DNA of 64,000 nt from Coriobacteriia bacterium (GTDB lineage: Bacteria > Actinomycetota > Coriobacteriia > Anaerosomatales > SLCP01): positions 1,666 through 65,665 of the forward strand of contig SKMN01000048.1 of the NCBI GenBank assembly GCA_007121015.1, written 5' to 3'. The first letter of the stretch is position 1, and each line of letters opens with the position of its first letter. The translations under genes were made by a program, and so were the position numbers. The notes under the pieces were generated by a model. That model ran no database searches. It saw only the letters and a list, made by a program, of their open reading frames with translations, and was not told where the DNA came from. Of the stretch, positions 1 through 64,000 are shown one piece after another.

Positions 1-2
1 CC

Positions 3-125
3 CTGACGCGCCCGACCGATGAGCTGGTGGAGATGGTGACGCGGGCGTTTCCGGGCCTCAGCGGGGCGGCGCAAGGGGAGGGGCCCGGGTATCCGGCACC
101 ACTCATGTCCCTCGAGGACCACTAG
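3..125 (+). CDS. 3' end of an unidentified CDS that runs in from upstream of the window
   Basis: The frame is open from the window edge to TAG at 123-125. About 35 of 40 codons end in G/C, matching the GC3 bias of confident genes here. No product is recognisable. Confidence 0.4.
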   Translation: MTRPTDELVEMVTRAFPGLSGAAQGEGPGYPAPLMSLEDH

Positions 126-230
126 GCGCGCCCCGCCCACTTGCGTCGAGCGCACCGGCGCGCTACGGTTTCGTCCTCGAAGGGGAGTAGCCAGGCGGAG
201 CGCGGCCGAACTGTCAGTACCTGTCAAAAA

Positions 231-242
231 TTGAGCGCTCAA
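231..242. promoter_or_regulatory. Perfect 12-bp palindrome TTGAGCGCTCAA upstream of the merR-like gene; possible operator
   Basis: Read directly from the sequence. It lies in the 295-bp non-coding stretch before the MerR-family gene. The binding protein is unknown. Confidence 0.25.
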
Positions 243-419
243 GCGGACAGCCCTCCGAATGCCGACGGTTTGCGACAACTCTACCCGTACGTTAGAGTGC
301 GGTTCGCACTTGTCGGAACTCCGGGTCTTCCTACCGTTCGCCTGTAAGTCGGCGGCCGCGCATCTCTCGGCCAGACCCGAGCGGGTCGTCTCGGACTCGC
401 CATCGAAAGAGGCTCTACC

Positions 420-828
420 ATGAGTGACCGTGTTTCAGCCGGTCTGATGCAGATCGGAGATGTCGCTGCCCGCACCGGACTGTCGCTTCGCACAGTCCGT
501 TACTACGAGGAGGCGGGTCTCGTCGAGCCTTGCGAACGCAGCGCCGGCGGCTTCCGGCTCTACTCCGAAGCGGAGTGCGCGAGGCTCGAGTTCGTCAAGC
601 GGCTCAAGCCGCTGGGATTCACGCTCAAGGAGATGCGTGAGCTTATGGATGTGCTCGACGTGGTGCAGGACGCCACGCCGGACGACCCGGCCCGGCGTCG
701 ATTGGCGCCGTTCGCTGATGCCGCCGAGGAGCACTGCCGTAGGCTGCGCTCACAACTGAGCGACGCACAGCGGTTGACCAACCAGCTGCGGGCGGAATCC
801 TCACGCGAAGAAGTGGTGGCTCACGTCC

Positions 829-839
<11 letters not shown>
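420..839 (+). CDS. MerR-family HTH transcriptional regulator
   Basis: The N-terminal segment IGDVAARTGLSLRTVRYYEEAGLV is a typical MerR winged-HTH, followed by a coiled-coil dimerisation region. The stop overlaps the prfC GTG start by 11 nt. Confidence 0.85.
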
Positions 840-2424
<1,585 letters not shown>

Positions 2425-2628
2425 GCGCGTCCGAGCGGCTGAACGGGCGACGAGGAAGTGGCGCTGGCGGCGTGAGGGCGAGCGTGTCTCGAGCGCGTCG
2501 CAGGGGAGAGGGCCACGTCGGACTGACGTAGCGAGACCCGGAGCGGGTACACACACCTATGCACGGCCCGAACGCCCGCGCGCGCCGGCTGTCCGGTGTC
2601 TGGCGGGGTATGCGAGGAGATGATGGTC

Positions 2629-3102
2629 ATGCAGAGTCTCGATGTGCGCTCGCCGGAGATGGTCCACGGGGGGCCGATGAACGCCCGGTACGCTCACCAG
2701 AAGTCCGGTGGGCTCAACCAGTCGCCTCCGATATACATAGAGGGACTTCCTTCCGGGGTCCGCTCTATCTCGGTCATGCTCGTCGACCGCGACGCCGACG
2801 ACTTCGTCCACTGGCTCATCGTCGACCTTCCGCCGCAGACCACCCGCCTTGCCGAAGGTGCCTCGGGCGGCGAGTTGCCGGGTGCAGCCCGCGAAGTCTA
2901 TAACAGCGCCGGCTCACTGGGCTACTTCGGCCCGAACCCGCCTCCAAGAAGCGGCGAGCACCGCTACGAGATCGTCGCTTACGGCCTCGACATCGATTCG
3001 CTCGAGGTGGCCGACCATGTCGACGCAGCCGCGTTCGACGCGGCTGCGCGGGAGCACGCTGTCGCGAGGGGAAGCGAATACTGGGTGTTCGAGAACCGCT
3101 AG
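2629..3102 (+). CDS. YbhB/YbcL (PEBP/Raf-kinase-inhibitor-like) family protein
   Basis: Motifs SPPIYIEGLP, DDFVHWLIVDLP and GPNPPPRSGEHRYEIVAYGLD are typical of bacterial PEBP. The start was chosen at the Met about 10 nt after GAGGAG; the ORF opens at 2596. Confidence 0.8.
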   Translation: MQSLDVRSPEMVHGGPMNARYAHQKSGGLNQSPPIYIEGLPSGVRSISVMLVDRDADDFVHWLIVDLPPQTTRLAEGASGGELPGAAREVYNSAGSLGYFGPNPPPRSGEHRYEIVAYGLDIDSLEVADHVDAAAFDAAAREHAVARGSEYWVFENR

Positions 3103-3175
3103 ACAGCCATCGCGCACGAGACGATCGAGACGCAGTCCGATGGGCCATGGACACGATAGGAGCAGTGTGGGAGCG

Positions 3176-3772
3176 ATGAAGGGTGCAGGCGTGTTGTCTG
3201 CGGCGGGAGTGGCCGCGATCGCGTACGGGCTCGCCCGGCGCACCTCGTGGGGAAGTGTGCTCGGAGTCGGAGCGGGCGTCTTCCTCGGCGCACAGGCGTT
3301 CGCCGCGCTGACGGGCAAGAAGGGCACCGGGTCGGTCGAGCGGAGCATCCGGATAAAGCGTACGCCAAAGGACGTCTACGACTTCGTGCGGAACGTAGAG
3401 AGCCTGCCGGGACTGCTGCCCTACACGCACGACGTGAGAGAGGATCCCGACGGGCGTATCCACTGGGTCATCCGACTGTCTAACGGCCTGAAGCTGGCCT
3501 ACGACGGAGAGATGATCGACGATGTCCCGGGGAGCCTGTTCACCTACCGCTCCGCTGCCGAGGAGCCTATCGACGAGACGGGGACGCTCCTGTTCGAAGC
3601 CGTGGGCGATGGAGAGACCGAGTTCACCGTGCGCGTCGCATGGTCGTTCCCGGCCGGGGCGGCAGGCGACGCGCTCGCGAAGGTATTCGAGCCGATCACC
3701 TCGGACGCCCTCGATGAGGCGCTGCGGAGGTTCAAGCGGCACCTCGAGAGGGAGGGTGCCGGGGACCGGTAG
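3176..3772 (+). CDS. Membrane-anchored SRPBCC (polyketide cyclase/dehydrase-like) family protein
   Basis: Two N-terminal hydrophobic segments are followed by an SRPBCC-like core (RSIRIKRTPKDVYDFVRNVESLPGLLPY...). AGGAG precedes an in-frame GTG 3167 / ATG 3176. The long upstream part of ORF 2849-3772 overlaps the PEBP gene and is Arg/Ser-rich junk. Confidence 0.6.
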   Translation: MKGAGVLSAAGVAAIAYGLARRTSWGSVLGVGAGVFLGAQAFAALTGKKGTGSVERSIRIKRTPKDVYDFVRNVESLPGLLPYTHDVREDPDGRIHWVIRLSNGLKLAYDGEMIDDVPGSLFTYRSAAEEPIDETGTLLFEAVGDGETEFTVRVAWSFPAGAAGDALAKVFEPITSDALDEALRRFKRHLEREGAGDR

Positions 3773-3776
3773 GCGA

Positions 3777-5321
3777 ATGAGCGGACACCCACATCCCACT
3801 GCTCCCGTGGCGATCGTGGGTGCGGGGCCGGTCGGACTCGCGCTCGCTCTCGGCCTCGCCAGACAGGCGGTCTCCTCTGTCGTGTTGGAGAAGAGCGACT
3901 CGACGAGCGAGTTCTCCAAAGCGCCTGGAATCCATGTGCGGACGCGCGAGGTCTTCCGGCTGTGGGGGATAGAGCAGCGGTTCCTCGAAGCGGGCACGCT
4001 CGTACGGGAACTCGCCATGCACTCGGCCACGACCGGTCGACCGCCGTTCGTCAGGTTCGACTTCGGCGAGCTCGAGGCCGAGGCGGACGAGCCCGGCCTC
4101 CTGATCCTCGAACAGGGCCGGACCGAGAAGTTGCTCTTGGATGCGGTCCAGGAGACGGGAAGGTGCGACGTCCGTTTCGGTGCGGAGGCGACGGACCTGG
4201 CCCAGGACGGAGATGGTGTCACCGTCAGCTACGTCGAGGACGGCGAGGAGCGATCGATGCGCGCGGCGTTCGTGGTGGGCTGCGACGGGGCCGACTCGTT
4301 CGTGCGCAAGACGCTCGGCTTGCCGTTCGAAGGGGGGACCTACGAGCTCCGACCCGTACTTGCTGACGTGAGGATCGATGACGAGCGCGACGAACTCCCC
4401 TGGCCGCGCGCGTGCAATGCGGGCCACTCGTATTCGTTCGCGATCCGGCTCGAGGCCGGGCTATGGCGCGTGATCAACCTCGATCGCGATACCGGCATGC
4501 GCTCCGATGACGTGCCCGACGACGAGGCGCGCGAGATCGCATCCACGTTGTTGGGGCCCGGACCGATGGAGGTGGTCTGGAAGAGCCGATTCCAGATCCA
4601 CATACGTTCGAGTCCGCGCTTCAGGGTACGAAGAATCCTCTTAGCCGGGGACGCCGCCCACGTCCACAGTCCTGCGGGCGGGTTCGGCATGAACGGCGGG
4701 ATCCACGACGCGCACAACCTCTCGTGGAAGCTAGCCGCAGTGCTCGCGGGTGGCGATATCGAACGGTTGCTCGACTCCTACGAAGTCGAGCGAAGAGAGG
4801 TGATTGCAGAGAGCGTCTCTCCGTTCACGGATGTGGTCACGCGGGTCTTCGTCAGCACGCCGGCCTCGATACGACAGGCAGCGTTCGCCCTCGTGCGGAC
4901 CGCCATGCGCATCGGGCGCGTGAGACGGAGACTGTTGCGGCGTACCGCCATGATCGATCTGGACTACCCGACGTCCCCGCTGCTCAAGAGCGAATGGCCC
5001 TCGGCCGGTGTCCGGCTGCCGAACCCGCTCCTCCGTGCTCCCGACGGAAGCGAATCGCGGCTCTACGATCTCCTTTCCGAGGGACCGACGCTGATCGACA
5101 TGTCCCGTGACCCCCTTGGCGCCGCCGCGCCCGTCGAGAACGTGGTCCGGATCGGTCCGGATGGCTATCGTGACCCGAGCGGGCTGCTCGAGCGTCTGCT
5201 CGAGGGAGACGAAGGCTGGATCCTCGTGCGCCCCGACGCGCACGTCGCCTGGGCTCTCGACAGTCGATCCGCTCTCGAAGAGGCCGCGTCGTCTGCGCTC
5301 GGTGCAGGTTCAGGCGCGTAG
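3777..5321 (+). CDS. FAD-dependent aromatic-ring monooxygenase (PheA/TfdB/UbiH-like)
   Basis: It has the GxGxxG motif VAIVGAGPVGLALALGL and the second FAD motif LAGDAAHVHSPAGGFGMNGGIHDAHNLSWKL. The internal ATG sits 5 nt after the preceding stop. Confidence 0.85.
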   Translation: MSGHPHPTAPVAIVGAGPVGLALALGLARQAVSSVVLEKSDSTSEFSKAPGIHVRTREVFRLWGIEQRFLEAGTLVRELAMHSATTGRPPFVRFDFGELEAEADEPGLLILEQGRTEKLLLDAVQETGRCDVRFGAEATDLAQDGDGVTVSYVEDGEERSMRAAFVVGCDGADSFVRKTLGLPFEGGTYELRPVLADVRIDDERDELPWPRACNAGHSYSFAIRLEAGLWRVINLDRDTGMRSDDVPDDEAREIASTLLGPGPMEVVWKSRFQIHIRSSPRFRVRRILLAGDAAHVHSPAGGFGMNGGIHDAHNLSWKLAAVLAGGDIERLLDSYEVERREVIAESVSPFTDVVTRVFVSTPASIRQAAFALVRTAMRIGRVRRRLLRRTAMIDLDYPTSPLLKSEWPSAGVRLPNPLLRAPDGSESRLYDLLSEGPTLIDMSRDPLGAAAPVENVVRIGPDGYRDPSGLLERLLEGDEGWILVRPDAHVAWALDSRSALEEAASSALGAGSGA

Positions 5322-6680
5322 CTTGTCGAGCTCCTCTCCCAGGTGCCAGTAGACCTCGGCGAACGTGGGGAACTGGAACATGAGGTCACGCAGGTCAGTG
5401 TAGGGCAGCCGCGCCCGGATCGCGAGCGACGCGACGTGGATGAACTCGCTGGCGAGGGGGCCGCACACCGATGCGCCGAGTACCTCGCCGGTCGCGCGCT
5501 CGACCACCAGGACACCGATGCCCGACCAATCGGTCTGATACGTGTAGGGCCTGTCGAGTTCTTCGAACGGAAGGCTTGCGGACAGTGCGTCGATGCCCTG
5601 TTCGTGGGCGTGCGATTCCGTCATCCCTACGGCGGCAAGCTCCGGGTCGGTGAATGTCACGCGTGGCGTGGCGCGCTCGTCGAGCTGACGGGAGGGTCGA
5701 ACGATGTTCGCGGCGATGCACCGTGCGTGGTACATGGCGCGGTGCGTGAAGAACGGCGGACCCACGACGTCCCCGACGGCCCACAGGCCATCGCCGGCGC
5801 GACCGTACTCGTCCACACCGATACCACCATCGCCTTTCGGCTCGATGCCGACGGTGTCCAGACCGATGCCATCCGTGCGTGGTCGCCGTCCGACCGCGAC
5901 CACGACGTGCTGCACGCTCACCTCGGTGCCGTCCGAAAGGGCCACGGTGCGCGAGTCGCCCTCGCGTGTGACGCGCTGTACGGTGGTGCCGAGGCGCACG
6001 TCGATCCCATCGTCCCTCAGCGCGGAGAGGCACATCTCGCCGAGGGCGGGCTCTTCCCGCGGGAACAGCGAGTCTGCCTGCTCGACGATCGTCACGTCGG
6101 AACCGTAGCGACACAGCATCTGGCCGAGTTCGACGGCCACGGGGCCGCCGCCGATGAACAGCAGACTGCGCGGGACCTGCGTGACGGAGACCGCCTCCCG
6201 GTTCGTCCAGTATCCGGACTCTTCGAGGCCTTCGATGGGGGGGACGATGGGCTCGGACCCTGTGGCGATCACGACGTCCGGAGCGGTGAGCACGCGCTCT
6301 CCCGCGACGACCCGTCCGGGCCCGTCCAGGCCGCCGTCCCCCCGTACCAGCGTTATCCCGGCCTCATCGAGTCGGCCGGCGAAGATCGCGTCATCGTAGT
6401 GTCTGACCATCTCATCGCGGTAGTCCGAAATCTTCGGCCAGTCCACCTTCACCGGTTCGGTCCCGAAACACTTGACGCTCTCACCCCACAGGGACACCGG
6501 TCTGAGCAGCGTCTTACTCGGATTGCATGCCCAATATGCGCACTCGCCCTCGATTCTCTCGCGCTCCACCACGGCGACGTTCTTCCCCCTGGCCGCGAGT
6601 CGGTACGCGGTGAACTCGCCAGCGGGTCCGGTTCCCAGGACCACGACATCGAAGCTCTCTGTTCCTCCCATGGCAATCAT
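5310..6680 (-). CDS. Class I pyridine nucleotide-disulfide oxidoreductase (dihydrolipoyl dehydrogenase / mercuric reductase-like)
   Basis: Motifs seen are FDVVVLGTGPAGE, the redox-active CxxxxC (GECAYWACNPSK), a second Rossmann fold (FIGGGPVAVELG) and a C-terminal dimerisation domain. Confidence 0.85.
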   Translation of the reverse strand: MIAMGGTESFDVVVLGTGPAGEFTAYRLAARGKNVAVVERERIEGECAYWACNPSKTLLRPVSLWGESVKCFGTEPVKVDWPKISDYRDEMVRHYDDAIFAGRLDEAGITLVRGDGGLDGPGRVVAGERVLTAPDVVIATGSEPIVPPIEGLEESGYWTNREAVSVTQVPRSLLFIGGGPVAVELGQMLCRYGSDVTIVEQADSLFPREEPALGEMCLSALRDDGIDVRLGTTVQRVTREGDSRTVALSDGTEVSVQHVVVAVGRRPRTDGIGLDTVGIEPKGDGGIGVDEYGRAGDGLWAVGDVVGPPFFTHRAMYHARCIAANIVRPSRQLDERATPRVTFTDPELAAVGMTESHAHEQGIDALSASLPFEELDRPYTYQTDWSGIGVLVVERATGEVLGASVCGPLASEFIHVASLAIRARLPYTDLRDLMFQFPTFAEVYWHLGEELDKLRA

Positions 6681-6687
6681 CCCCTGC

Positions 6688-7308
6688 TCAGTGTCTACCC
6701 AATGCTTCCTCGGACGCGATCTCGTCGAGTGAGCGCCCGGAGGCGACCGAGTCCTGCTCGGTCGACACGGGGTTGCGACGCGCGTCGGCGGCCTCGTCCT
6801 TCTCCTTGACGAGCAGCCAGTCCTTTTCTGACCGAAAGCCCGTGTGAACCAGTGCGTAACCGCCGGAAAGCTTGTCGCCGTCGAGTCGGACGGTGAGACG
6901 ACCGGCCTCCAGCCCCTCGGCGATCGACACCGGCTCGTCTTCGTCGTCGGTCGTGGTGTTCTCGTAGGTGCCGGTGTCCCACACCATCACCGTGCCGGCG
7001 CCGTACTGACCCTCAGGTATCACGCCTTCGAACCCTGCGTAGTCGAACGGATGGTCCTCGGTCATGACGGCGAGCCGCTTCTCGGACGGATCGGTCGACG
7101 GACCTTTGGGGACGGCCCATGACTTGAGTGCTCCGTCGGCCTCGAGGCGAAAGTCGTAGTGCAGCTGTGATGCGTCGTGCTTATGGATGACGAAGCGGCC
7201 GGTCGCTCCGGGCTTGCCCGCATCCGGGTTCTCGTCGGCCGAACTGCCCTTGGGTTCCGGGGTAGACCGGAAGTCACGCTTCTCCTCGTACTCGTCGAGC
7301 GGCGTCAT
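6688..7308 (-). CDS. Stand-alone LigD 3'-phosphoesterase (PE) domain protein
   Basis: RFVIHKHDASQLHYDFRLE, SWAVPKGPS and MTEDHPFDYAGFEG are hallmark LigD-PE motifs. GGAGG lies 6 nt upstream of the internal ATG at 7308. Confidence 0.85.
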   Translation of the reverse strand: MTPLDEYEEKRDFRSTPEPKGSSADENPDAGKPGATGRFVIHKHDASQLHYDFRLEADGALKSWAVPKGPSTDPSEKRLAVMTEDHPFDYAGFEGVIPEGQYGAGTVMVWDTGTYENTTTDDEDEPVSIAEGLEAGRLTVRLDGDKLSGGYALVHTGFRSEKDWLLVKEKDEAADARRNPVSTEQDSVASGRSLDEIASEEALGRH

Positions 7309-7595
7309 GTCACTGCCTCCATCGTGGTGGTGCCATGGGGAGTGGGTACCCGCTTTCCGGCCAACGAACGCGACGAATCGCGACGACCGCTCGTCTTCCC
7401 AGACTTGACCGCCCGTCCGGCGTTGTCGATGACGGCAGTATGCACGCATGCTGGGTGGCGACATCACGGTCACCAGCGTGGCAGCAGAAGGTTCGACCTT
7501 CGTGTTGGCCGTGCCGAACAAGCCGGTCGTGGAAGACGTCTGCCTGCCACACCTGCGGGACGCCTGTCTGGACAGTGCCTCCTCCTTGGACTAGT

Positions 7596-7622
7596 GTAAT
7601 ACGACACTGAAAATCGTGTTAC
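7596..7622. promoter_or_regulatory. Widely spaced dyad GTAATACGA-N9-TCGTGTTAC; candidate NikR operator
   Basis: The 9-bp arms match 8/9. The dyad sits about 48 bp upstream of the first gene of the nickel-transport operon and overlaps a weak TTGGAC-N17-GAAAAT promoter-like element. nikR is encoded at the other end of the operon. Confidence 0.4.
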
Positions 7623-7669
7623 GCCAGGTGCGTCACCGTGTGACGACGCCGACCAGAGGAGGGACTTGA

Positions 7670-8527
7670 GTGATAGGAATCCGAACCACGAGGATGGTCG
7701 TACTCCTGGTCACGCTGCTTGCTGGGATCTTGACCTTCGCGGGGTGCGCCGCCGAAGGGGCGCCCGAGCCTGAGACTCCGGCGCCCGCTGCCGAGACCTC
7801 GGACACCGGACTTCTCGTGTTCGCCGCCGACGGTGAGGAGCACGCACGCGAGGGCACGGTCTCGAAGGAAGGATGGAATATCACGTTCGAGCACGCCTAC
7901 GTGACGCTCGCCGACATCGCCGCTTACCAGACCGACCCGCCCTACGACGTGGATGCCGACGGCTGGGACCTCGCCTACGACCACATGGTCTCCCTCCCGG
8001 GTGAGTTCACGATCGACCTGGCCGACCCGGCATCCGATCCCGCGATCCTCGGGGAGGTCGCCGACGCGCCGGCCGGCTTCTACAACGCCTTCTCCTGGCA
8101 CATGGTTCGGGCCGCGTCCGGGCCCGCCGAGGGCAACTCCATCGTGTTCATCGGTACGGCCGAGAAGGACGGCGAGACCGTCGACTTCACGCTCCGCTTC
8201 GACCAGGAGCTCGCCTACCAGGGTGGCGAGTACATCGGCGACGTCCGCAAAGGCATCCTCGACGCCGGCGGTGAGGCCGAGGCCGAGATGACCTTCCACT
8301 TCGACCACTTCTTCGGCAGGGCCGACAAGGACGCCGACGATCCGCTGAACACCGACGCTCTCGGCTTCGATCCTCTGGCTGCGCTGGCCACCGACGGCGT
8401 GGTCGACGTCAGCCTCGGCGACCTGAAGGAATCGCTCAGCGCAGAGGACTATGCCAGGCTGGAAGACATCCTCGTCCACTTCGGGCACATCGGCGAGAAC
8501 CACTGTATCGCCGAACCTCTGGAGTAG
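7670..8527 (+). CDS. Secreted lipoprotein, first gene of the nickel/cobalt ECF operon (possible NikK-type extracytoplasmic component)
   Basis: It has a lipobox (LLAGILTFAGCAAEG) and an acidic mature domain. A strong RBS AGAGGAGGG precedes the start, and only 12 nt separate it from the next gene. Confidence 0.55.
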   Translation: MIGIRTTRMVVLLVTLLAGILTFAGCAAEGAPEPETPAPAAETSDTGLLVFAADGEEHAREGTVSKEGWNITFEHAYVTLADIAAYQTDPPYDVDADGWDLAYDHMVSLPGEFTIDLADPASDPAILGEVADAPAGFYNAFSWHMVRAASGPAEGNSIVFIGTAEKDGETVDFTLRFDQELAYQGGEYIGDVRKGILDAGGEAEAEMTFHFDHFFGRADKDADDPLNTDALGFDPLAALATDGVVDVSLGDLKESLSAEDYARLEDILVHFGHIGENHCIAEPLE

Positions 8528-8539
8528 AACGGCTGGCCG

Positions 8540-8992
8540 ATGGACAGCGTGCGAGCCCTCACCCTTATCGTGACGATGGCGTTCCTGGTGCTGGCGATGC
8601 CGGCCGAGGTCGCCCTGGGTCATGGCGTCGAACTGAGCGTCGCGCCGCACGAGAGCATCGAGGTGAACGCCGCCTACGAAGCGGGCGAGCCGATGGCCGG
8701 CGCCCAGGTCGCGGTGTTCGCTCCCGGCGAACCGGCCGAACCGTGGCTCCGCGGGAGTGTCGACGAGGAGGGGCGCTTCTTCTTCGTGCCCGACTCCGAC
8801 CGTCCGGGCACGTGGGAGGTGCAGGTCCGCCAGGCAGGTCATGGCGGCATCGTCCGGATCGAGGTCGAGCCGGCCGGAGTCGTAGAGGTCACGGGCGGGG
8901 GTCTCACCCCGCTACAGAAGGCTTTGATGGCGGCTTGCGTCCTCTGGGGCTCGATCGGCACGGCACTCTACTTCAAGAGAAGGGCTGTCTGA
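8540..8992 (+). CDS. Bitopic membrane protein with a beta-sandwich-like extracytoplasmic domain (possible NikL/CbiN-replacing component)
   Basis: It has an N-terminal signal/TM, a carboxypeptidase-regulatory-like core (EEGRFFFVPDSDRPGTWEVQV) and a C-terminal TM (ALMAACVLWGSIGTALYF). Its stop overlaps the cbiM ATG (ATGA). Confidence 0.5.
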   Translation: MDSVRALTLIVTMAFLVLAMPAEVALGHGVELSVAPHESIEVNAAYEAGEPMAGAQVAVFAPGEPAEPWLRGSVDEEGRFFFVPDSDRPGTWEVQVRQAGHGGIVRIEVEPAGVVEVTGGGLTPLQKALMAACVLWGSIGTALYFKRRAV

Positions 8993-9642
8993 TGCATGTC
9001 CCCGACGGTATCGTCCCGGTCTCGGTAGCCGCAGGCGGGTTCGCGGCCGCCGGGGGCGTCACGTGGCTCTCGCTGCGGAAGATCGAGCGTGCCCACACCG
9101 TTCCCCGGAACGGCGTCCCCAAAGCGTCGCTGCTCACCGCCGTCTTCTTCATGGCGTCGCTCATACACTTCCCGGTCCCGCCGACGAGCGTCCACCTCGT
9201 GCTCTCGGGGCTGATGGGGGTGGTGCTCGGGTGGTACGCCTTCCCGGCGATCCTCGTCGGACTCTTCTTGCAGGCGGTCATGTTCCAGCACGGGGGTCTC
9301 ACGACGTTGGGCGTGAATGCATGCATCATCGGTATCCCCGCGCTGCTCGCGCACCGCGTCTTCACTCTGCGGACGAGGTTCGGCGCTCGCCGGCGCGCTG
9401 CAGGCACCGCTGCACTGGGCTTCGTCGCCGCGTTCGTCGCGGTGGCGCTGGGGGCGGCAGCCGCCTCTCTCCTCATAGTCACGACGGTGCCTGCCCACCT
9501 CGATGCCGTTGTCGAGCGGACCGCTGTGACGGCACTCCTCTTCGCGCACGTACCCCTCGGCGTGATCGAGGGAATGTTCACGGCGATAGTGGTGCTGTTC
9601 TTGCTCCGGGTGCAACCAGGACTGCTGGAGGAGAGGTTCTGA
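8992..9642 (+). CDS. cbiM: ECF transporter substrate-capture component CbiM/NikM
   Basis: The N-terminus MHVPDG is the conserved metal-ligating Met-His terminus. The protein is multi-TM and ATGA-coupled on both sides. Confidence 0.85.
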   Translation: MHVPDGIVPVSVAAGGFAAAGGVTWLSLRKIERAHTVPRNGVPKASLLTAVFFMASLIHFPVPPTSVHLVLSGLMGVVLGWYAFPAILVGLFLQAVMFQHGGLTTLGVNACIIGIPALLAHRVFTLRTRFGARRRAAGTAALGFVAAFVAVALGAAAASLLIVTTVPAHLDAVVERTAVTALLFAHVPLGVIEGMFTAIVVLFLLRVQPGLLEERF

Positions 9643-10400
9643 TGCTTGCTCGAGCCACGCTGGCCGCACCCACCGCCACCTCGCTCGCACGGTGGGAAGT
9701 CCGCCTGAAACTCATCGGGCTCCTCTGTCTCGTGTTCGCTTTCGCGGGGGTCAACGATGTCCGCCTCTTGCCGGTGATGCTCGCGACCGCCTTCGTCGTC
9801 TACCGACTCTCGTCGCTCCCCTTCAGGTATCTCATATCGCGTCTGAAGGTGCCCGGGATCTTCCTCGTCGCGCTCGCCGTGGTGCTGCCCCTCTTCTCCG
9901 GCGAGACCGTGATCGCGCAGTTCGGGCCGGTGGCCCTGCGGCTCGAAGGCACCGTGTCGTTCGTGTCGATCGCCGCACGTTTCGTCAGTATCATCACCGT
10001 TGCGACCGTGTTGTTCGCGACGACGCCGATGCCCACGCTCGTCAGGGCGATGAACTCCCTCGGACTGCCCCCACTCCTCGGCGACATGCTGCTCTTCACG
10101 TATCGCTACATCTTCCAACTTGCCGAGGACCTCAGCCGGGCGCGGACCGCAGCCCGGCTGCGCGGCGCGGACCTCGGCTCGGTGCGTTCGGTCAAGACCA
10201 CGGCCTACATCATCGGGTCGCTCCTGATACGCAGCAACTGGCAGGCCGAGCGGGTCCTTGCGGCGATGACGCTTCGCGGGTACGGTGCTTCTCGGGCTCG
10301 ATCGCCGCGCCACGCGCCGCAGGCCTGGGACGTCGCCGGGCTTGTCGCGTGCGTGGCCCTGGCCGCCGTCCTGGCGCTCTTCCCGGTACTTGTCCTGTAA
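9642..10400 (+). CDS. cbiQ: ECF transporter transmembrane (T) component CbiQ/NikQ
   Basis: It shows typical CbiQ topology and the coupling-helix region ARLRGADLGS...RSNWQAERVLAAMTLRGY. Confidence 0.8.
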   Translation: MLARATLAAPTATSLARWEVRLKLIGLLCLVFAFAGVNDVRLLPVMLATAFVVYRLSSLPFRYLISRLKVPGIFLVALAVVLPLFSGETVIAQFGPVALRLEGTVSFVSIAARFVSIITVATVLFATTPMPTLVRAMNSLGLPPLLGDMLLFTYRYIFQLAEDLSRARTAARLRGADLGSVRSVKTTAYIIGSLLIRSNWQAERVLAAMTLRGYGASRARSPRHAPQAWDVAGLVACVALAAVLALFPVLVL

Positions 10401-10446
10401 GGCGACCGGACGTGCGAGCCGCCCCCTGACGAGGAGAGAGTCTCTA

Positions 10447-11211
10447 GTGAGAGCAGTGCACGCCAGCAACCTCACCTTCGGGTACCCCGGTGGCACGCCG
10501 GTGCTCGACGGCGTGACGGTGGGACTCGACCCAGGAGAGAGGGTCGGCATCATCGGCCCGAACGGAGCGGGGAAGACGACCCTGTTCATGCTGGTGTGCG
10601 GGGTCGCCGAGCCGATGTCCGGAGGGCTCGAGGTCTTTGGACAGCGGGTCGAGACGGGAGCGTTCAGGCCCGAGATCGGGATGGTGTTCCACCACACGAA
10701 CGACCAGTTGATCTGCCCCACGGTGCGCGAAGACATCGCCTTCGGGCCACAGAATATCGCCCTTTCCCGACAGGAGGTCGAAGAACGGGTCGATGCTACG
10801 GTTTCGGCAACGGGGATCGTGCACCTGCTCGACCGGGCGCCCCACGAGCTCTCGAGCGGCGAGCAGCGTCTCGTCGCGCTCACCGGCGTTCTTGCGATGA
10901 TGCCACGGCTCCTTATCCTCGACGAGCCGACCTCAGACCTGGACCTTCGCTACCGGAGGCGGCTCATACAGATGCTCGCCGAGATGAAGGAGCATACCCT
11001 CATGATCGCCTCGCACGATCTCGAGTTCGTCCTCGAGACGTGCGACCGGGTCCTGTTGCTCGATCGGGGCAGGGTCCAAGCCGACGGCGTCCCAGCAGAC
11101 GTGATGTCGGACTCGGGACTGATGGAGGCGCACGGCCTCGAAGTGCCTCACTCGTTGATGGCGCAGTGGCATAGGCACAGCGCGCCCGCGCACGCAGACT
11201 CCGACGGGTGA
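10447..11211 (+). CDS. cbiO: ECF transporter ATPase CbiO/NikO
   Basis: Walker A GPNGAGKTT, signature LSSGEQRLV and Walker B LLILDEPTSDLD are present. The GTG start lies 7 nt after GAGGAGAGAG. Confidence 0.88.
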   Translation: MRAVHASNLTFGYPGGTPVLDGVTVGLDPGERVGIIGPNGAGKTTLFMLVCGVAEPMSGGLEVFGQRVETGAFRPEIGMVFHHTNDQLICPTVREDIAFGPQNIALSRQEVEERVDATVSATGIVHLLDRAPHELSSGEQRLVALTGVLAMMPRLLILDEPTSDLDLRYRRRLIQMLAEMKEHTLMIASHDLEFVLETCDRVLLLDRGRVQADGVPADVMSDSGLMEAHGLEVPHSLMAQWHRHSAPAHADSDG

Positions 11212-11221
11212 CCGGGTCCTA

Positions 11222-11641
11222 TCAGGTGATGCCCTCACCGGTCGTCGTCGCGACGAAGCGTCCGTGCTTTACCCCCTTGGTGCCGATGAGCTGCGACGCG
11301 AGTCGGTCGATCGCACGGATCTCTCCGCGAAGGACCACCACCTCGAGACAGTGGTGGGAGTCGAGATGGATGTGGAGCGTCGAAACGATCTCGTTATGGT
11401 GTGAGTGCTGGTGGTCTGTCAGCTTGTTCGACAGGTCTCGCGAGTGATGATCGTAGACGAGCGTCACGGTGCCGACGGCCTCACCCTCCGCGGCTTCCCA
11501 CTGTCGCTCGATGAGCGCGTTGCGCATGAGGTCGCGAACGGCTTCCGAGCGATTGACGTAGCCTTGGTCATGGATGAGTTCGTCGAACCGTTCAACGAGC
11601 TGGTCATCGGCTGAAACACTGAACCTGATGAGCTCCGACAT
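11222..11641 (-). CDS. nikR: Nickel-responsive regulator NikR (ribbon-helix-helix plus ACT-like metal-binding domain)
   Basis: The N-terminal RHH is [19 protein letters not shown]. The His/Cys nickel-site region is [40 protein letters not shown] precedes the internal ATG at 11641. Confidence 0.88.
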
Positions 11642-11889
11642 CTGTCTCCCCTCCGCGAGCTTCAACGCGCGAGTCCCACGCGACCTACATCGCGTCATGT
11701 TGCGCGCGAGGGACTCGAGTCCCGATCCGGTCTCACACTATCGCGACATGACCTCGGCTACCAGTGAGGTGTCGTGAGAGACTGACGGCCCTTCAGGGAA
11801 CTTACTATAGGACCGGCAGGTGATGTCGCCCCGCAGGTTTGGGTCCGGTTGAAGGGGTGCCGGTCGTCTGCCCTGGCCGATGAGGCTGC

Positions 11890-12975
11890 TTGCGAAGGCG
11901 GTTCGCTCTCATGACGAGACACGCACACCTCGGTCCGAGCCTTTCGGCCGTAGCGATCGTTCTGCTCCTGGTGTCGCTGGCGAGTGTTGCGGGTTGCGCT
12001 CCCGAGGCTCCGGTCGAGTCCGAGGTCGAAGACACCAGTCCCGTGCAGGCTGCCGTGCGTCCGCAGGATGCCCTCTCTGCGTTCGAGGTCTCCGTGCTCG
12101 CCTCGCGGGAGTCGTATCCGGACGGGGCGGAGACCATCGTTGTCGCGACGGGTCACGACTGGCCCGATGCGCTCGGCGGATCAGCTCTTGCGGGCGTGAT
12201 CGGAGGCCCCATCCTGTTCACGGCCACCCATGAGGTACCGGATATCGTAGCCGAGGAGATAGTGCGCCTCGGTGCATCCGCTGCGATCGTGCTAGGCGGC
12301 GAGGTCGCTCTCGGACCTGATGTCGATGCCGACCTCAAGCGCTTGGGGCTATCTGTCGAGCGTATCGCAGGGGCAGGTCGCTACGACACTGCCGAGCGCA
12401 TCGCACGACGGGTCATCGAGGACCTCGGCGATGCCTACGACGGTACTGCGTTCGTGGCGACGGGGGGCTCGTATGCGGATGCCGTCGCGGCGGCTCCGAT
12501 CGCTGCGGCACGCGGTTGGCCGATATACCTGGCACATCCCACCGGGGGCATCGTCACCTACTCGGAAGACGCATACGAGGGAGTGGGTTCGACCATCGTG
12601 CTCGGAGGGACGAACGCGGTTCACCCAGGGGCCGAGGCGTATCTGCGAAACGAGTTCACGGTCGTGCGGATCGCCGGTCAGAACCGCTACGACACCTCCG
12701 TCAGAATCGCCGAGTACGGGGTCGAGGAGGCCGGGCTCGCATGGGAGCGACTCGGCGTCGCCACCGGAGAGGGCTTCAGCGACGCGCTCGCGGGAGGCGT
12801 ACTCCAAGGTAAGGTGGGCGGCGTCTTGCTCCTGACGCCCCCCGAGTCGCTGAGTGCATACACGTCCGCATCGCTCGAGGCCAACAAGGCCGACATCGCG
12901 ACCGTGACGTTCTTTGGCGGTTCGGACGCGATCTCTCGAACGGTGCGCGATGCGGTGGCCGAGATCCTTCAGTAG
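11890..12975 (+). CDS. Lipoprotein consisting of three CWB2 (cell-wall-binding repeat 2) modules
   Basis: It has a lipobox (LASVAGCAPE). Three repeats carry the pattern DWPDALGG..LAG..GGPILF and AG.(G/N)RYDT..RIA. Confidence 0.8.
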   Translation: MRRRFALMTRHAHLGPSLSAVAIVLLLVSLASVAGCAPEAPVESEVEDTSPVQAAVRPQDALSAFEVSVLASRESYPDGAETIVVATGHDWPDALGGSALAGVIGGPILFTATHEVPDIVAEEIVRLGASAAIVLGGEVALGPDVDADLKRLGLSVERIAGAGRYDTAERIARRVIEDLGDAYDGTAFVATGGSYADAVAAAPIAAARGWPIYLAHPTGGIVTYSEDAYEGVGSTIVLGGTNAVHPGAEAYLRNEFTVVRIAGQNRYDTSVRIAEYGVEEAGLAWERLGVATGEGFSDALAGGVLQGKVGGVLLLTPPESLSAYTSASLEANKADIATVTFFGGSDAISRTVRDAVAEILQ

Positions 12976-13113
12976 GGTCGGGTCGTCGAGATCGTCACGA
13001 GATGGGGACGCGTGACCCGCCCGCTGAAGAGCACAGGCCCGGTACGATGTTGGGGATATAAGGTAGGAGGCACGTGCTATTGGACGACGATGCGGTGGAC
13101 GGGGGTGTGAGCC

Positions 13114-13260
13114 ATGATATGGACCATCATCGCGATCCTGATCGCTCTGTGGCTGGCGGGTTTCCTGCTTGAGATCGCCGGCAACTTCATACACCTACTG
13201 CTCGTCATCGCGCTGGCCGTGTTCATCTTCAATATGATCACCGGCCGTAGGGTTGCGTGA
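13114..13260 (+). CDS. lmo0937-family small membrane protein (48 aa)
   Basis: The translation is MIWTIIAILIALWLAGFLLEIAGNFIHLLLVIALAVFIFNMITGRRVA, which closely fits the two-TM lmo0937/DUF5670-type mini-protein. It is below the 60-aa cutoff of the ORF track. Confidence 0.7.
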   Translation: MIWTIIAILIALWLAGFLLEIAGNFIHLLLVIALAVFIFNMITGRRVA

Positions 13261-13282
13261 CACAAGCCTCCGGGCCGCTACC

Positions 13283-13591
13283 TCAGCCGCTCTCGCCCGA
13301 CCGCGAGCGGAGTTTCTCGATGCCGGTCTTCAGCTCCTTCATCATGGCCTGCACTCTTTCTTTGGCACCCTCCCAGTTCGACCGGTCCCGCTCCAGGTCG
13401 TCCAGTTCGCGGTCCACCGCCGAGCATCCCCGCTGCAGGTCCGCCAACTGCTCTTCATAGGAGAGCCGCGCTTTGGCCGACATCGCGATGGCCCTCTCTT
13501 GCAGACGCCTGACCTCCTCGGAACACTTGTTCCTCTCTGACCTGATCCTATCGATGAATTCGGCTCGCTCGTCCATCGCTCTGCCCTCCAT
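13283..13591 (-). CDS. Hypothetical coiled-coil protein
   Basis: This charged, heptad-like 102-aa ORF (EEVRRLQERAIAMSAKARLSYEEQLADLQ...) has good GC3 bias. No family was recognised, and the start may be the Met at 13576. Confidence 0.5.
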   Translation of the reverse strand: MEGRAMDERAEFIDRIRSERNKCSEEVRRLQERAIAMSAKARLSYEEQLADLQRGCSAVDRELDDLERDRSNWEGAKERVQAMMKELKTGIEKLRSRSGESG

Positions 13592-13718
13592 TCGACTCAG
13601 GGGGCCTGCCTCACCTCGTACTTCGCGAAATCAAGGGACGAGGGCACCCGCTCCTCGGACAAGAAGCAGATGCCCTCGTGCGCCTGTGCCTGGAGAGGAT
13701 TCTCCAGCGAACCACGGC

Positions 13719-13886
13719 TTACGGTTCCATGGCGTTCTCGTCGTTGGGTGCGGGTATGGCGTTCTCGTTCGGGTCATCGATGTCGTCGATGTCGTCCACC
13801 TCGCACCCGGTCGCGCCGAGCGCGAGCGCCGGGAACAGGAGTCCTACAGCCATCAGCCTCAGTACCGAACGGTTCTTGATCGTCAT
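13719..13886 (-). CDS. Small acidic lipoprotein (55 aa)
   Basis: The translation is MTIKNRSVLRLMAVGLLFPALALGATGCEVDDIDDIDDPNENAIPAPNDENAMEP, a signal peptide plus lipobox. It is not in the ORF track because it is under 60 aa. Confidence 0.5.
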   Translation of the reverse strand: MTIKNRSVLRLMAVGLLFPALALGATGCEVDDIDDIDDPNENAIPAPNDENAMEP

Positions 13887-13969
13887 GATGCGTTCAGACC
13901 ACCTTTCATCATCGGTTTCAGGGCCCTGAGCCCTACTTCATCGCTTTGCCCTTATGGGCGGGTCCTGCG

Positions 13970-15025
13970 CTACGGATAGAGCACCGCTTCGATCTGGGCA
14001 CGTGCGTTCTCGCTCACCGCAAGGTGGCCACCGAACACCCACGCGTCATCGGGATCGGTGTGGAGGGCTGCGAAATCGAGCGTCGCCTGTGGGGCGAACG
14101 CCTGCCAGGAGAGCAACATGACGCCGCCAGCCTGACCGGTGACGATCCCGCCGGTCAACGCATCAGGGAAATCCTCGCCGCTCGCGATGCCGATGTAGTC
14201 GCTCGAAGCGGGGATCCCGCCCGCTCCGAGTGCGTATTCGGCGAGCTCGACGGCGGTCTCGTAGCGGTCGTCTCCCGCGATGCGTGGTCCGTCGATGCCC
14301 ATCGCGTCACGCTGGGCGACGACGTTCGCAGAGATCGCGGCAGGTCCACCGACGATTCCGGCCCAGCTCACGTTCTCTTCCATGAACGTCGCTATCCCGG
14401 ATGGGATGGCGTCGCCAGGCGTCAGCAGGACGGGACGTGCGATCTGGTAGGCGTACGGCGAGACCGAGATTCCGTCCGGGAACAGGTCGCCGCGGGCGAG
14501 CCAGACCTCACCGCTCCACCTGTCGTCCTGAGCCTCAAGGAGTTGTTCGGCGATGGCGAGCGACGTCTCGTACCGGTTGTCTCCCGCGATGCGCGAGACC
14601 TCGAATCCAGCGGCTTCGAGTTGGTCCACCACCGGTTGCCCGATCACGGCAGTGCCGCCTATCAGGACCACCCTTCCGACGGCGGCATCGAACGGCGTGA
14701 CGCGGGCTATCTCGTCCATCACGTTGGCGGGCACCGAGCCCCACGATGTCAGGAGTAGAGGCGCGCGCAGTTCTCCGCAGAACGCCGAGGCCGACAGAGC
14801 GTCGGGATAGGAGAACGCACTTGCTAGCACGACTGTGTTGGTGCTGTTGTCGGCCCACTCCGATTGCGATCCGAGCAACGCCGTGTCGAACCGGTCAGCA
14901 CCGCCGAACCGGCCTACCCCTTCTTGAGCGAGTGCCGGCACGGCCATCATCAGCAGCGCCGCAAGAGTCACCCCAACGAGCAACCGCGCTCCCACGCCTC
15001 CACGTCTTCTTCTGCCCCTAGGCAT
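13970..15025 (-). CDS. Secreted protein consisting of three CWB2 modules (paralog of 11890-12975)
   Basis: It has an Arg-rich signal peptide. Repeats seen are GADRFDTALLGS, AGDNRYETSLAIAE and AGDDRYETAVELAEY, with FPDAL..G motifs. Confidence 0.8.
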   Translation of the reverse strand: MPRGRRRRGGVGARLLVGVTLAALLMMAVPALAQEGVGRFGGADRFDTALLGSQSEWADNSTNTVVLASAFSYPDALSASAFCGELRAPLLLTSWGSVPANVMDEIARVTPFDAAVGRVVLIGGTAVIGQPVVDQLEAAGFEVSRIAGDNRYETSLAIAEQLLEAQDDRWSGEVWLARGDLFPDGISVSPYAYQIARPVLLTPGDAIPSGIATFMEENVSWAGIVGGPAAISANVVAQRDAMGIDGPRIAGDDRYETAVELAEYALGAGGIPASSDYIGIASGEDFPDALTGGIVTGQAGGVMLLSWQAFAPQATLDFAALHTDPDDAWVFGGHLAVSENARAQIEAVLYP

Positions 15026-15283
15026 AGTGTTCCCTCCTCGGTTCGTCGTTTACGAGCCATGTAGGGCGTTACTTACCCACATTTCCGGCGACGCCACACG
15101 CCCACATGTGCCTCGCCTCGGTTGGCCCGGGTTCGTGTTTCGACGGGTGGCGATAGGGGGTAAGTGTTGACATGTGACTGGGTAGGGGGACGGGGAGTCG
15201 ACGACGTCGGCGGCCTCGTGTGGACTCGAAGCTGCCGCGCCGTCGCCCTCGGTCGCGTACCGACAACTGAGGGGTGGTGGATC

Positions 15284-16948
15284 GTGGACAATGGTGGCGT
15301 ACCCGTCGACCTGGGCCTGTGGCTCCTCGCCCTCGTCCCTATCGTCGTGCTGCTGGTGCTCCTGGTCGCTTTTCGCTGGAAGGCCCCGGAGGCCGGGCCG
15401 ATCGGGATGTTCGCGGCGGGGCTCATCGCGTACCTCGCGTACCAGGCACCCTGGGAGACTCTCGCGGTGGCTGGAGCAAAGGGCGTGTGGGACGCGCTGT
15501 TCATCCTGTACGTCGTGTGGCCCGCACTACTGTTGTACCGTGTCACGGATCGCGCCGGGGCGTTCCAGGCGCTCAGGCAGGGCATCGAGCGGTTCAGCAG
15601 TAACCAGCTGTTCTTGGTGATGGCCTTCGGCTGGGTCTTTGCCTCGTTCCTGCAGGGGATCGCGGGATTCGGGACGCCGATCGCTGTCGTCGCACCGCTC
15701 CTCATCGCGATCGGCGTCCGACCGCTCTACGCGGTAGCGATACCGCTCATCGGACACGCGTGGGCCAACATGTTCGGCACCCTTGCCGTGGGGTGGCTGG
15801 CGACGATATCGGTGGTCGAACTCGCTGACCTGACAGAGACTGCTTTCCAGACAGCCATCCTGCTCTGGGTCCCCAACATCCTTGCCGGCCTGACGATAGC
15901 CTGGCTCTTTGGCCGGATGACGGCTGTCAAGATCGCACTGCCGATGATCGCTGTCATCACGCTCATCCACGGAGGCGGCCAGCTCGTGCTCACGCTGTGG
16001 AACCCCGTCCTCTCGAACTTCCTTGCCGCCACGGCGGCGATGGTCGTGCTCTACCCGCTGTCGCGATGGTCCCGGTATTCGGAACGGGCCGAGGAGATCG
16101 AGGAGCGGCCGCTCATGCGCGAGCAGGGCGAGGGCGACGATATCGAGGGTGAAGGGGAGGGTGCCGAGGAAGCCGAACCGGCCATGGGGCTCGGTATGGC
16201 GTTCCTTCCTTACGGAATACTGACGGCAGCCACGGTGATCGGGTTGGTCATAGGACCCGTCGAGAGGTTCTTGGAGCAGTTCGAGGTCGGGCTGTCGTTC
16301 CCGGCGGTGGACACGGCGCTCGGTGTGGCCCAGGAGGCGGCCGAGCCGTACTCTCCGTTCGCCCCTCTGACCCACCCGGGAACGTTCTTGCTCATCGCGG
16401 CACTGGTCGCGTGGCTCGTCTATCGCAGTCAGGGTTACTACAAGGCGTGGGGAGAGTCGCACGAGGGCGAGAAGAGCATATGGCAAGGTCTCGTCGGGGA
16501 CGCCATCCCGGCCTCCGTCGCAGTCGTCGCGTTCCTGGTCATGAGTACGGTGATGGACCACTCGGGGCAGACGGAGGCTCTCGCCCTAGGGATCGCCGAA
16601 GTCGCTCCGCCGCCGATGTTCGCATTCGCCTCCAACTGGATCGGCGTGCTCGGCGCGTTCATGACGTCGAGCAACACCGCGTCCAACATCTTGTTCGCAC
16701 CGCTCCAGCAACAGACGGTCGCTGCGCTCGAGGGCCTCTCCGAAGCGACGATCATCGGTGCACAGAGTACGGGTGGAGCCATCGGTAACGCGATCGCGCC
16801 GGCGAACGTGGTGCTCGGGACGGGCACTGCCGGGATCATCGGTCGTGAGGGAGAAGTGCTGCGTAAGACCTTGCCGTGGGCTGCGGGGGTTGCCGTCCTG
16901 ACGGGCGCTCTCACGATCGTCCTCAACCAGATGACCTTTACGAGCTGA
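15284..16948 (+). CDS. LctP-family (L-lactate/glycolate) permease, paralog 1
   Basis: WKAPEAGPIG, WPALLLYRV, FASFLQGIAGFGTPIAVVAPLL and TSSNTASNILFAPLQ are typical LctP blocks. The GTG start was chosen by alignment with the paralog's N-terminus. Confidence 0.85.
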   Translation: MDNGGVPVDLGLWLLALVPIVVLLVLLVAFRWKAPEAGPIGMFAAGLIAYLAYQAPWETLAVAGAKGVWDALFILYVVWPALLLYRVTDRAGAFQALRQGIERFSSNQLFLVMAFGWVFASFLQGIAGFGTPIAVVAPLLIAIGVRPLYAVAIPLIGHAWANMFGTLAVGWLATISVVELADLTETAFQTAILLWVPNILAGLTIAWLFGRMTAVKIALPMIAVITLIHGGGQLVLTLWNPVLSNFLAATAAMVVLYPLSRWSRYSERAEEIEERPLMREQGEGDDIEGEGEGAEEAEPAMGLGMAFLPYGILTAATVIGLVIGPVERFLEQFEVGLSFPAVDTALGVAQEAAEPYSPFAPLTHPGTFLLIAALVAWLVYRSQGYYKAWGESHEGEKSIWQGLVGDAIPASVAVVAFLVMSTVMDHSGQTEALALGIAEVAPPPMFAFASNWIGVLGAFMTSSNTASNILFAPLQQQTVAALEGLSEATIIGAQSTGGAIGNAIAPANVVLGTGTAGIIGREGEVLRKTLPWAAGVAVLTGALTIVLNQMTFTS

Positions 16949-16951
16949 GGA

Positions 16952-17233
16952 GTGGCCATGAGCAAGATGTGGATACACGGGATCGCCCTGGTGCTGCTCA
17001 TCGCGGCTTTACCGCTCATAAGCATAGGGACCATGCAGGACTCTCCCGTCCTCTGGTGGACCGGCCTGGTCCTGCTCGTGGCGGCCGGCGCCGTCACGCC
17101 GGTAACCCGCTACGTGCTCAAGGACGAGAACGGCAAGGGTGCTGGGGACGATGACGGCGAGGATAGCGATGACGAAGGTGCCGGGGATGGCGACAACGAC
17201 GACGAGGCTACCGGGGAAAGCGAGACTTCATAG
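16952..17233 (+). CDS. Small two-TM protein with a poly-acidic C-terminal tail
   Basis: GAGGAG precedes the ATG and the gene starts 4 nt after the lctP1 stop. It has two hydrophobic helices followed by GDDDGEDSDDEGAGDGDNDDEATGESETS. Confidence 0.55.
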   Translation: MAMSKMWIHGIALVLLIAALPLISIGTMQDSPVLWWTGLVLLVAAGAVTPVTRYVLKDENGKGAGDDDGEDSDDEGAGDGDNDDEATGESETS

Positions 17234-17245
17234 GAGGGGTCGATC

Positions 17246-18907
17246 ATGAGGCATCCGAACGGACCGCGGACCGGACGTCCGCCGACACGCTCGGCAGAGG
17301 GAATGGTCGCCACCTCGCACTTCCTTGCGAGCGCGGCCGGGCTCGACGCGCTGCGTCGCGGAGGCAGCGCAGTCGACGCGGCGATAGCCGCGAATGCGGT
17401 ACTGTGCGTCGTCTACCCGCACATGGCTGGCTTGGGGGGTGACGGCTTCTGGCTCGTGCACGACCCTGCAGAGGGAGGGGTGCGCGCGCTGAACGCGAGC
17501 GGGCCGGCGGCTCGACTCGCGACGCGCGACTACTACCGGGACCGGGGCCATGAGGACTCCATCCCGCAACGAGGCCCCCTGGCCGCCCTCACCGTCCCCG
17601 GCGCCGTGGACGGCTGGGGCGTGATGCACGAGCGTCACGGGCGCCTCGACTGGGACGCTCTCTTCTCGGACGCGATCCGCTACGCGCGAGACGGGGTCCC
17701 CGTGGGCCGCTCGCTCGTCGACTGGATCGCAGAGGACATGCCGGTCTTCGAGGAGAACGAGAGCTCCGCACAGGTCTACGTGCCTGAAGGAAAGCAGCGA
17801 CGCGAGGGCGAACGGCTGGTTCAAGGACACCTCGCCGATACGCTACAGGCGATAGCCCGCGACGGAGCCCGGCGCGGCTTCTACGAAGGCGATATCGCCC
17901 AGCGCATCTGCGAGTCCCTCGAACGCGCAGACTCGCCACTGCGCACGGAGGATCTCGCGGAGTTCCACGCCGAGTGGGTCGAGCCGCTCTCCACCACCTA
18001 CCGGGGCTACACCGCGTACGAGTTTCCCCCGAACACGCAAGGGTTCGCGGCATTGCAGGTACTCAACATCATCGAGGGTTTCGATGTGGCCGCCTGGGGC
18101 GATGGCACGGTGGACTACTACCACCACATGGCAGAGGCGGTGAAGCTCGCTTTTGCCGATCGCGACGAATGGCTGACTGACCCCGCGTTCGTCGACATCC
18201 CGCTCGACCGCCTCCTGTCCAAGGAGTATGCAGAAGAGCGTCGGCGACTCATCGATCGCGAGCGCGCGATGGACATGAGCAGTGTCGAGCCGGGTATCCG
18301 TTTCGAGTCGAGCGCCCGGAGGGCCGACGCCGGGGGCGATACGTGCTACTTCTGCGCAGTCGACGACAGCGGTCTCGCCGTGAGTGTCATCCAATCGATC
18401 TACCACGATTTCGGCAGCGCGTTCGTCGCAGGCGACACCGGTGTGCTACTGCAGAACCGGGGTTCGTTCTTCTCGCTCGATGAGAGCCATCCGAATCGGC
18501 TCGAACCGGGCAAGCGGACATTCCATACACTCATCCCCGCCATGTTGTTCGAGGACGAGGAGCCGTATCTCGTCTACGGGACCATGGGTGGCGAGGGCCA
18601 GCCGCAGACCCATGCCGCGATGGTCACCCGTCTGCTCGACTTCGGCTACGACGTTCAGCAGGCGATCGAGGCGCCACGGTGGCTTATGGGCAGGACGTGG
18701 GGCACCCAGTCCCAGGACCTGTCGCTCGAAGGGCGCATCGCCGATGAGGTCATCCGCGAACTCGAGCTGCGCGGACAGCCGGTGAAGGTCCTGGCAGGCT
18801 GGGACGACAACATGGGCCACGCTCAGGCGATACGCTTCGACCGCGAGAACGGCTTCCTCGAAGGCGGCGCCGACCCGCGAGGCGACGGCGTCGCGCTCGG
18901 CTACTGA
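17246..18907 (+). CDS. Gamma-glutamyltransferase-family (Ntn-hydrolase) protein without a signal peptide
   Basis: MVATSHFLASAAGLDALRRGGSAVDAAIA is a GGT N-terminal block. GGDTCYFCAVD is the autoprocessing/nucleophile Thr region, and GTMGGEGQPQ is also present. A strong RBS TAGGAGGGG precedes the start. Confidence 0.85.
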   Translation: MRHPNGPRTGRPPTRSAEGMVATSHFLASAAGLDALRRGGSAVDAAIAANAVLCVVYPHMAGLGGDGFWLVHDPAEGGVRALNASGPAARLATRDYYRDRGHEDSIPQRGPLAALTVPGAVDGWGVMHERHGRLDWDALFSDAIRYARDGVPVGRSLVDWIAEDMPVFEENESSAQVYVPEGKQRREGERLVQGHLADTLQAIARDGARRGFYEGDIAQRICESLERADSPLRTEDLAEFHAEWVEPLSTTYRGYTAYEFPPNTQGFAALQVLNIIEGFDVAAWGDGTVDYYHHMAEAVKLAFADRDEWLTDPAFVDIPLDRLLSKEYAEERRRLIDRERAMDMSSVEPGIRFESSARRADAGGDTCYFCAVDDSGLAVSVIQSIYHDFGSAFVAGDTGVLLQNRGSFFSLDESHPNRLEPGKRTFHTLIPAMLFEDEEPYLVYGTMGGEGQPQTHAAMVTRLLDFGYDVQQAIEAPRWLMGRTWGTQSQDLSLEGRIADEVIRELELRGQPVKVLAGWDDNMGHAQAIRFDRENGFLEGGADPRGDGVALGY

Positions 18908-18918
18908 GGGGCCGGACG

Positions 18919-20565
18919 ATGCCTGACAACACCCAACTCCCGGTGGATCTGGGACACTGGCTACTCGCCCTCGCGCCGCTCGTGGTGCTGCTGTTCCTGC
19001 TCGTGGCACGGAAGTGGAAGGCGCCGGAAGCCGGTCCGATCGGACTGTTCGTCGCCGGCGGTATCGCCATACTGGCATTCCAGATGCCGATGGAGGCTCT
19101 GGCGGTGGCCGGCGGCAAGGGCGTGTGGGACGCGATCTTCATCCTCTACGTCATCTGGCCGGCGCTGCTCCTCTACCGGGTCGCCGACCGCGCGGGGGCG
19201 TTCGTGGCCTTGCGGGAGGGTATCGAGCGCTTCAGCAACAACGAGCTGTTCTTGGTGCTCGCGTTCTCATGGGTGTTCGCTTCGTTCCTGCAGGGGATTA
19301 CCGGTTTTGGCGCACCCATCGCGATCGTCGCACCCCTACTGGTCGCGATCGGTGTCAGGCCGGTGTACGCTGTGGTCCTGCCGCTAATCGGCCATGCGTG
19401 GGCGAACCTGTTCGGGACGCTCGCAGTGGCATGGCTTGCCACGCTGACAGTCGTCGATCTGCAGGACCAGGCCGCGGCGGCTTTCCAGACCGCGATCCTG
19501 CTCTGGATACCCAACCTCATGGCCGGTCTCGGGATCGCATGGCTGTTCGGGCGGCGTGCGGCGGTCATCCACGCCTTGCCCATGGTGGCGATCATCAGCG
19601 GCATACACGGAGGTGGGCAGCTGTTGCTCACCCTTTGGAACCCCGTCCTCGGCACGTTCCTCACCTCTACGGTCGCTCTGGTGGCCCTGTACCCGCTCTC
19701 TCGCTGGGAGCGGTACTCGGAACGGGCCGAGAGGATAGAGGAACGTCCCGCGATGGCCGAGTCCGCCGAAGAGGCGGAGCACGAGCGCGAGGAGCATGAA
19801 GCAGAAGAGCCGGAACCGGTCATGAACCTCACCATGGCACTGATGCCCTATGTGGTGCTCACCGTCCTGACGGTGGGAGTCCTCGTGACCCCTCCGATAG
19901 AAGAGGCACTCGGACGCCTCGAGGTGGGTCCGGCGTTCCCCGCGGTCGAGACCGGATTCGGCCTGTTCGAGGAGGCGGAGGATTCGTACTCACCCTTCGC
20001 CCCGCTCACGCACCCTGGCACGTTCCTGCTCGTGTCCGCGATCGTCGCTTGGCTGATGTATCGCTCGCGGGGATACTACCGCCGGTGGAAGAAGCGGACC
20101 GATGACGTCGAGGAGATCCTCCCCGGGGTCGTAAGTGATGCGATCCCGGCGTCGCTCGCGGTCGTAGTGTTCCTGGCGATGAGTACTATCATGGGCCACT
20201 CGGGACAGACCGCCGTACTGGCCGAGGGCATCGCTCTGGTCGCCCCTCCTCTCGTGTTCGCGGGGACCGCTAACGCCATCGGATTGCTGGGCTCGTTCAT
20301 GACATCGAGCAACACGGCGTCGAACATCTTGTTCGCGCCACTCCAGCAGAGCGTCGCCGAGGCAGAGGGGCTCGCGGAGTCAGCGATAATCGCAGCCCAG
20401 CATGCTGGCGGCGCCATCGGGAACTCGATCTCACCCGCGAACGTCGTCTTGGGTACGGGGACTGCCGGCATCGTGGGGCAGGAGGGAGCGGTGCTGCGCA
20501 AGACGCTCCCGTGGGCGCTACTTGCGGCCGTCGCCACCGGTCTGGCGACGCTCTTCTTACTGTGA
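18919..20565 (+). CDS. LctP-family permease, paralog 2
   Basis: It is collinear with 15284-16948 over the full length and shares the same conserved blocks. It starts 12 nt after the GGT stop. Confidence 0.85.
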   Translation: MPDNTQLPVDLGHWLLALAPLVVLLFLLVARKWKAPEAGPIGLFVAGGIAILAFQMPMEALAVAGGKGVWDAIFILYVIWPALLLYRVADRAGAFVALREGIERFSNNELFLVLAFSWVFASFLQGITGFGAPIAIVAPLLVAIGVRPVYAVVLPLIGHAWANLFGTLAVAWLATLTVVDLQDQAAAAFQTAILLWIPNLMAGLGIAWLFGRRAAVIHALPMVAIISGIHGGGQLLLTLWNPVLGTFLTSTVALVALYPLSRWERYSERAERIEERPAMAESAEEAEHEREEHEAEEPEPVMNLTMALMPYVVLTVLTVGVLVTPPIEEALGRLEVGPAFPAVETGFGLFEEAEDSYSPFAPLTHPGTFLLVSAIVAWLMYRSRGYYRRWKKRTDDVEEILPGVVSDAIPASLAVVVFLAMSTIMGHSGQTAVLAEGIALVAPPLVFAGTANAIGLLGSFMTSSNTASNILFAPLQQSVAEAEGLAESAIIAAQHAGGAIGNSISPANVVLGTGTAGIVGQEGAVLRKTLPWALLAAVATGLATLFLL

Positions 20566-20612
20566 GTCCCGCATAGCACTCGTGTCGTCCCGCGACAGAT
20601 TGTGGGTCGCGT

Positions 20613-21881
20613 CTACCGAGCGGTCCACTCGAGGTACGGTCGTGTCGACGCAGGGTACTCCTGGACCTCGCGCAGGTACCTGATGAGCGGGTCGTGACGC
20701 GTGACCGGGAGGGACGCGATCAAGTCTTCGAGCATGAGCGTGACTCGCTGGCACACCTGGACCGAGTCACGGCCGTAGTCGACGATCTCGCGCAGCGCGA
20801 GGGAGACCCAGCCTTCCCACGTCAGCTGTGGCGCGATGAACCTGGGCGTCCCGTCGTCATCGGTGCAGACCGATCCCGACGTGCTGGACCGCCCTCTCAT
20901 CTCGAGGATCTCGTGGATATGATCGAGCACCACGACGGCCATTCCCGGCTCGTTCACTCCGGCAGAGAGGGCTCTTACAGCGATGTCCACGAGTTCCTGA
21001 ACACCGTACGCCGGGTCGAGCGCGATGACGCGCTCCCTGGCGAGCGACACGGCTTCTGATAGGGGGAACTTCGTGTCGGCATCGTCACCATGTATGAGAA
21101 CGAGCGGTGCTCCCTCGACCACGAACGTGCCGACCGGACGCAAGAGTTCGATGAGGACGTCGTTCTCACGGGCCCACCTCATGCATACCTCGACGGAGAC
21201 GCCAGCGACGATCCCGCTCTCGGGAGCGCACACTGCACGTGACGGACGTCCTTCCAACGTCGACCGTACGCGTGCCGGTTCGGTTGCGGAACCCGCGCCC
21301 CCGGAGTCACTCTCGAGGACCGGAGTCGAGGCGAGCGCCGCGCGTGTCTGGCGCGCGATCGCAGTCGATATCGTTTCCAACCGGATCGATTGGGCGACTC
21401 GGTGGATGTAGTTGAGGAACGTGACGAGGCTGAGGGCGACAGCAGCGAACGCCAGGCTCACCGTGAGCACCGGGACGAGTCCCCCATCGCCGTTCGAAGG
21501 TATGCGTACGACCCAGAGGCCGACCAGTGCGTACGCGAACGTGCCCAGGAAGACGCCCATCGCGATCTTGCTCCAACGGTTCTGGAGGAACAGCGGAAGA
21601 ACCCGCGGTGTCAGCTGGGTGCTTGCCAGCTGGAGCACTATGAGCGTTATCGAGAAGACGAGGACCGCGAGCGACAACATCGCTGTCGCTATGGTGGCGA
21701 AGATCGTGTGCGCCCCCTCGGCCGAACCTCCGTAGAGTGAGAGATCCTCCCTCGCAGCGAGAACGTTCTGGTCCACGTATGCCGCTGCCACAGCGAGGGC
21801 GACGAAGCCCAGAAGCAGAAGGGATGGCACGAACCAGAGACTCTGCTTCAGGTGTTCTCTCAGGCGCTCGATCCGCAGCAT
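20613..21881 (-). CDS. DUF2254-like membrane protein
   Basis: Four N-terminal TM helices (LWFVPSLLLLGFVALAVAAAYV...) are followed by a soluble C-terminal domain. GGAGGAAGC precedes the internal ATG at 21881. Confidence 0.55.
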   Translation of the reverse strand: MLRIERLREHLKQSLWFVPSLLLLGFVALAVAAAYVDQNVLAAREDLSLYGGSAEGAHTIFATIATAMLSLAVLVFSITLIVLQLASTQLTPRVLPLFLQNRWSKIAMGVFLGTFAYALVGLWVVRIPSNGDGGLVPVLTVSLAFAAVALSLVTFLNYIHRVAQSIRLETISTAIARQTRAALASTPVLESDSGGAGSATEPARVRSTLEGRPSRAVCAPESGIVAGVSVEVCMRWARENDVLIELLRPVGTFVVEGAPLVLIHGDDADTKFPLSEAVSLARERVIALDPAYGVQELVDIAVRALSAGVNEPGMAVVVLDHIHEILEMRGRSSTSGSVCTDDDGTPRFIAPQLTWEGWVSLALREIVDYGRDSVQVCQRVTLMLEDLIASLPVTRHDPLIRYLREVQEYPASTRPYLEWTAR

Positions 21882-22017
21882 GCTTCCTCCTGATCCGGCC
21901 GAGCGAGCGATATCGTGTTCGGCGGTATCTCCCCAGTTCGGGAATACCCGAAGAGGGGGCCTTTCAACGCAGAAGCCGCAGCGGTCGGCTTCAGTCACAT
22001 CGGAAGGAGTGTCGAAC

Positions 22018-22725
22018 ATGGGCCTTGCCATCGTCACAGGCGGCTCGCGTGGTCTGGGGGGCGCACTCTGCGACCTCTATCGCGAACAGGGCTGGAGGGT
22101 CGTGGAGTTCTCCCGATCCGCGCCGCACCCTTTCAGCGTCGAGCTGGATCTTTCGGATGTCCGCAAGGTGACCGAGGTGTTCACCCGAGAGTTCGAGTCG
22201 TTGGCCGGGCTCGATGTCTCGGAGGTCGTGGCCGTGAGTAATGCCTCGCTGCTCGGTCCTGTCGGCCCGGTGGAGCGCTCGACGCCCGAGGATATCATCG
22301 GCCATCTTCACGCCAACGTCGTTTCCGCGATCCTGTTCGCCCGGGCGTTCGCCGGGGCGTTCCAGGACCACACCTGCCCCAAGACGTTCGTGAACATCTC
22401 GAGCGGAGCGGCGAGCCGGGGGCTTGCCGGCTGGTCCCTGTACTGCGCTAGCAAAGCGGCGCTCGAGAACTACGTCCGTGCCGTCGCCCTGGAACAGGAG
22501 GACCGTCCACATCCTATCCGGGCCATCAGCGTCAACCCCGGCGTGATGGACACGGTCATGCAAGAGGAGGTCCGCACCTCACGTCCGGAGGACTTTCCCG
22601 AGGTAGAGCGGTACGACCGTTTGCATCGAGAAGGCCAGCTCGCCGCTCCGTCGACGACAGCGTCACGCGTCGTCGAGCTCGTCGAATCGCGTCCGCGTCC
22701 GGGAGAGGTCTACTCGGCGCAGTGA
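22018..22725 (+). CDS. Short-chain dehydrogenase/reductase (sepiapterin-reductase-like SDR)
   Basis: It has TGGSRGLG, NISSGAA and the YCASKAAL (YxxxK) catalytic motif. The RBS is GGAAGGAG. Confidence 0.85.
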   Translation: MGLAIVTGGSRGLGGALCDLYREQGWRVVEFSRSAPHPFSVELDLSDVRKVTEVFTREFESLAGLDVSEVVAVSNASLLGPVGPVERSTPEDIIGHLHANVVSAILFARAFAGAFQDHTCPKTFVNISSGAASRGLAGWSLYCASKAALENYVRAVALEQEDRPHPIRAISVNPGVMDTVMQEEVRTSRPEDFPEVERYDRLHREGQLAAPSTTASRVVELVESRPRPGEVYSAQ

Positions 22726-22810
22726 TCCCGCGTGCCTGAGGTCCGCCTCGGCGGGTAGGTTCAGTTGTGTCGCAAGGTTGCGTCGCGTCCGGGAAGTGAG
22801 GAGGGTCCGC

Positions 22811-24175
22811 ATGTTCGTCCACCGTATCGAGAGCCCGGGTCTCGCTCACTGGTCGTACTACGTGGAGGACGCCGGAGAGGCGGTCGTCATCGACCCGCGG
22901 ATCGACGTCGCCGTCTACGTCGATCTCGCCCGAGAGAGGGGCGCACGGATCATCGCGGTCGTAGAGACGCACCGCAACGAGGACTACGTGGTCGGCAGCG
23001 TCGAACTCGAAACGCGCACCGGCGCGGACGTGCGACATGCGGACGGCGGGCTCGACTACGGTTACGGTGCCCCGATCGAGGACAGGGAGACGATCCCCTT
23101 TGGCTCGTTCGCGCTCGAAGCGCTCCATACGCCCGGGCACACGCCAGGGCACATGTGCTATCTGATCCGCGATGGAAAGACGCCGTGGATGCTCTTCTCG
23201 GGAGACCTCCTGTTCGCGGGGGAGACGGGCCGTGTCGACCTCGGCCCGGAAGGTTCGGCCGAGGAGTTCGCGACCGCACTGCACCGTTCGCTTCACGAGC
23301 GCGTGCTCCCCCTCGGCGATCATGTGCTACTGTGGCCTGCGCACGGAGCCGGATCGGCGTGTGGTAGCAGCATCGCCGGTCGATCCTACACGACCATCGG
23401 GATGGAGCGCGCCCTCAATCCCCAGTTGGGACTCGACGAACGGTCGTTCGTGCGCTCCGCCGTCGAGCACTCCGAGGCTATCGGCCGACCTGCGTACTTC
23501 GACCGCATGGAGGATCTGAATCTCGGCGGACACTGTTTCGACGAGCGCCGGGCTCTCCCGCTGCTGCAGCCCGAGGAGGTCGAAACGTGCTCGGACGACG
23601 GGGGTCTCGTAGTCGACACGCGGGACGTGGAGTGTTTTCTGGCGGCGCATGTGCCGGGGTCGCTCGCGCTGCCGCACGCGATGCTCGGCGTATGGGCCGG
23701 GTGGTTCATCGACCCCGGCACGCCGATCGTCCTCGTCTCCGCCGACCTGGCGCATGACGCGACAGCACTCGCGCGGATGGGATTCGACGACGTGCGCGGC
23801 TGTCTCGCTGGCGGTATGCAGCGCTGGGAGACGTCGGGTCGACCGGTCGCGAGCACACACGTAATCGACACGCCTGGCGTCTGTAGACGCCTCGACGAGG
23901 ACGCGATCCTGAGGGTCCTCGACGTCCGCAGCACCGCCGAGGTCGAGGCGCTCGGCATCACCGGAGCACTCGAGGTCCCGTTGCCGCAACTACCGGACCG
24001 TCTCGACGAGTTGTCCGAGCAGGATCCGATCGTGATCTTCTGCGGCAGCGGGCGACGTTCGACGATCGCTGCGAGCCTGCTCGAGCGCAACGGGCGGCGC
24101 ACCGAGGTCGTCCTCGGCGGGACGCACGGGTGGTTATCTACCCGATGTCCGCTCCGGGAAGTCGCGCCTGCGTGA
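22811..24175 (+). CDS. MBL-fold hydrolase fused to two rhodanese-like domains (CstB / persulfide-dioxygenase-sulfurtransferase-like architecture)
   Basis: The MBL core has ETHRNEDYVVGS, HTPGHTPGH and FSGDLLF. The C-terminal rhodanese has active-site Cys FCGSGRRST. Confidence 0.75.
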   Translation: MFVHRIESPGLAHWSYYVEDAGEAVVIDPRIDVAVYVDLARERGARIIAVVETHRNEDYVVGSVELETRTGADVRHADGGLDYGYGAPIEDRETIPFGSFALEALHTPGHTPGHMCYLIRDGKTPWMLFSGDLLFAGETGRVDLGPEGSAEEFATALHRSLHERVLPLGDHVLLWPAHGAGSACGSSIAGRSYTTIGMERALNPQLGLDERSFVRSAVEHSEAIGRPAYFDRMEDLNLGGHCFDERRALPLLQPEEVETCSDDGGLVVDTRDVECFLAAHVPGSLALPHAMLGVWAGWFIDPGTPIVLVSADLAHDATALARMGFDDVRGCLAGGMQRWETSGRPVASTHVIDTPGVCRRLDEDAILRVLDVRSTAEVEALGITGALEVPLPQLPDRLDELSEQDPIVIFCGSGRRSTIAASLLERNGRRTEVVLGGTHGWLSTRCPLREVAPA

Positions 24176-24272
24176 TGGCTCGCTACCGCTCATCAGAGGG
24201 ATGATCGTGGAGCAGAGATACACGTCAGGTCCGTTCTACGCAAGCGGAGCCCGCTTACAGCGGATACCTGCT

Positions 24273-25544
24273 CTACGTCACTTTCAGGCGAGCTGCGAAG
24301 CGCGGATCGTCCCAGAGCCGGTCGCGCAGCACGGTCTCGAGTTCCTCGGCAGCCCGGAGTACGTCGTCGAGGCTCAGGTAGAGCGGTGCGAAGCCGAAGC
24401 GCATCAGGTCGGGCGTGCGGAAGTCGCCGATCACGCCGCGCTCGATGAGCGCTTGCATCGCTGCGTACCCGTGTTCGAAACGGAAGGACACCTGAGAACC
24501 CCTCGCGAGTGGGTCGCGGGGGGATGCGAGAACGAGTTCGGGGCAGCGCGCCTCGACCTCGGCGACGAACGTCTCGCTGAGTTCGATCGAGCGCGCACGC
24601 ACGTCGGCGAGGTCGAGGCCCTCCCAGACCTCGAGGGCCGCATCGAGAGCTGTCATGGCGAGGACCGGGGGCGTGCCGACGAGCATCCTGCCCACTCCGG
24701 GTGCCGCCCGGTATCCGGGATCGAACGCGAAGGGCGTCTCGTGACCCATCCAGCCTGCGAGGAACGGATGCGCGTGCTCGGCGTGCTCCGGACGCACGTA
24801 GACGAAAGCGGGTGCGCCGGGGCCGCCATTGAGGTACTTGTAGCTGCAGCCCACCGCGAAGTCGGCCTCAGCCTCCTCGAGGTGCACCGGTAGGGCGCCC
24901 GCCGAGTGCGCGAGGTCCCACACGGTGGCGGCGCCCACTGCGCGAGCGCGGCGCGTGAGGTCGGCCATGTCGTGCAGGCGACCCGTGCGGTAGTCGACCT
25001 GTGTGAGCATGAGGACTGCGACGTTCTCGTCGAGCGCCTCGGCGACCTCCTCGGGCTCGACGACCTTCAGCTCGTGCCCGCGCTCGACTCCGCCGAGCAG
25101 CCCCTGCGCGACGTAGAGGTCGCTCGGGAAGTTCCCGCGGTCCGAGAGGACCACGCGGCGCTCCGGTCGCATCTGGAGTGCTGCGGACAACACCTTGAAC
25201 AGGTTCACGGAGGTAGAGTCGCACGCGACGACCGAACCAGGTGCTGCGCCCACGAGCGCGGCGATACGGTTCCCGACGATGTGGGGCAAGTCGATCCAGC
25301 CCGACTCGTTCCACCCTTTGATCAGCCGTGCGCCCCACTGGTTGTCGAGCTCGTCGGCGACCCGCATGCGTGCATCGTGCGTGAGAGGGCCGAGCGAATT
25401 GCCGTCGAGGTAGATGACGCCTTCAGGGAGATCGAAACGGCTGCGGGTAGCGGCGAAAACAGCGTCGAGGCGCTCCGCGGCCGAGTGAGAGCTGCTGGTG
25501 TCCATGCGCATAACGGTATCACGACGATGCGTCTTCATCGGCAT
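24273..25544 (-). CDS. kynU: Kynureninase (PLP-dependent)
   Basis: It has IYLDGNSLGP, WDLAHSAG and CSYKYLNGGPGAPAF (PLP lysine). The start is uncertain, with Met codons at 25544, 25511 and 25505. Confidence 0.88.
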   Translation of the reverse strand: MPMKTHRRDTVMRMDTSSSHSAAERLDAVFAATRSRFDLPEGVIYLDGNSLGPLTHDARMRVADELDNQWGARLIKGWNESGWIDLPHIVGNRIAALVGAAPGSVVACDSTSVNLFKVLSAALQMRPERRVVLSDRGNFPSDLYVAQGLLGGVERGHELKVVEPEEVAEALDENVAVLMLTQVDYRTGRLHDMADLTRRARAVGAATVWDLAHSAGALPVHLEEAEADFAVGCSYKYLNGGPGAPAFVYVRPEHAEHAHPFLAGWMGHETPFAFDPGYRAAPGVGRMLVGTPPVLAMTALDAALEVWEGLDLADVRARSIELSETFVAEVEARCPELVLASPRDPLARGSQVSFRFEHGYAAMQALIERGVIGDFRTPDLMRFGFAPLYLSLDDVLRAAEELETVLRDRLWDDPRFAARLKVT

Positions 25545-25636
25545 CTACGAGCGTTTTGCGACCACGTCTCTCGGGCAGAACCGACATGGTAGTGTGGAAT
25601 GTAGTCCGGCTGCTTCAGAGGAGAGGGGAGTGTTGT

Positions 25637-26830
25637 ATGAATGCGTTAGAGAACTTGTGGCACTCGGTCCTGGGTGCCGTGCCAGGAGTACTGGCGGCGC
25701 TGCTGCTGTTGGTTCTCGCCTACGTCGTTGCGAAGATAGCCAAGAAGGTCGTGATGAAGGCACTCGGTCTTCTCGGGGTCGAAAGGCACCTGGACAAGAT
25801 AGGTATCGAAGATGAGACCTCGGGCAACTCCCTTGAGTACGTGGGCAAGTTCGTCTTCCTGATCGTCTTCCTCTTGTTCCTGCCCGGCGTGTTGGACCAA
25901 CTCGGGATTCCCAGCGTATCCCAGCCGATAGCCGGGATGGTCAGTGAGGTCCTGCACTACGTGCCCAACCTGCTGGCGGCTGCCTTGATCCTGGTCGTGG
26001 GCTTTTTCATTGCCGGCCTGGTACGCCAGTTGACGGGACCGCTGTTGAAGCGGCTTGGCGTGGACAAGATCCAGGAGAAGCTCGGGGCGGTAGAGTCCGA
26101 AACGCCTGTGTCGTCCATGCTTGCCTACGTCGTGTACGTCGTCATCTTAGTCCCGGTGCTCATTGCCGCGTTGCAGGTCCTTGGCATCACCGCGATCTCT
26201 GCTCCGGCTGTTGCCATGCTCGACAGTATCTTCGCCTTCCTGCCGAGGATATTTGTCGCCATCGCAGTCGTCCTCGTCGGCGTCCTTATCGCGAAGCTAG
26301 CGGGTGAACTCCTCACCGAGATCCTGTCGAGCGTGGGCGCGGACCAACTGATGGGCAAGGTCATCAAGGACGAGACGCGACTGGGCAGCTTCTCGCTTTC
26401 CGCTTTCGTGGGCGGCCTGGTCAAGTACATCATCATGCTCCTATTCGCTGTAGAGGCACTGAATGTCGTGCAGCTCGAGGTGTTGCAGACGTTCGGCGCG
26501 GCTGTCGTCGCCTACCTGCCCTTCGCCATCAGTGCCGTGATCATCATGGGCGTCGGGCTCTTCCTCGCAACCTGGACCGAGAGCTCGATGAACAGCAGGT
26601 TCCCACAGTGGAAGATGACGCCCTTGATCGCGAAGGCGACCATAATCGCCGTCGCGGCATTCATGACCCTCAACCAGCTTGGGATAGCGACGGACATCGT
26701 CAATGCCGCCTTCATCATCATTCTCGGGGCTGCCGGTATCGCGTTCGCGGTGGCCTTTGGCGTAGGAGGAAGGCACTTCGCAGCAAGTACCCTACAGCGG
26801 TTCGAGGAGAAGAACCTCGGCGATACGTAG
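25637..26830 (+). CDS. Membrane protein with repeated conserved-TM-helix modules (CmpX / mechanosensitive-channel-associated type)
   Basis: Four internal repeats of a TM hairpin plus an amphipathic segment are visible (e.g. LLAALLLLVLAYVVAKIAKKVV.., LLAAALILVVGFFIAGLVRQL..). A GAGGAGAGGGGAG RBS precedes the start. Confidence 0.55.
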   Translation: MNALENLWHSVLGAVPGVLAALLLLVLAYVVAKIAKKVVMKALGLLGVERHLDKIGIEDETSGNSLEYVGKFVFLIVFLLFLPGVLDQLGIPSVSQPIAGMVSEVLHYVPNLLAAALILVVGFFIAGLVRQLTGPLLKRLGVDKIQEKLGAVESETPVSSMLAYVVYVVILVPVLIAALQVLGITAISAPAVAMLDSIFAFLPRIFVAIAVVLVGVLIAKLAGELLTEILSSVGADQLMGKVIKDETRLGSFSLSAFVGGLVKYIIMLLFAVEALNVVQLEVLQTFGAAVVAYLPFAISAVIIMGVGLFLATWTESSMNSRFPQWKMTPLIAKATIIAVAAFMTLNQLGIATDIVNAAFIIILGAAGIAFAVAFGVGGRHFAASTLQRFEEKNLGDT

Positions 26831-26890
26831 GCCGGCGCCGGGTGCGTTCGGACGGTGACATAGAACCCGTCTGCGGGTTCAGCTGTAGCA

Positions 26891-26926
26891 GAGGGCCCGC
26901 TTCTCCCTACCGGGAGGCGGGCCCTC
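26891..26926. terminator. GC-rich hairpin between convergent genes
   Basis: GAGGGCCCGC-N16-GCGGGCCCTC forms a perfect 10-bp stem. There is no U-tract, so its role as an intrinsic terminator is tentative. Confidence 0.4.
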
Positions 26927-27110
26927 CACCGAGTCATCTGCAGTTCGCGGACGAGGGCTTTCGCTGCTGCGCATCTCCACCCCCTGCATCATCCTTGCGA
27001 TCGATATCGCCTCGTACTCCTCGACTGATGCGGTACGAGGACCGACGAGGGGGCCCCACAGCCTGGAGTAGGGGGCTCCGGGGTAGCCGTCGATATTCGG
27101 CCAGCCAAGC

Positions 27111-28106
27111 CTACGCGATCACAGCGGCGCGAAGGTAGATGGCCAGCACGAGGACGGCGAGCGCCACGAGCCATGCCACGATGTAGACGGTCATCGAGCG
27201 CTTCGCGCGTTCCTTCTCCGACCACGTGCGTGGCCGCACGCCTTTGAGCAGGAAGACCACTTTGCTCGCGAGGTTGACGCACACCACGTTCACCGCGAGG
27301 AGCAGACCCGCGCCGGTGGCGAGGGTGAAGTCACCGTGCCCGAGCATGAGCCCCAGTGTCGTCGCCGGCGGGAGCAGCGCGACGGCCACCATCACCCCTA
27401 CGAGGATCGCCGGCAGACCCGTGGATATCGAGAGAGCCGCTGCGGCGCCTGAGGCGAGCGCGAGTACGATCGACTCGAGGCCGGCGTCGGTGCGGGTCAG
27501 TAGCTCAGGACTGCTCAGGTCCACGCTCAGTACCGCGCCCATCGCTGCGGAGAGGGCGACGGCGAGCGCGATGCCTGCTGCAAGCTTCTGTACCGACTTG
27601 CGGACGAGCTTGATATCGCCCAGCGACGTGCCGAGACTAAGCGCGAGGTTGGGTGCGAGCAGCGGCGCGATCACCATCGCGCCGATCACCACGGCGACGT
27701 TGTCCTTGACGAGCCCGATGGCGGCCACCACCGTCGAGAGAGCGACCAGCAGCAGATAGTCCCGGTCGAGACGGGCGTTACGCTCAGCCTCCTCGGCAAG
27801 CGTCTCGCGCGCCGCGATCGCCGAAGCGGTCTTCCCTTCACCGGAGCCGGACTCGTCCTCGACTGGCTTGGGCAGCGCGGCCTCGACGGCGAGCACCATG
27901 ATCCGAGCAGAGGGTTGGGCTCCCAGCACGTTCTGCAAGGCGTCGAGTACCGCCTGGAGCCTCTCGTCGGGAACGACGAGCCGCATGTACTGCATGCCGT
28001 CCTCACCGACCGCGCCGGCGCGGAAGTCGAGGGCCTTCTCTTTGGCGGCGATCTTCTCGACGGTCTCGGAACTCGTGGGCTTGGCTACCACTTCGACGTA
28101 TTTCAC
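27111..28106 (-). CDS. TIGR00341/DUF389-family membrane protein
   Basis: An N-terminal soluble domain is followed by LLVALSTVVAAIGLVKDNVAVVIGAMVIAPLLAPNLA, characteristic of DUF389. The start overlaps the upstream stop by 4 nt. Confidence 0.7.
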   Translation of the reverse strand: MKYVEVVAKPTSSETVEKIAAKEKALDFRAGAVGEDGMQYMRLVVPDERLQAVLDALQNVLGAQPSARIMVLAVEAALPKPVEDESGSGEGKTASAIAARETLAEEAERNARLDRDYLLLVALSTVVAAIGLVKDNVAVVIGAMVIAPLLAPNLALSLGTSLGDIKLVRKSVQKLAAGIALAVALSAAMGAVLSVDLSSPELLTRTDAGLESIVLALASGAAAALSISTGLPAILVGVMVAVALLPPATTLGLMLGHGDFTLATGAGLLLAVNVVCVNLASKVVFLLKGVRPRTWSEKERAKRSMTVYIVAWLVALAVLVLAIYLRAAVIA

Positions 28107-28768
28107 GGCCCTTGCTCTCCATCGGGGACTTCGTCGTCGAGGATGGCTTCGCCGAGCATCTCACCATAACGCTCGGCCGTTTCCAGTATCTCAGGACACT
28201 CGGCGACGGCACCCTTGCCGAACAGGCGTGCTACGGGTAACTGGTAGTCGACCGCGTAACCGAGGGCCTCCAGTGGCCTGCGCATCGCGTCGAGCGCGCG
28301 CACGATGTCGTCGATCTCGGGTTGCTCGGCGACTGCCGCGACGGCTGCGGTACGTCCCTGGCCTTGCAGGCGCGTCGACCACGGGCCCGGTCTCGGCTCG
28401 GTGAAGTCGTAGAAGCAGTACAGCCGGTCGATGAACCCCTTCACCCACGCGGTGATGTTGTAGTTGTGCACGGGAGAGACGAGTACGAGTCCACGGGCCT
28501 CGACGATCGCCGGGTAGACGGCGGTGAGGTCGTCTTCGAACCGGGAGCACTCGTGGGTCGTGCGACACATTTCGCAGCCGATGCATGGCGTGAAGTCGAG
28601 GTCCCTCAACTGGATCGTGTCGGTGCGCGCTCCGGTGCGCGCGGCGCCGAGGAGGAAGCGCTCGATCAGGATGTCGGAGTTGCCGCCCGCCCGGGGGCTG
28701 CCGCCGATGGCCAGTACCATCGGTCGGGCCCGGGCTGCGGGACCCTCTGCGGGAGGGTCGAGCGTCAT
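28103..28768 (-). CDS. Iron-sulfur flavoprotein (Isf-type NADPH-dependent FMN reductase family)
   Basis: It has the flavodoxin-like start MVLAIGGSPRAGGNSD plus the compact cluster motif CIGCEMCRTTHEC (CX2CX2CX5C) typical of Isf. Confidence 0.75.
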   Translation of the reverse strand: MTLDPPAEGPAARARPMVLAIGGSPRAGGNSDILIERFLLGAARTGARTDTIQLRDLDFTPCIGCEMCRTTHECSRFEDDLTAVYPAIVEARGLVLVSPVHNYNITAWVKGFIDRLYCFYDFTEPRPGPWSTRLQGQGRTAAVAAVAEQPEIDDIVRALDAMRRPLEALGYAVDYQLPVARLFGKGAVAECPEILETAERYGEMLGEAILDDEVPDGEQGP

Positions 28769-28930
28769 GGTCTCTCCTATGGGGTGGGGAACCGGAAAGA
28801 ACACATCATAACGCACGCGCGGAAGTCAGATGCGGACGTGCGGGCCAGGTCCTCTGCGCATTCCAGTATCGCTCGACACGCTCCGATACACTTGTGAGAG
28901 ACCGGAAACCAGCGTACTCAGGAGCGTCCT

Positions 28931-29494
28931 GTGCCTACGAGCGACCCATTCGACTCGATCCTCACTGCGGCTGGTCAAGGGGCGGAGTGGGCGTGGGAGC
29001 GCCTGGTCGCCGACCTTGATGGTGTGCTGCGGGGATACGTGCGCCGCCAGGGCGGCATGGACGCAGACGACCTTGTTGGAGAGACCTGGCTCCAGGTGGC
29101 ACGTGGCTTGAAACGCTTCTCGGGTGACGAGGCGGCGTTCCGCTCGTGGGTGTTCATGATCGCCCACCACCGCATCGTCGACGAGCGGCGTCGCGTCAGA
29201 CGCAAGCCGGTCGAGAGCGTCGATGAGACAGTGCTCGAAGAGGCCGCTCCGAAGGTGGGCTCGGCGGAGTCGGAAGCCGTTGCGCGTGTCGTTGACGAAG
29301 AACTCCAGCGAGTGCTCGACAGGCTACCTCCGGACCAACGTGAAGTGGTGATACTTCGGTTCGTCGCCTGCTTCGGCGTCACCGAGGTCGCGCGGATCGT
29401 CGGGAAGTCACCGGGGGCGGTCAGTGCCCTTCAGCGCAGAGCATTGAAGCGCCTCGAGAAGATTCTTGGCGAAGGTGGTACGTTTCTGCCGTAG
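28931..29494 (+). CDS. ECF-type RNA polymerase sigma-70 family factor
   Basis: Region 2 is DADDLVGETWLQVARGLKRF...FRSWVFMIAHHRIVDERR. Region 4 is LPPDQREVVILRF...VTEVARIVGKSPGAVSALQRRALKRL. Confidence 0.88.
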   Translation: MPTSDPFDSILTAAGQGAEWAWERLVADLDGVLRGYVRRQGGMDADDLVGETWLQVARGLKRFSGDEAAFRSWVFMIAHHRIVDERRRVRRKPVESVDETVLEEAAPKVGSAESEAVARVVDEELQRVLDRLPPDQREVVILRFVACFGVTEVARIVGKSPGAVSALQRRALKRLEKILGEGGTFLP

Positions 29495-29515
29495 CGCGTC
29501 GGTAACGGGAGTGAG

Positions 29516-30274
29516 ATGAGACGTTCGAAGCGACACTACGACGAGTGGGCAGACCGACTGGCTGCCGGAGACTGTGACCTTGGTGACGAGGACGCGGTGT
29601 CGGCGTTCACCGGGATGCTGCAGGCCGACTCGGCAGACGAGCCGGTCGATTCGCGGTTGCCCGCCACTCTCGCAGCGGAGGCGTTGCAGGTCGCCGAGAA
29701 CGCTCCAGTCCGTACCACGGGGGGCCGGGATGCGCGGCCTCTCACGATGAGATGGAGGCGACGCGCTATGATCAGCACCTTCCTTTCGACGTTGTTCGGG
29801 AAGATCGCAGTCGGCAGTGTGGCCGTGGCGGTCGCAGCTACGGGAGCCGCAGCGACCGGCAACCTGCCCGATGTCGCTCAGCAGCGGGTGGCAGACTCGC
29901 TGGCCGGGATCGGCATCGACATCCCAGCTCCGGATCGTGGCCCCGATGGCGCCGGTGACGAGGCTCTCAGCGAGTTCGAGGGCAGCGTCGAGACGACCGC
30001 CCCGGTTCTTCCTGACGAGGCTTCGGACAAGGCCAAGGGCGTCACCGACACGGTGTTCGAAGGAGATCCCGCCGATGGCCGTGATTTCGGTGAGGCCGTT
30101 TCCGGGACCGCCTCTGACGGTGCGGCTAGTGGCGCTCCCGAGGCACCCGCGGTCCCCGACAGGCCCGAGCAGCCCGTAGCGCCCGAGCAGCCGGTAACGC
30201 CCGAGCAGCCCGTAGCGCCACCGACCTCCGAGCTTCCCGGAGACGCTGACGAAGGACTCGACCGTCGGCCGTAG
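29516..30274 (+). CDS. Putative anti-sigma factor / single-pass membrane protein
   Basis: It starts 22 nt after the sigma gene. It has one central TM (ISTFLSTLFGKIAVGSVAVAVAATGAAA) and an acidic, Pro-rich extracytoplasmic tail. No conserved zinc-binding anti-sigma (ZAS) motif was seen. Confidence 0.5.
   Translation: MRRSKRHYDEWADRLAAGDCDLGDEDAVSAFTGMLQADSADEPVDSRLPATLAAEALQVAENAPVRTTGGRDARPLTMRWRRRAMISTFLSTLFGKIAVGSVAVAVAATGAAATGNLPDVAQQRVADSLAGIGIDIPAPDRGPDGAGDEALSEFEGSVETTAPVLPDEASDKAKGVTDTVFEGDPADGRDFGEAVSGTASDGAASGAPEAPAVPDRPEQPVAPEQPVTPEQPVAPPTSELPGDADEGLDRRP
30164..30217 (+). repeat. 3 x 18-bp in-frame tandem repeat (PEQPVA/PEQPVT/PEQPVA)
   Basis: The units CCCGAGCAGCCCGTAGCG / CCCGAGCAGCCGGTAACG / CCCGAGCAGCCCGTAGCG were read directly. 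Confidence 0.9.
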
Positions 30275-30299
30275 TAACACCAGCGTGTATCTTCACGGC

Positions 30300-30334
30300 A
30301 ACCCCGGCCGCTCCCTCAGGTGGCCGGGGTTTGT
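30300..30334 (+). terminator. Intrinsic-terminator-like hairpin after the anti-sigma-like gene
   Basis: AACCCCGGCC-N12-GGCCGGGGTT forms a perfect 10-bp stem followed by a short T-containing tail. Confidence 0.55.
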
Positions 30335-30446
30335 CATGTGGTGAGGAAGCTCCGGGCGGTTCGGATACAATCACCTCAGCGCCGGGATACCGTATCGGCA
30401 ACCGCCACCGGCCCCTTGTCTGCCCGGCCGAGGAGACCAGGCACTT

Positions 30447-31646
30447 ATGAGATCTTCGCACGTGTTCGCGGCAGCCTTCGCCATGCTTTGGGTGACCGCG
30501 GCGACCGCGATGCCCGCGATGGCTGCGGAGGCGATGCCGGCTACGGATGTGGCCGGAGAGGTCGCACGGTCGGACATCATGCTGCTCGTCGCCTTCGTGG
30601 CGATGGCGCTCATCATCTCGGCCCTCTGCTCGATCGCCGAATCGGTCCTGCTGAGCATCACGCCTTCCTACATCGAGGGCATGCGCGAGATGCATGCGAA
30701 GTTCGCCGCACTCCTGCGGCGTATCCGTCAGGAGAGCGTCGACCGTTCGCTGGCCGCGATCCTTACCCTCAACACGATCGCCAATACCGCTGGCGCGATC
30801 GGAGCGGGCGCCCAGGCCACGATCGTGTTCGGCAGCACGTGGACTGGGGTCTTCTCGGCGTTCATGACGCTCGGCATCCTCTTCCTCTCCGAGATCGTCC
30901 CGAAGACCATCGGCACCGTGTACTGGCGGACCCTCGTCAAGCCCACCGCGCTCTTCATCCGCGCATTGACGTTCGCGCTCTACCCGCTCGTACGGATATC
31001 CGAGTGGGTCACGAGGTTGATCGCCCGCGGCCGCGACGTGCACGTCTTCAGCCGACAGGAGTTCATCGCCATGGCGGGTGTGGCCGAGGAGCGCGGTCAC
31101 ATCGATGTCCATGAGTCGCGCATCTTCAGGAACTTGTTCCGGTTCGAATCGCTGAAGGCGAAGGATGCCATGACACCCCGCACGGTCATGATGGCGTTCC
31201 CCGAGTCGATGACGGTCAGAGAGCTACTTTCCGAGGTCGAGCCGATACCGTTCTCGCGCCTTCCGGTGTATAGCGCCGATACCGACCACATCACCGGGAT
31301 GGTGCTCAAAGACGACGTGCTGATGACCGAAGCGCGCGACGAGGGCGAGCGGACGCTGGCGTCGCTCAAGCGCGAGATGCCGGCGGTGCCCGCGGCGATG
31401 CCGCTGTCGCGGCTGTTGGAATTCTTCCTCGAGGAGCGTCATCAGATGGCGATCGTCGTCGACGAGTACGGCGGCACGAGCGGACTCATCACGCTCGAGG
31501 ACCTCATCGAGACCCTCCTCGGCATGGAGATCGTCGATGAGAGTGACAGCGTCGAGGACATGCAGGTACTTGCGCGCAGGCTCGCAGCGGAGCGCTCGGC
31601 CGCAGCGGGACGGCCTGGGGTGAAGAGCTCTTCGCAGACAGGGTGA
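30447..31646 (+). CDS. CNNM/DUF21-CBS-pair (hemolysin/CorC-family) membrane protein without the CorC_HlyC C-terminal domain
   Basis: The DUF21 block is LCSIAESVLLS...AAILTLNTIANTAGA, followed by a CBS pair ending in ITLEDLIETLLGMEIVDESD. Confidence 0.75.
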   Translation: MRSSHVFAAAFAMLWVTAATAMPAMAAEAMPATDVAGEVARSDIMLLVAFVAMALIISALCSIAESVLLSITPSYIEGMREMHAKFAALLRRIRQESVDRSLAAILTLNTIANTAGAIGAGAQATIVFGSTWTGVFSAFMTLGILFLSEIVPKTIGTVYWRTLVKPTALFIRALTFALYPLVRISEWVTRLIARGRDVHVFSRQEFIAMAGVAEERGHIDVHESRIFRNLFRFESLKAKDAMTPRTVMMAFPESMTVRELLSEVEPIPFSRLPVYSADTDHITGMVLKDDVLMTEARDEGERTLASLKREMPAVPAAMPLSRLLEFFLEERHQMAIVVDEYGGTSGLITLEDLIETLLGMEIVDESDSVEDMQVLARRLAAERSAAAGRPGVKSSSQTG

Positions 31647-31754
31647 CGTGTCCCGCCTGCATCCGCTGTCCCTGTGGTCGTCAGGCGCACTGCTGCACCG
31701 CTACCTGATTGAGCACGGGTGTTTTTCGGTACACACAAGTCAGAGGAGACGGGG

Positions 31755-32864
31755 GTGCCGGCGCTGAGTACGAACGAACGACAGCCTCAGGCCCGGCAGT
31801 GCGAGAGACTCGACTGGGAGCGCCTGCTCAAGATCACCTGGACCGTGATCGGCTGGATAGTGCTTCTGCTCGGCGCACTGTGGCTTCTCGGCAGGCTGTG
31901 GACGGTGCTGTTGCCCCTGGCTCTCGGGTTGATCATCGTGTTCTTCCTAAGGCCGCCCGTCGAGTGGCTCGCGGCGCGTAAGGTATCGAGGCTGGTGGCA
32001 GTCCTGCTCTGCTACCTTCTTGCGGTGGCCGTGCTGGTCGGCGGAGGTGTGATCTTGACGCCCGTCGTAGCGACACAGGCAGCGGAGTTCACGTCTGCGC
32101 TCCCCGGATACGTCGAACGGCTCCAGGCCGCGGCCGACCGGACCATCCTCCGCTACGAGGAACTGCTCCCGGCGTGGCTGCTCGAAGCGGTCAGCAGCGC
32201 TGCGGAAAGCGCGATGGGCGAGGTCGGAGGCGTAGCGTCGATCATCGCTGGTCAACTCGTTGCTATCGGTAACCGGGTGTTCGGGATCGTGACCGGCCTC
32301 GTGACGGGGACGGTCATCGGGTTCTATCTCCTCTACACCCTTCCTGCGGTCGGTCCGGGGATCATCGAATCGATGCCTCCGGGCTGGCGTCGGACCGCGC
32401 GGGAGATCGGTGCGCGTGTCGAAGAAAGCGTGGGCGGGTTCCTTCGCGGACAGCTCATACTCATGGTGATCGTCGGGATCATGACATGGGTCGGCATGTT
32501 GATCATAGGCATGCCGTACTCCGGGTTCATCGGCGTGCTCGCTGGAATACTGGAGTTCATCCCGTATCTCGGGCCCATCGCCGCCGCCGCCGTCGCGATC
32601 GTCATCGGGCTGATGACCGATCCCATTCTCGCGCTATGGGCACTGATCGTGATGGTGTTCATCCAGCAGATCGAGAGCAACGTGGCACGCCCCAAGGTCA
32701 TGGGCGACGCCATGGGGTTGCACCCGGTCGTCGTGATGCTCGCGATCATCGGGGCGACGACCTTGTTCGGGTTCATCGGACTCCTGCTCTCGGTTCCTGT
32801 CTTGGGCATCGTGAAGGTCCTCTACGGATACTGGGCCGAGAGGCGTGGATGGAGTCCGTGGTAG
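31755..32864 (+). CDS. AI-2E family (PerM/YhhT-like) transporter
   Basis: It has GFLRGQLILMVIVGI and ILEFIPYLGPIAAAAVAIVIGL. A GTG follows AGGAG by 6 nt; the ORF opens at 31719. Confidence 0.8.
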   Translation: MPALSTNERQPQARQCERLDWERLLKITWTVIGWIVLLLGALWLLGRLWTVLLPLALGLIIVFFLRPPVEWLAARKVSRLVAVLLCYLLAVAVLVGGGVILTPVVATQAAEFTSALPGYVERLQAAADRTILRYEELLPAWLLEAVSSAAESAMGEVGGVASIIAGQLVAIGNRVFGIVTGLVTGTVIGFYLLYTLPAVGPGIIESMPPGWRRTAREIGARVEESVGGFLRGQLILMVIVGIMTWVGMLIIGMPYSGFIGVLAGILEFIPYLGPIAAAAVAIVIGLMTDPILALWALIVMVFIQQIESNVARPKVMGDAMGLHPVVVMLAIIGATTLFGFIGLLLSVPVLGIVKVLYGYWAERRGWSPW

Positions 32865-32995
32865 TCCTTCAACTGAGTCGTTGTGCGTTGAGGTGCGCGT
32901 TTCCCACGGGTATCTACTGTCTGACAGTGTCCTCAGGCCTGTGGTGACATCCTCGTGAGCGATCGCCATCGCGCCGCTCGAGAACGGAGAAGACC

Positions 32996-33418
32996 GTGGT
33001 ACGCATCGCGCATTTCGATACGATCGGCGACATGCTCGACCAGACCCCCGAGCTGTCCACCTTCAACCAGCTCGTCCGTCGTTCGGGCGTGATCGTGGAC
33101 CTTGACGGGGAGGGGCCGTTCACCGTCTTCGCCCCCACGAACGAGGCGTTCGACAAGCTGCCGCCCAACGCGCTCGGGAACATCGTCAAAGTGCCCGCCG
33201 ACCTCGAACGTTTCGTGCGCCACCATGTCGCGCCCGGTTCGTTCGACCGGGAACGCATCATAGCCAGCGACGTGGTACCTACGGTGCTCGGGGTGGGGCT
33301 CGAGGTGATAGACGCAGAGCCTGGTCCTTACGTGGGCGGCGCGAGAGTGGTCGACGCGGATATCGGCACGGGTAACGGCGTGGTTCACACGGTCGATGAC
33401 GTCATCGGTCCAGAGTAG
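32996..33418 (+). CDS. Fasciclin (FAS1) domain protein with no signal peptide
   Basis: It has GPFTVFAPTNEAFDKLP and NGVVHTVDDVI. The domain starts within about 15 residues of the GTG start. Confidence 0.8.
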   Translation: MVRIAHFDTIGDMLDQTPELSTFNQLVRRSGVIVDLDGEGPFTVFAPTNEAFDKLPPNALGNIVKVPADLERFVRHHVAPGSFDRERIIASDVVPTVLGVGLEVIDAEPGPYVGGARVVDADIGTGNGVVHTVDDVIGPE

Positions 33419-34376
33419 AGTCGCGCGGGTCGTAGCCCACTTCGAGTGCGTCTGTCGCCCACGAACTTACTGAGAGGCTTGGACCGGACAAGAGCGCCGC
33501 GCGAAGCCACTCCCACACTGTTGCAACGGCATGCGCGGTGCTCCGACCGATGGCGGTGTCTGCGACTGCTCTTCCCTCGGCCATGCGCGCCATCGCATCT
33601 CGTAGAGCCGGGTCGTACGGTATCTCGGCCACGAGGGGGACGCACCGCTCGGCGCACAGGTCGCGCACTCGCTCGGCACCGGCTGATGAGAGATCGGCCT
33701 TGTTGAGCACGGCGGCCATCGGCACGTCGAGGTGTGTGACGAGCGACTCGAGCCGGCCGAGGTCGTGCGCTCCGGAGTACGTCGGTTCCGCCACGGCCAG
33801 AACCATGTCGGTGCCGGTCGCAGAAGCGATGGCGGGACATCCGGTTCCCGGGGGCCCGTCGATGAGCAGTAGTTCGGCTCCGTGGGCCGCTGCAAGTGCG
33901 GACGCGCGGCTCCGCACCTCGGTGACGAGCTTGCCGCTGAGGTCGTGACCAGGCCGGAGCTGCCCGAAGGCGAGCGGACCTACCGCTGACACCCCCGTGC
34001 TCACGCTGCCGGCGATGTCGCGCGAGAACGTCACGGCATCCACTGCGCACACGAACGCGCACGTCGTACACCCCTCGCAGGCGATCGTATCGACACGGTA
34101 GACATCATCGGTCGAGGAGATCGCACCGAATCGGCACGCGGCGGCACATGCCCCACACCCCATGCATCGCCCGGGATCGATCGACGCTGTCAGACCGCCC
34201 TCGAACACCTCGCTGCGTTCGTGCGCGAACCCGAGCGCGAGCGGCAGGTTCGAGGCCTCTACATCTGCGTCCGCTACCGCGATTCTGATCGATGAGGCCG
34301 AAAGGTGCGCTAACAGCGCCGAGAGGGTGGTCTTGCCCGTCCCGCCTTTGCCGGATGCGACCGTGATGGTTTTCAT
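33402..34376 (-). CDS. MinD/ParA-class P-loop ATPase with an inserted 2x[4Fe-4S] ferredoxin domain (COG1149 type), copy B
   Basis: It has the deviant Walker A ASGKGGTGKTT plus CMGCGACAAAC and CEGCTTCAFVC. The start overlaps the upstream stop (ATGA). The long N-terminal part of ORF 33402-34733 was rejected. Confidence 0.82.
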   Translation of the reverse strand: MKTITVASGKGGTGKTTLSALLAHLSASSIRIAVADADVEASNLPLALGFAHERSEVFEGGLTASIDPGRCMGCGACAAACRFGAISSTDDVYRVDTIACEGCTTCAFVCAVDAVTFSRDIAGSVSTGVSAVGPLAFGQLRPGHDLSGKLVTEVRSRASALAAAHGAELLLIDGPPGTGCPAIASATGTDMVLAVAEPTYSGAHDLGRLESLVTHLDVPMAAVLNKADLSSAGAERVRDLCAERCVPLVAEIPYDPALRDAMARMAEGRAVADTAIGRSTAHAVATVWEWLRAALLSGPSLSVSSWATDALEVGYDPRDSTLDR

Positions 34377-35314
34377 CGGTGGACCACGGCGGGTCGTGTG
34401 CCATGGGCGGAGACGCTCTCGATCCACGTGCCTATCGGCTCGAGCCACTGCGCCGGTGCATCGGCGTACTCCGACACGAGCGTACCGCCGGCGTACGCTT
34501 CGGCGATGCGCCGGTCGAACGGTATCGAGCACACCACCGATATGCCGTGTGCGGCCGCCAGCCGCTCTACGTCGTACGTCCCGTTGGTCACCTTGTTCGC
34601 CACGACGGTCGCAGGAACGTTCGTATCCGCTGCGAGGTGAAGTGCGAGCTCGAGGTCGTGGAGCCCGAAGGGTGTGGGCTCCGTGACGAACAGGAGCGCA
34701 TCGGCCGCACGCACCGTAGCGACGACGGGGCACGCGACGCCGGGTGGCGCATCGAGGAGTACGAGATCCGCCGGAGCGTGCATCGCCGCCGCTACCGCGT
34801 CACGGATGACGTCGGGTGCCTTGACCTGCCCGATGTCGAGCACACCTGCGACCAGCTGCAGCCCGGGGTGTCGCAGCGCACGGCTCATTGTAACGACGCC
34901 GACGCGCCTGCCGACGATCCGCACGGCATCAGCCGGACACACTCTTGCGCAGAGCCCGCACCCGTTGCATAGTTCCTCGAACACGACGACCCGGGTCCCG
35001 AGGAGTCTGAGCGCGCCGCGCGTGCACGCGTCTCGGCAGGCACCGCAGGCGTGGCAGGACGCAGGATCGATCTCTGACACCGGAGCCTCGACGACCGAGG
35101 TCTCCACGTGGGCCACCTTGAAGAACAGGTGGTCGTTGGGTGCGTCGGCGTCGCAGTCGACAAGCGTGACGCTTCGTCCGGAGTGGGCCGCCCACGCCGC
35201 AAGGTTGGCCGACACGAGTGTCTTGCCGGTTCCACCCTTGCCCGAGGCCACCGCGACGGTGAACGGCCCTCCGGGGCCCGCATGGAGCGGACTGGAAGCG
35301 ACACCTGCATCCAT
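34373..35314 (-). CDS. MinD/ParA-class P-loop ATPase with an inserted 2x[4Fe-4S] ferredoxin domain (COG1149 type), copy A
   Basis: It has ASGKGGTGKTL plus CHACGACRDAC and CNGCGLCARVCP. Confidence 0.82.
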   Translation of the reverse strand: MDAGVASSPLHAGPGGPFTVAVASGKGGTGKTLVSANLAAWAAHSGRSVTLVDCDADAPNDHLFFKVAHVETSVVEAPVSEIDPASCHACGACRDACTRGALRLLGTRVVVFEELCNGCGLCARVCPADAVRIVGRRVGVVTMSRALRHPGLQLVAGVLDIGQVKAPDVIRDAVAAAMHAPADLVLLDAPPGVACPVVATVRAADALLFVTEPTPFGLHDLELALHLAADTNVPATVVANKVTNGTYDVERLAAAHGISVVCSIPFDRRIAEAYAGGTLVSEYADAPAQWLEPIGTWIESVSAHGTRPAVVHR

Positions 35315-35318
35315 GGCG

Positions 35319-35699
35319 CTAGTGGCCTCCGCACACGAAGCGGTCGTCCATGGGCTCCACCTCGCGCCTCAGTACGCGAGCGACGACATCTCCGATGCCG
35401 AGCGTGACGTCGTCGAAGTAGACCTCGATGCCGACGTCGCGGAAGCCGGCGAGCGGTCGGGCTCCCATGCCGGCGACGACGAGTGCGTGCACCCCGTGCG
35501 AGGCGAGGAGCTCGACCGGGCGCAGGCAGCCTCCCTCGGCGTGCGGGGGATTATCGATGACGCGGACACCGACGACACCGTCTGCGCCCAACTCCACGAG
35601 CGTGAACACGTCGCAGCGGCCGAAGTGGCCGGAGCGTTCCCCTTCAAGTCCACCCGTGCCGACCGACGGTATCGCGAGCACGGTCGTTTCAGACATCAC
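35319..35699 (-). CDS. NifB/NifX-family (dinitrogenase Fe-Mo cofactor-binding fold, COG1433) protein
   Basis: It has GHFGRCDVFTLVEL...GGC...LLASHGVHALVVAGMGARP, typical of the family. Confidence 0.75.
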   Translation of the reverse strand: MMSETTVLAIPSVGTGGLEGERSGHFGRCDVFTLVELGADGVVGVRVIDNPPHAEGGCLRPVELLASHGVHALVVAGMGARPLAGFRDVGIEVYFDDVTLGIGDVVARVLRREVEPMDDRFVCGGH

Positions 35700-35752
35700 A
35701 GCACTCCATTCTCTCTACGTTGCCAGGATGGAAGACCCCTGAGTCGTATCGT

Positions 35753-36118
35753 TCAGCCGAGACCCGCATGACTCGTGTCCTTGCTCAGGGGGTGCAAGTG
35801 GCCCTCTGCGAAAGCGTGTACGGCCTCTCGCACCTGCATACCTCCCGCAGCCCGGTATCCGCCGATGTCGGCGAGCGCGAGCGCATCGTACGCTTTGGGG
35901 CCGAGGTGCCCGGTGATCACCGCCGCGGCCCCGGCCCGCGCGACGGCTTCGGCTGTACCGGGGCCGGCACCTTGGAGCGCATTGCAGTTCGCACGGTTGT
36001 CGATCGGTTCTGCCGCGAAGGTCTCCGTGTCCACGACCACAAGGTAGGTGGCCCGGCCGAAGCGCTCGTCGACCGGGTCGTCCAGCGTCGGTCCGTAGGC
36101 ACTCACTGCGACCTTCAC
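35753..36118 (-). CDS. NifB/NifX-family (COG1433) protein, second copy
   Basis: It has VDERFGRATYLVVVDTET...GAGPGTAEAVARAGAAAVITGHLGPKA. Its GTG start overlaps the DUF5320 stop (GTGA). Confidence 0.72.
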   Translation of the reverse strand: MKVAVSAYGPTLDDPVDERFGRATYLVVVDTETFAAEPIDNRANCNALQGAGPGTAEAVARAGAAAVITGHLGPKAYDALALADIGGYRAAGGMQVREAVHAFAEGHLHPLSKDTSHAGLG

Positions 36119-36342
36119 AGCCGCCACCCGCGTCCGCCGCGCGCGCCCGGGCCGTGGCGGCGATGTCCGCCCCGGCCTAAGGTTCCCCTCTGGAACCCTG
36201 CTCCGCTCAGCCCTCCGCCGACTCCCAGCCCGCGACGGAGGAATCGCTGTACGATCCGCGGTTCGTCGCTCATGCACTCCCCGCGTCCTCCGCCGGTCAT
36301 CTCTCCGCGGCCCTCCGGGCCACTTCTGTCCAGTCCAGGCAT
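36115..36342 (-). CDS. DUF5320-family Gly/Arg-rich small protein
   Basis: The N-terminus MPGLDRSGPEGRGEMTGGGRGEC matches the MP(R/G).D.TGP.G.GPMTGRG.G.C signature. A strong RBS GGAAGGAGG precedes the start. Confidence 0.7.
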   Translation of the reverse strand: MPGLDRSGPEGRGEMTGGGRGECMSDEPRIVQRFLRRGLGVGGGLSGAGFQRGTLGRGGHRRHGPGARGGRGWRL

Positions 36343-36365
36343 CGTCCTGCCTCCTTCCTCGAGTA

Positions 36366-36791
36366 TCACGCCGTGTCGGTTTCTTTGAGCGCAGAAGACA
36401 GCGCATCCGCTACTCGGGCAGCGACGCGCTGACGCTCCTTCAGGTGGGCGACCCAGTCGCTCGCCAACTCGCGGCCCTCGGCGGTCAGTTCGTACTCGCG
36501 TCGCTGCGGACCGGAGTCACCCTCGGCCCACGTCGACGTCACGAACCCGTCCTCCTCGAGGCGCCGCAGCACGCGGTACAAGCCGCCCGCGTCGACCTCA
36601 AGCTCACCGCCGGTCAACTCTCGTATCTCGCGTCGCAGGTCGTAGCCGTGACCGCCCTGTCGCGCGAGCGCGGCGAGAGCGGCAGGCTCCACGAACGCAC
36701 CCGCCCCCGAACCCGAACCTCGGCGGCAACACGGGCGGCCACCACCGTGCATCCCGCCGCGTCCGGCGTGGAATCCGTGTCCAGCTGTCAC
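36366..36791 (-). CDS. PadR-family transcriptional regulator with a Gly/His/Cys-rich N-terminal extension
   Basis: The winged-HTH core is GHGYDLRREIRELTGGELEVDAGGLYRVLRRLEEDGFV...REYELT. The GTG start follows GGAGG. Confidence 0.82.
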   Translation of the reverse strand: MTAGHGFHAGRGGMHGGGRPCCRRGSGSGAGAFVEPAALAALARQGGHGYDLRREIRELTGGELEVDAGGLYRVLRRLEEDGFVTSTWAEGDSGPQRREYELTAEGRELASDWVAHLKERQRVAARVADALSSALKETDTA

Positions 36792-36816
36792 AGGAGCCCT
36801 CCTCTAGATGTAATCA

Positions 36817-36828
36817 ACAGCTAGCTGT
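36817..36828. promoter_or_regulatory. Perfect palindrome ACAGCTAGCTGT; candidate PadR operator
   Basis: It lies just downstream of the predicted -10 of the PadR-operon promoter. Half-site-related AGCTGTCA copies occur at 36783-36790 and 36856-36863. Confidence 0.45.
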
Positions 36829-36835
36829 ATGGCAC

Positions 36836-36864
36836 AGTATATGAAGCCGACATATAGCTGTCAA
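36836..36864 (-). promoter_or_regulatory. Near-consensus sigma-70-type promoter for the PadR/DUF5320/NifX/MinD operon
   Basis: The minus strand reads TTGACA-N17-TATACT, with -35 at 36859-36864 and -10 at 36836-36841. It sits in the only clearly AT-rich intergenic stretch of this region. Confidence 0.5.
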
Positions 36865-36994
36865 CCGAGCACGGGGGAAGCCCCGTCTGTGCCACCCGGG
36901 CTGCAAGTAGTGGTAGTCTCGTACGGTCAAGACCGCTCGCGGGGGCCGAGCCATACCTCCCCGCACGACTTCTGGAGAATCGGAGACCACCACT

Positions 36995-38356
36995 ATGAAG
37001 CTGTCGGCGTACACAGATCTCAAGCCCGGACCTCTCGATGCGGACTTCCTCAACCTGCTCATCTTCGACATCGTCGGGGACATGCGCTCGGTGAGCCTGC
37101 CGCGAGGACACGTGTCCGAGGCGACGTTCACCGACGGCATCGGCTTCGACGCTTCCAATTACGGCTTCGCGAAGGTCGATCAGTCCGACATGGTCGCTGT
37201 CCCCGATTGCGACTCGGCGTGGCTCGAGGAGCGGGACGGGTTCCGCATCGTGCATGTGATCTGCGACGCGCTTACCGCGGACCGCGAGCCCTTCGACCAG
37301 TACCCGCGTGCCGTTGCCGCTCGCACCGCCGCCTACATCCAGGAGCAGGGGATCGCCGATGCCGCTCAGATGCTCGTCGAACTCGAGCTGTACGTCTTCG
37401 ATGCGCTCGAGTACTCTACCGGCCTGGATCACGCGACGTACTCGGTGGGGTCTGCCGAGGGCCTCGGTGAGGGGTACAACAAGCAGCAGCGCTTCGCCCC
37501 CCTCAAGGGCTACCACAAACTGCCGCCCGAGGACCGCTTCTTCGACTACCGGAACAATGCCGTCCGGCTCATGGAGGATGCGGGTATCGCGGTGAAGTAC
37601 CACCACCATGAGGTGGGCGCTTCGCAGCTCGAGATCGAACTCGACCTCATGGACCTCATGAGGGCTGCCGACAGCACGGCCATCGCCAAGTGGATCCTCC
37701 GTTCGATCGCCGAGGAGATGGGCTTCAAGGTCACGTTCATGGCCAAGCCGCTCTACAAGAAGCCGGGCAGCGGCATGCACGTCCACCAGTACCTCGAGAA
37801 AGATGGTGAGAGCCTCTTCCCCGGTGACGGGTTGCACGGGCTTTCGAAGAAGGGGCTCTCGTATACCGCAGGCCTGCTCGAGCACAGCTTGTCCGGAAGT
37901 CTGCTCGCGTTCACGAACCCGAGCACCAACAGCTTCCGCCGTCTCGTGCCCGGTTACGAGGCACCCATCAGCGCCACGTTCGCGAAGGGTTCGCGGACCG
38001 CGGCTGTACGCATCCCCGGGTACCTGAAGGCCGATCAAGTCCGCGTGGAGTACCGGACCGGCGACGCCTCGGCGAACACGCACTACATGCTCGCGGCGAT
38101 GGTGCTTGCGGGTGTCGACGGCATACTGCGCGATGCAGATCCGGTCGCGTTGGGCTTCAACAGCCCCGAGGCCATGCACGAGAAGGTGTTCCCGCTCAAC
38201 CTACGCTCGGTGCTCAAGGGCTTGGAGGCGGACAACGAGTGGCTCAAGCCGGCGTTTCCCGACAAGCTGCTTGAGGTCTGGGCGGAGCGTAAGCGTGAGG
38301 AGGCGGACTACGTGTACAACGCGCCCACGCCGCAAGAGTACGAGCTGTACTTCTAG
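36995..38356 (+). CDS. Glutamine synthetase family protein (type I-like catalytic domain)
   Basis: It has KYHHHEVGASQLEIEL, KPLYKKPGSGMHVHQ, NSFRRLVPGYEAP and RVEYRTGDASANTHY. Substrate specificity (Gln versus gamma-glutamyl-amine) cannot be read from the sequence. Confidence 0.8.
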   Translation: MKLSAYTDLKPGPLDADFLNLLIFDIVGDMRSVSLPRGHVSEATFTDGIGFDASNYGFAKVDQSDMVAVPDCDSAWLEERDGFRIVHVICDALTADREPFDQYPRAVAARTAAYIQEQGIADAAQMLVELELYVFDALEYSTGLDHATYSVGSAEGLGEGYNKQQRFAPLKGYHKLPPEDRFFDYRNNAVRLMEDAGIAVKYHHHEVGASQLEIELDLMDLMRAADSTAIAKWILRSIAEEMGFKVTFMAKPLYKKPGSGMHVHQYLEKDGESLFPGDGLHGLSKKGLSYTAGLLEHSLSGSLLAFTNPSTNSFRRLVPGYEAPISATFAKGSRTAAVRIPGYLKADQVRVEYRTGDASANTHYMLAAMVLAGVDGILRDADPVALGFNSPEAMHEKVFPLNLRSVLKGLEADNEWLKPAFPDKLLEVWAERKREEADYVYNAPTPQEYELYF

Positions 38357-38416
38357 GCTGCGCGCTCCCATATCGCCCATCGATGAGATCGCGCCGTCAG
38401 AGAGGCTGATGCCCGC

Positions 38417-38908
38417 ATGAGCGAAAGGCCTTCCGTGAAGACGAACCTGTCGCAGCGCATACCCAATTACACGAGGTTCGTCGTGGCCATCCCGGTACTC
38501 GGCCTGTTCGCGAGTGCCGTCACACTCACGGTCATGGCTGCGGTCGAGACCGCGAACGTCATCGGCCAGGCCGCGGTGGGCGAGCTCCTCAAGAAGGATG
38601 CGGTACTCGAGTTCATCGAGCTGGCCGATGTGTTCCTACTGGCGACCGTCCTCTATATCATGTCGCTCGGCCTCTACGAATTGTTCATCGACGACTCGGC
38701 GCCGCTGCCCGACTGGCTGTCGATCACGTCACTCGACGACCTCAAGAGCAAGCTCGTAGGCGTGGTCGCGGTGGTGCTCGCGGTCTCGTTCCTCGGCTCG
38801 GTCATCAAAGGGATCGACCCGCAGGCGCTTGCGTTCCAGGGGGTCGGCATCGCAGCGGTCGTTGCGGCGATGGCCTACTTCCTCGGTAGTGGTAAGAACT
38901 CAAAGTAG
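38417..38908 (+). CDS. YqhA/UPF0114-family membrane protein
   Basis: It has four TM segments and the pattern LEFIELADVFLLATVLYIMSLGLYELFID...LDDLKSKLVGVV. Confidence 0.6.
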   Translation: MSERPSVKTNLSQRIPNYTRFVVAIPVLGLFASAVTLTVMAAVETANVIGQAAVGELLKKDAVLEFIELADVFLLATVLYIMSLGLYELFIDDSAPLPDWLSITSLDDLKSKLVGVVAVVLAVSFLGSVIKGIDPQALAFQGVGIAAVVAAMAYFLGSGKNSK

Positions 38909-38934
38909 AGACGACGGCAAGGGGAGAGTGTGAC

Positions 38935-39492
38935 ATGGCTGTCGAGTTGTTCGTGACCGATCGTGATGTACTGCGGCAGCGTGGATGGCCGACCATATTG
39001 TGGGGAGTCGCGATGCTGTTGTTCGGTGTCGCGGTGCTGGCGTGGCCGGAACCCACCGGGACGGTTCTCGTCACCCTCATCGGAGCCGTGATACTCGCTG
39101 TCGGGTTCGCGCTCACCTACGGAGCGTGGCGTCTGCGCGAGGTCGCGGAACGCCTGTGGGTCGTCTCTCTCATACCAGCACTCATCGTGACGGCCTTCGG
39201 CCTCATAGTGCTGGCGTTTCCCGATGAGGTCGGGACCGTGCTCCTCGTAGTCGTGGCGGTATTCGTCATCATCGCCGGTATCGGTGACGTCGCGTCCTCG
39301 TTTGCCCTCATCCCGATGGTCGGCTGGTGGTGGGTGCGGCTGCTGCGTGGCGCACTGTTGGTCGGGGCCGGGGCCTGGCTGATCCTGAGCGATATCTCGG
39401 GTCTGCTTGCGATCGGGGTGCTTGTCGGCGTGTGGGCACTGCTCCTCGGCGCGATAACGATCGCGTTCGGCGTACTGGCGCTGCGCGCCTGA
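38935..39492 (+). CDS. HdeD/DUF308-family membrane protein
   Basis: It has six TM segments with the repeated G..LL.GV.VL.WP pattern. Confidence 0.6.
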   Translation: MAVELFVTDRDVLRQRGWPTILWGVAMLLFGVAVLAWPEPTGTVLVTLIGAVILAVGFALTYGAWRLREVAERLWVVSLIPALIVTAFGLIVLAFPDEVGTVLLVVVAVFVIIAGIGDVASSFALIPMVGWWWVRLLRGALLVGAGAWLILSDISGLLAIGVLVGVWALLLGAITIAFGVLALRA

Positions 39493-39575
39493 GGCCGTCT
39501 GGTCCGCGGCGATCACCTGTGGAGATGAGGGTAGGAACTACACGACGAAGTCACGCGAACCAAGGAGGCTCGATC

Positions 39576-39734
39576 ATGGAGGTCAAGGATGGCGACGTAC
39601 TGGTCTGCACCTGCGAGGACTGCGACATAGAGCTGACCGTCACGCGCACGTGCTCTGGCGACACGTGCACTCACGAGACCGAGTGTGAACTGTCGGTGAT
39701 GTGTTGCGGTCGCCCGATGCAGGTCAAAGAGTGA
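39576..39734 (+). CDS. Cys-rich 52-aa protein with a desulforedoxin-like CxxC...CCG..M signature
   Basis: The translation is MEVKDGDVLVCTCEDCDIELTVTRTCSGDTCTHETECELSVMCCGRPMQVKE. A strong RBS AAGGAGG lies 7 nt upstream. It is an internal start within ORF 39327-39734. Confidence 0.6.
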   Translation: MEVKDGDVLVCTCEDCDIELTVTRTCSGDTCTHETECELSVMCCGRPMQVKE

Positions 39735-39783
39735 GGTGAGCGAGCGCCGCGCGATCGGCGAGGGGTGAGTCGGAGGTATACGG

Positions 39784-41010
39784 ATGGGCGTAGAGCTTCC
39801 GATCGAAGACCCAATACTCCAATTCACGGTGCTCGTGGGCATCGCCCTCGTCGTCCAAGCAGTCTTCAAACGGATCCATATCCCGGGACTCGTCGGTCTA
39901 CTCGCGGCAGGCATGCTCATCGGGCCCGACGGGTTCGGGGTCCTTCCCGAGGGCACGGTCGTGGAACTGCTCGGGTCGATAGGCCTGCTCTACATCATGT
40001 TCCTCGCGGGACTCGAGATAGATCTCGACGTGGTCAAGGAGCACCGGGAAGAGTCGGCCGCCGTCGGCCTCCTCACGTTCGCCCTCCCGATGCTGTTCGT
40101 GGCGGGAGTCGGCGTGGCGATGGGCTACGGCTGGTCCGGGGTGCTGCTTCTCGGCGCCGCTCTCTCGTCGCACACGCTGGTCGCCTACCCGATGCTCGAG
40201 CAGATGCGCTTGCTGAGCCGCAGACCGGTCGTCGCGGCTGTGGGCGGCACGCTCGTGACCGATACGCTGGCGCTGCTCCTGCTGGTCGTGATCATCCGAA
40301 GGGCGACCCACGAGGGTTCCGATGTCCTCGGCTGGTCGGGGCCGATACTGCTGCTCGCGGTGCTCGTCACGGTGTCGTTGCTTCTCGTCCCGCGCGTCGC
40401 GCGGGCCTTCATGGAGCGGATCGACACCGAGCAGGCTCTCGGCGCACTCTTCGCTCTCGCCGTGCTGATGCTGCTATCTGCTGGAGCGGGGCTGATCGGG
40501 ACCGAGGAGATACTGGGGGCCTTCCTCGCGGGGGTGTGTCTCAACACCGCGGTGCGGCGTCACCGTGTGCTGAGCGAGCACATCCAGTTCGTCGGGCGCA
40601 TGTTGTTCATACCATTCTTCTTCATCTCGACGGGTATGCTGCTCGAACTCGAAGTGTTCATCGAATCGACCGACACGTGGGTGCTCGCTGCAGGACTGCT
40701 CGGAGCTGTCGTGCTCGGCAAAGGTGGCGCTGCGTGGTTCGCGGGCCGCGTGTTCTCATACTCGCCGATGTGGCGCACTATGATCTTCGGGTTGACGATC
40801 CCCCAGGCGGCCGCGACGTTGGCCGTCGTCGTCATCGCGCAGCAGGCGGGCTTGCTCGATGCCCGTGCGGTGGATGCGGTGATCATCGTGATCTTCCTTA
40901 CCTGCACCGCGGGACCGTTGATCACGGAGTACACCGGCAGCCGGGTCCTCGACCGCGACTTCCGGGGCGACATCCTGGTCGTGGACCCCGAGCAGGAGGG
41001 GAGAGGGTGA
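39784..41010 (+). CDS. Cation:proton antiporter (CPA2/Kef-type Na+/H+ exchanger family), no RCK domain
   Basis: The N-terminus PILQFTVLVGIALVVQAVFKRIHIPGLVGLLAAGMLIGP and about 12 TM segments fit the family. Confidence 0.82.
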   Translation: MGVELPIEDPILQFTVLVGIALVVQAVFKRIHIPGLVGLLAAGMLIGPDGFGVLPEGTVVELLGSIGLLYIMFLAGLEIDLDVVKEHREESAAVGLLTFALPMLFVAGVGVAMGYGWSGVLLLGAALSSHTLVAYPMLEQMRLLSRRPVVAAVGGTLVTDTLALLLLVVIIRRATHEGSDVLGWSGPILLLAVLVTVSLLLVPRVARAFMERIDTEQALGALFALAVLMLLSAGAGLIGTEEILGAFLAGVCLNTAVRRHRVLSEHIQFVGRMLFIPFFFISTGMLLELEVFIESTDTWVLAAGLLGAVVLGKGGAAWFAGRVFSYSPMWRTMIFGLTIPQAAATLAVVVIAQQAGLLDARAVDAVIIVIFLTCTAGPLITEYTGSRVLDRDFRGDILVVDPEQEGRG

Positions 41011-41014
41011 GGGC

Positions 41015-42325
41015 TTACTTCGAGGACGGGGACTCGAATTCGAAGGTGAGCATCTGCGTGAGGCGCTCGTACTTCTCCTCGAGGTCGTCTTCATCGGCCC
41101 CGCCGAGGTAGGCGACGGCGTACTCGTAGCTGTAACTGTCCTGTTCGACCATCTCTCCGAGGACCGTTCCTGGCTGGACACGGAGTTCGAGATGCAGCTC
41201 CGGGAACTCCTCACGCGCTTGCTCGACCTCTTCATCGGAGGGGATGGCCGTGACGACACCATCCTCGAAGCGGCGCAGCATGAACTTCGCGGCGCATGCG
41301 AACTCTCCTTCGCCGCGCGGGTAGTCGGGCCGACGCCCGAGCGATAGTTCGACGGCGACCTCGTTATGAGGGGTGCCCTCCACCATCTGGAAGATAGGGC
41401 TGTGGGCGCCACTGATCCGAGCGTTCGTCTCGAGCACCCACACCTTGTCGGTGTCCTCGTCGTAGAAGAACTCCATGTTGAAGGGACCGTTGTCGTATCC
41501 GGTACGTCGCAGGATCTTGTGGGCCGCGGCGACCATGCGGTCCTGCACCTTCCGGGGCAACCTCGAGGGGTACTGGTACCGGACGAAGCTCGATCCGCCT
41601 TCCGCCCGCACCGAGTCGACCACACCGTATACGAGCGGTTCGCCGTCGTACACGTAACCTTCGAGGGTGCACTGCTTGTCCGAGGAGATGATCTCTTCGG
41701 CGACGCAGTGATAGCCATCGGCCTCGGCGATCTCCGGAGGGATGTCGGCGAATCCGAGAAGGTGGTTGAAGGGTTCGGCGAAACGGCCGATCCCGTCCCG
41801 GATCTGTTCGAGGGCACGGCGCAGGTCGTCATCGCTCTCGATGAGGAACCCGAGGACCGAGGCATACGACCTCACCGGCTTGATCCAGAACGGGTAGTCG
41901 AGGGCGATGTCTCCCGCGCCATCGACGTCGTAGGGGTCGACCAGAGCGAATCGGGGGACATGCTCGGGCACGACGGCCTGTTGCTCGACGCGGCTCCAGT
42001 ACTTGTGCTCGCAGCGCAGCACGCTCTCGAGCGAAGGTCCGGGGAGGCCGAGTGCTTCTCGGAGGATCGGAGCCATCGTCGAGGACGGGAAGTCACGGTG
42101 CGTGAGCAGTCCGTCGATCCGTTCCGGGAATGCTCGCAGTGTCCCCTCGGCCTCCTCGAGCAGTTCGGCGACCGGGTAGTGGGACGCGCCGTACACCTGG
42201 TTGGCTGAAAGGAGTGGATGGAAACGGTACCGGTGGGCGTTGCGTATCGCTTCGAAGTACCGCATCGAGTAGCTGTGCGAGGGGTCGGACTCGACGACCC
42301 CTATCACGAAGACGTTCTCGGCCAT
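41015..42325 (-). CDS. ATP-grasp domain carboxylate-amine ligase-like protein
   Basis: It has the central block YPFWIKPVRSYASVLGF and FNMEFFYDEDTDKVWVLETNARISG. The substrate is unknown. Confidence 0.6.
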   Translation of the reverse strand: MAENVFVIGVVESDPSHSYSMRYFEAIRNAHRYRFHPLLSANQVYGASHYPVAELLEEAEGTLRAFPERIDGLLTHRDFPSSTMAPILREALGLPGPSLESVLRCEHKYWSRVEQQAVVPEHVPRFALVDPYDVDGAGDIALDYPFWIKPVRSYASVLGFLIESDDDLRRALEQIRDGIGRFAEPFNHLLGFADIPPEIAEADGYHCVAEEIISSDKQCTLEGYVYDGEPLVYGVVDSVRAEGGSSFVRYQYPSRLPRKVQDRMVAAAHKILRRTGYDNGPFNMEFFYDEDTDKVWVLETNARISGAHSPIFQMVEGTPHNEVAVELSLGRRPDYPRGEGEFACAAKFMLRRFEDGVVTAIPSDEEVEQAREEFPELHLELRVQPGTVLGEMVEQDSYSYEYAVAYLGGADEDDLEEKYERLTQMLTFEFESPSSK

Positions 42326-42451
42326 GCGGCTCCTTCGTGTCCAGGTGAGTGCGGTACGGCTGACACCTTAGATATTCCCATCGGCGCGCGATCGCGCTGG
42401 GTACCGCATCACGCCAGGACGGTATCGTGACGTTTCTGGCGACAGGAGAGC

Positions 42452-45025
42452 TTACCGTGCTGCGAGCAGGACCGCCAAAAGGACCACGAGCATGATGGAG
42501 AGGGCGAGATCGAGGTCTCGGGTAACGGCGTTCGAGACCCGCCTCAGCGTCACGATGCGCTCCTGCTCGGGCCGGTCCTCGCCCCAGTCGGTGCGCTCTC
42601 TCGTGAACGCCGCGACGACGAGCTGGACGATGTCGGTGATCCAGGCGCCGAGCGTTCTTGGAAGCGGCGAAGCGGACGGCGAGGTGTCTGGCTGGACCGT
42701 CGGAGACGGGCCGAGAGGCCCCTGCGTATGCCAGCCGGGCGGCATCGTGCGTGCGATGTTCCCGGCGAAGTCCTCGGAGTGAAGGATCCGCACGACGAGT
42801 GTCGACATGTGCGGGATCACGTTCTCCCCTGCCATCCTGCGCAGGGCCAGGTCGTGCACGGCGGCGATGATGGTCTCTCTCGTGCGGTCCCCCGCCTCTC
42901 TCAGGGCGATCTCGACGGCTTCAAGAGAGCGCTCGGGATCGGATCGCACCATCCTCGTCGCCGTGGCGATGCGGTCGTTGCGCACCCGCCACGCGGTGTA
43001 GTCGACGATGTCTCGCACGGCATCGATGTACTCGTCGCAGCCTCGTCCCGGGCACGCCGGCGCCTCGCGTTGCCGTTCCTCGGCATGTGCCACGGCGTGT
43101 TCGACCGTGGCGACGCGATCGTCTTCCAGCACGTCACTGATGTGCTGGAAGACGATCGCTGCATGCCTGTCCGGCGAGCCCTCGACGATCGTCGCGATAG
43201 CGCGCTGCCTAGCCCTGCGCCACCGGAGTCGCATGAGTGAGGCACTCGCCGACGCCGACCGGATGGCCCGTGAGGTCGAAACGATGTGCGCCTCGTAGCG
43301 GGTGCCAGCGAGACTCGCCACCTGCAGCCCAGCCTCGATGGAGCGGTCGTACCAGTAGTCGATCGAGGCCCAGCGGGGGACACGTGCGCGAGACACGTCT
43401 ACGCGCGCATCGAGCGCGAAGATGGCGGCGCCCATCGCGAGGGCGAGCAGTGAGAAGCCGGCGTGCTCCCAGGTGAACTGGCGGTAGGAGACGAGTACCG
43501 ACGGGTCGAGACCGAACCCCTGCACGGCCGGGGTGATGGTGCTGTGCAGCAAGACCAGCGGCGCCCACCCTATGGCGAGCATCGCCGCACTCAGCGCGAC
43601 CATCCCCGCCAGCATGCGTGGTGACGCGTCCGCTACCTTCTTCAGCCCGGCGTTCGCCGGGCCACCGAACGTCATCCAGAGCAGTTTCGCGAGTACCGCG
43701 ACCGTTCCGCCGCCGGCGAGCACGAAGGCGGCTTCGAAGGGGCCGATCGCGCCGAGGAGGCGCACCGGTTCGGCTGCCTCGACAGCGTGGTGCAGGAGCG
43801 ACTTGCTCACGAATCCGTTGAGCAAGGGGAGCCCGGTTATCCCGGCGGTTGCGACGACCATGACGGTCAGCGTCTTTGGCATGCTGCGCCACAACCCGCC
43901 GAGGCGGCGCAGTTCCGTCGTGCCCGCATTCTTGAGGACGGCGCCCGCGCCGAGGAAGAGCGCGGCCTTGTAGAGCGCGTGGTTCACGATGTGATAGAGG
44001 CTGCCGGACAGGCCGTACGCGGCCGAGCGGTCACCCGTCAGATACGCCGCCGCCCCGAGTCCGGCGATGACGAAGCCGATCTGGCTGATGCTGCTGTACG
44101 CGAGCATCCGCTTCATGTCGTCTTGCGCAAGGGCGATGGCTACCCCGGCGATCGCCCCGGTCAGGCCTACCACGAGCAGCACGAGGCCCGCAGCCGCACT
44201 GGGATCGACGGAGAGGTCTATCCCTTCGGCAGGCACGAGCAGCATGTACAGCGTGCGCAAGATACCGTACGCACCTGTCTTGATGAGGACGCCCGAGAGC
44301 AGCGCGCTTGCCGGGGACGGGGCCACCGAGTGTGCGTCGGGAAGCCAGATATGCACCGGGAGCATACCCGCTTTGACGCCGAAGCCGAGTACCAGGAGTG
44401 CGGCCGCCAGCCAGCGCAGCGCCGACGTGTCCTCCTGGAAGGGGACGGGAGCGAGCGAATCGCCGCCACCGATGTGGAAAGTGAGCAGCACTCCTGCCAG
44501 CAGAAGGAAACCGCTCGCGATCGTCAGGACGAGGTACTTCGCGGCCGCCCGCTCCGCCTTTCCGGTACGCTTGTGCACCACGAACAGATAGGCGAGGAGA
44601 CCCATGAGCTCGAAGGCGAGGAAGAGCGTCACGAGGTCTCCTGCGAGCACGACCCCCATCGTCGCGCCCAGCGTCGCCAGCGCGGTGACGTGGAATCGGC
44701 TCGAGTCGTCGTCGTCTCGCAGGTAGTCGAGCGAGTGCACGGCGCAGCATGTCCACACGAAGGCGACGACGACCGTCAACAGGTGCGCGAACAGGTCGAG
44801 TGTCAGGGTCGCTTCGGCTAGCAGGAACGGGACCGACACGTGCAGCGGGTAGACGCCACTCGCGACCGGCACGAGCGCGACCGCAGCGACGAGGGTCGCC
44901 GAACTGGCCGCCACGACGAGCGCATCGCGCTGCCGACCCGCTCCGCCTACCACCCCTACGAGCGCCGCCCCGGCGAACGGGAGGCCTACGAGCGCGAGTA
45001 CGAGGGCCGTCATCGGACTCGGCAT
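42452..45025 (-). CDS. MrpA/NuoL-like antiporter-type subunit with a roughly 300-aa hydrophilic C-terminal extension and a terminal TM helix
   Basis: The proton-antiporter core has LAFELMGLLAY, HIWLPDAHSVAPSPASALLSGVLIKTG and HIVNHALYKAALFLGAG. The start was chosen at the ATG 6 nt after GAGGAGG and 14 nt after the upstream stop; the ORF opens at 45097. Confidence 0.82.
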   Translation of the reverse strand: MPSPMTALVLALVGLPFAGAALVGVVGGAGRQRDALVVAASSATLVAAVALVPVASGVYPLHVSVPFLLAEATLTLDLFAHLLTVVVAFVWTCCAVHSLDYLRDDDDSSRFHVTALATLGATMGVVLAGDLVTLFLAFELMGLLAYLFVVHKRTGKAERAAAKYLVLTIASGFLLLAGVLLTFHIGGGDSLAPVPFQEDTSALRWLAAALLVLGFGVKAGMLPVHIWLPDAHSVAPSPASALLSGVLIKTGAYGILRTLYMLLVPAEGIDLSVDPSAAAGLVLLVVGLTGAIAGVAIALAQDDMKRMLAYSSISQIGFVIAGLGAAAYLTGDRSAAYGLSGSLYHIVNHALYKAALFLGAGAVLKNAGTTELRRLGGLWRSMPKTLTVMVVATAGITGLPLLNGFVSKSLLHHAVEAAEPVRLLGAIGPFEAAFVLAGGGTVAVLAKLLWMTFGGPANAGLKKVADASPRMLAGMVALSAAMLAIGWAPLVLLHSTITPAVQGFGLDPSVLVSYRQFTWEHAGFSLLALAMGAAIFALDARVDVSRARVPRWASIDYWYDRSIEAGLQVASLAGTRYEAHIVSTSRAIRSASASASLMRLRWRRARQRAIATIVEGSPDRHAAIVFQHISDVLEDDRVATVEHAVAHAEERQREAPACPGRGCDEYIDAVRDIVDYTAWRVRNDRIATATRMVRSDPERSLEAVEIALREAGDRTRETIIAAVHDLALRRMAGENVIPHMSTLVVRILHSEDFAGNIARTMPPGWHTQGPLGPSPTVQPDTSPSASPLPRTLGAWITDIVQLVVAAFTRERTDWGEDRPEQERIVTLRRVSNAVTRDLDLALSIMLVVLLAVLLAAR

Positions 45026-45038
45026 GTGCGACCTCCTC

Positions 45039-46562
45039 TCATCGGGATCCCGCCAGTGATTCGGCCGCAAGGCGGGCGAGCGAGAGTGCGGACCCATCGG
45101 CGAACGCGGCGATCCCGAGTAGCGCCGTGATCGCGGTGAGCGCGACTATCGGCGCGAGCATGGACGGTGCGGCCTCGTTCCCGGGTCGGGCCGGGGCGAG
45201 CGACCCCTCGCGCTCCTCGGACGGCTCGCCGAGATACGCGATGCGCACTACCGGTAGCAGGTAGACGGCGGCGAGCGCGGCCCCGCCGAGAAGGACCACA
45301 AGGTAACCTCCCGCGCCCGCATCGAGCATGCCGTAGCCGAGGACCCACTTGCTCACGAAGCCCGCCAGCGGCGGGATGCCGATCAAGGCGAGAGCGGAGA
45401 GAGTGAACGCAGCCATCGTCACCGGGAACCGCCGCGCGATCCCTCCCATCTGGCTTACCCGCGTGATGCCCGCGTTTCGTGCGAGCAGCCCGGCGCACAG
45501 GAAGAGACACCCCTTCATGGACGCGTGGTTGGTGATGTGCACGAGTGCGCCTGTCAGCGGGCCGGGTGCGAGCAGGGACGCTCCGAGTGTGATGTATGCC
45601 ATCTGGCTGACCGTCGAATACGCTAGCCGTCGCTTGAGGTCGTCCTGTTTGATGGCGACCACTGCGGCGGAGATCGCCGTGAAGGCCGCAACGGCAGCGA
45701 GCCCGCGGTCGATGGCCAGGACAGCGAGCCATCGCGCTCCCACGACCTCGTAGACGACACGCACGATCCCGAAGGTGCCGGCGGCGACCATGACACCCGA
45801 CAGTGCCGCCGAGAACGGTGCGGGAGCGGCCGGGTGGGCATCGGCCACCCACCCGTGAAGCGGGAAGAGGGCAGCCTTCACCCCGAACCCGGCGATCAGC
45901 AGGAGGGCGGCGCCCGTGGCGGTGGTCGGAGGGGTGCCTGGTCCGAGTACGCCGCCGGCCGCGAAATCGGCAGCGCCCGAGGCGGAGAAGGCGAGGGCGC
46001 CGCCCATCACGAGCAAGCTCCCGCCGGCCGCGATGTAGACGATGTACTTGCGGGCCGCGGCGATCGCGCTGGAGGTGCCCTCGTGCACTATAAGAGCATA
46101 GGACATGATCGAGAAGAGTTCGTAGAAGGCGAGGAAAGTGATCAGGTCCCCGGCGTACGCGACACCCATCAGGCCCGCGAGACAGAGCATCGAGAACGTA
46201 TGGTATCGGCCTGCGTACCGGTCGTCGCGCAGGTAGCCGACGGAGAACACGAATATGAACGACCACAGCACCGCAACGCTCAGTCCGAAGAGAGCGCCTG
46301 CCGCGTCCACGCGGAGCGACAGGTACACGTCTGGCATCAGCCGGACCAGACGTATCTCGTGCGAGGACCCTGCGAGCACGCCGCGGACGAGTATCGCCGC
46401 GAACAGCGCCGAGGCGACGGGCGCGGTGCCGAGCAGGAGGAAGCGCCCACGTCGTGGCAGCCGACCGTAGAGCAGGGAGAGGCACGCTGCGGCGAGGGGA
46501 AGGAGAACCGCCCACAGCGCGGGTGATAGGAGGCTGTTCGAATGGACGGACATCCTAGTCAC
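45039..46562 (-). CDS. MrpD/NuoM/N-like antiporter-type subunit (third copy)
   Basis: It has AFYELFSIMSY, HGWVADAHPAAPAPFSAALSGVMVAAG and HITNHASMKGCLFLCAG. Confidence 0.85.
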   Translation of the reverse strand: MTRMSVHSNSLLSPALWAVLLPLAAACLSLLYGRLPRRGRFLLLGTAPVASALFAAILVRGVLAGSSHEIRLVRLMPDVYLSLRVDAAGALFGLSVAVLWSFIFVFSVGYLRDDRYAGRYHTFSMLCLAGLMGVAYAGDLITFLAFYELFSIMSYALIVHEGTSSAIAAARKYIVYIAAGGSLLVMGGALAFSASGAADFAAGGVLGPGTPPTTATGAALLLIAGFGVKAALFPLHGWVADAHPAAPAPFSAALSGVMVAAGTFGIVRVVYEVVGARWLAVLAIDRGLAAVAAFTAISAAVVAIKQDDLKRRLAYSTVSQMAYITLGASLLAPGPLTGALVHITNHASMKGCLFLCAGLLARNAGITRVSQMGGIARRFPVTMAAFTLSALALIGIPPLAGFVSKWVLGYGMLDAGAGGYLVVLLGGAALAAVYLLPVVRIAYLGEPSEEREGSLAPARPGNEAAPSMLAPIVALTAITALLGIAAFADGSALSLARLAAESLAGSR

Positions 46563-46565
46563 CCC

Positions 46566-48047
46566 CTACATCCCGAACGCCTGCGCGACGGCGGTCCGAG
46601 CGATCGACAGCGGCATGCCCGGCAGGTCGCTTACGAGGCCGAGCAGTATCACGAGGACGGCGCAGACGAGTGTCGGGTAGAGCAGCGACGGGCGGGCCTC
46701 GCCCAGCGTCGGTTCCTCGGACACCGGCTTGAAGAAGGCGAGATAGAGCATCGGGAACCAGTACGCGGCGTTCAGCAGCGCGCTCGCGGCCATGACGAGT
46801 GCTACCCACCACATCCCGGAGTCGAACCCGCCGACCGACATATGCCACTTGCTGATGAAGCCCGCAAGCAGCGGCATCCCCGTGAAGCCGAGCGCCGCCA
46901 CCCCGAAGGCGCCCATCGTCGCGGGCATCCGCCGTCCGATGCCGCTCATCTCACTGATGTTCGTCTTGCCGGTGGTCCGCTGTATCGCGCCGGCGGCGAA
47001 GAACATGGTCACCTTCTGCACCGCCTGGTTCGCGATGTGGACGACGGCCGCGACCGCTGCCCAGGGATTGAGTAGTGCGATGCCGAGAAGCACGTACGAG
47101 AGCTGGCTGACGGTCGAGTACGCGAGTCTTCGCTTGAGGTTGTCTTGCAGCAAGGCCATCACCGATGCGGCGATGATGGTGAATGCGGCGAGATAGGCCA
47201 GGGCGTCCGGGAGCCAGGTCTGTCGCAAGAGCTCGACGCCGAAGACATCGTGCACGGTGCGCACCACGCCGAACGCCCCTGCCTTGACGACCGCGACCGC
47301 GTGAAGTAGCGCGCTGACGGGTGTGGGCGCGACCATCGCTCGTGGCAGCCAGCCGTGGAGCGGCATGATCGCCGCCTTCACGCCGAACCCGAGCGTCAGC
47401 ATGACGAAGAGTATCGCAAGCACCGCGGGTGTCGTGTCTGGCGGCACGATGCCGTTGTGGCCGAACGCGAGGACGCCGTCCGACACGACGTAGGTCATCG
47501 CTATGCCGAGGAGTATCACGCCGCCGCCGGTGAGGGTGTAGGTGAAGTACGTGCGCCCGGCTCTCAGCGCCTCCGGCGTCTCGTCGTGGACCACGAGGGG
47601 GTAGGCGCTGATGGTGAGGACCTCGTAGAAGATGAAGAGGGTGAGCAGGTTCTCGGCGAGAGCCAGGGCGACCGTAGCGGAGACGCATAAGGCGAAGAAA
47701 CCGAAGAAGCGGCCCAGTGACCGCTCGCCCTTCATGTAGCCGATCGAATACACGGTCGCCACGACCCACAGCAGTGACGACACGGTCGCGAACGCCATCC
47801 CGAGGGCATCGGCACGGAACCCTATGCCGATGCCCGGCGCGAACTCGGCAAAACGGAAGGTGTAGGCGACGCCTCCCACGGTACCGGGAAGCATGGAGGC
47901 AACGATGATGAACTTGAGGAGCGCGGCGCTCATGCTCCAGAAGCGCCGCCAGCCCGCTCTGCTCCCGCCGATGAAGACGAGCAGTGCGCATACGAAGGAG
48001 ACCATCGGCGCGAGAGCCGGACGTATGTCCCACACCTCGACGGGCAT
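46566..48047 (-). CDS. MrpD/NuoM/N-like antiporter-type subunit (second copy)
   Basis: It has IFYEVLTISAY, HGWLPRAMVAPTPVSALLHAVAVVKAG and HIANQAVQKVTMFFAAG. Confidence 0.85.
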   Translation of the reverse strand: MPVEVWDIRPALAPMVSFVCALLVFIGGSRAGWRRFWSMSAALLKFIIVASMLPGTVGGVAYTFRFAEFAPGIGIGFRADALGMAFATVSSLLWVVATVYSIGYMKGERSLGRFFGFFALCVSATVALALAENLLTLFIFYEVLTISAYPLVVHDETPEALRAGRTYFTYTLTGGGVILLGIAMTYVVSDGVLAFGHNGIVPPDTTPAVLAILFVMLTLGFGVKAAIMPLHGWLPRAMVAPTPVSALLHAVAVVKAGAFGVVRTVHDVFGVELLRQTWLPDALAYLAAFTIIAASVMALLQDNLKRRLAYSTVSQLSYVLLGIALLNPWAAVAAVVHIANQAVQKVTMFFAAGAIQRTTGKTNISEMSGIGRRMPATMGAFGVAALGFTGMPLLAGFISKWHMSVGGFDSGMWWVALVMAASALLNAAYWFPMLYLAFFKPVSEEPTLGEARPSLLYPTLVCAVLVILLGLVSDLPGMPLSIARTAVAQAFGM

Positions 48048-49535
48048 CTAGCCTCCCCCCAGAAGCCGCATCACCCCGGGAAGGGCGATGCCGATCGGCA
48101 CCTGGGCGATGAGGCCCAGCGCCAGTGACGCACCCGAAAGAAGGACCACGGGGGCGAGCATATCGAGGGGCGGATCGACCGCTCTCTCGACCTCCTCGTG
48201 CACGGCGGGACGGAAGTAGAACGCGTTGACGATCCGGAGGTAGTAGATGAGCATCACGAGTGCACTGAAGACGAGCGTCGCGGCCAGGAGCGGACGGGCT
48301 GCGGCCACCGCTCCGACCGCCAGATACCACTTCGTCACGAATCCCGCAGTGGGCGGGACGCCGACGACGGATATCACGGCGACGGAGAGGGCACCGACGG
48401 TGATGGGCATGCGCCGTCCTATCCCGCGGAGGTCCGACACCGTGCGATACCCCGTCCGAAAGGTCAGTGCGCCGAGGGCGAGGAACAGCGCCGCCTTGAT
48501 GACCGCGTGATTGAAGATGTGTATCGATGCACCGGTGAGCCCGCTCTCGTTGAATAATCCCAGTCCGACGGCGATGTAGCCGATGTTGGAAACGGTCGAG
48601 TAGGCCAGCATGAGCTTGATGTCGTCTTGGATGAGTGCGAGGACCGCGCCGAACACGATCGCTATGGCGCCAAGGGTCGAAAGTCCCATGTTGAACGTGG
48701 GCAGATCGACGCCGCCGGCTCCCTGGAAGATATCGTAGGTCCGGATCAGGCCCACGATCCCCATCTTGACCACGAGTCCGGACAGGATCGCGCTCACAGG
48801 ACTTGGCGCGGCGGCGTGCGCGTCGGGTAGCCACAGGTGGAGTGGGAAGACGGCAGCTTTGGTCATGAAGCCGAGGGCGAGCGCCCCGAATGCAAGCACG
48901 ACTGGACGGTGTGGCACGCCGTCCGCGAGGCGATACGCCATATCGGCCATGTTGAGCGTTCCCGTCAGCTGGTAGAGCAGGCCGATCGAGAAGAGCACGA
49001 GCAGCGACGAGAACGCACCCATGACGAGGTACCTGAACGACGCCGCGGCCGCGACCTTCTGCTTGCCGTACGCGACCAGCGCGTAGGCCGACAGCGAGAA
49101 CAGCTCCATGAACACGAAGAGGTTGAAGAGGTCGCCGGTGAACGAGAAGCCGAGGAGACCCCCGAGGTTGATCAGCAAGAGCGCGTCGTAGGGGCCTCGG
49201 CGCGCCGCTTCGACCGCGTGGCGCGAGTACCGGACGCCGTAGAAGACCACCAGGGCGAACACAGGGGCGGCGAGTCCGACGAGGGCCCCGAACTGGTCTG
49301 CCCTCAGCTCGATCCCCCACGGAGCCAGCCACCCTCCGAGGTGGTGGGAGAAGGGGCCGACGTGCGAGACCCTCACGCTCACCATGAATGCGCCGGCACA
49401 CGTCACCGTCGTCACGAGTAGGGTCCACGCGGTCGCCACCCGGTCCGAGATCCGATGGAGTGGAAGGCACAGGGCTGCGCCTGTCACCGGGAGCGCAAGC
49501 ACGCTCACGAGGAGCTGTCCCGGCCACTCGCTCAT
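48048..49535 (-). CDS. MrpD/NuoM/N-like antiporter-type subunit (first copy)
   Basis: It has FMELFSLSAY, HLWLPDAHAAAPSPVSAILSGLVVKMG and HIFNHAVIKAALFLALG. The start overlaps the mnhC stop (ATGA). Confidence 0.88.
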   Translation of the reverse strand: MSEWPGQLLVSVLALPVTGAALCLPLHRISDRVATAWTLLVTTVTCAGAFMVSVRVSHVGPFSHHLGGWLAPWGIELRADQFGALVGLAAPVFALVVFYGVRYSRHAVEAARRGPYDALLLINLGGLLGFSFTGDLFNLFVFMELFSLSAYALVAYGKQKVAAAASFRYLVMGAFSSLLVLFSIGLLYQLTGTLNMADMAYRLADGVPHRPVVLAFGALALGFMTKAAVFPLHLWLPDAHAAAPSPVSAILSGLVVKMGIVGLIRTYDIFQGAGGVDLPTFNMGLSTLGAIAIVFGAVLALIQDDIKLMLAYSTVSNIGYIAVGLGLFNESGLTGASIHIFNHAVIKAALFLALGALTFRTGYRTVSDLRGIGRRMPITVGALSVAVISVVGVPPTAGFVTKWYLAVGAVAAARPLLAATLVFSALVMLIYYLRIVNAFYFRPAVHEEVERAVDPPLDMLAPVVLLSGASLALGLIAQVPIGIALPGVMRLLGGG

Positions 49536-49882
49536 CGGCCGCCCCGCAACTCATCGGCTTCGATGGTGCCATGCTCGGCGTGTATCCGCGTGACGAGGCT
49601 GAGCGCGAGTGCCGTGACGCTGACCGCGACGACGATGCCCACGAGCACGATCGTCTGGGAGACCGGGTCGTGGTAGGGGGACGTCGTGTCCTGCGTCACG
49701 AGTGGCGGACTGCCGTCTCGGGCAAGACCGCCCGTGATGATGAATATGAAGACGGCCGTCTCCATGATGTTGAGTCCGATGATCTTCTTGATGAGGTTGC
49801 TCTTCGCCACGAGGGCGTAGAGGCCTATCAGGAAAAGGATGATGGCGAGGACGTAGTCGGCCCTGTCGAGCAACATCGTCAT
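49532..49882 (-). CDS. mnhC: Na+/H+ antiporter subunit C (MnhC/MrpC, NuoK-like)
   Basis: It has LAIILFLIGLYALVAKSNLIKKIIGLNIMETAVFIFII. The internal ATG overlaps the mnhB stop. Confidence 0.85.
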   Translation of the reverse strand: MTMLLDRADYVLAIILFLIGLYALVAKSNLIKKIIGLNIMETAVFIFIITGGLARDGSPPLVTQDTTSPYHDPVSQTIVLVGIVVAVSVTALALSLVTRIHAEHGTIEADELRGGR

Positions 49883-50589
49883 GCGCGTCCCTCCATCGAC
49901 CAGAACACCGATGCGATGATGGCCGCGCTTGCCGCGCCGATTCCCGCCTCGATGAACAGCATCAGCCACTCTCGCGCCCACGGGAGGGCGGCCGTAGAGG
50001 GGTACGCGAACACTCCGGCGCCAGTGAGGGGTCCGATGGCTGCGAAGAGGAGGAACACCACCATCGCCGCCCCGTGCAGCCACGCCGCGACGTGCTCGGG
50101 CAGGAACTCTCGGGCATGGTCCGAGCCCACGCCGAGAGAGAGGGATATCGCCGCAGCACCAAGGATCACCCCACCCTGGAACGCACCGCCCGGGCCGGCA
50201 TGGCCGGAAAGGACCAGGTAGGTTCCGAAGATCACGATCGCCGGCACCGTGCGGCCGACGACGTAGCCGGTCACCTGTCCAGGGGCGGCCCGGTCGTGGT
50301 GTCCGCCGGAGCCGGACCGGTCCCGCGGGGGGAGGACGGCGAGCACACCGGCGAGTGCGGTGAAGATGACCGCCGCCTCGCCAAAGGTGTCGAAGAGGCG
50401 GTACTCGAGAAGCACGGCCTTGACGATGTTCGTGGTACCGACCTCTTCTGCCCCCTGTTCGAGGTAGTGCTGTGAGACGTGCGAGCGGAACGGCATCTCG
50501 GGAGAGCCCGGGGCGGGCAGTTCGACGACTGCTGACAGCAGCATGACCGCCAGCAACGCGAGCAGGAGGAGTGTCGCAAGCCGTCTCAT
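49879..50589 (-). CDS. mnhB: MnhB/MrpB-domain subunit (MbhE/F-like)
   Basis: It has NIVKAVLLEYRLFDTFGEAAVIF and GHAGPGGAFQGGVILGAA. The ATG overlaps the upstream stop (ATGA). Confidence 0.8.
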   Translation of the reverse strand: MRRLATLLLLALLAVMLLSAVVELPAPGSPEMPFRSHVSQHYLEQGAEEVGTTNIVKAVLLEYRLFDTFGEAAVIFTALAGVLAVLPPRDRSGSGGHHDRAAPGQVTGYVVGRTVPAIVIFGTYLVLSGHAGPGGAFQGGVILGAAAISLSLGVGSDHAREFLPEHVAAWLHGAAMVVFLLFAAIGPLTGAGVFAYPSTAALPWAREWLMLFIEAGIGAASAAIIASVFWSMEGRA

Positions 50590-50828
50590 CGTTCTTCTCG
50601 CTCGGTCCGTTCGATGGCGAGTAGGAACAAGACAGTGGTCACGCCGGCCCCCACGGCCGCCTCGGCCAAGGCCACGTCGGGTGCGCCTCGGAATTGCCAT
50701 AAGACCGAGAGCACGAGTCCGTAGACGGCGAACACGACCACGGATGTCGTGAGGGCCTTCGCGCTCACCGCGAACACGGCTGTCGTGATCAACAGGACGA
50801 ACAGGAGCACATCGAGAGCCTCGGTCAC
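50586..50828 (-). CDS. DUF4040 protein (MrpA C-terminal-region / MbhD-like subunit)
   Basis: It has GAPDVALAEAAVGAGVTTVLFLLAI. Its GTG overlaps the mnhG stop (GTGA). Confidence 0.72.
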   Translation of the reverse strand: MTEALDVLLFVLLITTAVFAVSAKALTTSVVVFAVYGLVLSVLWQFRGAPDVALAEAAVGAGVTTVLFLLAIERTEREER

Positions 50829-51142
50829 TGGTCTCGCCTCCAGGGTACGATGCCGATGCGATACGACGCGCGTGCCAGTGCATGGCCGGATGTCGGGCTG
50901 TAGACCGCGATGAGCGCAAGCAGCGCAACGAGCTTGAGCGTCTGTGGATCGATCCCTTGTCTGAGTATGAGCGCCACGATGAGCAGTCCCGCGCCGAGCG
51001 TGTCGCACTTCGTTGCGGCGTGGGTCCTACAGTAGAAGTCCGGGAAGCGAAGGAGCCCGACCGTGCCGGCCACGAAGAAGAACGTGCCGAGGCACGCGAG
51101 TACCAGGGACATCATCTCGACGATCACGGAGACATCCGTCAT
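50825..51142 (-). CDS. mnhG: Na+/H+ antiporter subunit G (MnhG/MrpG)
   Basis: It has GTVGLLRFPDFYCRTHAATKCDTLGAGL. Confidence 0.85.
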   Translation of the reverse strand: MTDVSVIVEMMSLVLACLGTFFFVAGTVGLLRFPDFYCRTHAATKCDTLGAGLLIVALILRQGIDPQTLKLVALLALIAVYSPTSGHALARASYRIGIVPWRRDQ

Positions 51143-51414
51143 CGCGGGTTCCCTTTCAATCGTCCGGTCTCCAGCATCCGTGAGGCCGCCAGGGCGATCA
51201 CGTAGTTCAGCAGTCCGTAGACGATCGCCACGTCCGCGAACATCTCGCGGTCGAACGCGTGAGCGATGAGCGCGAGCAGCACGAGGGTCTTGGTGCCCAC
51301 CACGTTCACCGCGAGGAGCCTGTCAGGCAGCGTGGGACCGAGCGCCACTCGCAGCAGACAGAGGAGTGCATTCGCAAGCAGGATGACTGCGAGCACCTGT
51401 AGTACGGGGAACAT
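51139..51414 (-). CDS. mnhF: Na+/H+ antiporter subunit F (MnhF/MrpF)
   Basis: It has LLCLLRVALGPTLPDRLLAVNVVGTKTLVLLAL...DVAIVYGLLNYV. Confidence 0.85.
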   Translation of the reverse strand: MFPVLQVLAVILLANALLCLLRVALGPTLPDRLLAVNVVGTKTLVLLALIAHAFDREMFADVAIVYGLLNYVIALAASRMLETGRLKGNPR

Positions 51415-51417
51415 CGC

Positions 51418-51909
51418 TCACTCTTCCAGGGCTTGTGCGATCCGGTATTCGATGCGTCCTTCTTCGAGGGCGTCGGCGAAACGCTCGGACAAGCAGTGCA
51501 CGAGAACGGTGCCGTCGTCTGAGTCGAGTGCCAAGGTACCCGGGGAGAGGGTGATAGTGTTGACGTACAGTGCCTGCGAGAGCGTGCGCGACAGGCCGGT
51601 GTCGCGCTCCACCACTCGGGGGGCGAACGACGGGTGTGGCCGCAGCGCGTCCCACGCCACCTGCACGCCCCCGGTGACGGTGCTCCATACGAGTGCCGCA
51701 GCGTGTCCGAGCAGTCCGAGAGCTCGGTGTGGCGTCAGCCGGGGTGCGCGCTCCGCCACCGTCAGGCGCGGGACCCACCGGGCGAGCGCCGCGCATACGA
51801 CGAGTCCGATGGTCACCTGTTCGATACTCGGGGTACCTACCAGCAACAGCCAGAAGGCCATGAGGACCGCCGATGTCCGGGCAAACCTCGCTCCGTTCAC
51901 GTCGCACAC
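51418..51909 (-). CDS. mnhE: Na+/H+ antiporter subunit E (MnhE/MrpE)
   Basis: It has FWLLLVGTPSIEQVTIGLVV...LYVNTITLSPGTLALDSDD. The start is uncertain because an internal Met is possible. Confidence 0.8.
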   Translation of the reverse strand: MCDVNGARFARTSAVLMAFWLLLVGTPSIEQVTIGLVVCAALARWVPRLTVAERAPRLTPHRALGLLGHAAALVWSTVTGGVQVAWDALRPHPSFAPRVVERDTGLSRTLSQALYVNTITLSPGTLALDSDDGTVLVHCLSERFADALEEGRIEYRIAQALEE

Positions 51910-51953
51910 TCCTTCCTGTCATCGTGACAGCCCCAACAGCCCCGATCGTCGGC

Positions 51954-54008
51954 TCAGATGTGGTCCCGAGGGACCGAGCTCTGCCAGGACTTGCAGAACA
52001 CGCGGGCCCCGTTGAGGTAGGCATCGAGGTCCGCCTGTATGTGGAAGGACTCCGGGTCGCAGCTGAGGGTCGTGTGGGTCACGGTGCGGACGTCCCAGCC
52101 GCTCCGGCTGAGTCCCCGGGTCGACAGCACCTCACCGGCGAGCGAGTCGAACTCATCGGCGACCGACGAGTACCACTCGGTCGTGGAGTCCTCGATCTCG
52201 AGATCAATCGATTCGAGGTAGTAGGTGCCCTCGTTCTTGATCACCTTGAGGGTCGAACGGTCCTCCTCGAGGTCTCTCGTCACGAGCCAGTTGTGTTGCG
52301 TCTCCGTGAGCTGCGTGACCGGGTCGGAGGGAGCCGCCTCAGCCACGTCGAACGGCCGGAGACGGGCATCCGATTCCTTTGGCGTGCGTACCGGCAGCGT
52401 GAGCGTGCTTGCTCCGGAGAAGATCGAGAGGCGCACGGGTCGGGGGGGCGCCCACGCGAGCGGCCAGTACGAGGTGGATACCGATATCCGGAGCCGGTGG
52501 CCGGCCGGAAAGACCTGGGCGACATCGTTGAGCTGGACATGGACGGTGTACGTGGTCCCGGGCTCGAGCGGCTCGGGGTGCTCGTGGCCGTTGCGATGGG
52601 TCAGGTTTAGCAGACCGTAGGTGACGCGGGTGGCCTTGTCGTCCGGTGCCACGTCGGAGAGGCGGACGGCCACCATGGCGACCGGCTCCTCGCTGATGAG
52701 AGAGAGTTCGACCACCGGGGCCCCCATGATCTCGAGCTGCCCGTCGAGGGGGATGCTCTCGAACACGAGTGCGCCGCCGTCCTCTTCTCGCTGGTCGTGG
52801 GGCAGGTCGGGTGTGGCGCTGTACGAGCACCACTTGCCTGCGAACAAGCCGACGGACAAGGGCGAGCGGACCGTCTTCATCTCGTGAGGCGCGGAAGCGG
52901 CATCCTCGACGGCTTCGGATGCTACGAGCGGCCAGTCGAGTGCGAAGGTGCGCTCTTCGATGTCTTCCGATGGCCAAGACGGCTCGGCCACCCAACGCCC
53001 GGAGCGGGAACGGTATCGGGTCGTAGGGGCCACACTGTCGAGCATCCACACACGGAGCATGTCCTCCTCCATGATCCCGGTGTCCTCACCCTTGAGCCAC
53101 TGGTCCCACCAGCGCAGACACTCTTGGAGGAAGCCGATGGCAGGGCCAGGTCTGCCCACGTGAGGATAGCGGTGGCTCCACGGGCCGATGAGCCCCTTCC
53201 GGGGCACGTCGAGTTCGCGCATGAGGCGGAAGACGGCGTTGGAATACCCGTCTGCCCAGCCGCTTGCGGCGAAGACCGGACACTCGATCGCGCGGAAGTC
53301 TTCGCACACCGAGCCGTGCTTCCAGTAGTCGTCACGCCGCTGGTGGCGCAGCCACGTCTCGAGCCACAGCCCGCTTCCCTGGAGCCGCTCGAACCACATT
53401 TCCCGCCATACATCGCCTACGACGAGCGGGTCCGGGGGTAGGGAGTTGTACGCGAACATCACCGAGGCCCACGAGAGGTTGTCGCCTAGCAGACAGCCGC
53501 CCATGTAGTGGACGTCGTCGGCGTAGCGGTCGTCCGTGGACGACAGGGTGATGATGGCACCGAGCTCAGGTGGTCTGCGAGCGGCGATCTGCAGGCCGTT
53601 GAAGCCGCCCCACGAGATGCCGATCATGCCGACCTTGCCGTTGCACCACGGCTGAGTCGCGATCCACGTCAGTATCTCCTCGCCGTCCTGGAGTTCCCGC
53701 TCCAGGTACTCGTCGGTCAGCACGCCCTCCGAGTCTCCACTGCCACGTATATCGACCCGCACACATGCGTAGCCGTGACCGGCGAAGTAGCGGTGCACGC
53801 CCTCATCCCGCGTCCTCTTCAAGTCTCGCTTGCGGTAGGGGATGTACTCGAGCACCGCCGGGACCGGATCGGTCTCGGCACCGTCGGGTATCCAGAGCCG
53901 AGCGGCGAGCCGGACCCCGTCGGACACGGGGATCCAGGTGTTCTCGATCTCCGAGAACCGGTACGGCAGCGAATCGTTGATGCGCATCGGTTGCCCCCGT
54001 TCCATCAC
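51954..54008 (-). CDS. CocE/NonD-family alpha/beta hydrolase (X-Pro dipeptidyl-peptidase S15-like)
   Basis: It has PVPAVLEYIPYRKRD, VRVDIRGSGDSEG, the nucleophile elbow GMIGISWGG and a C-terminal jelly-roll domain. Confidence 0.85.
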   Translation of the reverse strand: MMERGQPMRINDSLPYRFSEIENTWIPVSDGVRLAARLWIPDGAETDPVPAVLEYIPYRKRDLKRTRDEGVHRYFAGHGYACVRVDIRGSGDSEGVLTDEYLERELQDGEEILTWIATQPWCNGKVGMIGISWGGFNGLQIAARRPPELGAIITLSSTDDRYADDVHYMGGCLLGDNLSWASVMFAYNSLPPDPLVVGDVWREMWFERLQGSGLWLETWLRHQRRDDYWKHGSVCEDFRAIECPVFAASGWADGYSNAVFRLMRELDVPRKGLIGPWSHRYPHVGRPGPAIGFLQECLRWWDQWLKGEDTGIMEEDMLRVWMLDSVAPTTRYRSRSGRWVAEPSWPSEDIEERTFALDWPLVASEAVEDAASAPHEMKTVRSPLSVGLFAGKWCSYSATPDLPHDQREEDGGALVFESIPLDGQLEIMGAPVVELSLISEEPVAMVAVRLSDVAPDDKATRVTYGLLNLTHRNGHEHPEPLEPGTTYTVHVQLNDVAQVFPAGHRLRISVSTSYWPLAWAPPRPVRLSIFSGASTLTLPVRTPKESDARLRPFDVAEAAPSDPVTQLTETQHNWLVTRDLEEDRSTLKVIKNEGTYYLESIDLEIEDSTTEWYSSVADEFDSLAGEVLSTRGLSRSGWDVRTVTHTTLSCDPESFHIQADLDAYLNGARVFCKSWQSSVPRDHI

Positions 54009-54286
54009 TCCCGCCAGAGCACGTCGTGTCCCGGGTGATGCCGATGCGTATCGGCCGGCACGAGGGACGGCGACACATGTTCTGGCTTACGTCGCACGGA
54101 TACGATGACCTCTACGTATGTGTTAGTTCCCTTTCCGAGGATACGGGCCCGTGGGCGACGGTCCGCACGTCGGGTCCGCCCGGAGAGGGCTTCACGGAGA
54201 GCGCGGGACGGGAGGAGGCTCATGTTTGCCGAGCATCCGGAAGCGGTAAGCAAGAGGTATCCGTAACGCATCGATTGGAGTCCTCC

Positions 54287-55015
54287 ATGGATTCGTCCCG
54301 ACGGACCCTCATCGTCGCCGTGGCCGTGGTGGTTGCATTGCTGATCGCCGGCCTGTTCTTCCTGGCGACGCAATCCGAACCGGAGTTCGAGCCCCAGCCG
54401 GAGCTGATCCCGGACATACCGGATCCCGACGTCGAGCCCGACCCGGACCAGGCGCCCGAGCCGGAGACCGAACTTCCCAGCGAGATCGAGGTCACAGCCG
54501 AGGAGATCCGTGACCAGGACGGCGAACTCCTGCTGCACATCACCGACCTGCCTGACGAGGTGGAGCCCGACGCCGACAGCAGCTTCGGCGGACCCACGAG
54601 GTTCACGAATGCGGTGCTCTCGGTCGATGGCAGCTGGATCGCGATCGGCGCCGCCGGTGACGCGCACGGCTACGGCTTCCTGTACGACGTGCCCGCCGAG
54701 GAGCACCACCTGGTGGCATTCCAGTTCGGGGGAGAGGTCGGTCCGCACTCATGGAGTCCCGACGACCGCTTTGCTCTCTTCACTTTGAGCTCTCCGGCTC
54801 CGGCCGAGTTCCTGAAGCTCGTGGACAGGGAGGATATCCGAGAGTACGCCATCGACACCGGATTCCAGGTCGAAGTCGAGCAGGAAGAGGAGTTGGCGCC
54901 ACCCTTCGAATACGAGCCGACCGAGTGGCGCGAGCCACACGACCTCTGCTTCCGGCTTGCAGGTGTCGGCTACTGCGTGGATGCCTGGACCGAAGAGGTT
55001 CAGGAGGAAAGGTAA
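54287..55015 (+). CDS. Hypothetical single-pass membrane protein with an acidic Pro-rich linker
   Basis: The internal ATG follows GGAG. It has a TM segment (LIVAVAVVVALLIAGLFFLA), then PEFEPQPELIPDIPDPDVEPDPDQAPEPE and a globular domain. No family was recognised. Confidence 0.5.
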   Translation: MDSSRRTLIVAVAVVVALLIAGLFFLATQSEPEFEPQPELIPDIPDPDVEPDPDQAPEPETELPSEIEVTAEEIRDQDGELLLHITDLPDEVEPDADSSFGGPTRFTNAVLSVDGSWIAIGAAGDAHGYGFLYDVPAEEHHLVAFQFGGEVGPHSWSPDDRFALFTLSSPAPAEFLKLVDREDIREYAIDTGFQVEVEQEEELAPPFEYEPTEWREPHDLCFRLAGVGYCVDAWTEEVQEER

Positions 55016-55046
55016 GCCGCCCGGCGACCGCGCGTTGCGCGGGGCG

Positions 55047-56036
55047 CTACTCCGGTGCGCTGTGGCGTGCGCCGTCCCGACGCTTACTCCGGAACCAGAG
55101 CATCGCGATGCCGATCACACCCACGAGTACTCCGGCCGACGTAAGGTAGCCCATCCACGCCTCCAGCGGTCCGAGGAGCGCATCGGTGGACTCGGCGGTG
55201 CTGGCCGAGGATGCCGAGAACGCCGAACGCATCAGTGAATCCATCCGGGCGGCTTCCGCGTGCGCGATCCTCAAGGCCACTTGACTGCCGGCGACGAGCG
55301 CGAGGCCTCCTCCCATCAGGACGTATCCTCTCACCGGGGCCACGATGAGGGCGAGTAGGAATGCGGCGGCGGCGCCCCACGCAAGGTACGGGCGAGCAGC
55401 CTGGAGGTCGCCAAGGGGCGCAAGACGATCCGCAATGGGACCGGCGTCGAACACCTCGACCTGTATCTGCCGGACGGGATCGGGGACGAAGTTCACGATG
55501 ATGGCGTGCACGAGCGGCTCCTCGACCTCCTCGGCCAGCAGGTCGATGTAGGGACCGAGCGTCACCTGCATCGCGGCATCGTCGGCCACGCTGTCCGGCT
55601 GAGCGGAGCGGACCGCGTTCGCCCAACCCCGGTGCCATGAACGCATCTCTGCGAGCCACAGTTCGCCGAACGTGTCGGTCGCTACCGCTGCGGTGACGGT
55701 CTGGCGAACGAGCGTCTCGAACTCGGCGACCATCTCGTCGGAGATGAGTTGTTCGGCACCGGGAAGGACGGAGCGGGCGAGTTCCCGGAGATCGAAGAGT
55801 TCGAGAAGCGTGTCCGATATCCTGTCGGACGCCTCGTCCCGTACCGCGTCATCATCGACGAGCGGTTCCATAGCTGCGACGAACGTGTCGGTGTCGAGCA
55901 GGACGGAGTCGCTCCAGTACGCGATGACGACGAGGCAGACCGCGACCGCCGCTGCGACCGTGAGGAGTGCGGCGACGGCTGTCCGCATGTAGTCCGCGAC
56001 ACCCCGCGTCCGTCCATCCGTTCGCGGTGTGCTCAT
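55047..56036 (-). CDS. Hypothetical membrane protein
   Basis: This 329-aa ORF has one N-terminal and about three C-terminal TM helices and good GC3 bias. No family was recognised. Confidence 0.5.
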   Translation of the reverse strand: MSTPRTDGRTRGVADYMRTAVAALLTVAAAVAVCLVVIAYWSDSVLLDTDTFVAAMEPLVDDDAVRDEASDRISDTLLELFDLRELARSVLPGAEQLISDEMVAEFETLVRQTVTAAVATDTFGELWLAEMRSWHRGWANAVRSAQPDSVADDAAMQVTLGPYIDLLAEEVEEPLVHAIIVNFVPDPVRQIQVEVFDAGPIADRLAPLGDLQAARPYLAWGAAAAFLLALIVAPVRGYVLMGGGLALVAGSQVALRIAHAEAARMDSLMRSAFSASSASTAESTDALLGPLEAWMGYLTSAGVLVGVIGIAMLWFRSKRRDGARHSAPE

Positions 56037-56371
56037 CGGTCTGCCCGCGCACGCGTCGTGATGATGGCCGCCGCTACCCCGGCGGGGAGCATGGCTGCTG
56101 CGATGCTGGAACTGCGGGTCATCGGGGCGCGAGTGACGACCGAGCGTACGGCCACGGTAGCGGAGTGCACGTGGACCACCTTTCTGCCGGGTGACTATGA
56201 CGTCTCTACCCGTTCAGGCGGCCTTGCGAGCGTGGTGGGCTTGGCCCCCTTCATGCTTGAGTGCTCCGGGTCGATCGTTGCCGTTCGTCACGTGCATTCG
56301 AGTCGGGGCTTGTTCGCGCCGATTCAGAAATGAGAAGCGGAATCTCTGATAGTGAAGGGCACCACGACGAT

Positions 56372-59300
56372 ATGATCGGCTACACGATGCCCTCGAGGCA
56401 CATCTCGTTCCTGATCGCCGTGCTCGTAGCGGTCTTGTTCGCAGGAGTCACTCCCGCACGGGCTACGACAGATGACGGGGTGCGTACCTGGGGGCCGTCG
56501 CCCTTCCCCGACGCCGATCCCCCAGCACACCAGCTTATCGTGCGCTTCGTCCCGCACCTCGAGTTCAACTTCGCGGCTCAAGGCGTGGCACATGTACGCG
56601 CCGGCACCACGCGTGTCCGCGGATTGTGGGGTATGCCTGGCTACGATCTCGTCTCGGTGCCGAAGGGTTCCTCGGCAGAGCAAGCCATGCGGCGCTATCT
56701 TGCAGACCCGTCCGTGTCTTACGTCGAGCCAGACCATGCCGTGCGCGCCTGGGTGCTTCCAGACGACCCGCTCTTCGGGCAGCAGTGGGCGCTCAGGAAC
56801 ACCGGCCAGAGTGGCGGAACGCCCGGGGCTGATATCGGCGCTGCGGACGCATGGACAGTGACCACCGGCGGGCCGGACGTGCTGGTAGCGGTCGTGGACA
56901 CCGGCGTCGACTACGAGCACCCCGACCTCGCACCGAACATGTGGAGCAAGCTCGGCTGGAACTTCGCCGAGAGGAACTCCGATCCGATGGATAACCACGG
57001 CCACGGTACGCACGTGGCCGGGACCGTCGCTGCTGCGGGAAACGACAGCTACGGCGTGGCAGGCGTAGCGTGGGAAGCGCAGATCATGGCGCTCAAGGCG
57101 CTCGGCGATGACGGACGCGGGTGGACGTCGGACATCATCGACGCTGTCAACTATGCGAGCTACTATGGCGCCGACATCATCAACATGTCGCTCGGGGGCG
57201 GTTCTTACTCGCAGGCGTTCTACGATGCCATCGAGGCATCCGAGGCGCTCATCGTCGCCGCCGCGGGCAACAACGGAAGAGACAACGACTCCTCGCCGAG
57301 TTATCCGGCCTCCTACGACCTCGACAACATCATCGCCGTCGCCGCCACCGACCGTGACGACGCACTTGCGAGCTGGTCGAACTACGGGGCCGAGAGCGTC
57401 GACCTCGGCGCTCCCGGCGTGGCGATCCTCAGCACGGTCCCGGGACACACGTACGAGGCGACCACGGCGTTCGCCGATCCGTTCGACACCCTGGACGCAT
57501 GGAGCACCAACTCCTACTGGTACCATCCCTGGACGCTGAGCTCGACGCGGTACGTGAGTCCTCCACATTCGGCGGGCCATGCGCCGAGCGGCGGGTACGT
57601 CGCCAACGAGCAGTCATGGATCTTCACCACCGACTACGTCTCGCTCCTCGACGCGGATCGCATAGCCGTGCGTTTCATGGCGCGCCTCGACACGGTCTCA
57701 AGCGATGATTGGTTGGTCCTCGCGGCGAAGCCGGAAGGCGCTCTCGGGTGGACTGCTCTGGCGATCATCGCCGGTCCGACCGGGGAGTTCAGGAGCTACG
57801 GACTAGAGACGACGGCGATGGCCGGGACGCGGGCCCAGTTCGCGTTCGTGTTCGTGAGCGGAGACGCAGGTGGGGGCGCAGGTGTGTGGGTGGATGACGT
57901 CGAGATCGATTCACTGGTACGGGACAGCGACTCCGACTACAGCGATGCGCACGGCTACATGAGCGGGACATCGATGGCCGCTCCTCACGTCGCGGGCGTG
58001 GCTGCGCTACTCAAGGCGTACGCTCCCGGCCTCGACGCCATCGGCCTCAAGGGGGCGATCCTCGACACGGTCGCGCCCCTCCCGGGTCTCGATGGCACAA
58101 CGCTCACCGGCGGCAGGCTCGACGCGGGTGCGGCGGTCGCCTCGGTAAAGCCTCCCAAAAGCGCTCCGGTGGCGCGAGATGACTCCTACACGGCCGAGGC
58201 CGGCTTCGAGCTCACGGTTGTGGCACCCGGCGTGCTCGCCAACGATACCGATGCCGACGGCGACGAACTCGTCGCGGAGCCGATCACTCATCCGGCCGAG
58301 GGCAAGCTCTCATTGCACGCCGACGGTTCGTTCGCGTACATGCCGCCACACGGGTTCATCGGCCAGGAGACGTTCACCTACCAGGCATACGACGGCGTGG
58401 AATACTCGGATCCAGCGACGGTCACCATCACGGTGGCCGACACCATCGATCCGATGAGCGTTGCCGTACTCGACCCCTCACCGGCTGATGGCGCGCAAGG
58501 ATGGTTCGTGAGCGTCCCTGCGATCAGCATCGAGGCCACCGACACCGGTTCGGGCGTCGATCACGTCGAGTGGAGATTCGGTGACGACGAGTGGGTGAAG
58601 GATCCCGTGGTGACAGGCGTCGTGGACGGGAAGCACGTGCTGCTCTATCGCTCGATAGACATAGCGGGCAACGTCGAGGAGGCTCGGCGCATCGAGTTGG
58701 CGGTGGACACGAGTCCGCCAGTGACCATGTCGGATGTGGCCGAGGAGGTATATGCCGCCCCCACGACGATATCCCTCGTCGCCACCGACACGGTCTCGGG
58801 GGTTGCGGCTACGTACTACTCACTCGATGGCAGCGAGGCCACGACGTACACGACCCCCATCGACATCGCGGAACCTGGTGAGTACACGCTCTCCTTCAGG
58901 AGTATCGACGTTGCGGGGAATACCGAGGAGACGCAGACGGTCGGGTTCACGCTCCTGCCGCCCGTCATCGAGATCGCGGGCGCTACGCGTTTCGACACTG
59001 CGGTGGAAGCGTCACGGGAGGCGTTTCCGGACGGTGCGGATGTCGTCATCATCGCGACAGGGACAGACTGGCCTGATGCTCTCGGCGGTTCGGCCCTTGC
59101 GGGCGTGCTCGACGGGCCGGTCCTGCTCGTGCAACATGATTCGGTGCCGGCCTCGGTGCGCGCGGAGATCGAACGTCTCGGTGCGAGCCGGGCGGTCATC
59201 GTCGGTGGTAAGGCGGCTGTCGGCACTGCGGTGTCGGATGCGTTCGGTGCTGCCGGGTTGGATGTCGAGCGTATCGCAGGGGCATCTCGCTACGAGACCG

Positions 59301-59893
59301 CCGACGAGGTCGCATCGTACGTGATCGAGGCGATCGGGGAGTCCTTCGACGGTACCGCGCTGGTGGCGACCGGAGCAGATTTCCCGGATGCGCTTGCAGC
59401 AGCCCCGCTTGCCGTCGCCAATGGTTGGCCGCTCTACCTGGCACACCCTCAGCACGGGCTACTTCCTGCGACCAGGGTCGCGATGGAGGACATCGACCGC
59501 GCGATCATCCTCGGTGGCACCGAGGTGGTGGACTCGAGCACCCAGACCGCTCTTGAAACGACATACGGGGAGATGAACGTCGTGCGCCTTGCAGGCGCGA
59601 CTCGATACGAGACTGCCGTCGAGGTCGCCGAATATGGTGTCGGTAGCGCGGGTCTGGGATGGAATCGCGTCGGGATCACAACCGGTGAGCTGTTCCCGGA
59701 TGCGCTCGCCGGCGGAGCACTGCAAGGAAGGGCGAGGAGCGTCATGCTTCTCACGGGTACGGATTCACTCCCCGCCGAGACGCGAGCCGCACTCACTGCC
59801 AACAAGGAAAGCATCTCCACCGTCACCTACTTCGGTGGGGACCGCGCTGTGAGTCAGGACGTTCGCAGAGCAGTTGCGCGAGCCCTCCACTAG
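56372..59893 (+). CDS. Cell-wall-anchored S8 (subtilisin-family) serine peptidase with Ig-like modules and three C-terminal CWB2 repeats
   Basis: The catalytic triad motifs are VVDTGVDYEHPDL, HGTHVAGTVAA and SGTSMAAPHVAGVAALL. It also has a signal peptide, a cadherin/Big_9-like module (VLANDTDADGDEL...FTYQAYDG) and two repeated Ig-like modules (..YRSIDIAGNVEE / ..FRSIDVAGNTEE). CWB2 x3 follows (ATRFDTA.., ASRYETA.., ATRYETA..). The alternative start is 56387. Confidence 0.9.
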   Translation: MIGYTMPSRHISFLIAVLVAVLFAGVTPARATTDDGVRTWGPSPFPDADPPAHQLIVRFVPHLEFNFAAQGVAHVRAGTTRVRGLWGMPGYDLVSVPKGSSAEQAMRRYLADPSVSYVEPDHAVRAWVLPDDPLFGQQWALRNTGQSGGTPGADIGAADAWTVTTGGPDVLVAVVDTGVDYEHPDLAPNMWSKLGWNFAERNSDPMDNHGHGTHVAGTVAAAGNDSYGVAGVAWEAQIMALKALGDDGRGWTSDIIDAVNYASYYGADIINMSLGGGSYSQAFYDAIEASEALIVAAAGNNGRDNDSSPSYPASYDLDNIIAVAATDRDDALASWSNYGAESVDLGAPGVAILSTVPGHTYEATTAFADPFDTLDAWSTNSYWYHPWTLSSTRYVSPPHSAGHAPSGGYVANEQSWIFTTDYVSLLDADRIAVRFMARLDTVSSDDWLVLAAKPEGALGWTALAIIAGPTGEFRSYGLETTAMAGTRAQFAFVFVSGDAGGGAGVWVDDVEIDSLVRDSDSDYSDAHGYMSGTSMAAPHVAGVAALLKAYAPGLDAIGLKGAILDTVAPLPGLDGTTLTGGRLDAGAAVASVKPPKSAPVARDDSYTAEAGFELTVVAPGVLANDTDADGDELVAEPITHPAEGKLSLHADGSFAYMPPHGFIGQETFTYQAYDGVEYSDPATVTITVADTIDPMSVAVLDPSPADGAQGWFVSVPAISIEATDTGSGVDHVEWRFGDDEWVKDPVVTGVVDGKHVLLYRSIDIAGNVEEARRIELAVDTSPPVTMSDVAEEVYAAPTTISLVATDTVSGVAATYYSLDGSEATTYTTPIDIAEPGEYTLSFRSIDVAGNTEETQTVGFTLLPPVIEIAGATRFDTAVEASREAFPDGADVVIIATGTDWPDALGGSALAGVLDGPVLLVQHDSVPASVRAEIERLGASRAVIVGGKAAVGTAVSDAFGAAGLDVERIAGASRYETADEVASYVIEAIGESFDGTALVATGADFPDALAAAPLAVANGWPLYLAHPQHGLLPATRVAMEDIDRAIILGGTEVVDSSTQTALETTYGEMNVVRLAGATRYETAVEVAEYGVGSAGLGWNRVGITTGELFPDALAGGALQGRARSVMLLTGTDSLPAETRAALTANKESISTVTYFGGDRAVSQDVRRAVARALH

Positions 59894-59907
59894 GAGTGCG
59901 GCGGAAG

Positions 59908-60516
59908 CTAGCGATCCTCGTCCAGGCCGCCGGGTCCGTGGCAGTCGAGACACGTCTCTACCGCGAAGTCCCGGTGGTTGTCGGGTAGCGTGCTCCTCGG
60001 TTCGACATGGTGACAGTAGTCGCAGTCCTCGAAGATGCCGTCGGTCGCGTGTGGGATGGGGTCTGTGACGCTGCGCGACAGGCCGGCAGGCGGAGGCTGA
60101 CGGTTGCGGAATCTCTCATCGACCGGGTGACAGAGGAGGCATTCGCCGGATTCGTAGCGCAGGTGGCTTTCCGGGACGCCGTGGTCGCGAGCGGGCTCGC
60201 CGTGGCAGAGCGGGCAGCGCTCGTCGCCCATCGCGACGGAGTGGGGCACCAACACACGTATGGCCTGCCGATGGCACGACCCGCACGTGTGAACCGCGTA
60301 GTGCCGGTGCGTGATGGGGATCGAGTCCAGTTCGAGGTTGTGGCAATCGAGGCAGGGATCGGTGCGCTCCTCGGGCGGATGGGGGTTGTCGGGAGCAGGG
60401 ATCACCTCGGCGTCGGAAGGACTCAGGGCGGTGGTCGCCCACGCGAAGAGTCCCCCGGCGCCCACGAACAGCCCTACGATGATCACGACCACTGTCGACA
60501 CGATGCGGTGGTTCAT
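59908..60516 (-). CDS. Signal-anchored hexaheme c-type cytochrome
   Basis: It has one N-terminal TM helix followed by six CxxCH motifs: CLDCH, CGSCH, CPLCH, CLLCH, CDYCH and CLDCH. The RBS is AGGGGGG, and it starts 10 nt after the upstream stop. Confidence 0.85.
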   Translation of the reverse strand: MNHRIVSTVVVIIVGLFVGAGGLFAWATTALSPSDAEVIPAPDNPHPPEERTDPCLDCHNLELDSIPITHRHYAVHTCGSCHRQAIRVLVPHSVAMGDERCPLCHGEPARDHGVPESHLRYESGECLLCHPVDERFRNRQPPPAGLSRSVTDPIPHATDGIFEDCDYCHHVEPRSTLPDNHRDFAVETCLDCHGPGGLDEDR

Positions 60517-60526
60517 GGGCCCCCCT

Positions 60527-61867
60527 TTACACCATGTCGAATCGTTCGGTGTGGATGCGGTCTGACGGTACGCCGATCTCCGGGAGCGCCTTTTCCATCG
60601 CGTCCATCAACGGTCCGGGGCCGCAGATGAAGTACTGGAAACGACGGTAGAGGGCGGGAGGGAGGTAGCGCAGGAGCATTTCCGGGGTGACGAACCCGCT
60701 CTCGCCCTCCCAGCCTTCGTGCGGATAGAGAAGGACGGTCACGAGCGTGAGGGACGGCATGCGTTTGGCCATGACAGCGAGCTCTTCTCGGAAGGTGAGG
60801 TCGTCGTAGTCGTTGGCCGCGTGGAACAGGAACACCGGCCGGACGTCTTCGCGGGTCTCGAGGGCCTGGAGCATCGAGTACAGCGGGGTGATGCCTACGC
60901 CGCCGCCGATGAGCACGAAGCCGGCGCCCTCTTCTCGGTCGATCGTGAACACGCCGTGAGGGCCATCGACCCAGGCGGTCGCCCCCCGGGTGACGTGCGG
61001 GACCACATCGGTCGACCAGTCGCCGAGTTGCTTGATGGTGAACGAGACCTGACCTTCCTCGCTCGGTATGTCGCCGTTGGAGGAGAACGATATGGGATGG
61101 CTGTCGGTGCTGAACGGACTGCGCCCGAACCCGATCCAGGCGAACTGGCCAGGTGCGAAGCGGAACCCATCGTGGCCGACGGGGCGCAACACGATCGTGT
61201 GCGATTGCCCGTGCTCAGGACGGTTCTCGACGACCTCCCACGGCTTATTCGTGAGGGAGAGCGGCCGGAACACCCGGTAGCGCAGGAACATGCCGATGAA
61301 GAAGACGAGGTAGACCGCCCACAGTCCTCGCATAGCGGGGAGCGCGGCGAAGCGGCCGATGCCGAGCGCGTGGACGGCCGCGAATGCGATGAGAGCGACG
61401 GAGAAGATGCCGTGGGTCGTGTGCCAGATCTCGTATGGCAAGCGCAGTTGCCGACGGTAGACCGAGAGCCCCACGACGAGCGCGGCGAGCACCAATGCCG
61501 CAGCTCCGAGATTCACCGGCCATGGACTCGATGTCGAAGGAGCGAGCGAGCGCGCGGTGTACGCGCGGTCAGCGACCAACAGTGCGGGATGTGCAATGGC
61601 GAACGCTACCGCGGCGATGCCGATCTGACGGTGGAACTGGAGTAGAGAGTCGAGGCCGAACGCGCCGGCGACACCTTTCAAACGAGCGACGAGCATGAGT
61701 TCGGTCGCCATGAGAGCGAGCGCGATGTAGCCCGCGGCGGCCGAGAGATAGATTAGCGGACTCGCCGCGTGGTCCGGTTCGAAGAACACCGCGCCGACCA
61801 CGAGCGGGAAGAGGATGACCGTCAGGTACAAGCCGAACCAGAACACGCCGCGTATGATCAGGCGCAT
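60527..61867 (-). CDS. NOX/ferric-reductase-type flavocytochrome b (ferric-reductase TM domain plus FAD- and NAD(P)H-binding domains)
   Basis: It has six TM helices with His pairs HRQIGIAAVAFAIAH and HGIFSVALIAFAAVH. The FAD motif is HPISFSS, the NAD(P)H motif is VLIGGGVGITP, and FICGPGPLMD lies near the C-terminus. Confidence 0.85.
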   Translation of the reverse strand: MRLIIRGVFWFGLYLTVILFPLVVGAVFFEPDHAASPLIYLSAAAGYIALALMATELMLVARLKGVAGAFGLDSLLQFHRQIGIAAVAFAIAHPALLVADRAYTARSLAPSTSSPWPVNLGAAALVLAALVVGLSVYRRQLRLPYEIWHTTHGIFSVALIAFAAVHALGIGRFAALPAMRGLWAVYLVFFIGMFLRYRVFRPLSLTNKPWEVVENRPEHGQSHTIVLRPVGHDGFRFAPGQFAWIGFGRSPFSTDSHPISFSSNGDIPSEEGQVSFTIKQLGDWSTDVVPHVTRGATAWVDGPHGVFTIDREEGAGFVLIGGGVGITPLYSMLQALETREDVRPVFLFHAANDYDDLTFREELAVMAKRMPSLTLVTVLLYPHEGWEGESGFVTPEMLLRYLPPALYRRFQYFICGPGPLMDAMEKALPEIGVPSDRIHTERFDMV

Positions 61868-62020
61868 ACTGAATTACCTCGCGTTTCCCGCGGTGGTGAA
61901 CCGCGCACGTCGTGCGTGCCCCTCGTGGGCGAGTATACCCAATCGGCTGGTTTCGCTGGACACGCGTACGCGCCCGCACCGTCGGCGACTCCCTGCTAGA
62001 ATGACTATCGCACCACCAGA

Positions 62021-62095
62021 GGGCGATTAACTCAGCGGGAGAGTGCCTCCCTTACAAGGAGGAAGTCGGCGGTTCAAATCCGTCATCGCCCACCA
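62021..62095 (+). tRNA. tRNA-Val (anticodon TAC), CCA-encoded
   Basis: The cloverleaf was folded by hand. The acceptor stem is GGGCGAT/ATCGCCC, the D stem ACTC/GAGT and the anticodon stem CCTCC/GGAGG with loop CTTACAA. The T stem is GGCGG/CCGTC with loop TTCAAAT, and the 3' end is ACCA. Confidence 0.9.
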
Positions 62096-62101
62096 GCGAA
62101 C

Positions 62102-62142
62102 AAAACAGGTCGGAGGAAGTGTTCACCCCTCCGACCTGTTTT
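62102..62142. terminator. Bidirectional intrinsic terminator
   Basis: AAAACAGGTCGGAGG-N11-CCTCCGACCTGTTTT forms a perfect 15-bp stem flanked by A- and T-tracts. It sits between tRNA-Val (+) and the convergent CWB2 gene (-). Confidence 0.8.
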
Positions 62143-62159
62143 CGTCCTCATCGGCGGAT

Positions 62160-63998
62160 CTATCTTGTCGCGTTCCACTTGTAGCTCATATTGGCCCTGA
62201 AAGCAGTGGAGTTCTCGTCATGCGACGCGGTTCCAACCACGGTGCTGGCCGACGTGAAGGTGCCACTGACCTGTTTTCTTCCGCCGACAGACGATATGGT
62301 TCCCCACGTATGGGAGAACGCGCCGTTGGTGATCGGGATGTCTTGGTACACGTACGCGACCATGGTGACGTTGGAGTAGGGATACTTGACGATCATCGAT
62401 GCACCTTGCGGCAGCGTGGACCCCTCTCTCGTGATCATGTTATTCCTGACGTTCAGCGTCACCGCCTCGTAGGTGGTTCCATCTATGAAGCCGTGCCAGA
62501 CGCCGTTCTGGACGCTGCCTGGCGGGCTAGGAGGGCTCCACGAGCCGGCTAGCGCTGCAATCACGTCGTTGCGTACACTTTGCGTGAGTGCTCCGGTGCC
62601 ACCGAAGAACGTCACAGTACTGATGGAAGAACGCTTGGTGTAGAGCGTCTCCCCCGTTTCGTGACACAGGATGTTCGACGGCGTGAGCAGCATGACGCTC
62701 CCGACCTTTCCTTGCAGGACACCTCCGGCGAGTGCATCGGGGTAGTTCATGCCGGTTGCGATCCCCGCGCGATTCCAGCCGAGGCCAGCACTGTTCACTC
62801 CGTATGCTGCCACTTTGCAGGCGGTGTCGTAGCGGTTGCTGCCTGCGAGCCGCGATACGCTGAAGGCGCCTGAGAGGTCGGATTGCACTGCGCTTGAGAC
62901 CGCGGCGGTGCCTCCGAGGATGATGACCTCGTTGACCCCCGCCATCGCGGTCTTCGTCGCTCCTGAGAGTCCGGTCGTAGGGTTGGCGAGGTACAAGGGC
63001 CACCCGTTGGCTGCGGCAAGCGGCGCCGCGGCGAGCGCATCGGGGAAGTTCCCCCCGGTGGAGACGAACGCTCTGCCGTCGAATGAGGCTCCGAGTTCGG
63101 TGATCACGCGACGCGCGACCCTGTTGGCGGTGTCGTACCGGTCGGACCCGGCTATGCGGTCGACAGACCCGACCTCAGACCTGAGGGCGCTCTCCACACC
63201 GGCGCTCACCGCCGAGTAGCCACCGAGTATCACGGCCCGGTGAGCTCCGAGGCGGCGGATCTCTGTGCGCACGGCGGCAGGCAACGAACCGGGTTCGGTG
63301 AGCAGGATCGGCCCATCGAGCACGCCTGCAAGAGCAGAGCCACCGAGCGCATCAGGCCAGTTCATTCCCGTCGCGATCACGACCGTGGACGCCGTACCGG
63401 GATAGGCGAGCTTGGACGCCTCGATCGCCGTTTCGTAACGCGTCCCGCCAGCTACCTCGAGAACCGGCGGAAGCGGCGGCGCAACGGTCACATCGACATC
63501 GGTCGTGTTCGAATAGGCTCTGCCGTCGTGGGCGCGATACGTGAACGTGTCCACCCCATGGAACCCTGCGTTCGGCGTGTAAGTGAAGCCGCCGTTCGCG
63601 TTAAGGGTCACCGTGCCGTTCGAGGGGTCACCTACCTTCGATGCCGTTAGCGTGTCATCCTCGGCATCCGTGTCATTGGACAGTACTCCCGGAGCGGGAA
63701 CGATGAGCGGGGTCTCGTATGCGGTCTGGTAGCTGTCCGGATTGGCGATCGGGGGCGTGTTAGGAGTCGCCACCTCTGCAGTGACCCGGACGTTGTCGAC
63801 ATAGGCGCCTTCGCCGGTGACGCTCTCGTCGCTCACGAAGATGAACGCGATCCAGACGGTAGGTTCGCCGGTGAAGTCGACCGCGCCGTCACCGTGGACG
63901 TCGGCGAGGTCGATCTCGACCGCATACCAGCCATCCGAGTTGCCCGTCCACCCTCGCGTTGCGAAAGAGGATCCGTCTGCGGAAACCCCGGCCAACAA
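62160..63998 (-). CDS. Surface protein (5'-truncated by the window edge) with a Big_9/cadherin-like module, three CWB2 repeats and an unassigned C-terminal domain of about 150 aa
   Basis: It has VLSNDTDAEDDTL...FTYRAHDG and CWB2 repeats (GGTRYETA.., GSDRYDTA.., GSNRYDTA..). The ORF is open to the end of the window. Confidence 0.8.
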   Translation of the reverse strand: MLAGVSADGSSFATRGWTGNSDGWYAVEIDLADVHGDGAVDFTGEPTVWIAFIFVSDESVTGEGAYVDNVRVTAEVATPNTPPIANPDSYQTAYETPLIVPAPGVLSNDTDAEDDTLTASKVGDPSNGTVTLNANGGFTYTPNAGFHGVDTFTYRAHDGRAYSNTTDVDVTVAPPLPPVLEVAGGTRYETAIEASKLAYPGTASTVVIATGMNWPDALGGSALAGVLDGPILLTEPGSLPAAVRTEIRRLGAHRAVILGGYSAVSAGVESALRSEVGSVDRIAGSDRYDTANRVARRVITELGASFDGRAFVSTGGNFPDALAAAPLAAANGWPLYLANPTTGLSGATKTAMAGVNEVIILGGTAAVSSAVQSDLSGAFSVSRLAGSNRYDTACKVAAYGVNSAGLGWNRAGIATGMNYPDALAGGVLQGKVGSVMLLTPSNILCHETGETLYTKRSSISTVTFFGGTGALTQSVRNDVIAALAGSWSPPSPPGSVQNGVWHGFIDGTTYEAVTLNVRNNMITREGSTLPQGASMIVKYPYSNVTMVAYVYQDIPITNGAFSHTWGTISSVGGRKQVSGTFTSASTVVGTASHDENSTAFRANMSYKWNATR

Positions 63999-64000
63999 GC

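Follow-up and report, generated by a model that had tools for sequence, protein, structure and literature searches.

A gene for a flavocytochrome b of the NOX/ferric reductase type is followed closely by a gene for a hexaheme cytochrome c in a Coriobacteriia genome of soda lake origin, and we consider it probable that the two products make up one two-subunit membrane enzyme, an NAD(P)H:extracytoplasmic-acceptor oxidoreductase. What has been observed or computed is the gene pair with its motifs, the reductase fold, a predicted topology, the conservation of the linkage and the fact that the TM helix is homologous to those of related partners; there is no experimental evidence for the complex, the heme attachment or the electron transfer. 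The data support the sequence-only reading of the pair as an outward conduit from NAD(P)H through FAD and two b-hemes to six c-hemes, with the electron route and its outward direction being inferred, not demonstrated. That reading also supposed that a pairing of a NOX-type protein with a multiheme cytochrome c had not been described, and we found no description of the reductase–hexaheme pairing in the searchable literature.

Both genes lie on the minus strand of the window, i.e., the whole 64-kb stretch of DNA that was analysed:

60527..61867, minus strand: gene of the NOX/FRE-type flavocytochrome b, 446 amino acids (open reading frame; the span includes the TAA stop).
60517..60526, minus strand: intergenic spacer AGGGGGGCCC, 10 nt, with a Shine-Dalgarno-like G-run 5' of the cytochrome ATG.
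59908..60516, minus strand: gene of the signal-anchored hexaheme cytochrome c, 202 amino acids (open reading frame; the span includes the TAG stop).

The junction has the form TAA-AGGGGGGCCC-ATG, with the cytochrome gene downstream, and is exactly 10 nt long, as originally read; the translational linkage proposed with it can be confirmed only as tight spacing. According to six-frame translation, the hexaheme open reading frame is the only one in the window with at least two CxxCH motifs. The genes on both sides of the pair encode CWB2 cell-wall-binding surface proteins, which fits a monoderm setting. No known respiratory complex is encoded next to the pair.

The reductase consists of two domains:

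61268..61867, minus strand: transmembrane heme-b domain, residues 1–200, six TM helices (hydropathy, loop charges and model).
60530..61255, minus strand: cytoplasmic dehydrogenase domain, residues 205–446 (PF00175, PDB matches and invariant residues).

The full NOX architecture initially attributed to this protein is borne out for the TM helices, the bis-His pairs, the three dehydrogenase motifs and the SpNOX-like fold, but not for the NOX-specific sequence profiles. Hydropathy gives six TM segments with loop charges that obey the positive-inside rule, and six long helices are present in the AlphaFold2 model (pLDDT 82.4). The pairs H79/H93 and H152/H166, both with Hx13H spacing, are located on TM3 and TM5 and are invariant in 45 homologs. 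The dehydrogenase domain carries the FAD motif HPISFSS (H257), the NAD(P)H motif GGGVGITP (residues 321–328) and CGP (residues 415–417); H257, G322, G323, G325, P328, C415, G416 and P417 are invariant in the 45 homologs, and GVGITP (residues 323–328) is nearly so. The Pfam search recovered the expected ferric reductase domain (PF01794, Ferric_reduct, residues 45–162, 56.9 bits vs. a cut-off of 28) and FAD/NAD domain (PF00175, NAD_binding_1, residues 319–425, 70.5 bits vs. 22). The NOX-specific profiles PF08022 (20.1 bits vs. 22) and PF08030 (15.6 bits vs. 22.2) remained below their cut-offs, with PF00175 matching instead of the latter, and a single residue departs from the NOX FAD motif H[PSA]F[TS][LIMV] (Hajjar et al. 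2017), HPISF having Ile in place of Phe. Sequence matches of the dehydrogenase domain in the PDB were MMO reductase, cytochrome b5 reductase, NqrF and the SpNOX dehydrogenase domain, and by sequence it is nearest to the generic FNR or cytochrome b5 reductase types.

The top Foldseek match of the reductase model was SpNOX (8qt6; E 3e-22, TM-score 0.75/0.83, full length), followed by DUOX1, NOX5 and NOX2, with the DUOX1–DUOXA1 and NOX2 structures among the matches. Like SpNOX (PDB 8qt6, 8qq7), the reductase is a single chain with six TM helices, His pairs on TM3 and TM5 for two b-hemes, short outer loops and a C-terminal FAD/NAD(P)H domain. Unlike SpNOX, to which it is only 17% identical in the structural alignment, it has a dehydrogenase domain of the PF00175 type in place of the NOX-specific profiles, HPISF where the SpNOX comparison has HPF[ST], and a dedicated cytochrome c gene after it, whereas no such partner has been described for SpNOX. 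By analogy with the heme ligands of SpNOX, H69/H129 and H83/H142 (PMC11564096), the inner heme may be assigned to H79/H152 and the outer heme to H93/H166. The term NOX-type holds for the architecture and fold of the reductase, not for oxygen chemistry.

The cytochrome starts with MNHR and has a single TM segment at approximately residues 5–27 in the N-in orientation, and its CxxCH motifs start at residues 55, 78, 101, 126, 165 and 189, so that hydropathy and motif positions agree with the one N-terminal anchor and six motifs first ascribed to it. Its parts are as follows:

60433..60516, minus strand: N-terminal TM helix, residues 1–28, MNHRIVSTVVVIIVGLFVGAGGLFAWAT, Kyte–Doolittle peak 2.52.
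60265..60405, minus strand: di-heme module 1, residues 38–84, PH46-x8-C55xxCH ... TH70-x7-C78xxCH.
60121..60267, minus strand: di-heme module 2, residues 84–132, PH92-x8-C101xxCH ... SH118-x7-C126xxCH.
59932..60075, minus strand: di-heme module 3, residues 148–195, PH156-x8-C165xxCH ... NH181-x7-C189xxCH.

The layout of three tandem di-heme modules follows from the internal repeat analysis and corresponds to about one heme per 24–29 residues. All six CxxCH motifs are conserved in 26 homologs, and six more histidines (46, 70, 92, 118, 156 and 181) are invariant or at least 90% conserved in the 26 sequences; judging by this pattern, they can serve as putative distal heme ligands. The residues of module 2 are invariant or nearly so in the homolog alignment. 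The 175 residues beyond the TM helix are acidic (14 K+R vs. 31 D+E). The heme-c domain is extracytoplasmic by prediction only, which, with the dehydrogenase domain predicted inside, gives the topology that the conduit reading needs. The AlphaFold2 model of the cytochrome has a pLDDT of 90–98 for residues 1–30 vs. about 40–55 for the heme domain, and the latter is too poor to give the distance from heme b to heme c.

The Pfam matches of the hexaheme are weak and all just below threshold, PF22113 (24.6 vs. 30), PF14537 (23.6 vs. 25) and PF14522 (22.8 vs. 24.8), and they belong to the MtrC/c3/c7 families, the best stretch (MtrC/MtrF domain II/IV, c3_2) being at residues 163–197. Homologs of approximately 200 amino acids form 53 clusters, and the named ones are mostly called "hypothetical protein". 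Besides SpNOX and the MsrQ-like/FMN-binding systems, a known system nearest in kind to the pair is MamZ–MamX, in which a ferric-reductase-like TM domain of MamZ is thought to partner MamX, a single-TM-anchored protein with tandem minimal c-heme units. Hemes 1, 3 and 5, as PH-x8-CxxCH, match the core PH-X5-9-CX2CH of the published magnetochrome pattern psi-X5-9-PH-X5-9-CX2CH-psi, with the psi positions left out of scoring, whereas hemes 2, 4 and 6 have T, S or N instead of Pro before the His and a spacer of 7; no profile-level similarity of the hexaheme to magnetochrome was detected. Unlike the reductase, MamZ lacks an FAD/NAD domain and exists as a fusion with an MFS transporter, and MamZ–MamX is located in the magnetosome membrane of Proteobacteria, while no mam genes occur in the window neighbourhood of the pair and the hosts are Coriobacteriia MAGs. 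The WWD motif of the CcsA/ResC maturation proteins was found neither in the window nor in 117 fetched loci, the remaining genome being outside this search; cytochrome c maturation genes have been reported in cultured Anaerosomatales (PMC9686372).

The sequence-only reading would have been weakened if the two genes had parted company in relatives, and they do not. Among Coriobacteriia species genomes that were evaluable, i.e., offered upstream DNA that could be read, the reductase lies directly upstream of the cytochrome in 25 of 25, with a gap of 8–15 nt, and the pairing with the same spacing recurs in further metagenome loci; this adjacency is not due to chance. The genes flanking the pair vary among relatives, indicating that the pair is a self-contained travelling unit, and the neighbourhood of the hexaheme pair has no conserved acceptor, transporter or second cytochrome. 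One related locus (L024) comes from a MAG labelled Anaerosomatales, a Coriobacteriia order in which one obligate Fe(III) reducer has 17 multiheme cytochromes (PMC9686372). However, cultured Anaerosomatales are absent from the matches to the pair, and a link of the pair to their Fe(III) reduction is therefore not established.

More distant relatives of the reductase show a corresponding arrangement. In 101 of 108 non-duplicate loci with reductases of 42–79% identity, a single-TM open reading frame directly follows the reductase (within −20 to +50 nt of its stop) vs. 6.1% at random positions. These partners carry 0, 1, 2, 4 or 6 CxxCH motifs and have a common register, H3 (91%), V6 (85%), V10 (83%), F24 (89%) and A25 (72%), which is seen alike in the hexaheme, in the micropeptides without hemes and in the partners with 1, 2 or 4 hemes; the TM helix of the cytochrome is homologous to an approximately 30-aa micro-subunit that follows most reductase relatives. 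Since the heme-less versions stop just past the helix, the latter must be a retained functional element rather than a cleaved signal peptide, and we propose that it is the docking subunit for the reductase. The 2-heme partners correspond to module 1 of the hexaheme and the 1-heme partners to the second half of this module; one 2-heme relative exceeds the Paired_CXXCH_1 cut-off (21.4 vs. 20.6). Reductases that cluster by sequence have partners with a consistent heme number, indicating that reductase and partner are co-inherited. The micro-subunit has probably been overlooked by gene annotation pipelines; it should be noted that pN/pS was saturated for the micropeptide open reading frames. In other clades, the reductase and micropeptide are accompanied by a cytochrome c that is encoded separately, a pentaheme or monoheme lipoprotein, an independent association of the reductase with cytochrome c. 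Eukaryotic Fre/FRO and NOX enzymes have the same catalytic core, carry NAD(P)H electrons outward and in some cases need a small membrane partner (p22phox, DUOXA), but, unlike the hexaheme, these partners are unrelated multi-TM proteins without hemes, and the acceptors, O2 or Fe(III) chelates, are reduced directly at the outer heme b.

On this basis, the enzyme would work as follows. NAD(P)H, possibly NADH, would bind the cytoplasmic C-terminal domain and reduce FAD, from which single electrons would pass to the inner heme b (H79/H152) and the outer heme b (H93/H166), crossing the membrane as in NOX; these steps rest on homology with solved NOX enzymes. The outer heme b would then reduce the first c-heme of the cytochrome, whose conserved N-terminal TM helix would keep it docked on the reductase, and the electrons would travel through the three tandem di-heme modules, with their six putatively bis-His c-hemes, out to the cell-wall space. 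The transfer from heme b to c-heme, the c-heme chain to the acceptor and the physiological role are inference. Purified SpNOX, the outer heme of which is exposed, passes electrons straight to cytochrome c in the absence of oxygen, and the authors of that work suggest that its acceptor is an as yet unknown protein (PMC11564096); by analogy, this lends biochemical plausibility to the transfer from reductase to cytochrome. The locus names no end acceptor; Fe(III) or other metals, humic or quinone compounds, sulfur species and wall cytochromes may be considered. The whole route would bypass quinones and pump no protons, so that NAD(P)+ would be regenerated rather than energy conserved, and the role would accordingly be electron disposal or reductive access to external substrates.

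The same two-subunit machine could instead be assimilatory, reducing extracellular Fe(III) or another metal for import in the manner of yeast Fre and plant FRO. We regard this as unlikely, although it has some support outside the hexaheme clade: seven heme-less loci have, after the reductase and micropeptide, genes for an ABC ATPase and an ABC-3 (PF00950) permease, the latter of which we take to be of the Zn/Mn/Fe divalent-metal importer type. Furthermore, "MsrQ-like" genes with PF01794 and PF00175 occur beside VIT1 iron transporters, for which assimilatory iron reduction was proposed (Meheust et al. 2021), and SpNOX has a weak ferric reductase activity, which, however, was judged probably not physiological (PMC11564096). 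Neither in the window nor at the hexaheme loci examined does a metal transporter adjoin the pair, and a reductase of soluble chelates needs less than a six-heme chain.

There is little to recommend the suggestion that the cytochrome is merely an adaptor and the pair feeds an extracytoplasmic enzyme encoded elsewhere, such as a repair or detoxifying reductase. Ferric-reductase-domain (FRD) proteins that serve protein partners do have precedents. In MsrQ–MsrP (E. coli YedZ/YedY), as proposed here, an FRD di-heme b protein donates electrons to an extracytoplasmic partner at its exposed outer heme, but MsrQ lacks a dehydrogenase domain, passes electrons from the quinone pool (PMC11564096), and has a molybdoenzyme, not a cytochrome, as its partner. 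Closer in domain composition are the MsrQ-like systems common in Actinobacteria, a PF01794 membrane protein with a C-terminal PF00175 domain, for which transfer of electrons from NAD(P)H to a redox partner outside the cytoplasm is predicted (Meheust et al. 2021, eLife 10:e66878); that partner is an ApbE-flavinylated FMN-binding protein, whereas here it is a heme-c protein with no ApbE or FMN-binding gene nearby. Flavin and cytochrome modules interchange in other systems, but the reductase–hexaheme pair was not described in the same work (Meheust et al. 2021, eLife 10:e66878). A protein acceptor is also favoured by the SpNOX authors (PMC11564096). However, over the 25 genomes no further gene is conserved beside the pair, no MsrP-type gene lies in the window neighbourhood, and neither ApbE nor FMN-binding domains nor MsrP appear in the neighbour annotations of seven loci.

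An oxygen-directed NOX that uses its c-hemes to reduce O2 on the cell surface, making superoxide or scavenging O2, seems to us highly doubtful. SpNOX and eukaryotic NOX enzymes do reduce O2, and the window codes for apparently O2-dependent enzymes, e.g., an aromatic-ring hydroxylase, so the organism may meet oxygen and O2 as an acceptor is not excluded. Nevertheless, the outer heme b of NOX enzymes reduces O2 without any cytochrome c, and the six c-hemes would offer no open O2 site because all of them appear to be bis-His coordinated. In addition, anoxic sediments and the subsurface are the known sources of the clade, with one MAG labelled Anaerosomatales, the cultured members of which are anaerobes.

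It is very improbable, and was already disfavoured, that the genes are mere neighbours and the cytochrome is an independent quinol-oxidising anchor protein of the NapC/CymA type: a TM helix with several c-hemes superficially recalls NapC/NirT/NrfH, but the hexaheme has no PF03264 (NapC/NirT) match even at E up to 10, its faint NCBIfam matches to NrfH (15.7 bits vs. a cut-off of 134) and DmsE are far below the cut-offs, the 8–15 nt linkage holds over more than 100 loci, the heme number tracks the reductase clade, and the TM helix is homologous to heme-less peptides of about 30 aa incapable of a redox role of their own. Inward flow, in which the c- and b-hemes would relay electrons of Fe(II) or a cathode to NAD(P)+, is hardly credible, since, although heme chains are reversible in principle, NAD(P)+ reduction (about −320 mV) is uphill from such donors, the inside-negative membrane potential opposes inward electrons, and we know of no FRD/NOX enzyme that works inward.

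Returning to the two-subunit, outward-directed enzyme, we tentatively extend it to a wider proposal, about which our doubts slightly prevail: many bacterial NOX-like flavocytochromes would be two-subunit enzymes with an unannotated single-TM micro-protein of approximately 30 aa, the outer tail of which would have grown stepwise to 1, 2, 4 and finally 6 c-hemes, and the Coriobacteriia hexaheme would be both a quinone-independent, NAD(P)H-driven extracellular conduit of a monoderm and the missing natural protein acceptor predicted from structural work on SpNOX. In Gram-positive metal reducers such as Thermincola and Carboxydothermus, membrane- and wall-associated multiheme c cytochromes carry electrons over the monoderm envelope, in chains thought to start at the quinol pool via membrane cytochromes; the entry here would instead be a NOX-type NAD(P)H dehydrogenase without a quinone step.

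For the physiological acceptor of bacterial NOX-like proteins, the locus offers a genetically linked natural cytochrome c partner that can be tested directly, and the series of 0, 1, 2, 4 and 6 hemes on one conserved TM helix illustrates a module-by-module building of multiheme chains. The electron export chains known from Gram-positive bacteria have the quinone pool or Ndh2-type enzymes as their starting point. If our proposal is true, the export route would be much shorter, with two proteins linking NAD(P)H to the exterior of the membrane, which would help to explain redox balancing in anoxic sediments and provide a compact part for bioelectrochemical engineering.

The genes of the pair lie on the minus strand, downstream of a tRNA gene that forms their upstream boundary:

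62021–62095, plus strand: tRNA-Val, the sole Rfam match
60527–61867, minus strand: reductase ORF, 446 aa
59908–60516, minus strand: cytochrome ORF, 202 aa

The ORF positions and the junction sequence, GTG TAA AGGGGGGCCC ATG, a 10-nt spacer with a Shine–Dalgarno-like G-run inside it, bear out the two adjacent minus-strand genes of the sequence-only reading. The third-position GC of 0.81–0.83 in both ORFs is typical of real genes (window GC 65%). Promoter and terminator scans returned nothing beyond the shuffled expectation.

In the Pfam search, the reductase passed the cut-offs of Ferric_reduct (PF01794, 56.9 bits vs. 28) and NAD_binding_1 (PF00175, 70.5 vs. 22), in line with the sequence-only reading; the NOX-specific models FAD_binding_8 (20.1 vs. 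22) and NAD_binding_6 (15.6 vs. 22.2) remained just under threshold, and none of the NCBIfam models came near its cut-off. Hydropathy analysis gives six transmembrane (TM) segments with K/R-rich loops on the side of the dehydrogenase domain and short outer loops of about 7, 18, and 4 residues. In an alignment of 45 homologs with 52–90% identity, H79 and H93 (Hx13H, TM3), H152 and H166 (Hx13H, TM5), H257 of HPISF, G322, G323, G325, and P328 of GGGVGITP, and C415-G416-P417 are invariant, and V324, I326, and T327 are nearly so. The six helices, the two bis-His pairs, and the GGGVGITP and CGP motifs attributed to this gene from the sequence alone are thus all found by hydropathy and alignment.

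In the AlphaFold2 model of the reductase (mean pLDDT 82.4, pTM 0.73), six long helices precede a beta-barrel and a Rossmann-like domain. A Foldseek search of the PDB places the cryo-EM structures of the Streptococcus pneumoniae NOX (SpNOX) at the top; the alignment to 8qt6 spans about 448 columns at 17% identity, with E 3e-22 and a TM-score of 0.75 by query (0.83 by target). DUOX1, NOX5, and NOX2 come next, also matched over their full length. The reductase, as judged from its sequence and predicted model, is therefore of NOX/FRE architecture and fold. The label "NOX-type" proposed earlier stands as regards architecture, fold, and the published NADPH and bis-His filters; it fails on the NOX-specific Pfam models and, by one residue (HPISF), on the published FAD filter H[PSA]F[TS][LIMV]. 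By sequence, the nearest PDB entries to the dehydrogenase domain are methane monooxygenase reductase, NADH-cytochrome b5 reductase, NqrF, and flavohemoglobin; the E-value is 2e-7 for the SpNOX DH domain and about 1e-4 for DUOX1 and NOX5. The segment FLFHAANDYDDLTFREEL lines up with the acidic region of NADH type in cytochrome b5 reductase, a weak hint, from alignment only, that NADH may be the donor.

The cytochrome begins with MNHR and a single strongly hydrophobic segment (about residues 5–27), followed by six CxxCH motifs starting at residues 55, 78, 101, 126, 165, and 189, so that hydropathy and motif positions confirm the anchored hexaheme protein expected here. By six-frame translation, no other ORF in the window has two or more CxxCH, and no other cytochrome is present there. 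Its homologs form 53 clusters of about 170–220 aa (most about 200) with 43–82% identity; those bearing names are mostly "hypothetical protein", and their sources are MAGs labelled Coriobacteriia, Actinobacteria, or similar. All six CxxCH are kept across 26 aligned sequences, together with six further histidines, of which H46, H70, H92, and H156 never vary and H118 and H181 reach at least 90% conservation; these residues would suffice to ligate six hemes in bis-His fashion. Repeat analysis resolves the heme domain into three internal copies of a di-heme module of about 47 residues, [P-H-x8-CxxCH]-x10–12-[x-H-x7-CxxCH], at these positions:

Residues 38–84: di-heme module 1
Residues 84–132: di-heme module 2
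Residues 148–195: di-heme module 3

The resulting density is one heme per about 24–29 residues.

The Pfam matches of the cytochrome (MtrC/MtrF domain II/IV, c3_2, c7) are below threshold, and a two-heme relative passes Paired_CXXCH_1 (21.4 vs. 20.6 bits). Searching PDB sequences with the profile of the cytochrome turned up nothing beyond marginal matches of the c7/STC/NrfB type. Among 1.84 billion representative proteins, the profile has 577 matches at E ≤ 1e-3, including full-length relatives of about 200 aa, proteins of 87–100 aa that cover only residues 1–85, and very large cytochromes, up to 1967 aa with 18 matched stretches, built of the same di-heme module. The AlphaFold2 model (mean pLDDT 53) is confident at residues 1–30, the TM helix (90–98), and reaches only about 40–55 elsewhere. 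Between the window and the related locus L005, the pN/pS of the hexaheme gene is 0.21; indel-containing pairs gave meaningless values.

The pair is conserved. With the cytochrome alignment as query, a search through the GTDB species, one genome each, yielded 26 loci, almost all in MAGs titled Coriobacteriia, Actinomycetota, or similar (two titled Eubacteriales), and the reductase (62–91% identity by tblastn) ends 8–15 nt before the cytochrome in 25 of them; the lack of conserved co-occurrence that would have refuted the sequence-only reading is thus not seen. The remaining locus, L030, is an additional, incomplete copy of the cytochrome, and its genome has the pair as well; in L007, the cytochrome start is masked by N. 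The reductase is better conserved (73–91% identity) than the cytochrome (57–82%). Neighbours vary by subclade (citrate synthase, an SPFH protein, a tRNA deaminase, futalosine-pathway radical SAM enzymes, acetate kinase, and others), and no conserved third gene stands beside the pair across the related loci. A 329-aa membrane protein without a Pfam match (window 55047–56036, minus strand) was considered for this role and rejected, since it follows the pair in only three other loci, L005, L031, and L001, the last being from the same organism as the window.

Several loci show individual peculiarities. In L040, an insertion of about 1.4 kb (4837–6259) with an opposite-strand ORF splits the reductase from the hexaheme; it is unannotated and resembles an insertion sequence. 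Multiheme cytochrome ORFs with 11 and 7 CxxCH (L026, 15100–16359, minus strand; L030, 111–2018, plus strand) lie within a few kb of the pair or of a second cytochrome copy. In L033 and L034, a divergent TetR-family regulator gene is located directly upstream of the reductase and may act as a local regulator; the window has none.

The reductase family extends well beyond these genomes, with at least 1477 relatives at E ≤ 1e-10, and the size of the gene product directly 3′ of the reductase (the partner) changes within it. Of four distant relatives examined, one at 61% identity is followed by a 199-aa partner that has five CxxCH plus a single Cx3CH; one at 63% identity, in a long-read MAG, has a frameshifted hexaheme gene; and those at 52–53% identity have, 10–11 nt downstream, partners of 96 and 87 aa that carry two CxxCH and share the N-terminus MNHR[IV]. 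A further 80 loci (42–79% identity) came from metagenomes scanned with the reductase alignment, and 108 non-duplicate loci could be evaluated for the partner. An ORF with an N-terminal TM helix starts −20 to +50 nt from the reductase stop in 101 of the 108, compared with 6.1% of 5500 positions drawn at random from these loci; of the seven exceptions, three have a partner ORF slightly farther off. For the one- and two-heme and micropeptide clades, the names of cluster members reveal almost nothing about taxonomy.

Partner ORFs in the census, by number of hemes
0 hemes: 43 loci, 25–33 aa as called, most 29–33 (e.g., MHHVIVTRVVVFIACLLALGCLLFAFVVKG)
1 heme: 13 loci, 56–58 aa
2 hemes: 6 loci
4 hemes: 1 locus, 164 aa
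5 hemes and Cx3CH: 2 loci
6 hemes: 35 loci
Frameshifted: 1 locus

All partner classes share one register (M1, H3 91%, [RV]4, [IV]5, V6 85%, V10 83%, F24 89%, A25 72%). The one-heme form corresponds to the second half of the module, the two-heme form to one module, and the four- and six-heme forms to two and three modules. Within sequence clusters of the reductase, the number of hemes is consistent: the partners in a cluster of 34 are all of the six-heme class, intact or degenerate; of the 14 partners in another cluster, thirteen are one-heme and one is two-heme; and in four clusters with 36 members in total, all partners are heme-less. Among the degenerate cases, the hexaheme gene of L033 (6262–6975) in a long-read MAG is split by frameshifts, which points to either misassembly or a pseudogene; a second reductase, with a two-heme partner (L035), is found under the same assembly record, ERZ25039503. 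In L034 and L047, of one subclade with reductases about 61% identical to that of the window, the sixth motif is CRF[IV]CH (Cx3CH) and not CxxCH.

Micropeptide ORFs follow most of the reductase relatives without a cytochrome. They are unannotated single-TM ORFs of 29–33 aa, M[HRN]H[VIL][IV]V[TK]R...LFA..., 9–25 nt after the reductase stop (L061, L053, L085, L087, L091, L110, L115, and about 35 more). Because they share the register of the N-terminal helix of the cytochrome, they are probably a missed micro-subunit, a judgment made from sequence comparison; their pN/pS is saturated (pS about 0.59, ratio 0.70). The conserved unit is the reductase with a single-TM subunit. As the heme-less partners end just past the helix, the helix itself must be the retained functional element; this favours the view that the helix of the cytochrome is a signal anchor docking on the reductase, as opposed to a signal peptide that is cleaved off. 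Cleavage retains one point in its favour, the AWA sequence at residues 24–26; the retention of the helix in partners that have nothing else leads us to prefer the signal anchor.

Other clades combine the reductase with cytochromes c in another way. In L090, L095, L101, and L075, the reductase and heme-less micropeptide are followed after about 100–130 nt by a pentaheme lipoprotein cytochrome (about 350 aa), and in L112 by a lipoprotein class-I-like monoheme cytochrome c (a similar ORF in L107 is unconfirmed); this is an independent association of the reductase with cytochrome c. In seven micropeptide loci (L052, L065, L068, L093, L097, L098, and L099), the next genes encode an ABC ATPase and an ABC-3 (PF00950) permease, which we take to be of the divalent-metal importer type; these neighbours hint that heme-less relatives are assimilatory metal reductases.

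The nearest solved relative of the reductase is SpNOX, the natural acceptor of which is unknown and whose short outer loops those of the reductase resemble. The exposed outer heme of SpNOX has been taken as a sign of a protein acceptor, and the enzyme reduces a c-type cytochrome directly and anaerobically, faster than O2 or Fe(III) (PMC11564096); the outer heme of a bacterial NOX-like protein can thus feed a c-type cytochrome directly. Among described systems, the closest in type is that of the actinobacterial MsrQ-like proteins (PF01794+PF00175), which go together with ApbE and an FMN-binding protein and were predicted from genomics (Meheust et al. 2021, eLife 10:e66878); the present pair would be the cytochrome c counterpart of that system. 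Membership in the flavinylated system itself is rejected, since the neighbour annotations of seven loci show no ApbE or FMN-binding genes. MsrQ/MsrP is a precedent for an FRD protein supplying a protein partner; the pair is not itself an MsrPQ system, with no MsrP-type gene near and a dehydrogenase domain on the reductase. A further precedent is MamZ/MamX, where a ferric-reductase-like domain works with a TM-anchored tandem mini-cytochrome; it differs in lacking a dehydrogenase domain and in being located in magnetosomes. The odd-numbered hemes of the cytochrome fit the core of the magnetochrome pattern PH-x5–9-CxxCH, without profile-level evidence of membership. Iron-oxidiser porin–cytochrome clusters contain a di-heme b membrane protein with two Hx13H, also without a dehydrogenase domain. 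Membership in the NapC/NirT family is rejected, as the hexaheme has no match to its profile even at E ≤ 10.

Each part is of a well-known type: a flavocytochrome b of the NOX/FRE kind and a multiheme cytochrome c with bis-His ligation. In open-access and bioRxiv full text, we found no description of a NOX/FRD flavocytochrome with a hexaheme or other dedicated c-type cytochrome, nor of a micropeptide subunit of such a flavocytochrome; the pairing, the shared TM micro-subunit, and the zero-to-six heme series appear undescribed within that literature, and a description elsewhere is possible.

As to the source organism, an identical cytochrome occurs on four public contigs, one of which is SLCG01000133.1 of GCA_007125935.1. 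Related species genomes are titled "Coriobacteriia bacterium isolate CSSed...", presumably of soda-lake sediment origin, and one is titled "Anaerosomatales bacterium". Surface-protein genes flank the pair:

56261–59893, plus strand: cadherin-like/Big_9 domains and three CWB2 cell-wall-binding repeats
62160–63998, minus strand: cadherin-like/Big_9 domains and three CWB2 cell-wall-binding repeats

The two cluster together as paralogs, and one is an S8 peptidase; CWB2-bearing surface proteins on either side of the pair fit a monoderm envelope. Elsewhere the content of the window is unremarkable, with genes for glutamine synthetase, an S15 peptidase, and RF3 among others. An Mrp-type multi-subunit cation/proton antiporter cluster (42452–51918, minus strand) and a Na+/H+ exchanger (39769–41010, plus strand) would suit an alkaline saline habitat. 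The window also encodes an FAD-dependent aromatic-ring hydroxylase (3516–5321, plus strand), a kynureninase-like enzyme (24273–25544, minus strand), and a metallo-beta-lactamase/rhodanese fusion (22607–24175, plus strand). The hydroxylase normally requires O2, which would be unexpected in a strict anaerobe. A gamma-glutamyltranspeptidase gene lies between two L-lactate permease genes (15164–16948 and 18748–20565, both plus strand). The CcsA/ResC-type WWD motif is absent from the window and all loci; the rest of the genome was not covered.

The order Anaerosomatales includes an obligate Fe(III) reducer and strains with 17–18 multiheme cytochromes (PMC9686372). That paper does not mention ferric reductases, and its supplements hold nothing on the pair. 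One related locus comes from a MAG labelled Anaerosomatales; no cultured Anaerosomatales isolate is among the matches, and therefore no direct link to Fe(III) reduction in this order is shown.

Overall, the reading of the pair as an outward electron conduit is supported by every computational test available, and function itself remains an inference. The six TM helices and the loop charges predict the topology that this reading needs, with the dehydrogenase domain in the cytoplasm and the heme domain outside. The FAD/NAD domain would have to face the cytoplasm, which would place the reductase N-terminus inside and H93 and H166 near the outer face; the short basic N-terminus of the cytochrome would lie inside and its acidic heme domain outside. 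Electrons would then pass from NAD(P)H to FAD, the inner heme b, the outer heme b, c-hemes 1 to 6, and an external acceptor, of which the locus gives no indication. This chain is the most economical reading of the data, and we think it probable, with some room for doubt, that the two proteins form one outward electron-transfer enzyme. This proposed route pumps no protons and moves negative charge outward, so that energy is dissipated and not conserved; the benefit to the organism would be the regeneration of NAD(P)+ or the reduction of an external substrate.
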